Positions 1 to 42,026 of a DNA stretch of 42,026 bases are shown one piece after another (within the stretch, counting starts at the first letter, position 1; each line of letters opens with the position of its first letter). The notes beneath the pieces are model-generated. The model was not told the DNA's origin, did not search any database, and was given only the letters and a program-made list of their open reading frames with translations. The DNA lies in the IMG/VR virus record IMGVR_UViG_2734482779_000005, positions 1 through 42,026 of that record; one strand, given 5' to 3'. The stretch comes from a virus (lineage: Duplodnaviria > Heunggongvirae > Uroviricota > Caudoviricetes). The position numbers and the translations under genes are program-made.

Positions 1-708
1 ATGTGGGTCAATAAGTATATTGACGATTGCACTGATGAGGATTTAAACGATCGTGACTTTATTGCATCAGTTGTTGACCGGGCTATTTTTCATTTCGCGA
101 TTAATAGTATATGTAATCCTGGGGATAATAAAGATGCGACTCCCATTGAACAATGTACTTTTGATGTAGAAACTAAGAATGGCCTTCCCTCCACGGTTCA
201 GCTATTTTATGAGGAATCTAAGGATAATGAACCTTTAGCGAATATACATTTTCAAGCAATAGGTTCTGGTTTTTTAACGTTTGTTAATGCCTGCCAGGAA
301 CATGATGACAACAGCTTAAAATTATTTGCTTCGCTGTTAATTTCACTTTCATATTCTAGTGCCTACGCAGATTTATCAGAAACAGTGTATATTAATGAAA
401 ATAATGAGAGCTACCTGAAAGCTCAGTTTGAAAAATTATCTCAACGTGATATGAAGAAGTACCTGGGAGAGATGAAGCGTCTGGCTGATGGGGGAGAAAT
501 GAATTTTGATGGCTATCTGGATAAGATGTCACATCTGGTGAATGAAGGAACGCTCGATCCTGATATTTTAAGCAAAATGCGAGATGCTGCACCACAATTA
601 ATTAGCTTCGCGAAGTCGTTTGACCCAACCTCAAAGGAAGAGATTAAAATACTTACAGACACTTCTAAATTAATTTATGATTTGTTCGGGGTTAAATCGG
701 AGAAATAA
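1..708 (+). CDS. yjbM: Host-flank uncharacterized protein, YjbM-like (235 aa)
   Basis: Complete 235-aa ORF with ATG at position 1; length and position upstream of dusA match my recollection of E. coli yjbM; followed by a hairpin plus T-run. Identity is from memory, not a search. Confidence 0.45.
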   Translation: MWVNKYIDDCTDEDLNDRDFIASVVDRAIFHFAINSICNPGDNKDATPIEQCTFDVETKNGLPSTVQLFYEESKDNEPLANIHFQAIGSGFLTFVNACQEHDDNSLKLFASLLISLSYSSAYADLSETVYINENNESYLKAQFEKLSQRDMKKYLGEMKRLADGGEMNFDGYLDKMSHLVNEGTLDPDILSKMRDAAPQLISFAKSFDPTSKEEIKILTDTSKLIYDLFGVKSEK

Positions 709-749
709 TATGTGAAGTTCTTCGATAGTATGGAAGGCATTATATAAAA

Positions 750-778
750 GGACCCAATATTTATTGGGTTCTTTTTTC
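750..778 (+). terminator. Rho-independent terminator downstream of the yjbM-like gene
   Basis: Hairpin gacccaat/attgggtt (751-770) followed by tttttt (771-776). Confidence 0.5.
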
Positions 779-1070
779 TCTATCAATGCTATTAGCAGGG
801 AGATATATCACCAGAGTTTAATGTGTGATTTTTTATTTATCGTCGAACCTGGATTGTTTATCATTGGCCTTAACAAAGTTAACGGCTAATAAGATTATTT
901 CCATCACTTCGTGAGAGCTTCATGCCTTGAGAGGATCTCAATTTTCTTTTGCAATGAGACAGGCGCTTCCTGTTGTTATGGTATAGTACCCCGCTATTGA
1001 GCCTCCTGAACAGTGAAGCTGAATAACATAACCCCATGATATATTGATAAAATAATCTCTACATTTGAAA

Positions 1071-1193
1071 ATGCACGGTAATTCTGAAATGCAAAAAATC
1101 AACCAAACCAGCGCAATGCCTGAAAAAACTGACGTTCACTGGAGTGGTCGGTTTAGCGTTGCACCAATGCTCGATAGGATGTACCGTTGTTGA
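1071..1193 (+). pseudogene. dusA: Displaced 5' fragment of dusA (attL side); 40 codons then stop
   Basis: atgcacggtaattctgaaatgcaaaaaatcaaccaaaccagc...atgcctgaaaaaactg...cggtttagc...atgctcga aligns at roughly 80% identity with the start of the intact dusA at 40613; the frame terminates at tga 1191-1193. Confidence 0.75.
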
Positions 1194-1318
1194 AAAACAA
1201 GCAGTTATACACTCTGTGGGAGCCTATTGGGAACCCGGCGTTTTCATTTCAAGGTGTAATCCATACGCGGCTTAAGAATGAGATATAATGCGACTTTTAG
1301 TGTTCCGCTTGAGAGGCC

Positions 1319-1855
1319 ATGATGCTTACCCTGGACGAGATAGGTCAATCAGTACGTAACAATATCCAGTTGATTATTGATCATGTCGGCTTACCTCTTG
1401 CTGTTGGTCCGCTCAGTGATGATGATTACAAGATTCTGTGTGGTGGCTATGGTGAGCTTGAATGGGACTATGCGTTAAGTACCTATGGCAACTCCAGAGA
1501 AAAGTATGAGTTCTGCATAAAACTTGTTCAGCAAGGTCGGGTTCAGGGAATACCATCAGGAGCAGCAATTTGTGTTTATGGGGTTGAAGAAAACATCTTT
1601 CGTATCCATATGATCGAAAGGTTTTCTAGAGAAGATGAATCTCACCCATTGAAAGGGCGCATGGTTTTACTCACTCTTATGAGTGCTTTTATATTTTGTA
1701 AAGCTGTTGAATGTAAAGTTGTCCACATTGTAGAGCCAGTACCAGAACTGGTGCAGTATTACGAGTCTTTTGGTTTCCGCATGGAACAGTGCGGTTATGT
1801 GATGTCGGCAGTCATTGATGAGCTGCAGGATATCTTTCTTAAATTTGCTCAGTAG
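1319..1855 (+). CDS. Hypothetical protein (178 aa), cargo gene next to attL
   Basis: ORF track; first gene inside the left prophage end; no family recognised; appears more AT-rich than phage core genes. Confidence 0.45.
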   Translation: MMLTLDEIGQSVRNNIQLIIDHVGLPLAVGPLSDDDYKILCGGYGELEWDYALSTYGNSREKYEFCIKLVQQGRVQGIPSGAAICVYGVEENIFRIHMIERFSREDESHPLKGRMVLLTLMSAFIFCKAVECKVVHIVEPVPELVQYYESFGFRMEQCGYVMSAVIDELQDIFLKFAQ

Positions 1856-2051
1856 GTATAGACGAGAAGGGTCTACAAATTGTAGGATACCCGTCCAGAT
1901 TACCTTAAAGGTACATCTATGGCAGTCGTTTTGTGCTTAAACTACTAAGAAACGATGTCACCAATCGACATGATCGATTGGCATAAGTTAGCGAAACAAG
2001 CTAGCTTTAAAGAAAGGGTTAGAGACGCCTTTACTGTCTCGGGAGTTTTCT

Positions 2052-2225
2052 ATGAAAGATCAAAAAGCAACCAAGCCACAGGTTAAGTTCGACACAATGA
2101 AAGCATTCGCAGGTATGGGTGCTGCTGTTGAAGTTCTGATGAAGGCTGCTCCTAATGCGTTCACTCACGCTACTGTCTCTGGTAAAGAGCAGCAGGGTAA
2201 GCTTCGTCGTCGCAAAGCAGCATGA
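2052..2225 (+). CDS. Small hypothetical protein (57 aa; MKDQKATKPQVKFDTMKAFAGMGAAVEVLMKAAPNAFTHATVSGKEQQGKLRRRKAA)
   Basis: Hand-translated ORF below the track threshold; GGGAG Shine-Dalgarno at 2041-2045; immediately followed by a strong terminator. Confidence 0.3.
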   Translation: MKDQKATKPQVKFDTMKAFAGMGAAVEVLMKAAPNAFTHATVSGKEQQGKLRRRKAA

Positions 2226-2244
2226 TCATAGCTGGTGCTTTTTG

Positions 2245-2270
2245 AAAACCCGCCTTCAGGCGGGTTTTTT
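2245..2270. terminator. Bidirectional rho-independent terminator
   Basis: aaaacccgcc-ttca-ggcgggtttttt: GC-rich stem with A-run on one side and T-run on the other; sits between convergent genes. Confidence 0.7.
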
Positions 2271-2272
2271 CT

Positions 2273-2554
2273 TTAGTGATGTTCTTTGTCCTTCTGTTTG
2301 ACTGTTCTGACCTGTTCCCACTCGATACGTCCTTCTTCTCGCCTTTTGTCTATGTATTCCGCAAGATCTTGAATATTGATGCAACGTTTTGCTTTTTGTG
2401 ATGTGCCGATGCGATATGTTGGAACGGGCAACTTACAAGCGTTTGCTTTTGCTTCTGCCGTGGCTGGACTCATACCAAAGTACTTTTGGCTAACTGCTGA
2501 GAGTTCAATGTTTGGGGTATTGAATTCAGCCATCAGTAAAAACAAGGTGTTCAT
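2273..2554 (-). CDS. PrtN-like (pyocin-activator family) phage transcriptional regulator
   Basis: N-terminus MNTLFLLMAEF... resembles the PrtN family as I recall it; start chosen at the ATG preceded by GGAGA (track ORF extends to 2581 with a GTG). Confidence 0.45.
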   Translation of the reverse strand: MNTLFLLMAEFNTPNIELSAVSQKYFGMSPATAEAKANACKLPVPTYRIGTSQKAKRCINIQDLAEYIDKRREEGRIEWEQVRTVKQKDKEHH

Positions 2555-2590
2555 AATTTTCTCCATCAAAACCGGCTGCACCCGGGAAAA

Positions 2591-3166
2591 TCATAATTCT
2601 GTGCTGGTGGCAGGAATTAATTTCTGCCAGATAGCGGAAACATATTTTGCCTGATGACGGGCATCAGCCAGGGCGTTGTGCCGTTCGCCATCGAAAGGCA
2701 TGTCCATTTTGGGGTCGAATCCGATGGAACGCCCAAGCGTAACGATCGTGCGTACATCGTGGTCATTCCAGTACGCCCACGGGCAGATTTGTCCTGCTCG
2801 CTCGTAAGCTCCACGTAAAATTACGTTGTCGAAGGTGGCCCCGTTACCCCAGACTTTTAAATATTTTATATTGTCTGCATGCTGATTAATGAAATGACTC
2901 AATTCAGAGAGTGCATCGCTGATCGATAAAGTATCATCAATACAGATTGCAGCTCGTGCTTCAGGGCTCTGTTTCAACCACCACAGGATGGTATCGCCGT
3001 CAGGTGTAGCTCCTTGCTTCATAGCACTGTCCAGGCTGACAACCGCATAGAATTCTTGTCCGATGTCACCGGTTTCTGGGGTAAAGAACACCGCGCCAAT
3101 GGAAACGATCGGTGCATCCTTATTTTTCCCCATCGTCTCAAGGTCGATCATTAAGTTGTTCATCAC
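2591..3166 (-). CDS. DEDD-type 3'-5' exonuclease (DnaQ-like, phage)
   Basis: MIDLETMG (Exo I motif) and HNALADA (Exo III motif) in a 191-aa protein. Confidence 0.7.
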   Translation of the reverse strand: MMNNLMIDLETMGKNKDAPIVSIGAVFFTPETGDIGQEFYAVVSLDSAMKQGATPDGDTILWWLKQSPEARAAICIDDTLSISDALSELSHFINQHADNIKYLKVWGNGATFDNVILRGAYERAGQICPWAYWNDHDVRTIVTLGRSIGFDPKMDMPFDGERHNALADARHQAKYVSAIWQKLIPATSTEL

Positions 3167-4104
3167 TTCACCTCTTGTGATGGTTTTGCTGCAAAATACT
3201 CGATACCTTTATCCCAGATAGATTTTATGGTCGTCCACGTGACTGGTACTTTAATTTCAATTCGTCCGCTCCCGTCACAGGTATCGCAATCATCATCGCC
3301 AAAGCATTCCGGGCAGCTTATAAACGTAGTTTCTGAAAATTCACCGGATAGCACACCCTTAGCGCCGTTCTCAGCGGTTAGTTTCTTCGGCACTATAACC
3401 CAACCATCCGGAGTTACCGGAGAGTTGCCATTTATATCGAAGTTTGGCTCTGCGTCCTGAACCAGGAGGATGTAACCATTCTTGGCAGTATCAAGTTCTA
3501 ACGCCTCGGTGACGGTGCCGAAATAGCGATTACCTAAATCAGCATCACAAGTGCTTACATCAATGGAAACTTCCATGCCTTCGATTAATTCTGGCAAGTT
3601 GTAAGTTTGGCTTACAGGTTGGCTACCCTGAAGCATGGCAGCGTGGCAGGCTTCATCAACCATAGCTTCTACGTTTTCGAGAAGTACGTAACTGTACTGC
3701 TGCCCACTAACCCATTCTTTTCTGCGAGGTAATGCGCGTGGGTCCGCTACAATGGTTCGCAAACGTTCCAGAACAGCAGGCACTACCGGCTCTACTGCCA
3801 ACTGACTGGCATATTTGTTAATGGTAACGATAAGCTCTTGCTCGGCCTCATCCAGACAATCACCGATACCTCGCCTGTCACCGTCAAAATCATCGAAATC
3901 GGCACGAATCCTGGCAACCTCCCGGATTGCGGACAACACTTCACCAGGAATAAGCGGAGAGTTGCCCGATAGTGCATTTTGCTCCAGTGATGCCAGTGCA
4001 ATCCGTGCCAGCTCACGAATCTCACCGCCGTCTATATCGTCAATGTCATCACGGCCAGAAATGTTAGCCAGCCATTGCAGTCGCTCTTTGGTAATAGTGG
4101 TCAT
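3163..4104 (-). CDS. Hypothetical phage protein with C-terminal CxxC...CxxCxGxG zinc-ribbon
   Basis: 313-aa ORF; C-terminal CPECFGDDDCDTCDGSGRI resembles a DnaJ-type zinc finger; translationally coupled (atga overlap) to the exonuclease gene. Confidence 0.45.
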   Translation of the reverse strand: MTTITKERLQWLANISGRDDIDDIDGGEIRELARIALASLEQNALSGNSPLIPGEVLSAIREVARIRADFDDFDGDRRGIGDCLDEAEQELIVTINKYASQLAVEPVVPAVLERLRTIVADPRALPRRKEWVSGQQYSYVLLENVEAMVDEACHAAMLQGSQPVSQTYNLPELIEGMEVSIDVSTCDADLGNRYFGTVTEALELDTAKNGYILLVQDAEPNFDINGNSPVTPDGWVIVPKKLTAENGAKGVLSGEFSETTFISCPECFGDDDCDTCDGSGRIEIKVPVTWTTIKSIWDKGIEYFAAKPSQEVK

Positions 4105-4114
4105 GTGTTACTCC

Positions 4115-4378
4115 TTAACCCGCTGTGCTTTCAACTGACGAGGGGAACAAAATCTTTTCTTCAAATCCGGCATTCATATCATGGACAGCAACACACCAAT
4201 CCATTGACGAACGATTATCAAGAGCCTCCATGATTTCATCCATGCGGCATAGGTCATACAGGTAAATGTTTTTATCGCCAATGGTGTAAAAACCAATTTT
4301 TTTCGGTGACGGGCAGCGATCAAGAACGTTCTGTAATTCGCTCAACCATGCCTGTTCCTTTTTTGTCAAAGTTGCCAT
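4115..4378 (-). CDS. Hypothetical phage protein
   Basis: ORF track; start moved to the internal Met (MATLTKKEQ...) that abuts the upstream gene stop. Confidence 0.35.
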   Translation of the reverse strand: MATLTKKEQAWLSELQNVLDRCPSPKKIGFYTIGDKNIYLYDLCRMDEIMEALDNRSSMDWCVAVHDMNAGFEEKILFPSSVESTAG

Positions 4379-4379
4379 A

Positions 4380-4787
4380 TCACTCTCCTTTGATGCGAAT
4401 GCCAGTAGCGCGGATTGCATCGATGACTTCAGAAACTTTGTATGCCATTACCGTTTGGTAATCATCGTGAAAATCTGTTCGATGAAGCATGCTGCTACGT
4501 TCCGGGAGCAGTATTTCCCGCTCCTCCAGTTCTGCTATGCGCTTTTTTGCTGCTTCCAGTTCATCCAGTAATTCCAGCACGGTAGCCGGATTAGCCTTGG
4601 CAACAAAATCCCGGACTGGCTTACAATCAATCTCCGCAATGGGTTGATACGATGTGTAGCCATGCTGTCTTGTATAACTACCGTGACGAATAACGAAAAA
4701 ATCACCATTTATTTTTTTAGCCTGCCACTTATCTTCACCGGCTTTCTCTGCCGCCTCACGCAGTGCCTGATAGTCAATCTTGCTCAC
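4380..4787 (-). CDS. Ead/Ea22-like family protein
   Basis: N-terminus MSKIDYQALREAAEKA... is characteristic of enterobacterial prophage Ead/Ea22-like proteins (recollection); coiled-coil-like middle. Confidence 0.5.
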   Translation of the reverse strand: MSKIDYQALREAAEKAGEDKWQAKKINGDFFVIRHGSYTRQHGYTSYQPIAEIDCKPVRDFVAKANPATVLELLDELEAAKKRIAELEEREILLPERSSMLHRTDFHDDYQTVMAYKVSEVIDAIRATGIRIKGE

Positions 4788-5296
4788 TGGTCGCCTCCTT
4801 TGCGAAGCTGGGCGGCGAACTCGTTAAGTGATATGTAGCAATCTCCAAATGTTAACGAACCGCTCGACTGCATATGCTCCATAGCCATCTCCACGCCATG
4901 CGCCCGGACTTCAGTCAGGAAAGCATCGGTGGCAGGCATATTTCCTGTTGCCTTCATGGCCTCCAAAATAACCAGAACGCCATCTCTCCCAACCACCTCA
5001 GCGATAACCTCGGTGTTGTCGCCAACAACATCGCAGAATGCCTGAACTGCCTTACGAGCCAGCTCATTCTCCGCCGCAAGCGCCGAAAACTTCTCGTGTG
5101 TCAACTTTACAGCTGCATCAGCCTGCTTAATTGACTCAATCGCTCTCTGCTGGTCTTCGGACAGAGCCGAAATCTTGGCCTCCGCTTCAGCAAATTTACG
5201 CACCAGATATTCAGCATCCGTTTCATTCACTTTCAGATCTCGCGGTACACATTTCCCGCGAAGAAATCCTTCCATTTCGAAAACATTCATGCGCAT
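4784..5296 (-). CDS. Hypothetical phage protein (coiled-coil, early-left operon)
   Basis: 170-aa ORF overlapping its neighbours by 4 nt; no confident family. Confidence 0.4.
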   Translation of the reverse strand: MRMNVFEMEGFLRGKCVPRDLKVNETDAEYLVRKFAEAEAKISALSEDQQRAIESIKQADAAVKLTHEKFSALAAENELARKAVQAFCDVVGDNTEVIAEVVGRDGVLVILEAMKATGNMPATDAFLTEVRAHGVEMAMEHMQSSGSLTFGDCYISLNEFAAQLRKGGDQ

Positions 5297-5823
5297 TTGC
5301 GTAACTCCGATAATTCGTTAAAGCGTTCCATAAACATCCCGTAGGCATGGCCTGGAGCCAGTGGAATCACGTTGAACATCTCTGTTGCCGGGATACCTTC
5401 CAGTACAGGCCAGAAAGAGCCATCATCAAGCCCGAGATCGCGGCGTTCGGTTGCCAGCATGATGAGATCGGCATATTTCACAGGCGTGCTCATAACCTGG
5501 GGTAACCCGTATTTCTCACGGATTACGGCATCTATTTTTTCTTCCATCCGTTTATAGTCAGGAAGAAGGCGTTTCAGTGGAGCGGGGATGTCCTGGCAAT
5601 ATGCTTCTGTTGCATCATGCATTAACGCTTCAAAAGCAAATTCCTGCGGTACCAGCTGGCTGCAAAGCACCGCATGCTGGGCGACGCTGTAGAAGTGTGA
5701 AAGATGTCCTGCAAAGCGACAGATATTTGAAAGGGAAACTGCGATATCGTTAATCACGATGTCGTCTTTATTTATCTTGTCATAATAAAAATGCTTCCCG
5801 GAAAAAGTTTTAATAAATGACAT
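5287..5823 (-). CDS. yfdR: HD-domain 5'-deoxynucleotidase, YfdR-like
   Basis: HD-domain His/Asp motifs (HLSHFYSVAQHAV ... HDATEAY); 178 aa from MSFIKTF..., matching the CPS-53 prophage YfdR size and N-terminus as I recall. Confidence 0.65.
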   Translation of the reverse strand: MSFIKTFSGKHFYYDKINKDDIVINDIAVSLSNICRFAGHLSHFYSVAQHAVLCSQLVPQEFAFEALMHDATEAYCQDIPAPLKRLLPDYKRMEEKIDAVIREKYGLPQVMSTPVKYADLIMLATERRDLGLDDGSFWPVLEGIPATEMFNVIPLAPGHAYGMFMERFNELSELRKCA

Positions 5824-5951
5824 TTCGTTCTCCACTTTATATGCGCTGCACCGCGCTGAATTCTGCTAAAAGGAAGCTCTCACCATCCGGTGATTATTGA
5901 GTTAATTACGTTTCCATAAATGCCCCCGCAGGGGCATTTGCAGTAATGAAA

Positions 5952-6776
5952 TCAGGCGGTGAAAGTACCAATAAAGGTTTCTACTTTGCTGTCTTTGAAT
6001 TTCTCAACAAGCAGATCACGAAATTCGTTAGCCATTTCTTCCTGCATCGCTTCCAGCTGAATAATGCGCAGAACCAGTACAGGACGATCGCCAGTGATAA
6101 TGCTGAGGCGTAATTTAAACGGACGTTCTTTCAGACCTTCAAACGGAACGCATTTAAATTCAAATGCCACTGGCATAATGTCTTTGGTCTTCGCTTCGAC
6201 AGACTCCATCAGGGAGCGTTTGCCGCTGAAGTCATTATCTTCAAAATCAGCGGTCTGGTTTGCTTCAATCGTGATTTTACGGACAGCCGCAGCCGCTTTT
6301 GTTGCCTGAATAGCGTCACCATTAGCATCAAAGCCTACAAGGTAGTCGGCCCAGTCTTCAATCCATTCTGCCAGTGACTTCTGGGAGTTACGCTCGCCGT
6401 TAACAGACAACAGAGCAGAGAACGGTGCTGTCTTTTTCAGTTTGAGAGTGGCGGTGTTATCTGCGTGACCTGGTTCATCAATAGTACCCAGGTTAAGCAC
6501 ACTGACGGCACGCATATTATCAGCATCGATAAAGCAGCGGGTGCCTTCATCTGCAAGATCTTTAGAATAACGGGTAAAATCATCGATGCTGGCAGTGGAA
6601 AGCGCGCCACGGAAACGGAAGCGATTTAAATTAAATTTTTCCAGATCATGAATGCGGAAATTCTCAGGCAATGCCACAGCATCGGCACCAATCTTACTGA
6701 TAATTTCATTAACACCCTGAGCAGAAATAAGGGCATGGATTTGATTAATTGCGGTTGCGTCTAAGTTCTGAGACAT
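5952..6776 (-). CDS. yfdQ: YfdQ-like prophage protein (274 aa)
   Basis: Size and position next to yfdR-like and yfdP-like genes match the CPS-53 yfdPQR arrangement (recollection). Confidence 0.5.
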
Positions 6777-6841
6777 AATAAGTCCTCACTATATAAAGAT
6801 ATTCAGTGATGAGATAAATAATCAGTTTATTACGAACGATA

Positions 6842-7204
6842 TTAACGACCTGCTGCGCGGAGTTTTCCGTCAGGTTCACCGGCAAGAGTCAGTAATTGTC
6901 CCTGGTCTTCCTGCAGAATAGTCAGGCGACCACCGCGATTGACATACATCGGCGTTTCGGTGGTGTCTTCTTCGGAAATTTTCCCGCGGTTAGTTGGGCG
7001 AACATATGAGAGTTTGTGTTTGATTTTCACACTGTTCTCATCAAACGGTTCGATTTCCAGATTGAGTGAGACCTTCCCTTTGGTTTTCGTGTTCATCACA
7101 CCGGAAGCGACCTCACTGAGAACTGCGCCGATTTTGGTTTCAAATACGCCGCCGTCCAGCTCCCCGATAAATGCCTGCACATCAGTACTGCGTTCGCTAG
7201 CCAT
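6842..7204 (-). CDS. yfdP: YfdP-like prophage protein (about 120 aa)
   Basis: Track ORF runs to 7390, but the ATG at 7204 is preceded by GAGGAG and gives the expected ~120-aa product starting MASERSTDV. Confidence 0.45.
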   Translation of the reverse strand: MASERSTDVQAFIGELDGGVFETKIGAVLSEVASGVMNTKTKGKVSLNLEIEPFDENSVKIKHKLSYVRPTNRGKISEEDTTETPMYVNRGGRLTILQEDQGQLLTLAGEPDGKLRAAGR

Positions 7205-7252
7205 TTTGCTGCTCCTCATCATATCGACCCTGCAAGGTCGGTTGGTTTCTCC

Positions 7253-7341
7253 ACAAAACAGAGAAGAACACCTGCGGTGGCAGCCGCCCGGATGGATTGG
7301 GTTATGAGCCCGTCGTCCGGTGATGTTCTTCTCTGTTTTGT
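7253..7341. repeat. Long inverted repeat (18-bp perfect arms acaaaacagagaagaaca / tgttcttctctgttttgt, 46-nt loop) in a noncoding leader
   Basis: Read directly: arms at 7253-7270 and 7324-7341, extended by cc/gg with a 3-nt bulge. Confidence 0.6.
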
Positions 7342-7852
7342 AAAAAGAGCGGTACCAGCCGGAAGCAAGTGTACAAACTGGTACCGCCAAAGCAGTGGCT
7401 GTTGTGGTGACCGGTGCTGATCTCCGGCTTGCGGTTATTTCAGACTCTCACGGGCGTTTAATTGCCCCGCCGAACAGCTCTTTTCCGCAATAGCTGCAAT
7501 GTCTTTCGCGCATCAGCCTGCGCCTTCACCACAACGCTGAGAGCACTTAGCCAGTTACGGCACCACACTTTGTCGCGGCTCCATAAATGCCCTCATCGTT
7601 GCACCCTGGTCTCTTCCCAGGCGTCAAACCGGATCGCCACGCTGGTTAGGCGTCTTATCAGCATCATCATTGGCTTGCACATTCCGGCTACCTGGTTTGT
7701 TTGCCCGAGCAAGGAGTGGATTGTCCCCTTTAACGTCCCCAGACCGCTAACGACGCATGTGCCATACGCCGTGTTACAACCAAATTTTGTTTAATCTTGC
7801 CTGTGACATGTTTCTTTTAGATACATTATGTATCTCAAGGGTACATTGTCAA

Positions 7853-7878
7853 GTATAAAAAAACCTGCCGAAGCAGGT
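7853..7878 (-). terminator. Rho-independent terminator downstream of the repressor gene
   Basis: Minus-strand hairpin acctgc-ttcg-gcaggt followed by a U-run (plus-strand aaaaaaa at 7857-7863). Confidence 0.6.
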
Positions 7879-7890
7879 TATAAATATTGA

Positions 7891-8565
7891 TTAGGCCTTT
7901 ATTTTGTATCTTCTTGGTTTTCCTGAGAAAATTACTGTACCAATTATAGAGCAATTACCGTTGATCTTAATGTAAGGTTCAGGCCAGTTTGGGTTTAATG
8001 CTTTGAGGTAACGCTGTGTTCCATCTTCTATCAACCGCTTAAAGGTGGTTTCGCCTGTATCGTGCATCAATGCAATAACGTCGTCACCGTGGCAGGCAGG
8101 GACTTCAGGATCTACAAAAATCATGTCTCCCGGGCGGTACTCATCAATCATTGAATCACCAATCACCCGCAAGATATAAGTCATTTCGCCACAGGGTACA
8201 GGGCAGGGATAAGTTTCTGCTGTGCTCAAATCAACCTCAGAATAGCCAACTTCTTTCCATGCTCCGGCCTGTACCCATGATATGACAGGGACTAACGTTA
8301 TTTGTTTGTTAGTAATTGAAACATCAGGTTTTTTTGTGATGTTTGTTGTCTGGTGTTCTTGATCAAGCCATCCGACAGGCAGGTCGAAACATTTTTCGAT
8401 GTGCCGTGCCATGCTGTCACCGATATTTTTAGTAGCACCATCTCCCATAAACCTGCTGGTCTGGGTTGGCTCGCGATCAATCATGGTGGCAAAGGAAGAA
8501 TTCCCGCCAACACCATCTCTCAGTTTTCTGGCGTTAGACCGCCGGATGTCATGGACTGTTTTCAT
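7891..8565 (-). CDS. cI: CI-like prophage repressor (HTH N-domain plus S24/LexA-like autoproteolytic C-domain)
   Basis: 224 aa; C-terminal region (…LRVIGDSMIDEY…GDMIFVDPEVPACHGDDVIAL…) has the Ser/Lys peptidase S24 architecture; divergent from a Cro-like gene across an operator-bearing intergenic region. Confidence 0.8.
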   Translation of the reverse strand: MKTVHDIRRSNARKLRDGVGGNSSFATMIDREPTQTSRFMGDGATKNIGDSMARHIEKCFDLPVGWLDQEHQTTNITKKPDVSITNKQITLVPVISWVQAGAWKEVGYSEVDLSTAETYPCPVPCGEMTYILRVIGDSMIDEYRPGDMIFVDPEVPACHGDDVIALMHDTGETTFKRLIEDGTQRYLKALNPNWPEPYIKINGNCSIIGTVIFSGKPRRYKIKA

Positions 8566-8581
8566 AACGAAATTAAAACCT

Positions 8582-8600
8582 TTGTACCGATAGGGTACAA
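8582..8600. promoter_or_regulatory. Candidate OR operator: perfect 19-bp palindrome TTGTACCGATAGGGTACAA
   Basis: Read directly in the 90-bp cI/cro divergent intergenic region; further partial palindromes (tacatattgta) lie next to the cro-like start. Confidence 0.55.
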
Positions 8601-8655
8601 GTATCTTGAGGGTTCATCTTAATCATGTAATATGTATATCGGAGGTACATATTGT

Positions 8656-8856
8656 ATGAAAGCGTATTGGGACTCTTTAACCAAAGAACAGCAGGGCGAG
8701 TTGGCCGGAAAAGTTGGCTCAACACCAGGCTACTTACGGCTGGTTTTCAATGGTTATAAAAAAGCCAGTTTTGTGCTGGCTAAAAAACTTGAGCAATGCA
8801 CGTCAGGTGCAATTACGAAATCTGACTTAAGACCGGATATCTATCCGAAAGATTAA
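8656..8856 (+). CDS. Cro/YdaS-like small HTH regulator
   Basis: 66 aa from the ATG at 8656 with GGAGG 10 nt upstream; divergent from cI; …SLTKEQQGELAGKVGSTPGYL… is HTH-like. Confidence 0.6.
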   Translation: MKAYWDSLTKEQQGELAGKVGSTPGYLRLVFNGYKKASFVLAKKLEQCTSGAITKSDLRPDIYPKD

Positions 8857-8887
8857 CAGAACACCTTCAATTTTTAACCACAGAACG

Positions 8888-9451
8888 ATGAGGCTAACCG
8901 TGGGTAAGCATCACTGGAAAGTAGAAAAACAGCCTGAGTGGTACGTGAAAGCTGTCAGAAAAACTATCGCGGCGTTGCCGGGGGGTTACGCTGAAGCTGC
9001 TGAGTGGCTGGATGTAACAGAGAACGCTTTATTCAACCGCCTTCGTGCAGATGGCGATCAGATTTTCCCGCTGGGATGGGCAATGATTTTACAGCGCGCG
9101 GCTGGCACTCACTACATTGCGGATGCTGTCGCACAGTCTGCTGGTGGGGTGTTTGTATCGCTTCCTGAAATTGAGGAAGTAGAGAACGCCGATATAAACC
9201 AGCGCCTGCTGGAAGTCATCGAACAGATCGGGAGTTACTCAAAGCAGATTCGTTCGGCAATCGAAGATGGGGTAGTGGAGCCACACGAGCAGACAGCAAT
9301 TAATGATGAGTTGTATCTGTCAATTTCGAAGCTCCAGGAGCATGCAGCACTGGTCTACAAAATCTTTTGCGCTCCAGAAAAGAGTGACGCCCGCGAGTGT
9401 GCAGCTCCGGGCGTCGTGGCGTTTTGTGTCTGTGGAGAAACTAACGCATGA
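8888..9451 (+). CDS. Putative early regulatory protein (CII/YdaT-like position)
   Basis: 187-aa ORF immediately after the cro-like gene; family assignment not secure. Confidence 0.35.
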   Translation: MRLTVGKHHWKVEKQPEWYVKAVRKTIAALPGGYAEAAEWLDVTENALFNRLRADGDQIFPLGWAMILQRAAGTHYIADAVAQSAGGVFVSLPEIEEVENADINQRLLEVIEQIGSYSKQIRSAIEDGVVEPHEQTAINDELYLSISKLQEHAALVYKIFCAPEKSDARECAAPGVVAFCVCGETNA

Positions 9452-10284
9452 ACAGTTTAACGGCAAATAACCGTTTGTCGCAACAGCTGGTGGTCAGCGA
9501 CGCTGACCACCTGTTGTTACGGCATGAATGCAGATTACCAAATCACCTGGCTGTAAGTAACCACAGAGAACTTTACCTGACTGTGGGGGGCGAGTTGTGC
9601 AGGAACTTAACCGCTGGTTTCGTGACGGAAGAGGACTTTATGTTCATGTTATTCGTTGGGAGCCAGAAACACAGCGCGTTATCTATCTTCGCAAAGACTA
9701 CCCGCATGAGTGCTTTAGTCCTTTGTGGAAATTCAGGCGTGATTTTGTTGAGTGTGAAGGACCACCAGCACATTGATTCTGCCATTCCGGGACGTTACAC
9801 TGTTCAGGCACCTTATAAAGCGGGTGCCGGGATTGGCGTCCTGGAAATGTTATCGGCGATATATGACGCGCCAGCGTCTTTTTTATCGTCTGCGTCTGTG
9901 CACACCCAAATTATGGTGGGCTGGACGGGGGCACCGAAAGGTGCGCCGGTTTCCGATAACGCCGGTTACGCCAACCCCGTTCAGTTCACCACCAGCGAAA
10001 TTGGCGTTTCCGGTGGTGAAGGTAATTCACTGTTATCGGAGGCTGCCATCATGGCTACTGTCCCAGCCCTCACTCGTCTGAATGATGAAGACTTACATAA
10101 ACTCAGTTATGTAACAACTGCACTACGTGCTCTGCGCAAGGTAACTCTTTCGGATCCGCAGGCGCATCAGGTTTTGGTAGAAACCCTTCTTAACTTGCAG
10201 GCTGAACGTATTCGTCTGGCGGATAAGGCTAATTTTCATATTCACCGTCTCCTGAATATCAGCGGAGGGCATCGTCATGCTTAA
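9448..10284 (+). CDS. Hypothetical ORF (278 aa), coding status uncertain
   Basis: Longest ORF in the interval, but the N-terminal half is low-complexity and an alternative frame (GTG 9597 to tga 9776) gives a more protein-like 59-aa product; see findings. Confidence 0.25.
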   Translation: MNSLTANNRLSQQLVVSDADHLLLRHECRLPNHLAVSNHRELYLTVGGELCRNLTAGFVTEEDFMFMLFVGSQKHSALSIFAKTTRMSALVLCGNSGVILLSVKDHQHIDSAIPGRYTVQAPYKAGAGIGVLEMLSAIYDAPASFLSSASVHTQIMVGWTGAPKGAPVSDNAGYANPVQFTTSEIGVSGGEGNSLLSEAAIMATVPALTRLNDEDLHKLSYVTTALRALRKVTLSDPQAHQVLVETLLNLQAERIRLADKANFHIHRLLNISGGHRHA

Positions 10285-10513
10285 TCCGTTGATCCTCAAC
10301 ATTTACCGTTTATTTCAGCGTAAAAAAACATCAATTCCTACAGTTGGGCAGTGGTACACCACGCCTGCAGGGCATGTTCTACGTGTTAGCCTGGTTGACC
10401 GTGAATGTCAGAAGGTGATTTGTGAACCGCTGGGCCGTAATTACCGCGTCAGTATGCCGCTTATAGCCTTTCGCTCCGGAAAAAACATGAAGCATCTCGG
10501 AGGTGCAGCATGA
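10277..10513 (+). CDS. Small hypothetical protein (78 aa)
   Basis: ORF track; overlaps the neighbours by 4 to 8 nt in operon fashion. Confidence 0.35.
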   Translation: MLNPLILNIYRLFQRKKTSIPTVGQWYTTPAGHVLRVSLVDRECQKVICEPLGRNYRVSMPLIAFRSGKNMKHLGGAA

Positions 10514-11328
10514 GTATGGAGCTGATGGTTAAAGCGATGAAAATTCGAGTGGGTAATCCATTGCGAAAACTGGTTCTGATCAAGCTGGCTGATAATGCCA
10601 GCGATCAGGGTGAGTGCTGGCCCAGCTACCAGCATATTGCTGACCAGTGCGAGATTAGCAAACGTTCTGTGATGAATCATATTGCGGCCCTTTGTGAGTC
10701 CGGGCTGGTAAAAAAAGTCACCCGGAAAGGTGAAAAAGGTAACTCAAGTAATATCTATCTCCTTCATCTGGATGGTGCAGGAGATTCACCAGGGGGTAGT
10801 GCAAATAATTCACTATCTGGTGCAGCAAATTCACCAGGTAGTGCAGGAGTTGCACCAGGGGGTAGTGCAGGAGATTCACCCAGAACCAGTCACTCTTTTG
10901 AACCAGTCAAAGAACCAGTCAATGAACCAATAGCTGTTGGTGCATCTGCTGATGAGTCTGTGCGAGTTCGTTCAAACCGACCGGAATACTCTCCGGAGTT
11001 TGAGCAGGCATGGCTGGCATATCCCAAACGTGCTGGTGGCAATTCAAAATCTGCAGCCTTCAAAGCCTGGAAAGCCCGTTTGAATGAGGGGGTAAACCCC
11101 GAAACCATGCTGGAAGGTGTGAAACGCTATGCGGGCTGGGTATCTGCGATGGGTAACAGCGGCACACAATTTGTGAAACAGGCTGTCACGTTCTTTGGTC
11201 CGGATCGTCATTTCGAAGAATCCTGGGAAGTTCCTGCGGTATCTGCAGCCAGACGTGAGGACCCGTACTTCAAAGCCAGTTACGACAACGTGGACTACAG
11301 CCAGATCCCGGCAGGATTCAGGGGGTGA
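10510..11328 (+). CDS. Replication initiator (lambda O-like) with N-terminal HTH and internal iteron-encoded linker
   Basis: N-terminal …LRKLVLIKLADNASDQGECWPSYQHIADQCEISKRSVMNHIAALCESGLV… HTH; origin-like direct repeats lie within the gene, as in lambda O. Confidence 0.6.
   Translation: MSMELMVKAMKIRVGNPLRKLVLIKLADNASDQGECWPSYQHIADQCEISKRSVMNHIAALCESGLVKKVTRKGEKGNSSNIYLLHLDGAGDSPGGSANNSLSGAANSPGSAGVAPGGSAGDSPRTSHSFEPVKEPVNEPIAVGASADESVRVRSNRPEYSPEFEQAWLAYPKRAGGNSKSAAFKAWKARLNEGVNPETMLEGVKRYAGWVSAMGNSGTQFVKQAVTFFGPDRHFEESWEVPAVSAARREDPYFKASYDNVDYSQIPAGFRG
10775..10930. repeat. Candidate replication origin: five iterons (gtgcaggagattcacc family, spaced about 22 bp) followed by three copies of gaaccagtca
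   Basis: Direct repeats at 10775-10790, 10797-10812 (variant), 10820-10835, 10841-10856 and 10865-10880; gaaccagtca-type repeats at about 10884-10925. Confidence 0.6.
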
Positions 11329-11819
11329 TCATGAGTCTTTTGAATGAAGTTCAGAAATTCATTGAAGCCCATCCGGGGTGTACTTCCGGAGACATTGCGG
11401 ATGCTTTTGCAGGTTACTCACGGCAGCGCGTTCTGCAGTCAGCAAGCAAGTTACGTCAGAGTGGGCGTGTGGCTCACCGTTGTGAAGGAGATACACGCAG
11501 ACATTTCCCACGCCTGACTGAGAGAGCGCAGGAGCCGGAACCACAACCAGTTCGTGAAACCAAACCTGTGCGCAATTTCTATGTCGGCACTAACGATCCC
11601 CGGGTGATTTTGTGCCTGACCCGCCAGGCTGAAGAGCTGGAGTCCAGGGGGTTATACCGTCGTGCTGCAACGGTGTGGATGGCGGCATTCCGAGAAAGCC
11701 ACTCCCAGCCAGAACGAAACAATTTTCTGGCACGTCGTGAGCGGTGCTTACGGAAAAGCAGCAAGCGCGCTGCATCGGGTGAAGAGTGGTATCTGTCAGG
11801 GAATTACGTGGGGGCTTAA
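11325..11819 (+). CDS. Hypothetical regulator-like protein (possible winged-helix N-terminus; C-terminus reminiscent of the PerC family)
   Basis: 164 aa; …GLYRRAATVWMAAFRESHSQPERNNFLARRERCLRK… resembles the PerC-type motif as I recall; unverified. Confidence 0.3.
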   Translation: MIMSLLNEVQKFIEAHPGCTSGDIADAFAGYSRQRVLQSASKLRQSGRVAHRCEGDTRRHFPRLTERAQEPEPQPVRETKPVRNFYVGTNDPRVILCLTRQAEELESRGLYRRAATVWMAAFRESHSQPERNNFLARRERCLRKSSKRAASGEEWYLSGNYVGA

Positions 11820-12472
11820 TGAGTAATAAATATTGCCGGGCGCTGGTGGAACTGCGGAACAAACCAGCCCATGAACTGAAGGAAGTGGGCGATCAGTGGC
11901 GCACGCCGGATAACATTTTCTGGGGAATTAACACCCTGTTTGGCCCGTTTGTTCTGGATCTGTTTACTGACGGTGATAACGCCAAATGTGCAGCGTATTA
12001 CACGGCGGAAGATAACGCGCTGGCGCATGACTGGTCAGAACGTCTTGCGGAGCTTAAAGGTGCTGCCTTTGGTAATCCCCCATACAGCCGCGCCAGTCAG
12101 CATGAGGGGCAATACATCACCGGCATGCGTTACATCATGAAACATGCCAGTGCCATGCGTGATAAGGGCGGGCGCTATGTTTTCCTGATCAAAGCTGCCA
12201 CCAGCGAAGTGTGGTGGCCGGAAGATGCGGACCATATTGCTTTTATTCGCGGGCGTATTGGTTTTGAACTGCCTGCCTGGTTTATCCCGAAGGATGAGAA
12301 GCAGGTGCCGACAGGCGCTTTCTTCGCTGGTGCTATTGCTGTTTTCGACAAGACCTGGAAGGGACCGGCAATCAGCTACATCGGGCGCGATGAACTTGAG
12401 GCATGTGGTGAGGCGTTTCTGGCGCAGGTTCGCCAGCAGGCAGAAAAACTTGTCAGGGAGATGGCGGCATGA
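11819..12472 (+). CDS. Phage DNA N6-adenine methyltransferase (Dam-like)
   Basis: NPPY catalytic motif (…AAFGNPPYSRAS…); start placed at ATG 11819 overlapping the upstream stop (track ORF starts 11786). Confidence 0.75.
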   Translation: MSNKYCRALVELRNKPAHELKEVGDQWRTPDNIFWGINTLFGPFVLDLFTDGDNAKCAAYYTAEDNALAHDWSERLAELKGAAFGNPPYSRASQHEGQYITGMRYIMKHASAMRDKGGRYVFLIKAATSEVWWPEDADHIAFIRGRIGFELPAWFIPKDEKQVPTGAFFAGAIAVFDKTWKGPAISYIGRDELEACGEAFLAQVRQQAEKLVREMAA

Positions 12473-12795
12473 CGACGTTAACTCAATGCCAGCAGCAGGT
12501 GCTGGATATGCTGATTTCTTACCAGCAAGAGCGTGGCTTTCCGCCAACCAATCAGGAGGTGGCAACCATGCTGGGATACCGTTCAGTGAATGCAGCGGTG
12601 GAGCATCTTCGCGCACTGGAGAAAAAAGGCGTCATCACGATAAAGCGTGGCGTGGCCCGGGGGATAACGCTTCATACCACAGTGAAGGACGACGACAGCG
12701 AGGCAGCCGGGATTATCCGCGCACTGCTTGCCGGTGAGGAAAACGCCAGACTGCGTGCAGCCCACTGGTTACATGAGAGGGGCCTGAAAGTATGA
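12469..12795 (+). CDS. LexA N-terminal DNA-binding-domain-like protein (no peptidase domain)
   Basis: 108 aa; MTTLTQCQQQVLDMLISYQQERGFPPTNQEVATMLGYRSVNAAVEHLRALEKKGVI resembles the LexA winged-helix domain; the ORF ends before any S24 domain. Confidence 0.5.
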   Translation: MTTLTQCQQQVLDMLISYQQERGFPPTNQEVATMLGYRSVNAAVEHLRALEKKGVITIKRGVARGITLHTTVKDDDSEAAGIIRALLAGEENARLRAAHWLHERGLKV

Positions 12796-13181
12796 AGCTG
12801 ATCCTGCCTTTCCCGCCCAGCGTGAACACGTACTGGCGACACCCCAACAAAGGGGCGTTTGCTGGTAAGAGCCTGATAAGCGCGGCGGGGCGAAAATTCC
12901 AGAGCGCGGCGTGCGCAGCAATAGTTGAGCAGTTACGTCGTCTGCCGAAACCAACGTCGGCACCTGCTTCAGTGGAGATCGTGTTGTTTCCTCCGGATAA
13001 CCGGATCCGCGATCTGGACAACTATAACAAGGCGCTGTTTGACGCCCTGACCCACGCGGGTGTGTGGGAAGACGACAGTCAGGTGAAAAGAATGCTGGTG
13101 GAGTGGGGACCGGTTATCCCGGAAGGGAAGGTCGAGATCACTATCAGTAAGTACGAGAAAACGGCGGGTGCAGCCGCCTGA
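12792..13181 (+). CDS. rusA: Holliday-junction resolvase RusA
   Basis: 129 aa; LPFPPSVNTYWRH…DLDNYNKALFDALTHAGVWEDDSQV matches the RusA pattern. Confidence 0.8.
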   Translation: MKLILPFPPSVNTYWRHPNKGAFAGKSLISAAGRKFQSAACAAIVEQLRRLPKPTSAPASVEIVLFPPDNRIRDLDNYNKALFDALTHAGVWEDDSQVKRMLVEWGPVIPEGKVEITISKYEKTAGAAA

Positions 13182-13200
13182 TTAAGAGGAGAAACGAAGT

Positions 13201-14010
13201 ATGAATAATCTGATGGTCATTGATGGTATTGAAGTTCGTCGTGATGCTTATGGGCGTTACAGCCTGAACGATCTGCATCGCGCAGCAGTAGCATCTGGTG
13301 CAAATGCCAGAACCAAGGAGCCGGGAAAGTTTCTTTCCAGCCAACAAACTGTTGAGCTTGTTCATGAATTGACCAACACCCAGAATTTGGGTGTTGACCC
13401 GGTGAGTGTGATTCATGGGGGAAATGAACGGGGAACTTATGTCTGCAAGGAACTGGTGTATGCCTATGCAATGTGGATCAGCCCGTCATTCCATCTGAAG
13501 GTGATCCGTACTTTCGATATGGTAACCAGCGCACCGGAAAAATTATCCGGGCAGGCTGCTGACAAGATGCAGGCTGGAGTGATTCTGCTGGACTTTATGC
13601 GCAGGGAGTTAAACCTGTCTAACTCTTCAGTGCTTGGGGCCTGTCAGAAACTCCAGGAGGCTGTTGGCTTACCGAATCTGGCACCGCGCTATGCCATTGA
13701 TGCTCCTGCTGACGCGCCTGATGGCTCAAGCCGCCCCACGCTGTCACTGAGTGCATTGCTGAAGCAGTATGGTATCCGCCTGACAGCTAATCAGGCATAT
13801 CACCAGATGGTGAAGCTGGGGATCGTCGAGCAGCGCGAACGATACAGCCGTACCGCGATTAACAACATCAAAAAATTCTGGTCACTGACAGCGAAAGGCT
13901 GCATGTTCGGCAAGAACATCACCAGTCCCGCAAATCCGCGCGAGACGCAGCCGCATTTCTTCGAATCCCGATTCCCTGAGCTGTTAAAGCTGCTCGATAC
14001 CGTACATTGA
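13201..14010 (+). CDS. KilA-N domain protein (antirepressor-like)
   Basis: N-terminal …IDGIEVRRDAYGRYSLNDLHRAA… is KilA-N-like; 269 aa. Confidence 0.5.
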   Translation: MNNLMVIDGIEVRRDAYGRYSLNDLHRAAVASGANARTKEPGKFLSSQQTVELVHELTNTQNLGVDPVSVIHGGNERGTYVCKELVYAYAMWISPSFHLKVIRTFDMVTSAPEKLSGQAADKMQAGVILLDFMRRELNLSNSSVLGACQKLQEAVGLPNLAPRYAIDAPADAPDGSSRPTLSLSALLKQYGIRLTANQAYHQMVKLGIVEQRERYSRTAINNIKKFWSLTAKGCMFGKNITSPANPRETQPHFFESRFPELLKLLDTVH

Positions 14011-14011
14011 G

Positions 14012-15007
14012 GTGACCGTGAGAGCACTACTGACCCCTGAAATTGCCCCGCGTATGGGGATCGTATTGTTCAGACCAGGTTCAGAGCTGATGCCCCTGTT
14101 TATGCAGGGGCGTGTCCTGCTGGAGCCTGAGCCGGAACGTTATTCATCTTTCGCCAGTGGTGCCGTTCCGGCGGCATCACAACCGCTGGCGGATGATCCT
14201 ACCGTTCGGGCCGTGTTCCGCAATGAGGCAGTGATCCGTCGTGCTGGTGGCGTGGAATGTCTTGAAAGCTGGTTACTTCGTGAAAAAGGCTGCCAGTGGC
14301 CTCATTCCGACTGGCACAGCGAGAACATGACCACAATGCGACACGCTCCGGGTGCAATCCGTCTGTGCTGGCACTGCGATAACCAGCTGCGCGATCAGTT
14401 CACGGAACGGCTGGAATCAATGGCAACGGATAACTGTGCCCGCTGGGTGTTGTCTGTTGTGCGTCGGGATCTCGGTTTTGATGACAGTCACGTTGTGACA
14501 ATGCCGGAACTGTGCTGGTGGCTGATTCGTAATGACCTGGCGGATGCCTTACCGGAAAGTGCAGCCCGTAAGGCACTGAGATTACCGAAGCCTGTTGTGC
14601 CGTCTGTCACCCGGGAAAGTGACCTTGTGCCTTCGGTTCCTGCCACCAGCATCATCCAGGATAAGGCGAAAAAGGTGCTGGCGCTGAAAGTGGATCCGGA
14701 GTCGCCGGAGTCTTTTATGTTACGCCCAAAACGTCGCCGCTGGGTTAATGAAAAGTACACGCGCTGGGTTAAGACACAGCCGTGTGCATGTTGTGGAAAG
14801 CCCGCTGATGATCCCCACTACCTGATAGGTTACGGTCAGGGTGGAATGGGAACAAAAGCGCATGACCTTTTTGTGTTGCCTTTGTGCAGAAAGCATCACG
14901 ACGAGCTGCATGCGGATACCGTGGTATTTGAAGAAAAGTATGGCTCTCAGTTGGAGCTGATATTTCGTTTTATCGATCGTGCGCTGGCAATTGGCGTGCT
15001 GGCCTGA
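14012..15007 (+). CDS. DUF968-like prophage protein with C-terminal Cys/His (HNH-like) motif
   Basis: 331 aa; C-terminal …QPCACCGKPADDPHY…HDLFVLPLCRKHHDELH; typical nin-region position before Q. Confidence 0.45.
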   Translation: MTVRALLTPEIAPRMGIVLFRPGSELMPLFMQGRVLLEPEPERYSSFASGAVPAASQPLADDPTVRAVFRNEAVIRRAGGVECLESWLLREKGCQWPHSDWHSENMTTMRHAPGAIRLCWHCDNQLRDQFTERLESMATDNCARWVLSVVRRDLGFDDSHVVTMPELCWWLIRNDLADALPESAARKALRLPKPVVPSVTRESDLVPSVPATSIIQDKAKKVLALKVDPESPESFMLRPKRRRWVNEKYTRWVKTQPCACCGKPADDPHYLIGYGQGGMGTKAHDLFVLPLCRKHHDELHADTVVFEEKYGSQLELIFRFIDRALAIGVLA

Positions 15008-15024
15008 TTTTGTGGAGAAAGTTG

Positions 15025-15390
15025 ATGCGTGATATTCAAATGGTTCTGGATCGTTGGGGAGCATGGGCGGCGAGTGATAGTTCTGGAGTAGACTATTCGC
15101 CTATAGCTGCTGGGTTTAAGGGGCTTCTTCCCTACACAAGCAAAACACGTCAGGCTTGTTCAGATAGTGATGCATTAATTATTGAAGGTTGTCTTGCTCG
15201 TCTAAAGCAAAAAAAGCCAGATGAGCACTCGCTGCTTGTGGCACATTATTTATACAGAATATCCAAGCGTAAGATTGCAAAGGTGCGTGGAAAGGATGAA
15301 AAATTGGTACGCATAGAAATACAACTAGCCGAAGGATTTATTGATGGTTGCCTTTCAATGTTGGATGTTAACCTTGAAATGGACGCTTAG
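15025..15390 (+). CDS. Q: Late-gene antitermination protein Q
   Basis: MRDIQMVLDRWGAWAA…IAAGFKGLLP matches the phage antiterminator Q family; ATG 15025 with GGAGA 6 nt upstream. Confidence 0.75.
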   Translation: MRDIQMVLDRWGAWAASDSSGVDYSPIAAGFKGLLPYTSKTRQACSDSDALIIEGCLARLKQKKPDEHSLLVAHYLYRISKRKIAKVRGKDEKLVRIEIQLAEGFIDGCLSMLDVNLEMDA

Positions 15391-15396
15391 GGTTGC

Positions 15397-15426
15397 ACAG
15401 GTTGGCCCCATATGAGGCCAACCTGT
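15397..15426. other. Perfect 11-bp stem-loop (acaggttggcc / ggccaacctgt, 8-nt loop) with no U-tract, between convergent Q and the inverted cassette
   Basis: Read directly; neither strand has a following T-run. Confidence 0.5.
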
Positions 15427-15875
15427 CACAAGTGGGGGAAGATTTTTCGTAACACTAACCAACACCTTCCGAAGGTATATAGCGAAATTATAAGGGAGGA
15501 TAAGCCTAACAGTATGAACAGGAAATCAATAGGTTTGCCCGCAACAATAACATCATCAGGTAGAAACATCGCTATCAATGGAAATATACACGCGACGATG
15601 AGAGTTAACCCTGTTGAAAGTAATCTATTTACCAGAGTTGGTAACACGTTGTTTTGCTTAAGGGCATTAATTGCTCCTTCCTTATCGCTGTTTGCACTAC
15701 TAAATATAGATATTGCAGCCAGAACAAAACCAAACAGGATGCCTGATATAGTCGAGAGCACCCCCGCTGTTGTGAGTACGTCAGCATGCTTCATCGGTTT
15801 AAACAGTTTTGTCGCTGCATAGGTCAACAGAATCCAGAGGACGCATTTCCAGAGAAAAGTGGCTAATTCTCTCAT
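15426..15875 (-). CDS. Four-TM small membrane protein, candidate RexB-like partner
   Basis: 149 aa from the ATG preceded by GGAGGA; four hydrophobic segments (LATFLWKCVLWILLTYAATKLF, VLTTAGVLSTISGILFGFVLAAISIF, LLSTGLTLIVACIFPLIAMFL, IDFLFILLGLSSLIISLYTF); 9-nt gap to the upstream gene. Confidence 0.45.
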   Translation of the reverse strand: MRELATFLWKCVLWILLTYAATKLFKPMKHADVLTTAGVLSTISGILFGFVLAAISIFSSANSDKEGAINALKQNNVLPTLVNRLLSTGLTLIVACIFPLIAMFLPDDVIVAGKPIDFLFILLGLSSLIISLYTFGRCWLVLRKIFPHL

Positions 15876-15896
15876 TGTGTCCTCCATGCTTGGTTA

Positions 15897-16838
15897 TTAG
15901 TCTCTGCTAGCGAGCTCATACTGTGCAAGATAGTTCGCGTTATCAATTTTAGCAGATATCATCGCCGTTCTGATATCAGAATCGGATGGATAACCGCTTT
16001 TGACAATGATTGTCTTTGTACTGACCAATACTTGGTCAAGTAGACTTTTGGGCGTTCTATTGGATGGCTCTGTTACATCAATTTTTTTAATTTTTAGACC
16101 TCCAGAACCTTTTGGAAAAAGTTCAAGTAGTTCCTTAATAGCATCGGTGACAGAAGTTTTTAGATAGTTAAACCCTTGTTTTTTCGGGCGAATCCGACCT
16201 CGCATATTTAATCTTAGATGCGACCCGCCCATACCAACAACCATGTCAATAATTTCATTAGCTAAAGGGTTTTTAATCTTATAATTAGCTTTGTTAAAGT
16301 TTCTTGGAGCAGCAACTATAAGATCGAAACTACGTAGGATATTTCCGTCCTCAAGCAGTTCCTTCATGCTCTCTTGTTTCCAAATGGCTTCAAAAGTGAC
16401 GCTTTTTAAATCAGTTTTGTTATACAAAATGAATGCCAGATCATTTACTTTGGGCCCTATATGGTTGAGGGTCATAGCTAATAAGTCCGTTTCGTAGTAA
16501 TAGATAAAATATGTTCTTTCAACTACAGAATCTTTATCATTTAAAGGAATTGTTCTCTCACTACCTGTAGCATCCTCGATGAACGGTAGTAGGCATTCCC
16601 TTCTCCACGATACGTAACCAAAGTAACATTGCAGTGTGGTATCTTTTTGAAGAATAACTAACTTTAACCCTCGATTTGGGGTGTCTGTTGTGTAAGTTAT
16701 TGGAAAAGTTACAGTATCTGCTGTGGTCATTTGCTCAAAGGCTAGTTTTGCAGCAGATGTGCCATCTTTTTTGCTTCCATTACCAGTGAAAAAACCAACT
16801 CTCACTCGCCTGGTTTTATTCTTATTTTCTGTACTCAT
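15897..16838 (-). CDS. 313-aa soluble protein, candidate RexA-like exclusion protein
   Basis: AT-rich ORF antisense to the late operon; YYYETDLLAMTLNHIGPKVNDLAFIL and FDLIVAAPRNF resemble lambda RexA FVEGDTIGFARTVFGPTTSDLTDFL and FDSLDIVIKPKF as I recall them; needs verification. Confidence 0.4.
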   Translation of the reverse strand: MSTENKNKTRRVRVGFFTGNGSKKDGTSAAKLAFEQMTTADTVTFPITYTTDTPNRGLKLVILQKDTTLQCYFGYVSWRRECLLPFIEDATGSERTIPLNDKDSVVERTYFIYYYETDLLAMTLNHIGPKVNDLAFILYNKTDLKSVTFEAIWKQESMKELLEDGNILRSFDLIVAAPRNFNKANYKIKNPLANEIIDMVVGMGGSHLRLNMRGRIRPKKQGFNYLKTSVTDAIKELLELFPKGSGGLKIKKIDVTEPSNRTPKSLLDQVLVSTKTIIVKSGYPSDSDIRTAMISAKIDNANYLAQYELASRD

Positions 16839-16962
16839 TATCGATCCGAAATAATTTTAGCAACCGTGTGAAAAATACAACAAAAAAAAGAGGAAATCAT
16901 TAGCGCGGTCCGCAAAAAACATTGTAATCTGTTAAGAGTGGTTACTTCGCCACACAGCTTAA

Positions 16963-16987
16963 ACCCGCCGTCGAGCGGGTTTTGTCG
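16963..16987 (+). terminator. tR'-like rho-independent terminator upstream of the lysis cassette
   Basis: acccgc-cgtcga-gcgggt followed by tttgtcgttt; position matches the Q-antiterminated tR' of lambdoid late operons. Confidence 0.45.
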
Positions 16988-17134
16988 TTTCTGTGGCTGG
17001 GGATTCGTTGGTCCTGGCCTATTCCGCAGTTCTCCATCGGTTCGGCTTCTTTGATGTTTCCGCTTCTGATTTGCGGTACATGATGTTCCCTCAATTTGCA
17101 CCTGCTGTATCAGCAAGGTGAGAGATAACTATAA

Positions 17135-17461
17135 ATGCCTCATAACCAAAATACCTGGCTGGAGTTGCTCCAGAGCTGGTGGCGTGGAGACACCCCGCTG
17201 GGCGCAGTGATTATGTCGATCGTTATGGCTGGTTTGCGCATCGCCTATTTTGGCGGTGGTGGTGGCTGGAAGCGAAAAACGCTCGAGATTTTGCTATGTG
17301 GCGCTCTGACGCTGACCTTTGCATCCGCTCTTGAGTATGTCGGATGGCCTAAATCGCTTTCTGTTGCCATTGGGGGTGGCGTGGGGCTGATCGGTGTCGA
17401 TGCTATTCGTGGGGCTGCAATGCGAGTAATCGGTAACAAATTTGGTAGCTCGAAGGAGTAA
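17135..17461 (+). CDS. Holin (lambda S-like class I)
   Basis: 108 aa with three hydrophobic segments and a charged C-terminus; LRIAYFGGGGG and VGLIGVDAIRGAAMRVIGNKF parallel lambda S LRGRYNGG and [20 protein letters not shown]. Confidence 0.65.
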   Translation: MPHNQNTWLELLQSWWRGDTPLGAVIMSIVMAGLRIAYFGGGGGWKRKTLEILLCGALTLTFASALEYVGWPKSLSVAIGGGVGLIGVDAIRGAAMRVIGNKFGSSKE

Positions 17462-17464
17462 TTT

Positions 17465-17941
17465 ATGCAGGCACTAAATTCCCAGCGTAAAGCTTTCCTG
17501 GATATGGTGGCATGGTCAGAAGGAACGGATAACGGGCGACAGCCGACACGTAACCACGGTTATGATGTTATTGTTGGTGGCGAACTGTTCACTGATTACT
17601 CCGATCACCCTCGCAAACTTGTCACGCTAAACCCCAAACTCAAATCAACAGCTGCCGGACGTTACCAGCTTCTTTCACGCTGGTGGGATGCTTACCGTAA
17701 ACAGCTTGGCCTGAAAGATTTTTCTCCAGAAAGCCAGGACGCTGTAGCTCTGCAGCAGATTAAAGAGCGTGGTGCTTTACCGATGATTGACCGCGGCAGT
17801 ATTCGTCAGGCAATCGACCGTTGCAGCAATATCTGGGCGTCGTTACCTGGTGCAGGTTACGGTCAGTATGAACATAAAATCGGTGACCTGATTGCCCGAT
17901 TTAAAAAAGCTGGTGGGGTAGTAAATGAAGCTGAGATATAA
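17465..17941 (+). CDS. R: Endolysin, lambda R-type lytic transglycosylase
   Basis: …NSQRKAFLDMVAWSEGTDNGRQPTRNHGYDVIVGGELFTDYSDHPRKLVTLNPKLKSTAAGRYQLLSRWWDAYRKQLGLKDFSP… is nearly identical to lambda R as I remember it. Confidence 0.9.
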   Translation: MQALNSQRKAFLDMVAWSEGTDNGRQPTRNHGYDVIVGGELFTDYSDHPRKLVTLNPKLKSTAAGRYQLLSRWWDAYRKQLGLKDFSPESQDAVALQQIKERGALPMIDRGSIRQAIDRCSNIWASLPGAGYGQYEHKIGDLIARFKKAGGVVNEAEI

Positions 17942-18317
17942 GCTGGTTATTGTTGCCTTCGTTGTTAGCGTCATTGGTTCCTTCATCTGGTCTGCTGGGC
18001 ATTACTACAGCAAATATCAGCGCGAAAAGGAGCGTGCTGATGAGGCTGTACGAAATGCTGAATCAGCAACTGCCATTACCCGTAACGTTCTTCAATCACT
18101 GCAAATCATCAATACAGTTATAGAGGCTAACCAGCATGCAAAACAGCAGATCGCACTGGAGTCACAGAGAACCCGGGAAGATATCAAAGTGGCTGTTGCG
18201 GATGATGATTGTGCTTCACGTCATGTGCCTGCTGCCGCTGCTGACCGGTTGCGGAAGTACGCGAACAGTTTACGTACCGATTCCGGCGGTACCGTTGCCA
18301 GCAAGCCTGACTACTGA
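17925..18317 (+). CDS. Inner-membrane spanin Rz-like (i-spanin)
   Basis: N-terminal TM (LVIVAFVVSVIGSFIW) followed by a charged coiled-coil region; directly after the endolysin. Confidence 0.6.
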   Translation: MKLRYKLVIVAFVVSVIGSFIWSAGHYYSKYQREKERADEAVRNAESATAITRNVLQSLQIINTVIEANQHAKQQIALESQRTREDIKVAVADDDCASRHVPAAAADRLRKYANSLRTDSGGTVASKPDY

Positions 18318-18474
18318 AACTCCCCAGCCAGTCATTCCCGAGCCGCTGACCTATGGGGCCAGTCTGGATCTGAATGTGAGCCTGCTTTCGGCGTTGGGAC
18401 AATGCAATATTGACAAAGCGGGGATTCGAAGTATCGATATGCGCCGTAACGCTTTGCTGGCAGCAGGCAAATAG
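18202..18474 (+). CDS. Outer-membrane lipoprotein spanin Rz1-like (o-spanin), +1 frame overlapping Rz
   Basis: Signal peptide with lipobox MMIVLHVMCLLPLLTGC and a proline-rich mature region; starts inside Rz and extends past its stop. Confidence 0.55.
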   Translation: MMIVLHVMCLLPLLTGCGSTRTVYVPIPAVPLPASLTTETPQPVIPEPLTYGASLDLNVSLLSALGQCNIDKAGIRSIDMRRNALLAAGK

Positions 18475-18500
18475 TCCGGACAAAGAACAGGAATATATTT

Positions 18501-18851
18501 ATGCCCCCTCGAACTCCAAAATCCTGCCGCGTTCGCGGCTGCCGTAATACCACGACAGACCCGTCAGGCTACTGCGAAAGCCACAAAAGCGAAGGCTGGA
18601 AGCAATACAAGTCAGGACAATCCCGTCATCAGCGCGGTTATGGTTCTAAGTGGGACGCTATCCGCGCGCGTGTGCTGCAACGTGACAAAGGCCTGTGCCA
18701 GTTGTGCCTGCGTGCCGGTGTGGTGCGCGAGGCGAAAACCGTTGACCACATCATCCCTAAAGCGCGTGGCGGCACTGATGCCGACTGTAATCTGCAGAGT
18801 CTGTGCTGGCCGTGTCATAAGGCGAAGACGGCCCGTGAACGGCTTAAGTGA
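18501..18851 (+). CDS. HNH endonuclease (terminase-associated)
   Basis: …CQLCLRAGVVREAKTVDHIIPKARGGTDADCNLQSLCWPCHKAK… HNH motif; sits immediately upstream of the terminase small subunit. Confidence 0.8.
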   Translation: MPPRTPKSCRVRGCRNTTTDPSGYCESHKSEGWKQYKSGQSRHQRGYGSKWDAIRARVLQRDKGLCQLCLRAGVVREAKTVDHIIPKARGGTDADCNLQSLCWPCHKAKTARERLK

Positions 18852-18976
18852 TAATAATTCTCAACTGTCTGAGGGGAGGGGCGGGTCAAATCTCTGTGGC
18901 CTGACGTCTTCCGGACTGCCCGCCCCATCGTTTTTTTATACCCGCGAAAAATGAAATTTAACCAGGAGTGCCGCAT

Positions 18977-19471
18977 ATGGCTGGAACGGCGGGGCGTTCC
19001 GGGCGTCGCCCCAAGCCAACGGCGCGCAAGGCGCTGGCCGGAAACCCCGGCAAGCGAGCCCTGAACAAAGATGAACCTGTTTTTACGCCCATCAAAGGTG
19101 TTGAGCCACCGGAGTGGTTCGCTGAAGAAGATCTACCTCTCGCCACGATCATGTGGCAACTGACAACCAAAGAACTCTGCGGTCAGGGCCTGCTGTGCGT
19201 GACTGACCTCGCGGTGCTTGAGCGGTGGTGCGTGGCCTATGAGTTCTGGCGACGTGCCGTGAAAAATATTGCCATACAGGGCAACACCATCACCGGTGCA
19301 ATGGGCGGCAGGGTTAAAAATCCGGAGCTGACCGCCAAAAAAGAACAGGAGTCCGAGATGAGCAGCACGGGGGCAATGCTCGGACTCGACCCCAGCAGCC
19401 GCCAGCGTCTGATTGGCCTGGCGGGGCAGAAGAAAGCCACTAACCCGTTTCTGAAAATCATCGAGTCATGA
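18977..19471 (+). CDS. Terminase small subunit
   Basis: About 165 aa with basic N-terminus, translationally coupled to the large subunit; AGGAG 8 nt upstream of ATG 18977. Confidence 0.65.
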
Positions 19472-21201
19472 GCCGGAAATCTTACCCCAACGTAAATGCT
19501 GCCAATCAGTATGCCCGTGATGTCGTGCGCGGAAAGATTGTGGCCTGCCAGTTTGTGATTCAGGCCTGCCAGCGCCATCTTGATGACCTGATGGCGGAAA
19601 AAAGTAAGTCGTTTCGTTACCGCTTCGACAAGGACCTGGCTGAACGGGCCGCCAAATTTATTCAGCTGTTGCCGCACACCAAGGGTGAGTGGGCATTCAA
19701 GAGGATGCCTATCACGCTGGAGCCGTGGCAGCTCTTTGTGATCTGCTGCGCGTTTGGCTGGGTCAATAAAGGCTCCCGGCTGCGCCGCTTCCGTGAGGTG
19801 TATACCGAAATCCCCCGTAAGAACGGCAAATCGGCAATCTCTGCCGGTGTCGCCCTGTATTGTTTTGCCTGTGATAACGAGTTCGGCGCGGAAGTGTATT
19901 CCGGTGCCACGACGGAGAAACAGGCATGGGAAGTCTTTCGTCCGGCAAGACTGATGTGTAAACGCACACCCATGCTGACGGAAGCGTTCGGGATTGAGGT
20001 TAACGCTTCAAACATGAACCGTCCGGAGGATGGCGCGCGGTTTGAACCGCTGATCGGTAACCCCGGTGATGGTTCATCACCCCACTGTGCGGTGGTGGAT
20101 GAATATCACGAGCACGCCACCGATGCGCTTTACACCACGATGCTTACCGGGATGGGGGCGCGACGTCAGCCACTGATGTGGGCCATCACCACCGCCGGGT
20201 ACAACATTGAGGGGCCGTGCTACGACAAGCGGCGGGAAGTCATCGAGATGCTCAACGGCTCGGTGCCTAACGATGAACTGTTCGGGATCATCTATACCGT
20301 TGACGAAGGTGACGACTGGACCGACCCGCAGGTGCTGGAAAAAGCCAATCCAAATATTGGCGTGTCGGTTTATCGCGAATTTTTGTTAAGTCAGCAGCAG
20401 CGTGCGAAAAATAACGCCCGTCTGGCAAACGTCTTTAAAACAAAACACCTCAATATCTGGGTGTCGGCGCGTTCGGCTTATTTCAATCTGGTGAGCTGGC
20501 AGAGCTGCGAGGATAAATCACTGACCCTTGAGCAGTTCGAGGGGCAACCGTGCATTCTGGCCTTTGACCTGGCGCGTAAGCTGGATATGAACAGCATGGC
20601 GCGACTTTATACCCGCGAGATTGACGGTAAAACGCATTACTACAGTGTGGCCCCGCGCTTCTGGGTACCGTATGACACGGTGTACAGCGTCGAGAAAAAT
20701 GAAGATCGCCGGACAGCCGAACGCTTTCAGAAATGGGTGGAAATGGGCGTCCTGACCGTTACCGATGGTGCAGAGGTGGATTATCGCTACATCCTCGAAG
20801 AGGCCAAAGCGGCGAACAAAATCAGCCCGGTCAGTGAGTCACCCATCGACCCTTTCGGGGCGACCGGGCTGTCACATGACCTTGCTGATGAAGACCTGAA
20901 TCCCGTTACTATCGTCCAGAACTTCGCCAATATGTCCGACCCGATGAAAGAGCTGGAAGCAGCGATTGAATCGGGGCGCTTTCATCATGACGGCAATCCC
21001 ATCATGACCTGGTGTATCGGCAATGTGGTCGGCAAAAACATGCCTGGTAACGATGATTTAGTGAAGCCCGTCAAGGAGCAGGCGGAAAACAAAATCGATG
21101 GTGCGGTTGCACTGATTATGACGATCGGTCGGGCAATGCTCAAAGAACCTGACGATTTCCTCTCATCTCTTGATCCGGACGATGATCTCTTAATTCTATG
21201 A
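19468..21201 (+). CDS. Terminase large subunit (HK97-type)
   Basis: 577 aa; Walker-A-like region (…[14 protein letters not shown]…) and C-terminal nuclease-type acidic residues; operon position. Confidence 0.85.
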
Positions 21202-21359
21202 AATCACTAATTGCTGATGTTATCGGGCTGGCTGGTTTTGGCCTGCTTACGTGCGGGGTTTACCTGCAGTTTGGTATGGCTCCGGCTCTGATTTTGTCCG
21301 GTGCTTTACTGCTGGTGGGCGCACTGGCTATGGCCAGAAGGGGGACGCGTGCTGCTTGA
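21199..21359 (+). CDS. Small putative membrane protein (53 aa) between terminase and portal
   Basis: Hand-translated [53 protein letters not shown]; two hydrophobic segments; below track threshold. Confidence 0.3.
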
Positions 21360-22575
21360 TGCTCTGTTCAGAAGTAAATCACTGGAGAATCCTTCCACCC
21401 CGATAACCGGGGATGCCGTTGATACTGATGGGCTGTTCCGGGCAGACGTTTATGTCAGTCCTGAGACTGCGATGAAACTGGCTGCGGTGTATTCCTGTAT
21501 CTATGTCCTGTCTTCCAGCCTTGCCCAGATGCCGTTGCATGTTATGCGCAGGCACAAGGGGAAGGTTGAACCCGCACGCGATCATCCGGCGTTTTATCTG
21601 GTTCATGATGAGCCCAATACCTGGCAAACCAGCTACAAATGGCGCGAACTGAAGCAACGTCACATCCTTGGCTGGGGGAATGGGTATACCTGGGTGAAAC
21701 GTAATCGTCGCGGTGAAGTCATATCCCTGGATTGCTGTATGCCGTGGGAAACGACGCTGATGAATACTGGTGGCCGATATACCTACGGTTTGTACAACGA
21801 ATATGGGGCGTTTGCGATCAGTCCGGACGATATGATCCACATCCGTGCGCTGGGTAATAATCAGAAGATGGGGCTGAGTCCGATTATGCAACATGCCGAA
21901 ACAATAGGCATGGGGATGAGCGGTCAGAAGTACACAGAAAGCTTCTTCAGCGGTAATGCCCGTCCGGCGGGGATAGTATCCGTTAAAAGCGGACTCAATA
22001 AGGAAAGCTGGGGCTGGCTTAAAGATCAGTGGCAGAAGGCATCGCAGGCGTTACGCCGCCAGGAAAACAAAACCATGCTGCTGCCAGCCGATCTGGATTA
22101 CAAGGCACTGACTGTGTCGCCAGTTGACGCTCAGATCATTGACATGATGAAGCTGAACCGTTCAATGATCGCCGGTATTTTCAATATTCCTGCGCACATG
22201 ATTAATGACCTCGAAAAAGCCACCTTCTCCAATATTTCTGCGCAGGCGATTCAGTTTGTCCGCTACACGATGATGCCGTGGGTGACGAACTGGGAGCAGG
22301 AGCTTAACCGTCGCTTGTTTACCCGCGCTGAGTTAGCCGCCGGGTATTACGTCAGGTTCAATCTGACGGGGCTTTTACGCGGAACTCCGCAGGAGCGCGC
22401 GCAATTCTATCACTTCGCTATTACCGATGGATGGATGAGCCGTAATGAGGCCCGCGCATTCGAGGATATGAATCCGGTTGAAGGGCTGGACGAGATGCTG
22501 GTAAGCGTGAATGCTGCTAACCCGGCAGGAGATTTTAAGCCCCCAAAAAACGATGAGGGAAAAACCAATGAATGA
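21349..22575 (+). CDS. Portal protein (HK97 family)
   Basis: About 409 aa; start assigned to GTG 21349 preceded by AGGGGGA (track gives 21301); position and size fit a portal. Confidence 0.75.
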   Translation: MLLDALFRSKSLENPSTPITGDAVDTDGLFRADVYVSPETAMKLAAVYSCIYVLSSSLAQMPLHVMRRHKGKVEPARDHPAFYLVHDEPNTWQTSYKWRELKQRHILGWGNGYTWVKRNRRGEVISLDCCMPWETTLMNTGGRYTYGLYNEYGAFAISPDDMIHIRALGNNQKMGLSPIMQHAETIGMGMSGQKYTESFFSGNARPAGIVSVKSGLNKESWGWLKDQWQKASQALRRQENKTMLLPADLDYKALTVSPVDAQIIDMMKLNRSMIAGIFNIPAHMINDLEKATFSNISAQAIQFVRYTMMPWVTNWEQELNRRLFTRAELAAGYYVRFNLTGLLRGTPQERAQFYHFAITDGWMSRNEARAFEDMNPVEGLDEMLVSVNAANPAGDFKPPKNDEGKTNE

Positions 22576-23170
22576 CCGTGAAATCCGTTGTTACAGCGGT
22601 GAGGTGCGTGCTGAGAGGCATGACGATAACCCGGCGCACATTATCGGTTATGGATCGGTGTTTGACTGTCGTTCTGAGCTGATATTCGGTTCATTCCGCG
22701 AAATCATCCGGCCCGGCGCTTTTGACGATGTGCTTGGTGATGATGTCCGCGCACTGTTTAACCACGATCCTAATTTTATTCTTGGGCGTAGTGCAGCAGG
22801 CACGCTGAATCTTTCAGTTGATGAGCGCGGATTACGCTATGACATCCAGGCTCCGGAGACACAGACCATTCGTGATCTGGTGCTGGCCCCGATGCAACGT
22901 GGAGATATTAACCAGTCATCTTTTGCTTTCCGTGTCGCCCGTGACGGCGAGGAGTGGTATCAGGATGAGGACGGGGTTGTTATTCGCGAGATAACCCGCT
23001 TTTCCCGTCTGCTGGATGTCAGTCCTGTGACATATCCTGCCTATCAGGAGGCTGACTCGGCTGTTCGCTCCATGAAAGCATGGCAGGAGGCGCGCAACAG
23101 CGGCGCGCTACAGAAAGCCATTAATCAACGTATGGCGCGTGAACGCGTCCTGACCCTTCTTAACGCGTAA
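22568..23170 (+). CDS. Prohead maturation protease (HK97 family)
   Basis: About 200 aa from MNDREIRCYSGE…; sits between portal and major capsid; GAGGGA SD. Confidence 0.75.
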   Translation: MNDREIRCYSGEVRAERHDDNPAHIIGYGSVFDCRSELIFGSFREIIRPGAFDDVLGDDVRALFNHDPNFILGRSAAGTLNLSVDERGLRYDIQAPETQTIRDLVLAPMQRGDINQSSFAFRVARDGEEWYQDEDGVVIREITRFSRLLDVSPVTYPAYQEADSAVRSMKAWQEARNSGALQKAINQRMARERVLTLLNA

Positions 23171-23180
23171 AGGAAACATC

Positions 23181-24410
23181 ATGAAACTGCATGAACTGAA
23201 ACAGAAACGTAATACTATCGCAACTGACATGCGCGCCCTGAATGAAAAAATTGGTGATAACGCATGGACGGAAGAGCAGCGCACTGAGTGGAACAAAGCA
23301 AAATCCGAACTGGAAGCTCTTGATGAACGAATTGCACGCGAAGAAGAACTGCGTCGTCAGGATCAGGCGTACATTGAAAGCAATGAGGAAGAGCAGCGTC
23401 AGAATCTTGATCCGGAAAACAATTCGCAACAGGATGAGAAACGAGCTCAGGTTTTTGATAAGTGGATGCGTCACGGTGCCAGTGAGCTGACATCAGAAGA
23501 GCGAAAGGCGTTGTGTGAACTTCGTGCCCAGGGTGTAGCTCAGGATGAAAAGGGCGGATATACCGTACCAGAAACATTCCTGGCGAAAGTTGTTGAGAAG
23601 ATGAAATCCTACGGTGGCATCGCCAGTGTGGCGAAGATTCTGACCACTTCTGACGGTCGCACCATGGAGTGGGCAACAGCTGATGGTACTTCCGAAGTTG
23701 GTGTTCTGCTGGGCGAAAATGAAGAAGCCGGTGAAGAAGACACCGATTTCGGTATGGGAAGTCTTGGGGCGCTCAAAATGACATCGAAAATCATTCGTGT
23801 GTCTAATGAGTTGCTGCAGGACAGCGCGATCGATATGGAAGCTTATCTTGCCCGTCGCATTGCTGAACGTATTGGTCGTGGTGAAGCCCGTTATCTGATT
23901 CAGGGGACGGGGGCTGGTACGCCTAAACAACCCAAAGGGCTGGTCGCATCTGTGACCGGCACAACACAGACTGCCGCGGCAAATACGGTGAAGTGGCAGG
24001 AAATTCTGGCTCTGAAACACAGCATTGATCCTGCATATCGTCGCGGACCGAAATTCCGCCTGGCGTTTAACGATAATACGCTGAAACTGATCAGTGAGAT
24101 GGAAGACGGTCAGGGACGCCCTTTATGGTTGCCGGATATTGTTGGTGTGGCACCTGCTTCAGTGTTGAATGTACCGTATGTCATTGATCAGGAAATTGAT
24201 GATATCGGGGCGGGTAAAAAATTCATGTTCTGTGGTGACTTTGATCGCTTCATTATCCGTCGTGTGCGATACATGATTCTTAAACGTCTGGTTGAGCGTT
24301 ACGCGGAATATGATCAGACCGGTTTTCTGGCCTTCCATCGTTTTGACTGTATCCTGGAAGACACCTCTGCCATTAAAGCGCTGGTGGGGAAAGGTAGCGT
24401 TGGTGGTTGA
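23181..24410 (+). CDS. Major capsid protein (HK97 fold) with N-terminal coiled-coil delta/scaffold domain
   Basis: 409 aa; charged coiled-coil N-terminal ~100 aa followed by the capsid body; strong terminator directly downstream. Confidence 0.8.
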   Translation: MKLHELKQKRNTIATDMRALNEKIGDNAWTEEQRTEWNKAKSELEALDERIAREEELRRQDQAYIESNEEEQRQNLDPENNSQQDEKRAQVFDKWMRHGASELTSEERKALCELRAQGVAQDEKGGYTVPETFLAKVVEKMKSYGGIASVAKILTTSDGRTMEWATADGTSEVGVLLGENEEAGEEDTDFGMGSLGALKMTSKIIRVSNELLQDSAIDMEAYLARRIAERIGRGEARYLIQGTGAGTPKQPKGLVASVTGTTQTAAANTVKWQEILALKHSIDPAYRRGPKFRLAFNDNTLKLISEMEDGQGRPLWLPDIVGVAPASVLNVPYVIDQEIDDIGAGKKFMFCGDFDRFIIRRVRYMILKRLVERYAEYDQTGFLAFHRFDCILEDTSAIKALVGKGSVGG

Positions 24411-24436
24411 TTAGTCTTTTTACGTAATACAGCACG

Positions 24437-24456
24437 CCGCGTAATGCGGTTTTTTT
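24437..24456 (+). terminator. Rho-independent terminator after the major capsid gene
   Basis: ccgc-gtaat-gcgg followed by ttttttt. Confidence 0.55.
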
Positions 24457-24478
24457 GTGCCCGCGTTCTGGCGGGCAC
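24457..24478 (+). other. 8-bp GC-rich stem-loop (gtgcccgc / gcgggcac) abutting the SD of the next gene
   Basis: Read directly; the 3' arm ends where AGGAGG (24478-24483) of the connector gene begins. Confidence 0.45.
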
Positions 24479-24488
24479 AGGAGGTTTT

Positions 24489-24812
24489 ATGCTGTTAAAA
24501 ATGGAAGAGATTAAGCTTCAGCTCCGTCTGGATGATGATTTCTCTGATGAAGATGAGTTGCTTGAACTGCTTGGTAAGGCCGCTCAGAGTCGTACGGAAA
24601 ACTTCCTTAACCGTAAGTTGTATGCAACCGCAGATGACAGGCCTGCGGATGATCCTGATGGGCTTGTGATATCTGATGATGTGAAGCTGGCGCTTCTGCT
24701 ACTTGTCAGCCATTTCTACGAAAACCGCTCAACGGTTACAGACGTTGAGAAAATGGAGTTGCCAATGAGTTTTAACTGGTTGGTTGCTCCTTATCGCCTT
24801 ATACCACTATGA
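24489..24812 (+). CDS. Head-tail connector protein (gp6-like)
   Basis: About 107 aa from MLLKMEEIKL… with AGGAGG SD; first gene after the capsid terminator. Confidence 0.55.
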   Translation: MLLKMEEIKLQLRLDDDFSDEDELLELLGKAAQSRTENFLNRKLYATADDRPADDPDGLVISDDVKLALLLLVSHFYENRSTVTDVEKMELPMSFNWLVAPYRLIPL

Positions 24813-25219
24813 AAATTCGTCAGGCGCAGACCAGCGCAACCTACATACTGCCGGACCCCGGCGAACTGAATAAACGCGTCCTGATCCGCCAGCGGGTGGA
24901 TATGCCCGCGGATAACTTTGGCGTGGAGCCTCAATACCCGGTTGCGTTCCGGGCATGGGCGAAGGTTATCCAGACCAGTGCCACCACCTGGCAGGAAACC
25001 GCGCAGACCGGAGATGCCATCACCCATTACATCACCATTCGCTACCGCCGCGGGATCACTGCTGATTATGAGGTGGTCTGTGATGACAGTGTGTACCGGG
25101 TGAAACGTCAGCGCGATCTGAACGGGGCGCGGCGCTTTCTGCTGCTGGAGTGTACGGAACTGGGCGAATTTACGCAGAGTCACGGAGGCAGCAATGGCGA
25201 CTCCCTTTTTTCACGTTGA
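24809..25219 (+). CDS. Head closure / head-tail adaptor protein
   Basis: 136 aa; position and size in an HK97-type head-completion cluster. Confidence 0.5.
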   Translation: MKIRQAQTSATYILPDPGELNKRVLIRQRVDMPADNFGVEPQYPVAFRAWAKVIQTSATTWQETAQTGDAITHYITIRYRRGITADYEVVCDDSVYRVKRQRDLNGARRFLLLECTELGEFTQSHGGSNGDSLFSR

Positions 25220-25700
25220 TGTTCAGCAGCCCGCGGAGATGCGCTTTAACCGCGCCCGTGTCCGGCGGGCGTTTGTCACGATTGGGCAGCGTCATATGCG
25301 TGATGCCCGTCGGCTGGTGATGCGCCGTGCGCGGTCGGCACCGGGTGAAAACCCCGGTTATCAGACCGGACGCCTGGCTCGTTCGATTGGTTATATGGTG
25401 CCGAGAGCCAGTAAAAAGCGAGCCGGTTTTATGACACGCATTGCCCCTAACCAGCGCAACGGGAAGGGGAACCGGATGATCTCTGGTGACTTCTATCCGG
25501 CGTTTCTGTTTTTTGGTGTCCGGGGAGGAGCAAAACGTCGTCGTAGTCATCATCGTGGTGCATCCGGTGGCAGCGGCTGGCGACTGGCTCCACGTAATAA
25601 CTTCATGGTGGAAACTCTTGAAAAGAACCGCAGCTGGACACGCTATTTTCTGGCGCGGGAATTGCGTAAATCACTGAAGCCGGAGCGACGACACAGATGA
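25194..25700 (+). CDS. HK97 gp10-like tail-completion protein
   Basis: 168 aa, basic; positional. Confidence 0.45.
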   Translation: MATPFFHVDVQQPAEMRFNRARVRRAFVTIGQRHMRDARRLVMRRARSAPGENPGYQTGRLARSIGYMVPRASKKRAGFMTRIAPNQRNGKGNRMISGDFYPAFLFFGVRGGAKRRRSHHRGASGGSGWRLAPRNNFMVETLEKNRSWTRYFLARELRKSLKPERRHR

Positions 25701-26257
25701 AACTGACGCCTGTTATTGCTGCGCTGCGTGCCCGCTGCCCGTATTTTGAAAACCGGGTGGCAGGCGCGGCACAGTTCAAAAATCTGCCGGAGGTCGGAAA
25801 GCTGAGACTCCCGGCGGCGTATGTGGTACCGGGTGATGACTCTCCGGGAGAAAACAAAAGCCAGACCGACTACTGGCAGGAGCTGAAAGAGGGCTTCTCC
25901 GTGGTTGTCATACTGAGTAACGGGCGTGATGAGCGCGGTCAGTTTGCCTCGTATGATGTGGTGGACGATGTCCGGCAGATGCTCTTTAAGGCCCTGCTGG
26001 GCTGGAACCCGGAAGCGTGCGGTAACCCGATTACCTATGACGGCGGCACGCTGCTGGATCTGAATCGTCATGAGCTGATTTATCAGTTCGATTTTTCGGT
26101 CATCAGCGAGCTGACTGAAGACGATACCCGCCAGCAGGATGATCTGAACAGTCTGGATGAACTGCAAACGCTGGCGATTGATGTTGATTATCTCGAGCCC
26201 GGTAACGGGCCTGACGGCGATATCGAACATCACACCGAAATAACCCTTCCTTCCTGA
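25697..26257 (+). CDS. Tail terminator/neck protein (hypothetical, acidic)
   Basis: 186 aa; immediately upstream of the sheath gene. Confidence 0.4.
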   Translation: MKLTPVIAALRARCPYFENRVAGAAQFKNLPEVGKLRLPAAYVVPGDDSPGENKSQTDYWQELKEGFSVVVILSNGRDERGQFASYDVVDDVRQMLFKALLGWNPEACGNPITYDGGTLLDLNRHELIYQFDFSVISELTEDDTRQQDDLNSLDELQTLAIDVDYLEPGNGPDGDIEHHTEITLPS

Positions 26258-26265
26258 GGAGCCTC

Positions 26266-26436
26266 ATGTTTGTCAAACCTGTTAAAGGGCGGTCAGTTCC
26301 TGACCCTGCCCGCGGCGACCTTTTGCCCGCCGAAGGGCGAAATGTTGACGAGAACAACTACTGGCTGCGCCGTGAAGCAGCGGGTGATATCCGGCGCGTG
26401 AATAAAAAGGTGAATACCGATGACGATAAGCTTTAA
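26266..26436 (+). CDS. Small hypothetical protein (56 aa) preceding the sheath gene
   Basis: Hand-translated MFVKPVKGRSVPDPARGDLLPAEGRNVDENNYWLRREAAGDIRRVNKKVNTDDDKL with GAGGAG SD; overlaps the sheath start by 17 nt. Confidence 0.3.
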   Translation: MFVKPVKGRSVPDPARGDLLPAEGRNVDENNYWLRREAAGDIRRVNKKVNTDDDKL

Positions 26437-27916
26437 CACCATTCCGTCGAATACGCTGGTTCCGTTGTTTTATGCGGAAATGGATAACCAGGCGGCGAAT
26501 ACTGCACAGGACAGCGGAGCATCGCTGCTGATTGGTCATGCCAATAACGGTGCAGAGATTGTTGCCAACAGTCTGGTACTGATGCCGTCGGCAGACTATG
26601 CACGCCAGATTTGTGGTGCGGGAAGTCAGCTGGCGCGTATGGTCGAGGCTTATCGCCAGACTGACCCGTTTGGCGAGCTGTATGTGATTGCCGTTCCTGA
26701 ATCCACAGGCGCGGCGGCAACGGTTACGCTGACGGTGACCGGGGAAGCAACCGAAAGCGGCACGGTGAATGTCTATGTGGGACGTACCCGCGTGCAGGCT
26801 TCGGTGACCAACGGCGATAACGTCACGACGATTGCCAGCAGTATCAAAGATGCCATCAATGCCGTTCCGACTCTGCCGTTTACAGCTTCATCTTCGGCTG
26901 GTGTTGTCACGCTGACCGCGCGTCATAAGGGGCTTTGCGGGAATGAAATTCCTGTCAGCCTCAATTACTACGGCTTCGGTGGGGGCGAAGTGCTGCCAGC
27001 GGGCGTACAGATTGCCGTGGCGACGGGGACCGCCGGAACGGGCGCTCCGGTTCTCACCGGCGCGGTGGCTGCAATGGCGGATGAGCCGTTTGATTATATC
27101 GGTCTGCCGTTCAACGACACGGCCTCCGTTAACACGCTGGTGACCGAGATGAACGATACCAGCGGTCGCTGGAGCTATGCGCGTCAGCTGTATGGTCATG
27201 TGTATACGGCAAAGACCGGCACACTGTCAGAACTGGTGAACGCAGGTGACCAGTTTAACCAGCAGCACATCACCCTGGCGGGGTACGAAAAAGAGACCCA
27301 GACGCCTGCCGACGAGCTGGCGGCAAGCCGTACCGCCCGCGCAGCGGTGTTTATCCGCAACGATCCGGCACGTCCCACGCAGACCGGTGAGCTGGCGGGT
27401 ATGCTGCCTGCGCCGAAGGGGAAACGGTTCACGATGACCGAGCAGCAGACCCTGCTGTCTCATGGCGTGGCAACGGCGTATGTCGAAAGCGGGGTGCTGC
27501 GCATTCAGCGTGATGTCACCACGTACAGGAAAAATGCTTACGGGGTTGCGGATAACAGCTACCTCGACAGCGAGACGCTGCATACCAGTGCGTATGTACT
27601 GCGCAAACTGAAATCCGTCATTACCAGTAAGTACGGGCGTCACAAGCTTGCCAGCGACGGTACCCGCTTTGGTCCCGGTCAGGCGATTGTCACCCCGGCG
27701 GTAATCAAAGGGGAACTGCTGGCAACCTACCGTCAGCTTGAGCGTGCGGGGATCGTGGAAAACTACGAACTGTTTAAGCAGTACCTGGTTGTGGAGCGTG
27801 ATGCCAGCGATCCGAACCGCCTGAACACGCTGTTCCCGCCTGACTATGTTAACCAGTTGCGTGTTTTTGCCGTGGTTAACCAGTTCCGTCTTCAGTATTC
27901 AGAGGAGTCTGCATAA
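26420..27916 (+). CDS. Tail sheath protein (contractile tail, Mu gpL-like)
   Basis: 498 aa; followed by tube, chaperone with frameshift, and tape-measure genes in canonical myovirus order. Confidence 0.75.
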   Translation: MTISFNTIPSNTLVPLFYAEMDNQAANTAQDSGASLLIGHANNGAEIVANSLVLMPSADYARQICGAGSQLARMVEAYRQTDPFGELYVIAVPESTGAAATVTLTVTGEATESGTVNVYVGRTRVQASVTNGDNVTTIASSIKDAINAVPTLPFTASSSAGVVTLTARHKGLCGNEIPVSLNYYGFGGGEVLPAGVQIAVATGTAGTGAPVLTGAVAAMADEPFDYIGLPFNDTASVNTLVTEMNDTSGRWSYARQLYGHVYTAKTGTLSELVNAGDQFNQQHITLAGYEKETQTPADELAASRTARAAVFIRNDPARPTQTGELAGMLPAPKGKRFTMTEQQTLLSHGVATAYVESGVLRIQRDVTTYRKNAYGVADNSYLDSETLHTSAYVLRKLKSVITSKYGRHKLASDGTRFGPGQAIVTPAVIKGELLATYRQLERAGIVENYELFKQYLVVERDASDPNRLNTLFPPDYVNQLRVFAVVNQFRLQYSEESA

Positions 27917-28272
27917 TGGCCCGTATCGGGGGAACCTGTTATTTCAAAATTGACGGTCAGCAGCTATCGCTGACCGGCGGCATTGAGGTGCCCATGAACA
28001 GGACGGTCAATGATGACATCATCGGCCTGGACGGTTCAGTGGACCGCAAGGAAACTCACCGTGCGCCTTATGTCAAAGGGACTTTCAAGGTGCCGAAGAA
28101 TTTTCCGGTGAACAAAATCACCTCGTCTGATGAGATGACTATCACTGCCGAGCTGGCGAACGGTCAGGTCTATGTACTGTCGTCTGCCTGGCTGCACGGC
28201 GAAGCGAACCATAATGCCGAAGAAGGCACGGTTGATCTTGAGTTCCACGGTGAAGAAGGGGATTACCAGTAA
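27916..28272 (+). CDS. Tail tube protein (Mu gpM-like)
   Basis: 118 aa directly after the sheath gene. Confidence 0.7.
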   Translation: MARIGGTCYFKIDGQQLSLTGGIEVPMNRTVNDDIIGLDGSVDRKETHRAPYVKGTFKVPKNFPVNKITSSDEMTITAELANGQVYVLSSAWLHGEANHNAEEGTVDLEFHGEEGDYQ

Positions 28273-28541
28273 TGAAAGAGCTTGAGTTAAAGAAACCGAT
28301 TACTGCTCATGGCGAGACACTCTCCGTACTGGAGTTTGATGAGCCCACCGGGAAGGATGTCCGCGAGCTGGGGTATCCCTACCAGATGAATCAGGATGAG
28401 TCAGTCAGACTTCTGGCGCATGTGGTGTCGAAATACATTGTGCGGCTGGCGAAAGTGCCGCAAAGCTCTGTCGACCAGATGTCTCCGGCAGACCTGAATG
28501 CAGCGGCGTGGCTTGTGGCTGGTTTTTTCCTCCAGGCCTGA
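28272..28541 (+). CDS. Tail assembly chaperone (zero-frame product)
   Basis: 89 aa immediately upstream of the tape measure; contains slippery heptamer T TTT TTC at 28523-28529. Confidence 0.6.
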   Translation: MKELELKKPITAHGETLSVLEFDEPTGKDVRELGYPYQMNQDESVRLLAHVVSKYIVRLAKVPQSSVDQMSPADLNAAAWLVAGFFLQA

Positions 28542-28690
28542 CGGCTGAATACCTCACTGATCGCTTCTTTGACTGCGCCAGCTACTGGCGCATTAATCCT
28601 TTCGAATTGCTGAATATGCCGATCAGTGAAATTCCCTTACTGGTCAGTCAGGCAAACAGGATAGAGCAGGAGAAACGCACACATGGCTGA
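28508..28690 (+). CDS. Tail assembly chaperone -1 frameshift extension (G-T-like fusion C-terminus)
   Basis: -1 frame ORF beginning inside the slippery region and ending inside the tape-measure start; analogous to lambda G/GT. Confidence 0.55.
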   Translation: MACGWFFPPGLTAEYLTDRFFDCASYWRINPFELLNMPISEIPLLVSQANRIEQEKRTHG

Positions 28691-30515
28691 ATTTGAGCTT
28701 AAGGCGTTGATCACCGGTGTCGACAGGCTTTCTCCCGCGCTGTCGAAAATGCAAAAGAAAATCCGGGGATTTAAACGCCAGGCGGAAGAAGCGTCACAGG
28801 GTGGGCTGGCGCTTGGTGGCGGACTGGCAGCGGGTCTGACGCTTTCCCTGAAATCTTATGCCGATCAGGAAAACGCCGCCACCGGGCTGAAAGTCGCCAT
28901 GATGGATGCGAACGGCGAGGTTGGAAAGAGCTTTCAGGACATCAATAAACTGGCTATTGGCCTGGGTAACCAGCTACCCGGTACAACGGCTGATTTCCAG
29001 AACATGATGCAGATGCTGGTGCGTCAGGGGATCCCGGCAGAAAACATTCTGGGTGGTGTGGGTAAAGCGACAGCTTATCTTGCGGTACAACTGAAAAAAA
29101 CACCGGAAGCGGCTGCTGAGTTTGCTGCAAAGATGCAGGATGCTACCGGAACGGCGTCAGAAGACATGATGGGGCTGTTCGACACTATCCAGAAGGCGTT
29201 TTATCTGGGCGTTGACGATACCAACATGTTGTCCTTCTTCACTAAAACCAGTTCTGTTCTGAAGATGGTGAACAAGGATGGTCTTCAGGCTGCACAGAGC
29301 CTTGCCCCCATCAGCGTCATGATGGATCAGATGGGGATGAACGGGGAGTCGGCAGGTAATGCCCTGCGAAAAGTTATCCAGTCCGGATTAAGCGTTAAGA
29401 AAATCAGGGACGTTAATAAAGTTATGGCCCGCCAGAAACTCGGGGTACAGCTCGATTTTACTGACGGCAAAGGAAGTTTTGGCGGTCTTGATAACATGTT
29501 CAGGCAACTGGCAAAGCTGCGAAAACTGACCGACGTTAAGCGAACCGGTGTACTTAAGGCAATATTTGGTGATGATGCCGAAACCCTTCAGGTGGTCAAT
29601 GCACTAATCGATAAAGGAAAGGATGGCTACGATCAGATCCAGCAGAAGATGAATAAACAGGCCAGCCTGAATAAACGTGTTCAGGCACAGCTTGGTACGC
29701 TGTCCAACCTGTGGGAGGCAATGACAGGGACCGCAACTAACGGCCTTGCGGCTATTGGCGGCGCATTTTCTGGTGACGCTAAAAATATCACACAATGGCT
29801 GGGGGAGTTGGGGGAGAAATTCACGAAGTTTGCGGATGAAAATCCCCGGGTTATTCGCGGCGTCGTCGGGCTTGCTGCCGGTCTTGCGATTCTGAAACTG
29901 GGATTGATGGGCGTTGGCGGTGCCATCAGTATTGTCAGCAGGATTATGTCGATGACGCCGATTGGCATGATTGCGACGGCGATTGCTCTGGCTGCGGGAT
30001 TAATTATCACTAACTGGGATGTTGTCGGACCTTATTTCAAGAAGCTCTGGGAAACCATTGGTCCTTATTTTGAGGCAGGTTGGGAACTTCTGAAGAAGGT
30101 TTTTGCCTGGTCGCCGCTGGGGATGGTGATCAATAACTGGGGACCGGTTGTTAAGTGGTTTCAGGATATGTGGGACAAGCTGAAGCCAATTATTGAGTGG
30201 TTTACCGACAGTTCCGGTGACACGGTCGATGCCATTAACTCTGCGCAGTGGGGCGCGGGTGCTTATGATGCTTATGGGACGGGAATACCGGCGCGGGGAT
30301 ACACACCTTATCCGGCGGTGGATCCGGCTCAGTCAAACAACGCCTCCGATGCCACAGGCTCGAATCCCTTCATGATTAACAAAGCTTCTGTGCCAAAAGT
30401 TGATGGTGAGATCAAGGTCTCTTTTGTGAATTCGCCTCCGGGTATGCGGGTTATGGAAACGCGATCCAGCGGTTTTGATGTCAGCCATGATGTTGGCTAT
30501 ACGCGGTTCAGGTAG
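28683..30515 (+). CDS. Tail tape measure protein
   Basis: 610 aa, Ala/Gly/Met-rich helical protein with TM-like segments; sits after the frameshifted chaperone. Confidence 0.8.
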   Translation: MAEFELKALITGVDRLSPALSKMQKKIRGFKRQAEEASQGGLALGGGLAAGLTLSLKSYADQENAATGLKVAMMDANGEVGKSFQDINKLAIGLGNQLPGTTADFQNMMQMLVRQGIPAENILGGVGKATAYLAVQLKKTPEAAAEFAAKMQDATGTASEDMMGLFDTIQKAFYLGVDDTNMLSFFTKTSSVLKMVNKDGLQAAQSLAPISVMMDQMGMNGESAGNALRKVIQSGLSVKKIRDVNKVMARQKLGVQLDFTDGKGSFGGLDNMFRQLAKLRKLTDVKRTGVLKAIFGDDAETLQVVNALIDKGKDGYDQIQQKMNKQASLNKRVQAQLGTLSNLWEAMTGTATNGLAAIGGAFSGDAKNITQWLGELGEKFTKFADENPRVIRGVVGLAAGLAILKLGLMGVGGAISIVSRIMSMTPIGMIATAIALAAGLIITNWDVVGPYFKKLWETIGPYFEAGWELLKKVFAWSPLGMVINNWGPVVKWFQDMWDKLKPIIEWFTDSSGDTVDAINSAQWGAGAYDAYGTGIPARGYTPYPAVDPAQSNNASDATGSNPFMINKASVPKVDGEIKVSFVNSPPGMRVMETRSSGFDVSHDVGYTRFR

Positions 30516-30614
30516 TGTACAAAATGATTAATGTGTTTTTGTCTGGCATAATTTGGGTTTTCAGCTTTAAGTAGTTAATATAATCATTCCTTACAAATGA
30601 TTGAAGGGATGATT

Positions 30615-31109
30615 ATGCGTATCTTTGTTTTTTTTATATCTGCACTTTTATCTTTTAACTTGGCTGCGGAAGAGTGTAAGTTCAGCTTTAATGAGTCAGA
30701 ATTAATCTCTTCTATAGGTATTGCACCAGTTAAGCAAGAGATAATAAAGGATGAAGGAATAACTAAGCGGCAATATGAATTCAGAAGAGAATTATCTTCT
30801 GAAGAAATGCTTAGTGATGACGCTGATGAAAAATATGAGCCGCAGTTTTATATATCTGTTTATAATCCATCATGCCCACAAAAGGTTATTGTTTGGTTTT
30901 TCAAAGACAATAAAAACACAATGGATTTAAGTAATGAGGTCCTTGCTGGTAGAGCGTTCAAGTATTTAACTGGTGTTAATGAAAGTATTTTTGAAAATAA
31001 AATGAAAAAGTTTTTAAAGGTACAGTCATTTGAATCTTTTGATGAAAGGACAGATTCTAAATTTATAAAGAGTGGTAATATTTATTCCATTGATGTTCAA
31101 CTCAGATAG
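30615..31109 (+). CDS. AT-rich moron: secreted protein of unknown function (164 aa with signal peptide)
   Basis: Signal peptide MRIFVFFISALLSFNLAA|EE; AGGGA SD; perfect TATAAT at about 30577; appears markedly more AT-rich than the flanking tail genes. Confidence 0.55.
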   Translation: MRIFVFFISALLSFNLAAEECKFSFNESELISSIGIAPVKQEIIKDEGITKRQYEFRRELSSEEMLSDDADEKYEPQFYISVYNPSCPQKVIVWFFKDNKNTMDLSNEVLAGRAFKYLTGVNESIFENKMKKFLKVQSFESFDERTDSKFIKSGNIYSIDVQLR

Positions 31110-31199
31110 TAATTAAAAATATTAGGTTCCCGCCACATCTTCTGCGATGTAAATAACTGACAAAGCAGATTTGGCGGGTTTTTTGTATCCGGAGTTTAT

Positions 31200-32528
31200 A
31201 TGACGTGGAAAGACAGGCTTCAGGATGCGTCATTTCGCGGCGTACCGTTTAAGGTTGAAGAAGAAAGTGCGGGAACCGGTCGCCGTGTGGAAACACACGA
31301 ATATCCGAACCGCGACAAGCCCTATACCGAAGATCTGGGAAAAGTCACTTTCCGCCCGTCCATCACAGCTTATGTGGTGGGAGATGACTGCTTTGACCAG
31401 CGCGATCGCCTGATTGAAGCGCTGAATAAACCCGGTCCCGGCACGCTTGTCCACCCGACATATGGTGAGCTGAAAGTCTGTGTTGACGGGGAAGTTCGGG
31501 TCAGCACATCGAAAAGTGAAGGGCGTATTGTCCGCTTTGACCTGAAGTTTGTCGAAGCAGGAGAACTCTCTTACCCCACATCAGGTGCGGCGACGGCGCA
31601 GACGCTGATGTCATCCTGTTCTGCACTGGATGACTGCATCAGTGACAGCTTCAGCGGTTTCAGTATCGATGGTGTGGCGGATTTCGTGCAGAACGACGTT
31701 ATCGGTAATGCCAGCACAATGCTGGGGTATGTTTCTGATGCGATGAAAGTGGTGGATTCTGCCGTATCGGATGCCGCCAGGCTGTTACAGGGGGATATCT
31801 CGGTACTTCTGCCGCCGCCATCGTCAGGCAAAAATTTCGTTGAGCAGGTGCAGAAAATGTGGCGTACCGGGAAACGCCTTTATGGTAACGCCAGCGACCT
31901 GGTCACCATGATCAAAACGCTTTCCGGTGTCAGCCTCGGCAGCGATCTGCAACCGCGCGGCGTCTGGAAAACGGACAGTAAAACCACCGCCACGGCTACG
32001 CAGCAGCGTAACGTGGTTGCCAGCACCCTTCGTACGACCGCAATCAGCGAAGCGGCGTATGCCGTCACCCGATTGCCTGCGCCAACAACTTCCGCGGTGA
32101 TGCAGAATTCCGCAGTGGGGCAGGCAACAACACCCGCGCAGAGCACTGGCTGGCCTTCCGTCACGCATCCGGCACTGAACAATGCACCGGCGGTGAAAAA
32201 CACGGTTGACCTGCCGACGTGGGAAGAACTGACTGACATTCGCGACACACTGAATACGGCAATTGATAAGGAGTTGTCCCGTACAACCAGTGATGCGCTG
32301 TTTCTGGCGCTGCGCCGGGTGAAAGCAGATCTGAATGCGGATATCAACACGCGCCTTGAACAGTCTGCACGGATCATTCAGCGCACACCGGATGAGGTTT
32401 TACCCGCGCTGGTGCTGGCAGCGACCTGGTTTGATAACGCGGCGCGTGACGCGGACATTATCCGGCGTAATGCCATTACGCATCCCGGCTTTGTGCCGGT
32501 GATCCCTCTGAAGGTGCCAGTGCAATGA
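31200..32528 (+). CDS. DNA circularization protein (Mu gpN-like)
   Basis: 442 aa; N-terminal MTWKDRLQDASFRGVPFKVEEES… is typical of the Mu N family (recollection); position after the tape measure. Confidence 0.65.
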   Translation: MTWKDRLQDASFRGVPFKVEEESAGTGRRVETHEYPNRDKPYTEDLGKVTFRPSITAYVVGDDCFDQRDRLIEALNKPGPGTLVHPTYGELKVCVDGEVRVSTSKSEGRIVRFDLKFVEAGELSYPTSGAATAQTLMSSCSALDDCISDSFSGFSIDGVADFVQNDVIGNASTMLGYVSDAMKVVDSAVSDAARLLQGDISVLLPPPSSGKNFVEQVQKMWRTGKRLYGNASDLVTMIKTLSGVSLGSDLQPRGVWKTDSKTTATATQQRNVVASTLRTTAISEAAYAVTRLPAPTTSAVMQNSAVGQATTPAQSTGWPSVTHPALNNAPAVKNTVDLPTWEELTDIRDTLNTAIDKELSRTTSDALFLALRRVKADLNADINTRLEQSARIIQRTPDEVLPALVLAATWFDNAARDADIIRRNAITHPGFVPVIPLKVPVQ

Positions 32529-33604
32529 ACGACAATGTCACGCTACGGGTAAATGGCCGGGAGTGGAATGGCTGGACATCGGTGCGCATCGGTGCCGGTA
32601 TTGAACGGCTGGCGCGGGATTTCAGTGTGGAGATCACTCGCCAGTGGCCGGGTGATGAGGGTATCACCACGCTTCAGCCGCGCATTAAAAACGGTTCAAA
32701 AGTGGAGGTGCTGATTGGTGATGAGCTGGTGATCACCGGCTGGGTGGAGGCGACGCCCGTTCGTTACGATGCCCGTTCGGTCAGCACCGGTATTGCCGGA
32801 CGCAGTCTGACCGCTGACCTGATTGATTGTGCAGCCGAACCGACACAGTTTAACGGACGATCACTGGTACAGATTGCGCAGGCGCTTGCTGCGCCTTTCG
32901 GCATTGAGGTGGTGAACAACGGTGCGCCGTCGGGTGTTATTCCTGACGTCCAGCCTGATCACGGTGAAACGGTGATTGAGGTAATCAACAAAATACTCGG
33001 TCAGCAGCAGGCACTGGCTTACGACGATCCGCACGGCAGGCTGGTGATTGGCGGTATTGGCTCAACGCGGGCACATACCGCGCTGGTACTCGGGGAAAAC
33101 ATCCTTTCCTGTGATACGGAGAAGAGTATCCGGGAGCGGTTTTCAGTTTACCAGGTGGCGGGGCAGCGTGCCGGAAACGACGATGATTTCGGAGAGGCCA
33201 CCACCACCGCGCTGCGGGCCCGCACAGAGGACGCATTTATTGCCCGTTACCGTCCGATGTATATCAGGCAGACAGGGCAGGCCACGGGGGCAGGCTGTAT
33301 TGCCCGTGCTGACTTTGAAGCCCGACAACGGGCGGCGCGGACGGATGAAACCACCTATGTGGTGCAGGGCTGGCGACAGGGTAACGGTACGCTGTGGCAG
33401 CCCAACCAGCGGGTGATTGTCTTCGATCCTGTCTGTGGTTTCGACAATACCGAACTGCTTGTCTCGGAAGTCACGTTTACTCAGGACCAGAACGGCACCC
33501 TGACGGAAATCCGTGTCGGCCCACCTGATGCTTATCTGCCTGAACCCGAAGCCCCCGGCGCGCGGAAAAAGAAAAAAGCCAGAGTACAGGAGGACCCGTT
33601 CTGA
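32525..33604 (+). CDS. Baseplate hub / tail protein (Mu gpP-like)
   Basis: 359 aa; positional within the Mu-like baseplate cluster. Confidence 0.6.
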   Translation: MNDNVTLRVNGREWNGWTSVRIGAGIERLARDFSVEITRQWPGDEGITTLQPRIKNGSKVEVLIGDELVITGWVEATPVRYDARSVSTGIAGRSLTADLIDCAAEPTQFNGRSLVQIAQALAAPFGIEVVNNGAPSGVIPDVQPDHGETVIEVINKILGQQQALAYDDPHGRLVIGGIGSTRAHTALVLGENILSCDTEKSIRERFSVYQVAGQRAGNDDDFGEATTTALRARTEDAFIARYRPMYIRQTGQATGAGCIARADFEARQRAARTDETTYVVQGWRQGNGTLWQPNQRVIVFDPVCGFDNTELLVSEVTFTQDQNGTLTEIRVGPPDAYLPEPEAPGARKKKKARVQEDPF

Positions 33605-34152
33605 TGAGGACGATTGAAGCCATGCAGCGACAACTCCTCGGCCTGATTGGGCGGGCAGTGGTGAAAAGCATCAGTGCCGCCACGAAATGTCAGACCGTGG
33701 ATGTGTCCCTGATTGCCGGTGAACCCAAAGCCGGGGTTGAACATCTTGAACCCTACGGTTTTACCGCAAGGGCAAACAGCGGTGCGGAAGCGGTGGTGTT
33801 GTTTCCGGATGGCGACCGTTCTCATGCGGTGGTTGTTACGGTGTCGGACCGGCGCTACCGCCTGAAAGGGCTGCAGACGGGTGAGGTGGCTGTCTATGAC
33901 GATCAGGGGCAGTCCGTGACGCTGACCCGGGAGGGGATCGTGGTGGACGGTGCAGGTAAAACGATCACGTTTCGCAATGCACCTGAAGCACGTTTTGAAA
34001 TGGACCTGGAAGTGACAGGACAGGTGAAAGACCTGTGCGACTCCGGCGGCACTACCATGTCAGCGATGCGGCTTGCCTATAACGGGCATCGTCACAGAGA
34101 GAACGGTCAGGGCAGTAACACCGACAAACCTGATAAAGCGATGGAGGCATGA
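33604..34152 (+). CDS. Baseplate assembly protein V (spike)
   Basis: 182 aa; positional and size match to gpV/Mu gp45-type spikes. Confidence 0.6.
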   Translation: MRTIEAMQRQLLGLIGRAVVKSISAATKCQTVDVSLIAGEPKAGVEHLEPYGFTARANSGAEAVVLFPDGDRSHAVVVTVSDRRYRLKGLQTGEVAVYDDQGQSVTLTREGIVVDGAGKTITFRNAPEARFEMDLEVTGQVKDLCDSGGTTMSAMRLAYNGHRHRENGQGSNTDKPDKAMEA

Positions 34153-34577
34153 TGGAACTGTGGCTGACGGTGAACGGTAAACGCACCTGCGCCAGCGCAC
34201 CGCTGGATCCGCTGACCCGCGCTGTGGTGATTTCCCTGTTTACCTGGCGGCGGGCGGAGCCTGATGACAACGCCGACGTCCCGATGGGATGGTGGGGGGA
34301 TACCTGGCCTGCGGTACAGAATGACCGTTACGGCTCCCGACTGTGGCTGCTTCAGCGCAGCAAACTGACCAATCAGCTGGTGCAGACGGTAAGGGGGTAT
34401 ATCCGCGAATGCCTGCAATGGATGATTGATGACGGCGTGGTGTCCCGTATTGATCTGGATATCCGCCGTACCGGGATTAATGAACTGGGTAACAGTATCA
34501 CTCTCTGGCGTCGTGACGGACCGGTAATGATTTCTTTTGATGATCTGTGGAGTGCGATAACGCATGGCGGACAGTGA
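34149..34577 (+). CDS. Baseplate protein, GP46/gpW-like
   Basis: 142 aa; positional. Confidence 0.55.
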   Translation: MMELWLTVNGKRTCASAPLDPLTRAVVISLFTWRRAEPDDNADVPMGWWGDTWPAVQNDRYGSRLWLLQRSKLTNQLVQTVRGYIRECLQWMIDDGVVSRIDLDIRRTGINELGNSITLWRRDGPVMISFDDLWSAITHGGQ

Positions 34578-35622
34578 ATTTCAGCGCCCGACGCTGGCAG
34601 AAAATATCAGTATGCTCCGTAACGATTTATTCGCCAGGCTGGACGTCAGCGACACGCTCCGGCGCATGGATGAAGACGTGCGGGCAAAGGTGTATGCGGC
34701 GGCGCTGCATACGGTCTACGGTTACATCGATTATCTGGCAATGAACATGCTGCCTGACCTGTGCGATGAGTCCTGGCTGGCGCGACATGCTGCGATGAAA
34801 CGGTGTCCGCGCAAGGGGGCCACGGCTGCCAGCGGGTATATGCGCTGGGAAGGTGTCAGCGATGGCCTGAAGGTGACCGCCGGGAGTGTTATTCAGCGCG
34901 ATGACCTGGTGCAGTACACGGCAACTGCCGATGCAACCAGCTCCGGTGGTGTCCTGCGCGTGCCGATCGCCTGCTCAAGTGCAGGCGCGGTCGGTAACGC
35001 TGACGACGGTACGTCATTAATCCTGGTCACGCCGGTGAATGGTCTGCCGTCTTCCGGCGTGGCAGATACACTGACAGGTGGATTTGATACTGAAGAGCTG
35101 GAAACGTGGCGCGCCCGCGTCATTGAGCGGTATTACTGGACGCCTCAGGGCGGGGCTGACGGGGACTATGTCGTCTGGGCTAAAGAAGTTCCCGGCATTG
35201 CCCGCGCATGGACATACCGACACTGGATGGGAACGGGGACTGTCGGTGTGATGATTGCCAGCAGCGACCTGATTAATCCCATTCCGGAAGAATCAACGGA
35301 AACGGCGGCAAGGCTGCATATCGAGCCACTGGCCCCGGTGGCAGGCTCTGATTTGTATGTGTTCAGGCCGGTGGCACATACGGTGGATTTTCATATCCGT
35401 GTGACGCCGGACACACCGGAAATACGGGCTGCCATCACCGCGGAGTTGCGTTCGTTCCTGCTGCGTGATGGTTATCCGCAGGGAGAACTGAAGGTGTCAC
35501 GTATCAGTGAAGCGATTTCCGGTGCGAACGGGGAATACAGCCATCAGTTGCTTGCACCGGCGGACAATATCTCCATTGCGAAAAACGAACTGGCGGTACT
35601 GGGGACGATTTCATGGACGTGA
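34564..35622 (+). CDS. Baseplate J-like protein (Mu gp47-like)
   Basis: 352 aa; positional and size. Confidence 0.65.
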
Positions 35623-36197
35623 CAAACGATGATTACATCCGCCTGTTATCGGCACTGTTGCCGCCCGGTCCGGCGTGGTCAGCCAGCGATCCGGCGATTG
35701 CCGGTGCGGCACCGTCATTAACCCGTGTTCATCAGCGTGCGGATGCCCTGATGCGGGAGCTGGATCCGCGCACCACCACTGAACTGATAAACCGCTGGGA
35801 GCGTCTGTGCGGTCTGCCGGATGAATGTATTCCGGCAGGGACGCAGACCCTTAGACAGCGTCAGCAACGGCTGGATGCGAAGGTTAATCTGGCGGGCGGC
35901 ATCAATGAGGATTTTTACCTTGCACAGCTTGCTGCCCTGGGCAGACCAGACGCCACCATCACGCGATACGACAAAAGCACGTTCACCTGCTCATCTGCCT
36001 GTACTGACGCGGTGAATGCGCCGGAATGGCGGTATTACTGGCAGGTCAACATGCCAGCCGCCACCAACACCACCTGGATGACATGTGGCGATCCCTGTGA
36101 TTCCGCGCTGCGCTTCTGGGGGGACACCGTTGTCGAGTGTGTTCTTAACAAACTCTGCCCGTCGCATACCTATGTGATTTTTAAATATCCGGAGTAA
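35613..36197 (+). CDS. Tail protein, Mu gp48/YmfQ-like (DUF2313)
   Basis: 194 aa; matches the e14 YmfQ-type size and position immediately before the tail fibre gene. Confidence 0.6.
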
Positions 36198-36200
36198 TCC

Positions 36201-36848
36201 ATGCATCGTATAGACACGAAAACCGCGCAGAAGGATAAGTTCGGCGCGGGTAAGAACGGTTTTACCCGTGGTAACCCCCAGACCGGCACGCCTGCCACCG
36301 ATCTGGATGATGACTACTTTGACATGTTGCAGGAGGAGCTTTGCAGCGTTGTGGAGGCATCCGGTGCCAGCCTGGAGAAGGGGCGGCATGACCAGCTGCT
36401 TACCGCGCTTCGTGCGCTGCTGTTAAGCCGCAAGAATCCGTTTGGCGATATCAAATCGGATGGCACGGTGAAAACAGCTCTCGAAAACCTTGGTTTGGGA
36501 GAAGCGGCGAAAAGGGATGTGGGCACAGGAGATAATCAGATACCGGATATGGGAGCATTCGCTTCTGGTTCGGGATGGTTCAGGCTACCAGGTGGATATA
36601 TTGTTCAGTTTGGCACTTTTTCAGGAAACACGACCCGCTTTATCAGTGGACACTTCCCTATACCATTCCCTAATCAACCGCTTGTTTCAGTCAGTGTCAT
36701 GTCTGATGCCGTTCAGTCAGAACCGTCGAATCCTGCACCGCTGGTTTTATCTGTAAATTTTGAACATATCAGTAATTCAGCGTGGCGTGTGGCAATCAGT
36801 GATATCTCTCAACAATACAGATTCAGTTATATTTCGATAGGACGGTAG
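36201..36848 (+). CDS. Tail fibre protein with invertible C-terminal receptor-binding region (current orientation)
   Basis: 215 aa; the crossover site lies at codons ~97-101 (…NLGLGE…), so the C-terminal ~115 aa belong to the invertible segment. Confidence 0.65.
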
Positions 36849-36850
36849 AA

Positions 36851-37291
36851 ATGCAGAAATATATTTTCAGTGCTGATAAAAATGCGTTTTTCCCTGTGGA
36901 GCTTAAAATTGCTTATCAGGAAGCGGGGAAATGGCCTGATGATGGAATCGAAATTGACGACACTGTTGCCGCCGAATTTATGAAGGAAGCACCAGAAGGA
37001 AAATACAGAGGTGTCATCGACGGAATGCCAGCATGGATTGATATTCCACCGCCAACTCATGAGGAACAAATTGCCGCAGCCGAACTGGAAAAGCAGCAAT
37101 TGATTAATCAGGTCAACGAATACATAAACAGTAAGCAATGGCCTGGTAAAGCGGCGATTGGTCGCCTGAAAGGTGAGGAACTGGCGCAATATAATTTGTG
37201 GCTGGATTACCTGGACGCACTGGAACTGGTCGATACTTCCGGTGCGCCAGATATTGAATGGCCTACGCCTCCGGCAGTTCAGGCCAGATGA
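36851..37291 (+). CDS. Tail fibre assembly protein (Tfa, current orientation)
   Basis: 146 aa; MQKYIFSADKNAFFP… and C-terminal …WPTPP… are typical of Tfa chaperones. Confidence 0.7.
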   Translation: MQKYIFSADKNAFFPVELKIAYQEAGKWPDDGIEIDDTVAAEFMKEAPEGKYRGVIDGMPAWIDIPPPTHEEQIAAAELEKQQLINQVNEYINSKQWPGKAAIGRLKGEELAQYNLWLDYLDALELVDTSGAPDIEWPTPPAVQAR

Positions 37292-37865
37292 CATCCGGCG
37301 CGGTGCTGGTATCTGTTGCCGTCACCGCGTCAATGTAATCCAGCACAGCGTTAAGTCGGGTGGTTTCTGCCTGCGTCAGCTTCCGCCCGGCCTGCAATTT
37401 CAGTTGAATCAGACTGATGGAAGCCATTGCAGTATCAATCAGTGACTGACGCTGTGCTTCTGCCGCGTCTACTGCGGCGCAATGCTGTGCCTCAGTATCG
37501 GTCACCCATTTCTCACCATCCCATTTATCGAATGGCGTTAACGGGGCGATAGTGGTTGTATTTTCAGGGTAATCACCCGGAGCTGTGATTTCTTTTGATT
37601 CTCCTGTTTCAGTGCTATATACCGTTTCACCACGGTGGTCTGGCACATATACCCATGAGTTAAAATCTGCAGAACGGCAGATTACATAACCAGCTTTATA
37701 TGAGTCAGGAGCATCTAAACAGGAGCATGCCGGAATGCCGACACCCACAGCAAGATATTCAGTTGATGTGAAAATATATTCCCGTGTTTCACCATCATAG
37801 TTATATACGGTGATTTCTCCGTTGTTTATTGCGTAGCCGTCTTTCCCCAAAATAGCTTGTTCCAT
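37263..37865 (-). CDS. Alternative tail fibre assembly protein (Tfa', inverted orientation)
   Basis: 200 aa on the opposite strand within the invertible segment; C-terminus …VIWPELPEA is Tfa-like. Confidence 0.65.
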   Translation of the reverse strand: MEQAILGKDGYAINNGEITVYNYDGETREYIFTSTEYLAVGVGIPACSCLDAPDSYKAGYVICRSADFNSWVYVPDHRGETVYSTETGESKEITAPGDYPENTTTIAPLTPFDKWDGEKWVTDTEAQHCAAVDAAEAQRQSLIDTAMASISLIQLKLQAGRKLTQAETTRLNAVLDYIDAVTATDTSTAPDVIWPELPEA

Positions 37866-38333
37866 TTATGCAGTCCTCACAATGTAGTTAAATGCAATGT
37901 TGCGCGGGCGAGATTCATCACCACCGCTTGGCATCGATGTCAGCCCTGATGACGAACCAGTCCATCCATTGGCTGGACGGTTCATAAATCCTTCACCCGA
38001 TGTGTAATATTTCTTCGCGTAGATAGATGTTGTTCCTGGCACGCCACCAGCAGTTCCCCCGACTGCGCCAACGTCATCATGAACGTGCGACAAGTTTTGA
38101 CTGTTTTGATGTGAAAGCAGTGCGCGCCCACTATCGGCACCGCGCCCATCATCCCAGCCACGAATAAACTCACCACGTAAATCAGGCAATTTATTTGTCG
38201 GGTAAGCCTTTGCCAGTTCCGGGTATTCTTCAGGAGAAAAAGCCGCACCATTGCATTTCAGCCAGCCTGTTGGCGGAGTGGCTGAAGGCCACGGAACAGG
38301 CACACCAACGGGTAATGCCGAACCTTCTCCCAA
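37866..38333 (-). CDS. Alternative tail fibre C-terminal segment (promoterless, silent in this orientation)
   Basis: Reading frame continues open into the right crossover site; …PVGVPVPWPSATPPTGWLKCNGAAFSPEEYPELAKAY…LPDLRGEFIRGW… resembles the Mu/P1 fibre variable-domain pattern. Confidence 0.6.
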   Translation of the reverse strand: MGEGSALPVGVPVPWPSATPPTGWLKCNGAAFSPEEYPELAKAYPTNKLPDLRGEFIRGWDDGRGADSGRALLSHQNSQNLSHVHDDVGAVGGTAGGVPGTTSIYAKKYYTSGEGFMNRPANGWTGSSSGLTSMPSGGDESRPRNIAFNYIVRTA

Positions 38334-38409
38334 ACCAACCTTTCAAATATTTTTCTGAATCAGGTGATATTTCGCCTCTTCTCCTGTTTTTACAACAGGA
38401 GAAGCACTC

Positions 38410-38973
38410 ATGATTTACGGGTATGTTCGTGTATCAACAAATCATCAGGATACAGAGTTGCAACGTCTTGCACTTGAGTCAGCTGGCTGTGAGCGAATTT
38501 ATGAAGAATATGCCAGTGGCAGAACAGCTAATCGCCCTGTGTTAAAGGAATTAATTTCGGTGATGAAAAGTGGAGATGAGTTGATTGTCTGGAAGCTAGA
38601 TCGGATAGGGAGAAATGTGCTACATGCGCTATTGATGTTTCAAAATCTGCACGAAAAAGGCGTTAATTTTCGGAGTATTACAGATGGTGTAGACCTGAAA
38701 ACAGCAAGTGGTCGCTATAATTTCCGTAATATTCTTTCTGCTGCGCAGTATGAATCTGATTTGAATAGCGAGCGAACTTTAGCTGGTTTGGCTATTGCCA
38801 GATCCAAAGGCCGGATTGGTGGGCGTAGACCGAAGTTTAGCGACGAGCAGTGGCAACAGATGGGAGCGCTCATAGCGGCAGGGAAATCACGGCGTTATGT
38901 TGCACGTATCTATAACGTTGGGCTATCAACCCTATATAAACGATTTCCTGTTACTGGCATTCAAACGAAATAA
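38410..38973 (+). CDS. pin: Serine DNA invertase (Pin/Gin/Hin/Cin family)
   Basis: 187 aa; N-terminal MIYGYVRVSTNHQDTELQ with catalytic-serine context and C-terminal HTH; adjacent to the invertible segment. Confidence 0.85.
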   Translation: MIYGYVRVSTNHQDTELQRLALESAGCERIYEEYASGRTANRPVLKELISVMKSGDELIVWKLDRIGRNVLHALLMFQNLHEKGVNFRSITDGVDLKTASGRYNFRNILSAAQYESDLNSERTLAGLAIARSKGRIGGRRPKFSDEQWQQMGALIAAGKSRRYVARIYNVGLSTLYKRFPVTGIQTK

Positions 38974-38997
38974 TTTAAAAGCAATTTAAAGAGTTAT

Positions 38998-39040
38998 TTG
39001 TCTAATGTTGGAAGCCGCAGCCACGTCGTATGCAAGAACG
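38998..39040. other. Long stem-loop (agccgcagccacg … cgtgctgcggct) between convergent pin and dinI-like genes; no U-tract
   Basis: Read directly; coordinates approximate; ~12-bp stem with one bulge. Confidence 0.35.
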
Positions 39041-39116
39041 TGCTGCGGCTGGCTGGCGAACTTTCGATAGTGCGAGTATTGAATGATTTCCAGCCGTTAC
39101 CGATTTTACGTGTTAA

Positions 39117-39365
39117 TTAGTGAACAAACCACTCGTCAGCAGATTCCCAGGTATCTTTCAGAGTCTCCTGAACAAAAGTTTTTGCAGAATCCTTATCTGC
39201 GGTGCGTGTAACAGAAAGGCCATCGTTGCTGGTGGCTTTTACGATCACCTCTACATCGTCATAACGTTTACTGATGCGTCGGGTTAATTCTTCCTTTAAC
39301 GCATCCACAGCACCGGTTGGCATTTTAGTCATTTTTTCTTTGGCTATGCAGATTTCAATACGCAT
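39117..39365 (-). CDS. dinI: DinI-like DNA-damage-inducible protein
   Basis: 82 aa; MRIEICIAK…[11 protein letters not shown] parallels E. coli DinI (MRIEVTIAK…TWESADDWFV). Confidence 0.8.
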
Positions 39366-39380
39366 AAAAGTCCCTCTATA

Positions 39381-39424
39381 CTGTGTTTGTATACAGTATT
39401 ATTTTTAACTGTATGGATAAACAG
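39381..39424. promoter_or_regulatory. Two LexA (SOS) boxes upstream of the dinI-like gene
   Basis: CTGTgtttgtatACAG (39381-39396) and CTGTatggataaACAG (39409-39424), both matching CTGT-N8-ACAG. Confidence 0.65.
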
Positions 39425-39426
39425 TG

Positions 39427-40524
39427 TCAAGAGGTCTTATTTCTGCTCCTTTGGAGCTCTTCAAAACGATTATGTAAAGATTTCGGATACAGTTCGGTAT
39501 ATACCTGCCATAGCACGTTTAATGAACGATGCCCTGTGACCTGGGCGACTTCCTCAATACTAAAACCAGCCTCAAATAAGCGACTTGCCCCTTCTCTACG
39601 CAAATCATGGTATCGCAGATCCTTAATACCTAATTTGCTTCTTACCCTCTGAAATCCCGCAGTAACAGAAGTGCTGTTATATGGAAAAATGAATTCCGAT
39701 TTTTTGGGCTGTCGTTGGACGATATCCCAGGCTTCCCCAAGCAAGGCTACTTTCATGTGGTTGCCTTCCTTTTTGCGTGGATCTTTCCTGTCTCTTACGA
39801 GTATAGATTTTTGTTCCTGGTCGAGATCTTCCCATCGTAACCGGCATACTTCTCCGATCCGCATACAGGACCACACAGAAAATTTGAGGATATCAACGAA
39901 CGGAATTTTTGAGCATTTATGAGTAGATCGTTGTTGAAGGCCTTCAATGAGCATGTCCAGTTCATCAGATGCTGGTCTACGATTACGACGGTTTGATTTA
40001 CCAATCAAACCAAGTTTAAGTAGATATGGGCGAGCGCTTTTCGCCGGGTTTGATGTGTAATTAATTCCGTATACAGGTTTGGCCGCATCCAGAACACTGC
40101 CAAGATAACTAACATCGTGGCTGACTGTTGCTGGACCTGCACCAGCGTTGTTTCTTAGCCTGCAATGTTCAATTACGTCATTTTCTGTCAGTTCAGATAG
40201 TTTGATCGCGGAGATGTCACTATCCATAAGCAGTTCCAGCACATATCTTTTAGTACGGCCTGCTTTACCTCCGGCATTTGGGTCATTTAAATATTTGTGT
40301 AGTAAGTCACGGACTGTAAGTCCGTCAACTGCATTTGATGATGGAATGCCATATAGATCTAATTCCATCACTTTCTGTGTTCCCCATGTTTTGGCATGAG
40401 CATGTTTAGGGAATGTTTTGCTTTCCCTGTAAGTGATAACACCTTTTTCTTTGATAATCACATTACAGCGATAGCGTGGTGTGCCATCGGATTTTAGTCG
40501 TTTCTCTATGTTATAGTACGCCAT
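39427..40524 (-). CDS. int: Tyrosine integrase (dusA-specific class)
   Basis: 365 aa; C-terminal catalytic region …HDLRREGASRLFEAGFSIEEVAQVTGHRSLNVLWQVY… (R/H/R/Y signature); divergent from and adjacent to dusA. Confidence 0.85.
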   Translation of the reverse strand: MAYYNIEKRLKSDGTPRYRCNVIIKEKGVITYRESKTFPKHAHAKTWGTQKVMELDLYGIPSSNAVDGLTVRDLLHKYLNDPNAGGKAGRTKRYVLELLMDSDISAIKLSELTENDVIEHCRLRNNAGAGPATVSHDVSYLGSVLDAAKPVYGINYTSNPAKSARPYLLKLGLIGKSNRRNRRPASDELDMLIEGLQQRSTHKCSKIPFVDILKFSVWSCMRIGEVCRLRWEDLDQEQKSILVRDRKDPRKKEGNHMKVALLGEAWDIVQRQPKKSEFIFPYNSTSVTAGFQRVRSKLGIKDLRYHDLRREGASRLFEAGFSIEEVAQVTGHRSLNVLWQVYTELYPKSLHNRFEELQRSRNKTS

Positions 40525-40612
40525 TACACGACCTCGTTATTTCGGGTTCCCATAAAACGTGGGAACCTGTGCGGGAACCTAACGCGAGAAAAATAGCCTG
40601 AAATGTTCAAAA

Positions 40613-41650
40613 ATGCACGATAATCATGAAACACAAAAAATTAATCAAACCAGCGTGATGCCTGAAAAAACTGGTGTTTACTGGAATTCTCGGTTTAGCA
40701 TTGCTCCTATGCTCGACTGGACGGACAGACATTGCCGCTATTTCTTGCGTCTGCTTTCCCGCAGTACGTTGCTTTATACCGAAATGGTGACCACAGGGGC
40801 GATTATTCACGGTAAAGGTGATTATCTGGCGTACAGTGAAGAAGAACATCCGGTAGCGTTGCAACTAGGCGGTAGCGATCCGGCGGCGCTGGCGCAGTGT
40901 GCAAAGCTGGCAGAAGCGCGCGGATATGATGAGATCAACCTGAATGTCGGCTGCCCGTCTGACCGGGTGCAGAACGGCATGTTTGGTGCGTGTCTGATGG
41001 GTAATGCGCAGCTGGTTGCCGACTGCGTGAAAGCGATGCGCGATGTGGTGTCGATTCCGGTGACGGTGAAAACGCGTATTGGCATCGACGACCAGGACAG
41101 CTATGAATTTCTCTGCGATTTCATCAATACCGTTTCCGGCAAAGGCGAGTGTGAGATGTTCATCATCCACGCACGTAAAGCCTGGCTTTCGGGGTTAAGC
41201 CCGAAAGAAAACCGTGAAATCCCGCCGCTCGATTATCCGCGTGTGTATCAACTGAAGCGTGACTTTCCGCATCTGACAATGTCGATTAACGGTGGTATCA
41301 AGTCGCTGGAAGAGGCCAAAGCACACCTGCAACATATGGATGGCGTGATGGTCGGGCGCGAGGCGTATCAGAATCCGGGTATTCTGGCGGCGGTAGACCG
41401 GGAGATCTTTGGTTCCTCGGATACCGATGCCGATCCGGTGGCGGTAGTGCGCGCCATGTATCCGTACATTGAGCGTGAACTCAGCCAGGGGACGTATCTC
41501 GGCCATATTACCCGGCATATGCTGGGTTTGTTCCAGGGTATTCCTGGCGCGCGGCAGTGGCGGCGTTATTTAAGTGAAAATGCCCATAAAGCGGGTGCTG
41601 ACATTAACGTGCTGGAACACGCGCTCAAACTGGTGGCGGATAAGCGTTAA
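40613..41650 (+). CDS. dusA: tRNA-dihydrouridine synthase A (5' end supplied by the prophage)
   Basis: 345 aa; …NLNVGCPS… and TIM-barrel Dus family features; a second divergent copy of its first ~40 codons lies at 1071-1193. Confidence 0.9.
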
Positions 41651-41732
41651 CTTTTCACCAAAAAGTAGTCAAATTCACCACGCCCTGCGCACCGTCGCGG
41701 GGCGTTTTGCTGTTAAATCAATAGATTATTTT

Positions 41733-41750
41733 TGGCATGATTCTTGTAAT
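41733..41750 (+). promoter_or_regulatory. Candidate sigma-54 promoter of pspG (TGGCATGATTCTTGTAAT)
   Basis: GG and TTGT elements with spacing like the pspA promoter TGGCACGCAAATTGT as I recall; about 35 nt upstream of the pspG start. Confidence 0.4.
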
Positions 41751-41783
41751 GCCAGCAAGAGATTTCATATTTGGGAGAGCATC

Positions 41784-42026
41784 ATGCTGGAACTACTTTT
41801 TGTGATTGGCTTTTTTGTCATGCTGATGGTCACCGGCGTTTCGTTGCTGGGCATTATCGCCGCGCTGGTTGTGGCGACGGCCATTATGTTCCTCGGCGGT
41901 ATGCTGGCATTGATGATTAAGTTGCTGCCGTGGTTACTACTGGCGATTGCGGTGGTGTGGGTTATTAAGGCGATTAAAGCACCAAAAATGCCGAAATATC
42001 AGCGTTATGACCGCTGGCGTTACTAA
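41784..42026 (+). CDS. pspG: Phage shock protein G (80 aa, membrane)
   Basis: MLELLFVIGFFVMLMVTGVSLLGIIAALVVATAIMFLGG…; ATG 41784 (the track ORF starts further upstream in frame); location after dusA as in E. coli. Confidence 0.75.
   Translation: MLELLFVIGFFVMLMVTGVSLLGIIAALVVATAIMFLGGMLALMIKLLPWLLLAIAVVWVIKAIKAPKMPKYQRYDRWRY

Follow-up and report, generated by a model that had tools for sequence, protein, structure and literature searches.

[quoted passage not shown]

The window, by which we mean the whole stretch of 42,026 nucleotides of the IMG/VR virus record IMGVR_UViG_2734482779_000005, carries a lambdoid prophage with a contractile tail of the SfV type, and its segment 27900-28900 shares 99.1% identity with orf11-14 of phage SfV. 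The genes of the tail module follow each other in the order sheath, tube, chaperone, tape measure, DNA-circulation protein and baseplate hub. The features on which the analysis is based are the following:

26420-27916, sheath gene (Pfam PF04984, PF17482 and PF17481).
27916-28272, plus strand, tail tube gene, 118 aa (Pfam PF10618 Tail_tube, E=3.3e-33; PHROG 185, tail tube).
28272-28541, plus strand, zero-frame open reading frame (ORF) of the tail assembly chaperone ('G'/gpE-like), 89 aa and 9.9 kDa, stop codon TGA at 28539-28541.
28523-28529, plus strand, slippery heptamer T_TTT_TTC in X_XXY_YYZ register, zero-frame codons GGT TTT TTC at 28521-28529.
28529-28690, plus strand, -1 frame extension ('T'/E'-like) with 53 codons after the slip (PPGLTAEY...EKRTHG), nucleotide 28529 being read twice, stop codon TGA at 28688-28690.
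28574-28592, plus strand, conserved 8-bp hairpin TGCGCCAG-cta-CTGGCGCA, inside the -1 extension and 44 nt 3' of the heptamer.
28683-30515, plus strand, tape measure protein gene, 610 aa (Pfam PF10145, E=9.8e-27; PHROG 28/17727, tape measure).
Spanning the slip site, predicted fusion junction peptide ...LVAGFFPPGLTAEY...

The tail tube gene is the upstream neighbour that fixes the canonical position of a chaperone pair. Its downstream neighbour, the 89-aa ORF, matched the Pfam family PF10109 ('Phage tail assembly chaperone proteins, E, or 41 or 14') with 60.3 bits (cutoff 25, E=1.9e-16). The zero frame ends as GCT GGT TTT TTC CTC CAG GCC TGA (...VAGFFLQA*), with three codons between the heptamer and the stop. 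Reading of the -1 frame from 28523 gave FFPPGLTAEYLTDRFFDCASYWRINPFELLNMPISEIPLLVSQANRIEQEKRTHG (FFPPGLTAEY...EKRTHG), that is 55 sense codons followed by the TGA at 28688-28690, and the +1 frame was found to be closed two codons past the zero-frame stop. The extension matched PHROG 32181 (E=6.5e-41), and the predicted fusion product of chaperone and extension has 139 aa and 15.8 kDa. The tape measure gene, with its ATG at 28683, shares 8 nt with the end of the extension (ATGGCTGA); AGGAG lies 10 nt upstream of this ATG, and neither promoter-like sites nor coding-strand terminator-like sites were detected in the interval between chaperone and tape measure. The original prediction, made from the letters of the window, had described a chaperone ORF ending with the TGA at 28539-28541, a T TTT TTC heptamer at 28523-28529 and a -1 frame staying open for about 54 codons to 28690, where it overlaps the tape measure start; all of these coordinates were confirmed, the heptamer lies in the true X_XXY_YYZ register and the count of codons is 55. 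An AlphaFold model of the 139-aa fusion from single-sequence input reached a pLDDT of 46.5, which is too low to be used, and a sequence search of solved structures led to no match.

When the 57 largest non-overlapping ORFs of the window were searched, 58 in-register X_XXY_YYZ heptamers were counted, and at 3.7% of the codon positions in the window the -1 frame continued for 55 codons or more before a stop. About two coincidences of a heptamer with an open -1 frame were thus expected and three were seen, so that in this window alone the combination is not significant and may be due to chance. This number suits an alternative without recoding, in which the 89-aa chaperone is the sole product and the -1 frame is a spacer without coding function that happens to be open; it also agrees with this alternative that nothing is annotated in RefSeq and GenBank in 28542-28682. 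As the window alone gives no significance, the case for recoding rests on the position between tube and tape measure genes and on conservation in relatives.

For the comparison we used 21 relatives, namely phage SfIV, whose chaperone is reported to be less than 50% identical, and 20 loci from species-representative genomes with chaperone identities of 40-100%, which belong to Edwardsiella, Shigella, Buttiauxella, Citrobacter, Atlantibacter, Scandinavium, Kluyvera, Erwinia, Pantoea, Kosakonia, Enterobacter, uncultured proteobacteria and the betaproteobacterium Derxia gummosa. All 21 carry the heptamer in register, as T_TTT_TTC with six T followed by C in 18 of them and as T_TTT_TTT with seven T in SfIV and two of the loci (L018 and L019); the codons at the slip site are GGT TTT TTY in the relatives and CGT TTT TTT in SfIV. 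Similarly, the -1 frame was open from the heptamer to about the start of the tape measure gene in every relative (21/21). The position of the zero-frame stop is not kept: in the group of the window itself it begins 16 nt downstream of the heptamer's first base, and its distances are 16, 31, 34, 49 or 70 nt past the start of the heptamer across the relatives, which makes the heptamer the fixed point of the arrangement. The upstream limit of the open -1 frame also varies, from 15 to 273 nt before the heptamer, with the nearest upstream -1 stops lying only 15-21 nt before it. If the site is homologous across the relatives, the shift would therefore be confined to a segment of about 35 nt, in which the heptamer is the only conserved slippery motif. 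Comparative genomes in which the two frames are not conserved would, by the terms of the original prediction, have refuted it; both frames as well as the slip site proved to be kept in all 21 relatives.

To look at substitutions, a gap-free alignment of 11 sequences with 71-98% nucleotide identity was analysed. In the body of the chaperone the variable sites were distributed over the three zero-frame codon positions as 35/21/75, and past its stop as 18/40/28, reflecting a move of the variability maximum to the third position of the -1 frame. The 11 bases GGTTTTTTCCT were invariant in this alignment, while the adjoining upstream Ala codon appeared as GCT, GCC, GCG and GCA, and GGT TTT TTC represents the only three consecutive degenerate codons of the chaperone gene with frozen wobble bases. 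Derxia keeps GGT TTT despite the fact that GGT makes up 11% of its Gly codons and TTT 29% of its Phe codons. With eight deep lineages taken as independent, the chance of retaining the heptamer wobble bases was estimated at 8e-8, a value that is only rough since the lineages are related. At the protein level, the extension peptide is conserved down to 31% identity (in the betaproteobacterial relative), with A19, W22, P26, A44, R46 and I47 (T part numbering) as invariant residues. Judged by these patterns, the alignments show purifying selection on both the heptamer and the -1 frame peptide. A spacer open by chance is difficult to reconcile with a protein-coding periodicity of substitutions in the -1 frame of 28542-28687, with the conservation of the peptide as far as a betaproteobacterium, and with heptamer wobble bases that are invariant against codon bias; this alternative is already contradicted by the comparative data, and we regard it as hardly credible.

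A conserved peptide could in principle also be produced from a gene of its own, with the -1 ORF being translated alone from the GTG at 28508 to give a 60-aa protein. This GTG is located only 15 nt before the heptamer in the window, and a separate ORF is indeed what some databases contain: the record of vB_EcoM-689R6 annotates the -1 ORF separately as 'hypothetical protein', and PHROG 32181 as well as several database entries are stand-alone calls of it. Ahead of GTG 28508, however, no Shine-Dalgarno-like sequence was detected, and in 12 of the 21 relatives ATG, GTG and TTG are absent from the -1 frame between the upstream stop and 20 codons past the heptamer, so that the downstream ORF cannot start independently there although the peptide is still conserved. 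The variable upstream limit of the open -1 frame described above also argues against a separate gene. Two independent genes are therefore extremely improbable as an explanation of the locus, and translation of the extension as part of a fusion with the chaperone remains the preferred reading.

Such a fusion may be reached by slippage of the ribosome or of RNA polymerase. In the second case the polymerase would add one U on the T6 run at 28523-28528, and translation of a minority of the mRNAs would then give the 139-aa fusion as well. The site consists of a homopolymer run (T6, or T7 in L018, L019 and SfIV) and one extra U leads to a protein identical to the product of a -1 ribosomal shift, both of which are compatible with this mechanism. 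Slippage of bacterial RNA polymerase is generally productive at runs of about eight to nine or more A or T, for which a T6 run is short, and the run has not been lengthened in the 18 of 21 relatives in which six T are followed by C. Moreover, the X_XXY_YYZ phase is kept in all 21 relatives, and phase matters to ribosomes and not to the polymerase. The homologous site of P2 has likewise been described as a translational -1 frameshift. We consider transcriptional slippage quite unlikely; it is probably the ribosome, not RNA polymerase, that slips.

Among near-identical prophage contigs from IMG/VR (n=80), GGTTTTTTCCT is kept in 77. The heptamer is degraded in the other three, to G_TTT_TTC (GGG TTT TTC) in L075 and L081 and to a shifted run, GGG TTT TTT CTC, in L044. 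The neighbouring genes and the -1 frame are intact in all three, and all retain a U_UUC or U_UUU tetramer for the A site. Either the perfect heptamer is not strictly indispensable or these prophages are decaying, and accordingly the variant sites may shift less well or may belong to prophages on the way to being lost. L044 retains a T6 run in another phase, which is a point in favour of slippage by the polymerase.

With the ribosome as the slipping machine, we propose that a programmed -1 frameshift of the P2 E/E+E' type very probably yields a short and a long form of the tail assembly chaperone. Most ribosomes would stay in the zero frame up to the TGA at 28539-28541 and release the 89-aa chaperone. 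In a small fraction of them, tRNA-Phe would occupy the P site (UUU 28524-28526) as well as the A site (UUC 28527-28529), both tRNAs would slip back by one base onto UUU UUU (28523-28528), and decoding would be resumed with CCU CCA GGC... in the -1 frame until the TGA at 28688-28690. The long product would be the 139-aa fusion, in which residues 1-86 are shared with the short form and 53 further residues make up the C-terminal extension. If lambda G/GT and P2 E/E+E' are taken as models, the N-terminal part would coat the tape measure protein and the extension would recruit the tail tube subunit, with the slip frequency setting a fixed low ratio of long to short form.

The motif itself suits this role, since both U_UU.U_UU.C and U_UU.U_UU.U belong to the motifs on which E. 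coli ribosomes are prone to shift (PMC4066793). In an E. coli reporter, shifting at UUUUUUC was 0.12% when unstimulated, 0.89% when combined with the stimulator of IS911 and 7.6% when combined with the pseudoknot of IS3, compared with 0.118%, 0.247% and 0.765% for UUUUUUG, the P2 site, in the same three contexts (PMC4066793 Table S3). The heptamer of the window is thus at least as shifty as that of P2 in these reporters (PMC4066793). The low unstimulated value of UUUUUUC, together with the lack of a convincing stimulator at the site, is a point against the frameshift reading.

For such a stimulator, the original prediction had suggested a structure at about 28535-28580, which was not found; local folding there is average and no covariation was detected. 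Folding z-scores were -0.8 for 28530-28590, -1.5 for 28530-28620 and -0.2 for 28480-28600. A 128-nt fold reached z=-2.7, owed to a long-range stem, and the fold of the alignment proposed a different long-range stem, GCCUGAC at 28536-42 with GUCAGGC at 28647-53, for which no compensatory changes were observed and in which the observed substitutions break pairs. The local folding energy 3' of the heptamer corresponds to percentiles of 0.73, 0.28 and 0.68 (40, 60 and 90 nt), which is the regional average, and average local folding in this position was also found in most relatives. A small hairpin 5 nt downstream of the heptamer is not conserved, and an Rfam search of 28200-28800 led to nothing relevant. 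A stimulator near the slip site was consequently dropped as a candidate, being unsupported by folding, alignment or covariation. According to the review by Atkins, the shift in some tailed phages seems to need no stimulatory signal (PMC5009743). As a nearby stimulatory structure also seems to be unneeded here, the shift efficiency is probably low, lying between a fraction of one percent and a few percent.

Further downstream, the stem of the hairpin at 28574-28592 is invariant in ten of ten aligned relatives, including four degenerate wobble sites, whereas a wobble site in its loop varies. The hairpin is missing in five more distant relatives that retain the heptamer, and it is probably not a classical stimulator. 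It might be a selected RNA element of this clade that sets the frameshift ratio over a long distance or acts on translation or stability of the chaperone/tape measure message, a role which we consider doubtful. If it did exist, the locus would be more than a stimulator-free site of the P2 type.

As in the G/GT-type pairs defined by Xu, Hendrix and Duda (2004), overlapping ORFs are located between the tube and the tape measure gene, the slip site lies ahead of the zero-frame stop, the downstream ORF is without a start of its own, and site and frames are conserved. The claim of the original prediction that a programmed -1 frameshift gives rise to a G/GT-like chaperone pair upstream of the tape measure is supported by both frames and the slip site in the 21 relatives and by the PF10109 match. 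Its likeness to lambda G/GT holds for the logic of the element: the lambda products gpG and gpGT (-1 at G_GGA_AAG) are likewise nested with a common N-terminus, are encoded just upstream of the tape measure and depend on a low-frequency slip, and for lambda it was proposed that the G part binds the tape measure protein and the T part the tube subunit (PMC5009743). The closest analogue, however, is P2 E/E+E'. The pair is indeed present in a phage with a contractile tail, as had been pointed out, yet given P2 this is expected and not a notable feature (PMC3091744, PMC2628397).

The similarity to P2 extends to many details of the site. P2 gpE also matches PF10109 (47.8 bits), and the two matches stop alike at position 78 of the 79 in the profile, exactly at the slip site, which reads ...VVGFL on G GTT TTT TG in P2 and ...VAGFF on G GTT TTT TC here, with G and C, respectively, as last base of the heptamer. 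In both phages the pair is encoded in a contractile-tail module between the genes for tube and tape measure, the product sizes are alike (91 and 142 aa for P2, compared with 89 and 139 aa in the window), and P2 E+E' likewise runs 8 nt into the tape measure gene T. For the TTTTTTG site of P2 a -1 shift without a downstream hairpin has been described (PMC3091744), just as no stimulatory hairpin was found here, and P2 E and E+E' are annotated with a -1 shift in GenBank. In nine of ten further P2-like phages the E' frame also codes for FF at the site; for the tenth, which is a phage of Mannheimia, the annotation names another slippery sequence.

At the sequence level the two systems are far apart. 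Between the chaperone domains no BLASTP-significant similarity was detected (E=0.56), and while P2 E+E' matches PF06528 (Phage_P2_GpE) with 76.3 bits, the extension of the window gave no hit to this family even at E up to 10. An hhalign comparison of the extension led to P=6e-4 with P2 E' as the only target and to P=0.014 with an E' profile of 11 members. A distant homology between the extension and P2 E' is possible, but PF06528 is unmatched and the score, only suggestive, became weaker with the richer profile. The rest of the tail module is of the Mu/SfV type and not of the P2 type.

In gene content the tail module of Mu is closest, with sheath L, tube M, a DUF2635 protein, a DNA-circulation protein and a gp44-like baseplate hub. 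Mu gp41 also scores on PF10109 (E=2.5e-5), and the Mu extension past the gp41 stop contains a similar motif (hhalign P=1.8e-3 against the extension of the window). The shift in Mu, on the other hand, is reported as -2 (PMC5009743, PMC2628397), its extension lying in the +1/-2 frame in contrast to the -1 frame used here, and gp41 is a protein of 144 aa matching PF23746, whereas the chaperone of the window hits only PF10109. The element does not fit the Mu gp41 type (PF23746, -2 shift), given the missing PF23746 match, the -1 frame of the extension and the closed +1 frame. Therefore, from the P2-like site and the genes of Mu/SfV type, the element would work like P2 E/E+E' inside a Mu/SfV-type tail module, and within PF10109 the extension frame differs, being -1 here and in P2 and -2 in Mu, for which the locus is a clear comparative example.

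How such a frameshift works and what it does in tail assembly has been known from lambda and P2 for two decades. From the evidence of the alignments, the site appears to be a real, unannotated and unsurprising case of an ordinary phage -1 frameshift, and it opens no new question. Its main value would be for annotation, the 139-aa long form being missing from the phage records examined and from RefSeq E. coli. A joined two-frame product was found in none of the records of SfV, SfI, SfII, SfIV, ST64B, phiP27, AH07 and EPP-1, and in a RefSeq E. coli genome that is 100% identical to a 561-nt query segment the interval is left unannotated. When 1.84 billion representative proteins were searched with the extension, only separately called short ORFs of 53-70 aa were retrieved and no single-ORF fusion. 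Six apparent full-length fusions (P0001-P0006) were rejected as singletons with several indel errors that are not natural, and three apparent extension homologues (P0123, P0124 and P0126) turned out to be repeat proteins and false positives. In a limited literature search no description of a frameshift in SfV-like phages was found, and an earlier description may exist; among the prophage candidate clusters of Sharma et al. (2014) the chaperone family analysed here is not included. Slip sites on a T run persist in this family from Enterobacterales as far as a betaproteobacterium, and of 5,426 complete E. coli genomes 1,085 contain related sequence.

Within the -1 extension (28529-28690) of the tail assembly chaperone, a perfect hairpin was found 44 nt 3' of the slippery heptamer T_TTT_TTC (28523-28529):

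28574-28592, perfect 8-bp hairpin TGCGCCAG-cta-CTGGCGCA, within the -1 extension

Comparison of 11 relatives with 71-98% nucleotide identity showed that the four degenerate wobble bases of the stem (TGC, GCC, TAC, CGC) are constant and that the wobble base of the loop does vary; outside the overlap zones, the extension of these relatives holds only two invariant degenerate wobble positions besides those of the stem. Two relatives whose chaperone is 55% identical also retain the hairpin, with a Tyr-to-Phe change located in its loop, and five more distant ones have lost it. A strong local hairpin starting a few bases past the heptamer was observed in the GC-rich relatives, namely those from uncultured proteobacteria (L018/L019) and Derxia (L023), where the 40-nt folding energy ranks among the lowest 8% (L018/L019) and 2% (L023) for the region concerned, whereas the enterobacterial members lack a comparably strong hairpin at this place. 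Therefore, some lineages may use a stimulator that is absent from the site in the window.

Among 80 near-identical IMG/VR prophages, the slip site is degraded in three (L044, L075 and L081; locus positions about 2745-2760), two of which read GGG TTT TTC and the third GGG TTT TTT CTC. All three retain intact sheath, tube, chaperone and tape measure genes and an intact -1 frame. Either a perfect heptamer can be dispensed with, or the three prophages are in decay. In phage Mu (locus L104, 3553-4131), the extension past gp41 sits in the +1/-2 frame, and its motif ...GPEWALSLPLSRFFRHCQQAKTL loosely resembles that of the extension described here (hhalign P=1.8e-3). If both extensions are homologous, the frame carrying the extension would have switched inside a single Pfam family (PF10109).

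Two further in-register X_XXY_YYZ heptamers followed by an open -1 frame are present in the window:

9585, plus strand, GGGGGGC, -1 frame then open for 63 codons
34230, minus strand, GGGAAAT, -1 frame then open for 58 codons

The number of such cases is close to the chance expectation, and the minus-strand ORF holding GGGAAAT may not be a real gene.

An AT-rich insert (30516-31199; GC 0.30-0.33 compared to about 0.52 on either side) was additionally observed; it separates the tape measure gene from the DNA-circulation gene and contains an ORF:

30597-31109, ORF for 170 aa with a hydrophobic N-terminus, PHROG 8976 (unknown function)

Pfam gave no match for this protein, and SfV carries no gene at the corresponding position; the insert looks like a moron.

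Follow-up and report, generated by a model that had tools for sequence, protein, structure and literature searches.

When an SfV-like E. coli prophage integrated at dusA was compared with its relatives, the junction between the tail tape-measure and DNA-circularization genes proved to be a variable cargo slot, and the open reading frame found there (ORF X) a real gene under purifying selection. Judged from its divergence, X is a long-term resident of the tail module and no recent foreign arrival. As to its role, our best guess, of low confidence, is that X is a periplasmic phage-entry blocker.

In the window (the whole stretch of DNA analysed, 42,026 nt), positions 30516-31199 form the AT-richest stretch. 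Measured in 300-nt windows, the GC content was 0.52-0.56 in the flanks and dropped to 0.30-0.34 between 30500 and 31250, and the lowest-GC 600-nt window of the entire 42 kb was located here (GC 0.352). ORF X has a GC content of 0.311 against 0.52 and 0.56 in the flanks, and a GC3 of 0.261 against 0.565 and 0.600 in the flanking genes, and this contrast with the neighbours was seen in every lineage examined. The initial annotation, which had placed an AT-rich stretch of about 0.6 kb between these two genes, was right about its presence and position. The tape-measure gene is collinear with that of SfII except for the final two codons. The features of the region are collected in Table 1.

Table 1. 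Coordinates of the slot, its borders and the elements within it (window numbering)
Feature	Position	Strand	Remarks
Tail tape-measure gene, 610 aa	28683-30515	+	left slot border; PF10145, E = 1e-26; phrog_28/17727
Leader/spacer, 99 nt, AT-rich (GC 0.28)	30516-30614	+	lineage-specific; unalignable with leaders of other lineages
TGgCATAAT, candidate extended -10-like motif	30544-30552	+	read from sequence
TATAAT hexamer, candidate -10	30579-30584	+	no matching -35; begins 5ʹ arm of leader hairpin
Leader hairpin, 14-bp stem	30579-30617	+	30579-30592 with 30604-30617; SD AAGGGA (30604-30609) and AUG (30615-30617) sequestered
ORF X, 164 aa, PHROG 8976	30615-31109	+
Signal-peptide codons (MRIFVFFISALLSFNLAA)	30615-30668	+	predicted SPase I cleavage after A18
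T8 homopolymer in ORF X	30627-30634	+	T7 in 2/36 near-identical copies, giving a frameshift
Junction hairpin with T6, intrinsic-terminator-like	31129-31184	+	35-nt loop insertion in window lineage
RBS and DNA-circularization / Mu gp43-like baseplate hub gene	31191-32528	+	right slot border; RBS GGAG 31191-31194, ATG 31200; PF07157, E = 4e-34; phrog_184

The translation of ORF X begins with MRIFVFFISALLSFNLAA, followed by EEC after the predicted cleavage point, and its start codon is preceded at a distance of 5 nt by the Shine-Dalgarno (SD) sequence GAAGGGA. An alternative start, the ATG at 30597, would give 170 aa; homologs and the RefSeq/PGAP annotation begin at MR instead. The PHROG 8976 profile spans residues 1-164 of 164 (E = 4.4e-107) and was matched by all family members tested (14/14). 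Full-length members are intact at 160-166 aa with 26-67% identity to the window protein, and 45 columns of an 11-sequence alignment, both cysteines included, are invariant. The values of pN (0.24-0.39) lie far below those of pS (about 0.8), and dN/dS was 0.19 in a close comparison. Among 36 near-identical copies, three are broken: a T8 to T7 frameshift affects two of them, and the third has lost its start codon.

PHROG 8976 carries no functional annotation, and the RefSeq entry (WP_023277704) reads 'hypothetical protein'. Searches with X gave 0 matches each in Pfam, NCBIfam and PADLOC, no match in the PDB by sequence or profile, and phrog_8976 alone in PHROGs. The fold had no convincing neighbour and no similarity to solved exclusion proteins, and X resembled the described superinfection-exclusion and anti-phage defence families neither in sequence nor in fold. 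The remote-homology and structure search proposed in the initial annotation thus yielded a family, but no function or known fold. A literature search covering the accession, SKA5, AH07 and the PHROG turned up a genome announcement and nothing else; a paper on the svsR sRNA (PMC12803456) was set aside, its subject being a lambda-like siphovirus with no bearing on X.

We infer that X is exported by the Sec route and resides in the periplasm as a soluble protein of about 17 kDa. The signal-peptide call was heuristic, based on the n-h-c layout, small residues at -1/-3 and a lipobox check: M-R is followed by IFVFFISALLSF (Kyte-Doolittle 2.67) and then by NLAA before and EE after the cleavage point, and the signal segment is the sole strongly hydrophobic stretch of X. 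This layout is kept across the family, with c-regions ending in V/S/A/I-x-A at the cleavage point, and the signal sequence itself is variable. A lipoprotein was rejected, as X has no L-x-x-C lipobox. The predicted mature protein has 146 aa, a mass of 17.1 kDa, a pI of 5.0 and two invariant Cys, and it is probably stabilised by one disulfide, with Cys21-Cys87 as the candidate pair. In the AF2 model (pLDDT 86.9) the confident domain, modelled as an orphan alpha/beta fold, begins after the signal helix; the N-terminal helix is of low confidence and detached from the domain. The 164-aa frame with a cleavable signal peptide that had been described earlier was found again, with n-h-c features, a small residue at -1 and a predicted cleavage.

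In SfV, SfII, SfI and 689R6 the junction measures 280 bp versus 901 bp in the window (about 620 bp less), between flanks that are 94-97% identical; for SfV, SfII and SfI a flank identity of 98-99% was also obtained. Most E. coli prophages that have this junction lack X, as do SfV, SfII, SfI and SfIV; X was present in 84 of the 1079 E. coli genomes carrying the tape-measure/DNA-circularization junction and in 1.5% of complete E. coli genomes. Other E. coli prophages hold at this junction other cargo, AT-rich and unrelated, including a bPH_1 protein and, on the opposite strand, a membrane-anchored OB-fold protein. Since the plaque-forming SfV, SfII and SfI keep both flanks without X, X is dispensable. 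The earlier view of an AT-rich moron in the tail operon was in this respect upheld (GC 0.31 versus 0.52/0.56; absence from plaque-forming relatives). Neither a target-site duplication nor terminal inverted repeats, as sought for transposon-like mobility, were found at the insert.

Low GC and patchy presence among close relatives are, nevertheless, no proof of recent acquisition. In all of the roughly 70 loci inspected, homologs of X (26-67% identity) were found in this very slot. The family has 12 representatives among 1.84 billion proteins, and all of those with context sit in the slot; the most distant member was not found in viral contigs and metagenomes, and its context, obtained by exact-protein lookup, was again the slot. 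The divergence of X tracks that of the tape-measure and DNA-circularization genes (Spearman 0.84 and 0.89), and its dS of 0.067 is comparable to 0.079 and 0.104 in the flanks. Occupancy of one slot down to 26% identity, with divergence in step with the tail genes, argues that X is ancient there, and the initial description of X as inserted, if taken to mean that it came in recently by horizontal transfer, is not supported by these data. The dN of X exceeds that of the flanks by a factor of 1.5-2, as one would predict for a protein engaged in interactions or an arms race, or for one under weaker constraint. Its low GC3 is kept despite saturated synonymous sites; as AT-richness outlasts such change, it is probably maintained. 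The hosts of X are E. coli, Salmonella, Kluyvera, Atlantibacter and leaf Pantoea.

The hairpin on the 3ʹ side of X pairs a core of CCCGCCA (31129-31135) with TGGCGGG (31172-31178), has extended arms of 15 nt (31129-31143 and 31164-31178) and is followed by T6 at 31179-31184. It was 100% paired across 13 lineages, with two compensatory pairs, and a hairpin with a T-run lies 3ʹ of X in all lineages. The same hairpin is, however, present in empty sites (in SfII it is annotated as a terminator) and 3ʹ of the bPH cargo, and it is thus an element of the slot and not of the cargo. A hairpin and T-run had been noted near 31150-31185 as part of the moron signature; the structure is there, but it does not belong to X.

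These results bear on the possibility that X is a classical lysogenic-conversion moron, i.e. a recently gained foreign cassette that brings a promoter and a terminator of its own and whose secreted product aids the host (in stress tolerance, colonisation or virulence) and not the phage. Such a cassette would be AT-rich, missing in close relatives, placed in a cargo slot and provided with a signal peptide, all of which apply to X, and X-carrying E. coli seem often to have been isolated from poultry and other animals. However, X is not recent, given its co-divergence to 26% identity and a dS as in the flanks, the family sits inside the tail module in every case with context, the terminator is not cargo-specific, and with such ecologically disparate hosts a role centred on the phage is easier to reconcile than a host factor tied to one niche. 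We therefore regard this explanation as unlikely. The lysogenic-conversion moron put forward initially fits the dispensability, the AT-richness and the cargo slot but not the divergence data, and it drew no clear support from the -10 or the hairpin.

The leader of ORF X was previously credited with its own perfect TATAAT -10 element at about 30577. The hexamer exists, at 30579-30584, but its significance as a promoter was not confirmed: TATAAT arose by chance in 11% of dinucleotide shuffles of the 99-nt spacer, the best -35/-10 pair in the spacer was at chance level (P = 0.94), an extended -10 scoring at least 5/6 occurred in 13.5% of shuffles, and a promoter scan of the ORF X strand revealed no two-hexamer site. 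The leader hairpin, like the junction hairpin, is real: its energy of -16.5 kcal/mol (z = -4.63) was matched by 0 of 200 shuffles. The predicted accessibility of the RBS was 0.04 in the full leader versus 0.49 in a transcript starting at -24, with P = 0.01 for the occlusion when the upstream leader alone was shuffled. Occlusion is seen again in a lineage whose leader is not homologous (L048, P = 0.007; L055, 0/300 shuffles) and was not significant in L004, L011, L058 and L057. A search of Rfam with 30300-31400 found no known RNA. In three deep lineages X either has its own SD and starts 12-16 nt downstream of the tape-measure stop codon, or shares 17 nt with the tape-measure gene. There is then no space for a private promoter, and as part of the late operon X must be expressed late in these lineages.

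The arrangement in these three deepest lineages, together with the strict linkage of X to the tail module, is what would be expected if X were a late lytic-cycle helper, made with the tail genes and acting in the periplasm, where it might tune lysis timing or guard progeny against wasted ejection into debris or against superinfection in the latent period. Against such a role, the RBS appears closed on read-through transcripts in the window and L048/L055 lineages, plaque-forming relatives do without X, and a terminator-like hairpin follows X everywhere. We consider a late helper improbable, to the same degree as the host-benefit cassette.

The conserved position of X between the tape-measure and hub genes, and its co-divergence with both, could also suggest a structural or assembly component of the tail, e.g. 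a baseplate or tape-measure accessory. However, X does not occur in SfV, SfII and SfI or in many prophages whose flanks are 98-99% identical, the slot may hold unrelated genes instead (one on the opposite strand), no tail-protein family was matched, and a signal peptide would take X out of the cytoplasm, the site of tail assembly; such a component is thus very improbable. The finding named at the outset as fatal to the moron interpretation, a conserved structural tail component, was accordingly not borne out, X being missing in SfV, SfII, SfI and SfIV. A decaying or non-functional ORF hitch-hiking in an AT-rich spacer, to which the three disrupted copies and the lack of a known domain might point, is effectively refuted by the selection on X, i.e. 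frame and length kept through saturated synonymous divergence with pN far below pS, together with the invariant columns that include both Cys and the confident AF2 model.

The explanation that we prefer, tentatively and as a possibility short of probable, is that X is an ancient, dispensable accessory of the tail module, organised as an insulated unit and encoding an exported entry blocker. X has long been passed on together with the Mu-type tail module in SfV-like temperate phages. On read-through mRNA of the late operon, the 14-bp leader hairpin would close the RBS of X in the window lineage, whereas a transcript initiated at the weak -10 in the 5ʹ arm of the hairpin would leave it open; we infer this gating, as well as the use of the promoter, from the leader. 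The downstream hairpin and T-run would end the X transcript ahead of the baseplate genes. In the envelope of the lysogen, X may act on an incoming phage and block a post-adsorption step of entry (superinfection exclusion). A second SfV-type tail junction was enriched, not depleted, in X-carrying E. coli genomes (19/60 versus at most 104/1027; Fisher P = 1e-5 without phylogenetic correction), a result that speaks against a general exclusion of phages bearing this type of tail.

A more specific version of the entry blocker, which we find rather doubtful, makes X the founder of a new-fold periplasmic family that binds incoming Mu-type tails, at the tape-measure C-terminus or the gp43-45 hub, with a promoter-embedded anti-RBS hairpin that limits its synthesis to the prophage state. 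If this were true, a tail-operon gene would have turned into a self-insulated moron, and the hairpin would keep X from neutralising the progeny of its own phage at lysis. The tie of X to one tail module over deep time points to a partner in that module, and the leader architecture offers a simple, testable route to own-promoter-only expression inside a late operon. Cargo genes of tail operons are a recognised source of functions that act against other phages or modify the host, and few of these genes are characterised.

Several known systems invite comparison. In IS10, the sequence just upstream of its own start pairs with the RBS, so that outside-entering transcripts alone are closed; this 'fold-back inhibition', which acts on the transposase RBS when transcripts read into IS10/Tn10 and so protects the element from outside transcription, was reportedly described by Davis, Simons and Kleckner in 1985. 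Fold-back in IS10 was shown experimentally, whereas gating by the X leader is suggested by folding statistics and geometry, with a candidate promoter. T4 Spackle (Sp) and P1 Sim are periplasmic phage proteins with a signal peptide that block infection after adsorption, at the myovirus tail tip or at DNA entry, and X is like them in its predicted signal peptide. As to the slot, P2 has moron positions 1 and 2 (PMC3573123), and P2-like and lambdoid phages carry slots for genes such as lambda lom and bor; there, as here, cargo varies among near-identical phages at a fixed, tolerated position in a structural operon. The X slot differs in that one cargo was retained through deep divergence of the module and not freely swapped. 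HK97 gp15 offers a precedent: it is an entry blocker encoded by a tail-operon moron beside the tape-measure gene (Juhala et al. 2000; Cumby et al. 2012; reviewed in PMC3594210), and the specificity of its exclusion has been traced to the tail of the infecting phage. Both gp15 and X are small, envelope-targeted (X by prediction), AT-shifted and dispensable, and both lie in the tail operon near the tape-measure gene. In contrast, gp15 is a YebO-like inner-membrane protein encoded between the tail chaperone and tape-measure genes, whereas X, encoded after the tape-measure gene, is predicted to be a soluble exported alpha/beta protein; the two share no sequence relation, and X is ancient in its module, with no bacterial homologs outside it.

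The base composition of the prophage changed abruptly at the junction between the tape-measure gene and the DNA-circularization gene, where GC content fell from 0.52-0.56 to 0.30-0.34 exactly across 30500-31250, the lowest-GC stretch of the window. This was in agreement with the initial annotation, and the elements it had described there were all present and correctly located: TATAAT at 30579-30584, a 164-aa reading frame (ORF X) with a predicted signal peptide (MRIFVFFISALLSFNLAA, followed by EEC), and a G+C-rich stem (31129-31135 with 31172-31178) followed by T6. The prophage is integrated beside dusA and combines an HK97-type head with a Mu-type contractile tail.

Features of the prophage and alternative cargo of the junction
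Feature	Location	Strand	Remark
Lambda-type Q antiterminator	window 15010-15390		
Sheath	window 26420-27916		
Tube	window 27916-28272		
Chaperone	window 28272-28541		
Tape measure	window 28683-30515		
ORF X	window 30615-31109	plus	
DNA-circularization, Mu gp43-like hub	window 31200-32528		
gp44-like	window 32525-33604		
DinI-like gene	window 39117-39365	minus	
Integrase	window 39427-40524	minus	
dusA	window 40613-41650		
bPH_1 (PF08000) protein	L013 (E. coli G5) 1672-2049	plus	slot cargo, 125 aa, GC 0.378
tRNA_anti-like OB-fold protein (PF12869)	L014 (E. coli DS26-1) 1649-2095	minus	slot cargo, 148 aa, GC 0.374

Elsewhere in the window, three ORFs of 153, 313 and 92 aa (15426-17116, minus strand, GC 0.37-0.42, without Pfam or PADLOC match) lie between Q and the holin gene (17135-17461), which is the classical Q-lysis cargo slot, and form a candidate second, larger cargo island. 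At 36201-38973, tail-fibre and tail-fibre-assembly ORFs in opposed orientation adjoin a serine recombinase (38410-38973), an arrangement suggestive of an invertible segment for host range. The low-GC left edge (1-708, GC 0.37) encodes a complete DUF2713 protein (PF10897, E = 1e-165). The related prophage of E. coli 19-5 has a 100% identical tail junction, yet only 47% of 25-mers across the prophage are in common; its named Q and lysis-region genes lack exact equivalents in the window, and the two tail-fibre regions are of unequal length. The tail module is thus conserved within a strongly mosaic prophage.

The 901-bp configuration containing X was found at 97.8% identity or higher in phage SKA5 and in 84 of 5,426 complete E. 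coli genomes. In SfV, SfII, SfI and vB_EcoM-689R6 both flanks were matched with only 280 bp between them, and this arrangement was the most frequent one (27 of 60 rows, sampled in even steps down the ranking of 1,087 matching E. coli records), most other rows matching one flank only. The sequences with X and the empty ones begin to diverge a few dozen bases past the tape-measure stop and come together again within the 3' half of the hairpin and T-run ahead of the DNA-circularization start; neither a target-site duplication nor a terminal inverted repeat was found around this difference. Two loci carried other AT-rich cargo: a cytoplasmic bPH_1 protein, with GATATAAT upstream and the slot hairpin downstream, and an OB-fold protein anchored in the membrane by its N-terminus, with a GC-rich palindrome after it that abuts the tape-measure stop. 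The empty junctions and the differing cargo establish that this is a true cargo slot and that X is dispensable for plaque-forming phages. To this extent the earlier label of X as a moron was justified; the recency that went with it was not, and a promoter and terminator of the cargo's own were not clearly supported.

We also noticed a second variable slot one gene downstream, between the DNA-circularization and gp44-like baseplate genes, where the related locus L008 has 506-aa and 93-aa ORFs (7980-9778) without Pfam or PADLOC match and L012, L055 and L070 likewise hold extra genes. X was present, with 99.4% protein identity, at 18911-19402 of CP077666.1, a 38.9-kb Salmonella enterica 'plasmid' whose size suggests an excised circular phage genome deposited as such.

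The X family is tiny: clustering at 90% identity gave 14 clusters, and 1.84 billion proteins yielded 12 representatives at the 50% level. The order tape measure, X, DNA-circularization gene was kept in every member with obtainable context, including those of Kluyvera, an Atlantibacter MAG, Pantoea phage AH07 (40%), an IMG/VR lineage (36-38%) and the most distant member (26%). Identity of X to the window tracked that of both flanking proteins (Spearman 0.84 and 0.89, 13 phylogenetically non-independent lineages), and in the close comparison with lineage L016 the synonymous divergence of X (0.067) matched that of the flanks (0.079 and 0.104), so X has the same history as they do. The insertion first supposed, if taken as a recent arrival, was contradicted by this co-divergence and by the slot position in all members with context. 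In distant comparisons synonymous sites were saturated (pS about 0.8) and pN was 0.24-0.39 in X, compared with 0.12-0.26 in the tape measure and 0.15-0.32 in the DNA-circularization protein, which indicates purifying selection on X with protein evolution about 1.5-2 times faster than in the flanks. In every lineage GC3 was lower in X (0.26-0.35 nearest the window, 0.35-0.45 in deeper lineages) than in the flanks; since synonymous sites have fully turned over, the AT-richness appears to be maintained rather than a fading signature of import. Such long maintenance in a vertically inherited tail-module gene deserves follow-up. The simplest history is that X is an old tail-module accessory gene which some recent E. 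coli/Shigella lineages have lost (SfV, SfII) or exchanged for other cargo (bPH, OB). The codons of the signal peptide include a T8 homopolymer (30627-30634). Among 36 near-identical copies, two (L044 and L056) have T7 and a frameshift after 29 aa, and a further one, L059, has AAG for the start ATG. These variants may be a real off-switch or sequencing errors.

The downstream hairpin, ACCCGCTTCGGCGGGT followed by T6-7, stood in all lineages directly ahead of the DNA-circularization RBS and ATG. Every stem position was paired in 13 lineages, two pairs were changed on both sides (e.g. G-C to A-U), and the covariation score was reached by 0 of 500 shuffles, with slid controls only 32-51% paired. 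The hairpin also occurred with the bPH cargo and at SfII sites without cargo, which carry a terminator annotation in GenBank; it is therefore an RNA or terminator element under selection that belongs to the slot and not to its cargo. The tetraloop was TTCG (TGCG, TCCG or CTCG in three lineages), replaced in the window lineage by 35 inserted nucleotides that include a small stem of their own (31136-31171).

As to the promoter, no two-hexamer sigma-70 site was found on the plus strand by the promoter scanner, TATAAT arose in 11% of spacer shuffles (extended -10 in 13.5%), and the best -35/-10 score upstream of X was at chance (P = 0.94). The upstream spacers were lineage-specific and 61-133 nt long in closer lineages (X at 52-62% identity to the window protein). 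Three deep lineages had a spacer of 12-16 nt or a 17-nt overlap, and in these X must, by its arrangement, be expressed with the late operon.

In the window, 30579-30592, with TATAAT at its start, pairs over 14 bp with 30604-30617, which contains the SD AAGGGA and the AUG of X (-16.5 kcal/mol, z = -4.63; 0 of 200 shuffles folded equally well). When the RBS segment was fixed and the upstream leader alone shuffled, RBS accessibility was 0.04 against 0.33 expected (P = 0.01). The RBS was likewise less accessible than chance in the 95% relative L042 (P = 0.003) and in two lineages with non-homologous leaders, L048 (P = 0.007) and L055 (0 of 300 shuffles). L008 was a borderline case (P = 0.05), L004, L011, L058 and L057 gave no significant occlusion, and the control starts of the tape-measure and DNA-circularization genes showed none. 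For a transcript beginning about 24 nt 5' of the AUG accessibility was 0.49, and a start from TATAAT would fall at about 30591-30595. Read-through late mRNA may thus keep X closed to translation, and a transcript from the -10 embedded in the leader would be open and would terminate at the conserved slot hairpin. TATAAT could equally exist merely as the complement of GAUUAUG at the X start codon. An RBS-occluding leader containing a candidate -10 is worth following up.

In the N-terminus of X, a charged n-region (M-R) leads into a hydrophobic core of 12 residues and then a c-region whose last residue is small. This layout was conserved across the family with variable sequence and no lipobox, so the proposed signal peptide was upheld as far as sequence features go. 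The predicted mature protein (146 aa, 17.1 kDa) is acidic (pI 5.0), with invariant cysteines at mature position +3 and residue 87. AlphaFold2 with the family alignment gave a confident alpha/beta domain (pLDDT 86.9, pTM 0.79) preceded by a low-confidence N-terminal helix. The suggested homology and structure searches yielded little: the sequence libraries matched only PHROG 8976, a family without assigned function, BFVD gave one full-length match (TM 0.60) to an uncharacterised metagenomic phage protein, and the literature search found no paper mentioning X. X is an uncharacterised PHROG 8976 member of an already known kind of element.

X adjoins the genes for the tape measure and the gp43-like hub, the two proteins that pass through the periplasm as the phage infects. 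Its deep, strict linkage to one tail module, its position and its faster evolution argue that its role is probably phage-centred and involves a partner encoded by the tail module. By analogy with its nearest precedent, HK97 gp15, we rank first, with low confidence, a periplasmic entry blocker expressed from the prophage. Confidence is low because X is embedded in the late operon in deep lineages and because its carriers more often hold another SfV-type junction: 19 of 60 X-carrying E. coli genomes did so, compared with no more than 104 among the 1,027 other matching records (odds ratio 4.1, Fisher P = 1e-5, uncorrected for clonality/phylogeny, acquisition order and attachment site). Broad exclusion of phages of its own type would predict the reverse. 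These extra junctions were the second or third of their type in a genome. The late-operon placement would suit X as a late periplasmic helper, and X may also be a host-benefit conversion factor. A structural tail part was rejected, since an exported protein, as X is predicted to be, cannot be one and phages without X are viable.

The proposed gating of X by its leader resembles that of the IS10 transposase, which is reportedly protected from outside transcription. The periplasmic exclusion proteins T4 Sp and P1 Sim would be functional analogues of X as an entry blocker. HK97 gp15, the original moron, is likewise a neighbour of the tape-measure gene; it stops DNA entry, and its specificity is set by the tail (PMC3594210).

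Follow-up and report, generated by a model that had tools for sequence, protein, structure and literature searches.

Does the tail-fibre locus at 36–39 kb of this caudoviral sequence (IMG/VR record IMGVR_UViG_2734482779_000005; its whole 42,026-nt stretch is referred to here as the window) encode an inversion switch that still operates, and what would hold its invertase in check? According to our analysis, the locus is very probably a site-specific inversion switch of the e14 P, Mu G and P1 C type, carried by an intact e14-like and SKA5-like prophage at dusA. This agrees with a preliminary description made from the letters alone, in which the region was read as a Pin-type tail-fibre switch: the gene order, the sites and the invertase match those of e14 P, Mu G and P1 C, and both orientations of the segment occur in relatives. 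The coordinates of the features are collected in Table 1.

Table 1. Features of the putative fibre switch, in window coordinates.
Feature	Position	Strand	Details
Tail-fibre gene, currently expressed form	36201..36848	+	ORF, 215 aa
Constant N-terminal part of the fibre gene	36201-36489
Variable C-terminus of the fibre gene	36490-36848		gp53-like_C domain (PF21882, E = 2.5e-8)
Left 26-bp crossover site	36478-36503		CTCTCGAAAACC-TT-GGTTTGGGAGAA; within fibre gene, encodes ..LENLGLGE..
15-bp core, left copy	36490-36504	+	TTGGTTTGGGAGAAG
Tfa for the currently expressed C-terminus	36851..37291	+	PF02413, E = 2.4e-34
Second Tfa, silent in the present orientation	37263..37865	-	PF02413, E = 5e-33
Silent alternative fibre C-terminus	37866..38336	-	Collar domain PF07484; HxH motif
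15-bp core, right copy	38324-38338	-	TTGGTTTGGGAGAAG
Right 26-bp crossover site	38325-38350		TTCTCCCAAACC-AA-CCTTTCAAATAT
Two adjacent hairpins, invertase leader	38363..38404	+	first hairpin 38363-38376; second, the palindrome, 38378-38404
Small serine DNA invertase	38410..38973	+	187 aa; Resolvase PF00239 and HTH_7 PF02796
Counterpart in position to the Fis-bound recombinational enhancers in cin, gin and hin	38428..38499		gene nt 19-90; candidate only

The two copies of the 15-bp core are inverted with respect to each other, and a two-match outcome for this sequence was obtained in 0 of 100 shuffles, so the pair is not expected by chance. Each core belongs to a 26-bp, imperfectly palindromic site with the 12+2+12 layout of the gix sites of Mu, and, as in Din systems, the central dinucleotides match, being AA in both sites when these are read in the same sense. 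The core is identical to the pix sites of the E. coli K-12 prophage e14, and the left site is identical in sequence to the left pix site of e14. The inverted 26-bp-class sites with a common core that had been claimed earlier were thus both recovered, and neither the 15-mer (at ≤2 mismatches) nor the 12-bp half-site revealed another one in the window. A multiple-inversion system (Min of p15B, shufflon) is not supported, since these searches of the window gave two sites only. The positions assigned to the sites were also borne out: the left one lies within the fibre gene, placed at about codon 100 and with its crossover at codon 97, and the right one, placed at the 5′ end of an opposite-strand ORF, abuts the minus-strand frame of the silent C-terminus.

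The 1.85 kb between the sites consists of two fibre C-termini and two Tfa genes. The N-terminal ~100 aa of the fibre are nearly identical to those of K-12 StfP. The silent frame has no ATG, its listed TTG start falls inside the right site, and its collar-type product resembles the tip of T4 gp37 (2xgf) and short tail fibres. Flipping the segment in silico joins this collar-type end to the constant part in one uninterrupted, in-frame fibre of 253 aa; the alternative C-termini proposed at the outset carry two different domains, gp53-like_C and Collar, that can follow the same N-terminus in frame. A Caudo_TAP domain (Tfa, lambda gpK-like) is encoded directly 3′ of each alternative C-terminus, which upholds the view that each orientation has its own chaperone. 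The second Tfa is 88% identical to K-12 TfaE; a PDB sequence search with it gave no match, and neither the fibre nor the chaperone parts matched a named NCBIfam model.

Immediately to the right of the segment, where a Pin-family serine invertase had been expected, the reading frame encodes a protein with the makeup of the Din recombinases (a serine recombinase of ~190 aa with a catalytic domain, a C-terminal HTH and a catalytic Ser). It aligns without gaps to Gin (3uj3) over residues 1-181 (E = 8.5e-57), and its identity to Gin, Cin and Pin is only about 51-55%, with Gin and Cin at 51-53%; in NCBIfam, only sub-threshold matches were found. A mutated catalytic Ser had been named as grounds for rejecting the switch. 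However, the catalytic residues Y, R, S, R, D, R, R, E and R are all kept, including Ser9. The DNA-recognition residues (G-R and S-T-x-Y-K, with the recognition helix STLYK) are likewise kept, and because this helix and the core of the sites are conserved, cross-recognition of sites with Gin, Cin, Hin or Pin is plausible.

By analogy with the homologous systems, the invertase would bind as dimers to the two inverted sites and cut both at the central dinucleotide, after which one half of the complex would rotate and the segment between the sites would flip. The fibre promoter, the start codon and the first 97 codons would stay fixed. In the present orientation this fixed part would be joined to the gp53-like C-terminus followed by its Tfa, and after inversion it would be joined in frame to the collar-type C-terminus followed by the other Tfa. 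Given this swap of C-termini, we propose that a lysogen would release two kinds of particles with different receptor specificity. The sites, the reading frames, the domains, the intact catalytic residues and the two orientations in relatives are observed directly; catalysis by the enzyme of the window, the change of host range and the role of the leader hairpin described below are what we infer.

The closest parallel in gene content is the P region of e14 in K-12, which has the identical order ymfQ-stfP-tfaP-tfaE-stfE-pinE and a segment of about 1.8 kb. The window shares with it the succession of ymfQ, fibre (Sc+Sv), tfa, tfa′, Sv′ and invertase genes, the StfP-type constant part and the pix sites. 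The differences are that the invertase shares only 54% identity with PinE and is not its ortholog, that the expressed C-terminus and its Tfa represent another cassette (66% and 53% identical when the full-length proteins are compared), and that e14 is cryptic and located at icd, whereas the prophage studied here is complete and located at dusA. The G segment of Mu (Gin) and the C segment of P1 (Cin) likewise have a constant N-terminus, alternative C-termini that are paired with chaperones, 26-bp sites whose crossover spans 2 bp and a small serine invertase adjoining one site; in comparison to them, the fibre in the window (215 or 253 aa) is much shorter, the segment is shorter, and the regulatory helix-E and Fis-contact residues of Gin and Cin are not those of the present enzyme. 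Escherichia phage SKA5 (OR670062) has an invertase with 99.5% identity, the same leader, right site and tail operon and a dusA-type integrase, and about 28 kb of the window aligns with it at 94-99%; it differs at window 37545-38148, where the silent half-cassette gives way to another variant.

Relatives of this prophage indicate that the segment does invert at the population level, as related dusA prophages occur in both orientations with breakpoints at the core. Aligned to the flipped window, the same dusA prophage in E. coli 1217KP runs collinear through both junctions; aligned to the unflipped one, it loses the match at the 15-bp core. Among complete genomes, the invertase-side junction is flipped in 12 and native in 17, and in strains CFSAN061769 and 19-5, whose invertases are intact, it is the gp53-like half-cassette that is silent. 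Inversion of the homologous e14 P segment has been seen directly in K-12 cultures (PMC4272514; PMC12529663). Cassettes also appear in unrelated surroundings: a P2-like prophage of E. coli CFSAN051542 (locus L002) carries the very same 1.85-kb segment (99.9% identity) between equivalent sites, and the similarity stops at the crossover sites. Its invertase is Hin-like (of the Salmonella Hin/Fin type) and flanks the segment at the other end. The constant fibre part in this prophage is P2-H-like, so that the collar-type end is the expressed one there.

It may be asked whether the switch of the window is a frozen relic, in which sites and cassettes remain and inversion has ceased, with the enzyme inactive or unexpressed or the right site too degenerate. 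Several observations count in this direction. A scan for sigma-70 promoters gave nothing convincing upstream of the invertase, with the total of matches below chance expectation; the Shine-Dalgarno sequence is buried in a hairpin of -17 kcal/mol; the right site has a weak outer half, CCTTTCAAATAT, which makes a poor half-site; and frozen cases exist, for in 1217KP the invertase is split by IS66. Against the inversion switch itself counts that the enzyme is without several residues required in Hin for activation by Fis. We nevertheless regard a relic as very improbable, because the invertase is full length with every catalytic residue in place and falls into a 90%-identity protein cluster of 401 member sequences (its representative is 99% identical to the invertase), the relatives that show both orientations have kept this right-site sequence and this leader, and the remainder of the prophage matches SKA5, whose GenBank entry is a complete phage genome, at 97-99% identity. 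A separate question is who profits from inversion. In K-12, masking of a receptor by e14 StfE2 after PinQ-driven inversion is reported to block superinfecting phages (PMC12529663), and the constant part and collar-type C-terminus of the window are homologous to StfP and StfE; a fibre variant of the prophage might thus mainly serve the host by masking an outer-membrane receptor. The setting makes such a main role improbable here, if somewhat less so than a relic: the fibre gene belongs to a tail operon that is complete, in a prophage that appears intact, and late, lytic expression is expected there, no sequence feature speaks for expression in the lysogen, and the C-termini differ from those of K-12 e14 (61% and 66% identity between the full-length proteins).

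Control of the inversion switch that we favor leads to the leader of the invertase gene. A palindrome had been pointed out between 38355 and 38400; it is real, with 11-bp arms and a 5-nt loop, and its actual place is slightly to the right of that range. The Shine-Dalgarno sequence AGGAG (38397-38401) lies inside its 3′ arm, the leader folds with -17.3 kcal/mol (z = -4.0), and conservation of its hairpins extends over 6 genera and includes one compensatory pair. In our reading, the palindrome is most likely a hairpin, conserved in the clade, that hides the ribosome-binding site. It would act as a translational brake rather than as a third recombination site, and it probably keeps expression of the invertase very low. 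The earlier suggestion of an additional recombination site finds no support, because the palindrome lacks the AAACC-NN-GGTTT core and behaves as a conserved RNA hairpin over the Shine-Dalgarno sequence. No family in Rfam matched within 36-39 kb. A LexA box has the form CTG-N10-CAG; the palindrome reads CTG-N9-CAG and was rejected as such a box.

There is a competing interpretation in which the palindrome is DNA bound by the invertase, either as an accessory site or operator for autoregulation, in the manner of the resolvase res sites II and III, or as a third crossover. Its outer hexamers, TTCTCC...GGAGAA, do equal the outer hexamer of the crossover half-sites, and the compensatory change is predicted equally by a DNA palindrome and an RNA hairpin. 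The hexamer, however, also simply complements the Shine-Dalgarno sequence, and a Hin-like invertase gene with an unrelated leader likewise pairs UCCUCC with its GGAGGA. Besides the missing core, the spacing is odd, the hexamers being 13 bp apart and not 14, and no relative has a rearrangement ending at the palindrome, which speaks against a third crossover. The palindrome is invariant although the inner half-sites of the relatives vary, and the small hairpin next to it admits changes of C-G to U-G, as expected of RNA paired on the sense strand and not of a DNA palindrome. We therefore consider a DNA-binding role unlikely.

On protein comparison, the invertase is placed in a divergent Pin/Gin-like clade, separate from PinE and with an invariant helix-E signature of its own. 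This clade, an unstudied branch of the family, is widespread, common in Enterobacteriaceae, and uses classical sites. Its members have Y-N-F-R-x-I..A..Y where Hin has F104-F105-F106-H107-x-M109..L112..M115, and the substitution F105N in Hin leads to Fis-independent inversion. Invertases that depend on Fis and the enhancer are reported to keep uniquely basic residues at Hin positions 47, 48 and 51 together with Q151, R154 and L155 (PMC3798978). The enzyme of the window does not have this set, with K, E and S at the former and Q, A and L at the latter positions, and positions 48, 51, 151, 154 and 155 vary freely across 115 clade members. Since the helix-E changes are invariant and the Fis-contact residues are variable, control of the clade may differ from that of Hin. 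Din systems have a recombinational enhancer with two Fis sites toward the 5′ end of the invertase gene. In P1, the enhancer is annotated at cin nt 19-90, which gives the candidate position in Table 1. Motif scores and synonymous-site profiles point to some constraint at codons 1-16 and to none at the distal site; the profile, from too few diverged sequences, has just a shared dip at these codons, and in a Fis-site scan with a simple consensus score the classical genes themselves score just modestly, the register of the Fis core being uncertain by 1 bp. It is conceivable, if rather doubtful, that a Fis-bound enhancer does not gate the clade in the classical way and that a different internal lock, together with very low translation through the hairpin, takes its place.

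Overall, the tail-fibre switch is conceptually nothing new, being another host-range switch of the e14/Mu/P1 type; for annotation, it means that a “promoterless” ORF and a “truncated” fibre should be read as the halves of a single switchable gene. The invertase clade deserves the attention of recombinase specialists, as it differs exactly where mutagenesis of Hin and Gin placed the Fis/enhancer lock. If a Fis-bound enhancer indeed does not gate it in the classical way, relaxed topological selectivity could also explain why identical cassettes occur swapped between unrelated prophages exactly at the crossover sites. The clade could serve as a natural experiment in the control of serine invertases and as a source of compact enzymes for genome engineering.

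Our analysis supports the reading of this region as an invertible tail-fibre switch. The preliminary description had proposed inverted sites with a common core, the left one inside the fibre gene near codon 100 and the right one at the 5' end of an opposed ORF with a different C-terminus, a tail-fibre assembly chaperone (Tfa) for each orientation, and a Pin-family serine invertase to the right; all of these elements were recovered (see the table). The 15-mer TTGGTTTGGGAGAAG occurs on the plus strand at 36490-36504 and on the minus strand at 38324-38338, with no further copy in the 42-kb window even when two mismatches were allowed, and two matches were obtained in 0 of 100 shuffles. Read in the same sense, both sites have AA as the central dinucleotide, as inversion requires. 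The left crossover falls at codon 97 of the fibre gene, and the TTG listed as the start of the Collar-domain ORF falls within the right site. Inversion of 36490-38338 in silico placed the collar-type C-terminus in frame behind the 97 constant codons and gave an unbroken 253-aa protein, with the second chaperone gene coming next.

Features of the invertible fibre region and its surroundings
Feature	Position	Strand	Remarks
Mu gp48/YmfQ baseplate gene	35613-36197		
Fibre gene	36201-36848		215 aa; C-terminal part is a gp53-like_C domain
Left 26-bp site	36478-36503		CTCTCGAAAACC/TT/GGTTTGGGAGAA; Gin/Hin-family format
First Caudo_TAP chaperone gene	36851-37291		
Second Caudo_TAP chaperone gene	37263-37865	minus	
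Collar-domain C-terminus	37866-38336	minus	without ATG
Right 26-bp site	38325-38350		TTCTCCCAAACC/AA/CCTTTCAAATAT; Gin/Hin-family format
Palindrome	38378-38404		11-bp arms, 5-nt loop
Invertase gene	38410-38973		Resolvase and HTH_7 protein, 187 aa

The two chaperone genes are convergent and overlap by 29 bp, and the invertase gene is followed by a DinI-like gene, a tyrosine integrase and dusA. The collar-type end, which has an HxH motif, is akin to short tail fibres and to the tip of T4 gp37; the gp53-like end shows a weak likeness to another short tail fibre. A promoter-like match (TTGATA-16-AATCAT, 9/12) inside the start of the invertase gene (38437-38410, minus strand) is directed at the silent fibre end, and is probably due to chance because the regional count of such matches is below the shuffle expectation.

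The genes are arranged as in the P region of e14 in E. coli K-12 (ymfQ, stfP, tfaP, tfaE, stfE, pinE). Over its first ~100 residues the fibre is essentially identical to StfP, e14 has exactly the same left site and 15-bp core, and TfaE and the second chaperone share 88% identity. The expressed C-terminus and its chaperone belong to another cassette, and identity between the invertase and PinE is only 54%. In K-12 cultures, the homologous e14 segment has been directly seen to invert (PMC4272514; PMC12529663).

Both orientations were found among related prophages. In 12 complete E. coli genomes, eight of them at 95-98% identity, a 600-bp query across the invertase-side junction flipped in silico was matched over at least 80%; the native junction was found in 17. 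A prophage of the same kind at dusA in E. coli 1217KP is collinear with the flipped window over both junctions but, aligned to the unflipped window, loses collinearity at the 15-bp core; an IS66-family element splits its invertase gene (NZ_CM173879.1, 4872-7885), so this copy of the switch is frozen in the collar-type orientation. CFSAN061769 and 19-5 carry the window's prophage type with an intact invertase and the gp53-like half-cassette in the silent position. That the inverted repeat is short (15-20 bp) and the breakpoints are exact speaks for site-specific rather than homologous recombination. A mutated catalytic serine had been named as evidence against an active switch; the invertase is full length, aligns to Gin (3uj3) without gaps, and keeps all catalytic and DNA-recognition residues.

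According to tblastn and protein searches, this enzyme belongs to a divergent Pin/Gin-like clade that is widespread in enterobacteria (1,797 database proteins at E <= 1e-30). The best 120 of these are 77-99% identical to it, further members from Morganella, Erwinia and Kluyvera 65-72%, and Gin, Cin, Pin and Hin-like enzymes 50-55%. Among the relatives from other genera with enough upstream DNA, most have a pix/gix-like site beside the gene, paired with another at a distance of 1.5-3.3 kb, and thus the clade performs the same job. In Hin numbering (window residue + 1), the changes L67I, I78F, F104Y, F105N, H107R, M109I, L112A and M115Y are invariant in the clade, while F106 and all catalytic residues are kept, as is F88 in the closer branch. 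The counterpart of Hin M115 is Gin M114, the site of the classical Fis-independent mutant, which the 3uj3 sequence carries as M114V. In Hin, the invariantly changed positions control the dimer-to-tetramer switch, and F105N promotes Fis-independent inversion (PMC4513852). Basic residues at 48 and 51, Q151, R154 and L155 have been described as uniquely conserved in Fis/enhancer-dependent invertases (PMC3798978); these positions vary freely in the clade, and the window has E, S, Q, A and L there. That Fis control in the clade is different or absent is a minority possibility. The invertase of phage mEpX1 (NC_019709.1, 4501-5049) is a natural chimera, classical Gin/Pin type in residues 1-65 and clade type in the remainder, which suggests that an N-terminal third of the classical kind is compatible with a core of the clade type; its DNA at the enhancer position (annotated for cin at gene nt 19-90) is likewise of the classical Gin/Pin type.

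The palindrome before the invertase gene, previously suggested as an additional regulatory or recombination site, is real, but the missing AAACC-NN-GGTTT core and the odd spacing rule out a crossover site. A LexA box (CTG-N10-CAG) was also ruled out, since the palindrome reads CTG-N9-CAG. The RNA fold of 38366-38425 has -17.3 kcal/mol (z = -4.0), and the Shine-Dalgarno AGGAG (38397-38401) lies within the 3' arm of the stem, 8 nt ahead of the ATG. The stem is invariant in invertase relatives of Kluyvera, Trabulsiella, Pseudocitrobacter, Shimwellia and Apirhabdus, with variable loop and surrounding spacer; one pair is altered on both sides among relatives (C-G to U-A), and C-G to U-G changes, neutral for the sense-strand RNA, occur in a second hairpin of 5 bp immediately upstream. 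Neither gin nor cin nor the more distant branch of the clade has this structure; PinE carries it in a weaker form, and in a Hin-like gene with an unrelated leader UCCUCC likewise pairs with its GGAGGA. The outer hexamers of the palindrome are those of the crossover sites, as might be expected of an operator bound by the invertase itself, a less likely reading; most likely, the hairpin acts as a brake on translation of the invertase.

Over about 28 kb, the window matches Escherichia phage SKA5 at 94-99%. This phage combines an early region of lambdoid type with an HK97-like head, a contractile tail like that of Mu, a dusA-type integrase and an invertase 99.5% identical to that of the window. 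A degenerate copy of the dusA 5' end (1068-1174 versus 40610-40716; 107 bp, 83% identity) is probably the displaced original and marks the left prophage junction; with this as the other end, the prophage would extend over ~39.5 kb (roughly 1.2-40.6 kb). Rfam matches above the gathering score to isrK Hfq-binding RNA (9808-9884, plus) and C4 antisense RNA (9909-9996, plus) suggest that the early region carries an antisense immunity module of the P1/P7 type. TACTGTGTTTGTATACAGTA at 39379-39398 fits the LexA-box consensus (CTGT-N8-ACAG); it lies a short way upstream of the DinI-like gene, which occupies 39117-39365 on the minus strand and is convergent with the invertase gene.

Within the tail region, only 37545-38148 in the silent half-cassette (the 3' part of the alternative C-terminus and the 5' part of its chaperone) does not align to SKA5, and therefore half-cassettes are exchanged independently. 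A P2-like prophage of E. coli CFSAN051542 (NZ_CP020835.1, 2501-4354) carries the complete 1.85-kb segment at 99.9% identity, with unrelated flanks, a P2-type constant fibre part and a Hin-like invertase on the opposite side. Similarity stops at the right crossover dinucleotide and within the left site, which suggests a recent exchange of the whole cassette at the crossover sites. The unit also occurs, with the same borders, in phages of Klebsiella and Salmonella, and some other phages share just one half, in keeping with the modular exchange of fibre ends reportedly long known from Sandmeier, Iida and Arber and from Haggard-Ljungquist. This recurrence in other phages and prophages shows that both C-termini are used as real fibre tips. 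Overall, this kind of system is well known, and the genome of a nearly identical phage is publicly available; only the hairpin and the invertase's divergent control residues would go beyond the textbook.

Follow-up and report, generated by a model that had tools for sequence, protein, structure and literature searches.

A prophage DinI-family gene behind tandem predicted LexA operators, with a conserved and structured 3' region

Does the pair of palindromes beside the integrase gene of this prophage place a phage-borne DinI homologue under the control of host LexA, and could its product then influence induction of the phage? The stretch of viral DNA analysed here, 42,026 nucleotides long (the window), contains a prophage of ~39.5 kb in the 5' end of dusA, with yjbM on the left and dusA-pspG on the right. 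It is bounded by a 107-bp duplication (1068-1174 and 40610-40716) whose copies are 83% identical. Our reading of the locus, to which we give a probability of roughly 0.8 from its sequence and from analogy with known systems, is that of a LexA-repressed single-gene DinI cassette with a structured 3' region.

Predicted LexA operators and promoter

The initial annotation had placed two exact matches to CTGT-N8-ACAG at 39381-39396 and 39409-39424, and we located both at precisely these positions. They lie directly upstream of a minus-strand open reading frame of the DinI family, with its ATG at 39365, as had also been claimed. The described overlap with the 3' end of the integrase gene was off by 1-3 nt: the boxes abut this gene, which encodes a tyrosine integrase (39427-40524, minus strand; PF00589) and is a neighbour outside the cassette.

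As a LexA operator we considered the 16-bp palindrome CTGT-N8-ACAG inside a 20-mer near TACTGTATATATATACAGTA, and we scored the window with a position-weight matrix, a check put forward in the initial annotation. The matrix was trained on E. coli LexA operators and is approximate; the median of the training sites is 19.9 bits. Box 1 (TACTGTGTTTGTATACAGTA, 39379-39398) agrees with the consensus at 17 of 20 positions and scores 22.6 bits, and box 2 (AACTGTATGGATAAACAGTG, 39407-39426) agrees at 15 of 20 and scores 21.6 bits, so that both lie above the training median, while the next-best site in the window reaches 14.1 bits. After removal of the most similar training sites, boxes 1 and 2 still score 22.9 and 20.9 bits, respectively. 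The best score per window in 100 Markov-random windows had a mean of 11.5 bits and a maximum of 20.0 bits.

The motif CTGT-N8-ACAG is present three times in the 42 kb of the window, against 0.46 expected. The third copy (9551-9566) is close to the isrK/C4 module and was considered as its operator, but it scores only 6.6 bits, is flanked by GC-rich sequence and has nothing promoter-like around it, and we rejected it. We likewise rejected the site of 14.1 bits, which is at 17993 and within a coding region.

Both boxes are embedded in a promoter-like sequence, all elements of which are on the minus strand. The -35 hexamer TTGACA (39425-39430) contains the integrase stop codon TGA (39429-39427). 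The distal operator, box 2 (CACTGTTTATCCATACAGTT, 39407-39426), fills the spacer between the -35 and the -10 and is conserved in all variants. The -10 region TAAAAAT (39401-39407) is found between the operators, where the columns of the alignment are nearly invariant, and the proximal operator, box 1 (TACTGTATACAAACACAGTA, 39379-39398), begins 3 nt past the -10, covers the transcription start, expected some 7 nt past the -10, and is also conserved. A ribosome-binding site, GAGGGA (39371-39376), is found 5 nt before the ATG. The best promoter returned by the scan of this region is TTGACA-18-AAAAAT, with 10 of 12 matches, and it is the only promoter-like site upstream of the dinI-family gene. 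The -10 is imperfect, whether read as TAAAAA or as AAAAAT, and the -35 is weaker in some classes of the cassette. In the GenBank record of phage mEp460 the same promoter was annotated by the depositors, by consensus only and with LexA unmentioned.

The operator centres are 28 bp apart. At this spacing the two LexA dimers would not share a face of the helix, and the layout therefore does not imply cooperative binding. As predicted, this is a sigma-70 promoter with its spacer and its start site each under a strong LexA operator, and from the scores and the likeness to known operators we have little doubt that LexA would bind both of them. The annotated LexA control of the dinI-like gene thus gains strong in silico support, with operators that flank the -10 and with a layout and half-sites that are conserved.

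Multi-operator promoters are found among other SOS genes (lexA, recN, ydjM and the colicin genes), where they are associated with tight repression. The arrangement in the window, with 28 bp from centre to centre and the -10 between the boxes, is unlike the overlapping operators of the colicin genes or the 21-bp arrangement of lexA.

The cassette, its protein and its prophage neighbours

Copies of the segment from ~39012 to 39433 are found in 226 phage records, beside unrelated integrases, effector genes or ssrA, and the promoter and 5' coding part are present in 1,246 of 5,426 complete E. coli genomes, with 1-4 copies in each. O157 Sakai (ECs_3483) is among the strains with the cassette. The alignment-based scan of viral sequences retained copies at least 99% identical, and divergent variants were queried individually; a single-protein scan of genome contigs gave 4 near-identical loci only. 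The 171 loci that were fetched reduce to 50 distinct 140-nt upstream regions, with encoded proteins 60-100% identical to that of the window.

Two LexA-like boxes are found in all 50 upstream variants, 26-29 bp apart, with 12-15 bp between the end of the proximal box and the ATG. Variation is lowest in the columns of the CTG/CAG half-sites (diversity 0.045 versus 0.158 for random 12-column sets from the promoter, P = 0.0026), with box interiors, flanks and leader variable across the cassette alignment. Homology between cassette classes begins at the -35 and ends just after the terminal hairpin, with unrelated flanks on either side; between different phages it stops at the integrase stop codon. 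Tandem boxes are also present in a second branch of phage DinI proteins, of the MsgA type (31% identical), where they are 22-24 bp apart in 17 of 17 distinct upstream regions. In contrast, the chromosomal dinI of K-12 has a single operator, the next-best site there scoring 4.4 bits. The presence of tandem operators in two phage branches, and their absence from chromosomal dinI, suggests that very tight repression has been selected for in lysogens.

The gene itself (39117-39365, minus strand) encodes 82 aa, and its annotation as dinI-like was borne out by domain, structure and contact residues. The protein matches PF06183 with 70.9 bits over residues 16-80 (Pfam cut-off 24.2) and E. coli DinI (PDB 1ghh) with E = 3.7e-13 over residues 1-81, and it shares about 45% identity with K-12 DinI. 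The AlphaFold model (pLDDT 74.3) has the order of elements E-H-H-E-E-H, which is the alpha/beta fold of DinI with its long C-terminal helix, and its best PDB matches are 7ywa_A, DinI on the RecA filament, and 1ghh, free DinI, with TM scores of 0.77-0.81. [quoted passage not shown] In the alignment all eight contacts are retained in the phage protein, five of them identical (L21, E24, W71, W77 and F78) and three by conservative replacement (L13M, E69D and D76E). The reading frame is clearly under protein-level constraint. By sequence, model and analogy, the 82-aa protein probably binds the RecA groove, and the same groove of the filament is used by DinI and by lambda CI (PMC9926225).

The prophage also encodes a CI-type repressor (7891-8565, minus strand; PF00717, 92.8 bits) with an autocleavage domain of the S24 family, an Ala-Gly pair at residue 100 and the serine motif GDSM. 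With its Peptidase_S24 domain, cleavage site and serine motif, RecA-stimulated self-cleavage is expected of this protein, which is likely, from these sequence features, to act as a RecA-dependent switch open to the influence of the DinI homologue.

No minus-strand open reading frame of at least 20 aa is found between the dinI stop codon and the terminal hairpin (39014-39049), which makes the unit monocistronic and not an antirepressor operon of the Gifsy or 186 type. The gene has its own predicted promoter and, in most relatives, its own terminator, with the hairpin present in 54 of 55 variants and a U-rich tail in 36 of 55. From its sequence and its resemblance to other such elements, we are fairly confident that promoter, gene and hairpin form a portable, self-contained and LexA-repressed prophage cassette, or 'moron'. 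The base composition, ~44% GC, is the same as that of the integrase and invertase genes and carries no mark of foreign origin; a distinct composition is common in morons, but not obligatory.

Other roles for the operator region have to be set against this reading. The palindromes might be bound by a factor other than LexA, for instance the phage repressor, or be matches by chance. This is extremely improbable, as each site outscores the median genuine E. coli operator and the best site of any of the 100 random windows, the half-sites are conserved across cassettes in phages with differing immunity regions and integrases, and the immunity region of this prophage, searched with the LexA matrix, holds no similar sites. 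The operator-plus-dinI layout recalls the Gifsy dinI-gfoA operons and 186 tum, in which a dinI homologue is co-transcribed with, or fused to, an antirepressor, and the cassette could accordingly be seen as a LexA-controlled trigger of induction. However, no coding sequence of the required kind follows the gene before the hairpin, the protein has the size of DinI with no extra domain, and the prophage repressor is of the cleavable S24 type. An antirepressor operon was rejected on the lack of a downstream frame and on the type of repressor, and the probability that we leave to a trigger of this sort is close to nil. It is also very unlikely that LexA dimers serve mainly as a roadblock, insulating the cassette and the convergent late/tail-fibre operon from integrase read-through. 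The integrase gene and the cassette are co-directional, the integrase stop codon lies in the -35 and there is no terminator between them, all of which would suit such a role, but tandem boxes are also found in cassettes with no upstream integrase (e.g. those of Sp17 and Stx2c phages), and what is conserved is the position of the boxes relative to the -10 and the ATG. A LexA-repressed DinI cassette remains our preferred reading of these data.

The conserved 3' module

The 3' end of the predicted transcript carries a module of ~95 nt (39014-39110 in the window), in which a stem-closed loop is followed by a hairpin. RNAalifold and conservation delimit the first part (39050-39110, minus strand), where the stem GGCUGG (39095-39090) / CCAGCC (39056-39051) closes a loop with the core CATTCAATACTCGCACTATCGAA (39085-39063). 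The second part is the terminal hairpin GCCGCAGCACGTTCTTGCATACGACGTGGCUGCGGC (39014-39049, minus strand), which serves as the cassette terminator in most relatives. The window copy, at the junction with the invertase module, has no U-tract, and termination here may therefore be leaky. The 131-nt 3' region folds with -36.4 kcal/mol (z = -3.6). The variable terminator hairpin fell out of register in RNAalifold, and the variants were folded separately; their stems differ and yet still pair. The module is present once in the window.

Conservation of the core exceeds that of the coding part. In cassettes that share only 47% of third codon positions with the window, the 23 nt of the core are ~99% conserved, and identity over 30 nt around the core still amounts to 90%. 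The module is common to the two DinI branches, which are only 31% identical. In addition, the ecpE-ykgJ spacer of K-12, part of the E. coli core genome, contains a decayed dinI-like pseudogene in which the 3' module is better preserved than the coding part.

A search of viral contigs for exact matches to the pattern yielded 90 sites with sufficient flank. Upstream of these we found genes of the MRIE type (22 sites), genes of the MsgA type (17) and partial genes (9), while the other 42 sites, in 28 different contexts, have neither DinI similarity nor a LexA box upstream. The sites with no dinI include positions directly after the lambda-type sib/tI terminator and positions abutting the 3' ends of tRNA genes. 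The module is also found by itself at the ends of many prophages.

No Rfam family covers the module; the lone match is a sub-threshold hit to the 3' hairpin of CssrB, on the opposite strand. A small plus-strand frame at 39083-39211, with a ribosome-binding site and an ATG formed by the complement of the core, was rejected, since it ranges from 4 to 67 aa in length and is truncated to 6 aa in 13 cassettes that are nearly identical. The core is predicted to pair with the start region of ftsZ at -6.8 kcal/mol, a value equalled or bettered by 78% of shuffled cores, and for the start regions of its own gene and of K-12 dinI the corresponding proportions are 23% and 27%.

The module may be a shared terminator where convergent operons meet, it may act in the processing or stability of the RNA, or it may be a regulatory RNA. 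[quoted passage not shown] On this precedent the main selected product of the cassette could be RNA, with DinI secondary and the module either released as a regulatory RNA or acting in processing or stability. The near-complete conservation of the core against divergent third codon positions, the closed loop directly upstream of a hairpin with variable but pairing stems, and the persistence of the module in both DinI branches and, after decay of the gene, in the E. coli core genome all point in this direction. We nevertheless consider it unlikely. The core is predicted to pair with the start regions of ftsZ, of chromosomal dinI and of its own gene no better than shuffled cores do, and no Rfam family covers the module; the near-identity of the core could stem from recombination rather than selection. 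The 42 copies with no DinI gene or LexA box indicate that the module is not SOS-specific and may be a mere shared terminator, and the DinI frame is itself clearly constrained as protein. It is a tentative idea, and on balance rather an improbable one, that the SOS boxes control a unit with two outputs, the DinI homologue and a member of an undescribed family of prophage 3'-end regulatory or RNA-processing elements that is SOS-inducible where it occurs in dinI cassettes. Whatever its role, the conserved 3' module is the least explained part of the locus and the most likely source of something new.

Proposed mechanism and relation to known systems

In the LexA-repressed cassette that we favour, host LexA dimers on both operators would hold the promoter shut in the lysogen. 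On DNA damage, RecA filaments would trigger self-cleavage of LexA, the promoter would open and the DinI homologue would accumulate. With two operators of such strength repression should be tight, with release only after substantial depletion of LexA, and derepression would probably come late. Induction of the cassette by DNA damage is very likely, judging from its operators and from related systems. Once made, the DinI homologue would sit in the groove of the RecA filament, stabilising filaments and competing with UmuD, LexA and the prophage's own CI-type repressor, and this competition could tune the speed or the extent of RecA-dependent cleavage.

The modulation of RecA-dependent induction that the initial annotation foresaw is plausible on these grounds of sequence and analogy. 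A measurable effect on prophage induction or on mutagenesis, whether in the form of delayed or of promoted induction or mainly of a limit on mutagenesis, is possible, but we regard it as doubtful. Gifsy prophages from which the dinI homologues had been removed by non-polar deletion showed no significant change in induction (PMC3121763), from which it follows that the phenotypic role of such proteins may be small or lie elsewhere.

Roughly one in four complete E. coli genomes has the cassette, lysogens of Shiga-toxin phages included. If each copy makes a RecA-filament binder only upon LexA depletion, prophages would add a late dose of DinI to the SOS response, and this could shift the timing both of repressor cleavage, with consequences for release of phage and toxin, and of UmuD processing, with consequences for mutagenesis. 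[quoted passage not shown]

The closest parallel is with the dinI-gfoA/gftA/gfhA operons of the Salmonella prophages Gifsy-1, -2 and -3, which also have a DinI homologue right after a LexA operator that overlaps the promoter. One LexA box precedes each dinI-antirepressor operon, and replacement of the box region abolishes induction by mitomycin (Lemire et al. 2011, PMC3121763). With nalidixic acid the Gifsy dinI homologues are induced 5-23 fold, and Salmonella msgA 3.4-fold (PMC8072944). Damage induction has thus been established by experiment in Gifsy. The two differ in layout, since Gifsy combines a single box, 19 bp from the ATG, with an antirepressor operon and a non-cleavable repressor, where the prophage studied here has two boxes, a single gene and a repressor of the cleavable CI type.

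Other temperate phages likewise carry DinI homologues behind a LexA box, including PhiKO2, 186 (in the C-terminal half of Tum), Fels-2/PSP3 and the Serratia phage OS31. The dinI-like gene of PhiKO2 is reported as LexA-regulated in work cited in PMC7556043, which also mentions LexA boxes in 186, Fels-2 and a Serratia phage. The dinI-like genes of this set are often divergent from, or adjoin, tail-fibre genes. These phages are, however, of other types (a linear plasmid prophage, P2-like phages), the boxes described for them are single, and in the 186 group an antirepressor is fused to DinI or coupled with it.

Compared with the chromosomal dinI of E. coli (1GHH, 7YWA), the phage gene encodes the same fold at ~45% identity, with 8/8 contacts kept or conservatively replaced, and shares the presence of a LexA operator. 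In K-12 a single operator is followed, after the gene, by a short 3'UTR that runs straight into the terminator, whereas in the phage the operators number two and the 3'UTR is long and conserved. In this last respect the phage gene resembles the dinI-DinR locus of Klebsiella, with a LexA-controlled dinI mRNA and a conserved stretch just before the terminator (PMC10907235). DinR is chromosomal, specific to Klebsiella and pairs with ftsZ; the element in the window has another sequence and no such predicted pairing, and it is also found away from dinI. LexA-controlled dinI homologues of phages are already known from Gifsy, PhiKO2 and 186, and the cassette in the window, distinctive in its two strong operators and its lack of an antirepressor, is a further and very common example.

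Conserved RNA module 3' of the dinI-like gene

At the 3' end of the dinI-like transcript, on the minus strand of the window, we identified a conserved RNA module of about 95 nt (39014-39110), in which a stem-closed loop holding a near-invariant 23-nt core, CATTCAATACTCGCACTATCGAA, is followed by a hairpin. The module is more strongly conserved than the coding sequence of the dinI-like gene itself, and it also stands alone in at least 28 further prophage contexts. It has no entry in Rfam. On the opposite strand (plus), positions 39010-39047 give a sub-threshold Rfam match (23.5 bits, E = 0.013) to CssrB, a Shigella sRNA, at its 3' hairpin, which suggests that in some genomes the module's hairpin also terminates convergent transcripts.

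The module is shared with the MsgA-type phage genes (MFVELVYDKRN...; found in the IMG/VR loci L263, L216, L184 and L199, among others), where it is likewise located 3' of the gene. The products of these genes are 31% identical to the 82-aa window protein, and their promoters carry two LexA boxes, one on each side of the -10 element, with a spacing of 22-24 bp.

A decayed relative is found in the chromosome of E. coli K-12 MG1655, where the ecpE-ykgJ spacer contains a dinI-like pseudogene (2184-2495 of locus L173) that matches window positions 39023-39174 and lies at a site devoid of any annotation. Some match to the query was obtained in 5,245 of the 5,426 complete E. coli genomes searched, and the ecpE-ykgJ pseudogene is present in nearly all. 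Relative to the prophage copy, its 3'UTR module retains about 95% identity, whereas the coding part retains about 78%, and the hairpin contains compensatory changes.

Promoter junction, LexA-like sites and prophage ends

The dinI-like promoter has the stop codon of the integrase gene inside its -35 hexamer (39425-39430), and the cassette homology between phages stops exactly at this hexamer, a break that marks a module junction. Another LexA-like site of moderate score, TGCTGGGCATTACTACAGCA (17993-18012, 14.1 bits), is located in the lysis/late area, within coding sequence; 0.4 such sites are expected by chance per window, and it is probably a chance match.

The 5' end of dusA is duplicated in direct 107-bp copies with 83% identity (1068-1174 and 40610-40716), which are the boundaries of the prophage. 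The prophage integrates in dusA and provides a substitute 5' end for this gene.

Modules resembling known phage systems

In the early region, Rfam matches at gathering score were obtained on the plus strand for isrK (9808-9884, 63.7 bits) and C4 antisense RNA (9909-9996, 82.8 bits), both lying within a mechanically called ORF (9448-10284) that itself has an Ash-family match. These matches suggest that the early region holds an antisense-controlled module of the P1 immI/Gifsy IsrK type.

Tail-fibre C-terminal and assembly genes are present in both orientations in 36201-38973, the plus strand carrying Gp53-like_C and Caudo_TAP and the minus strand Caudo_TAP and Collar, and a serine DNA invertase gene (38410-38973) adjoins these oppositely oriented genes. 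This arrangement looks like an invertible host-range segment of the Gin/Pin/Cin type.
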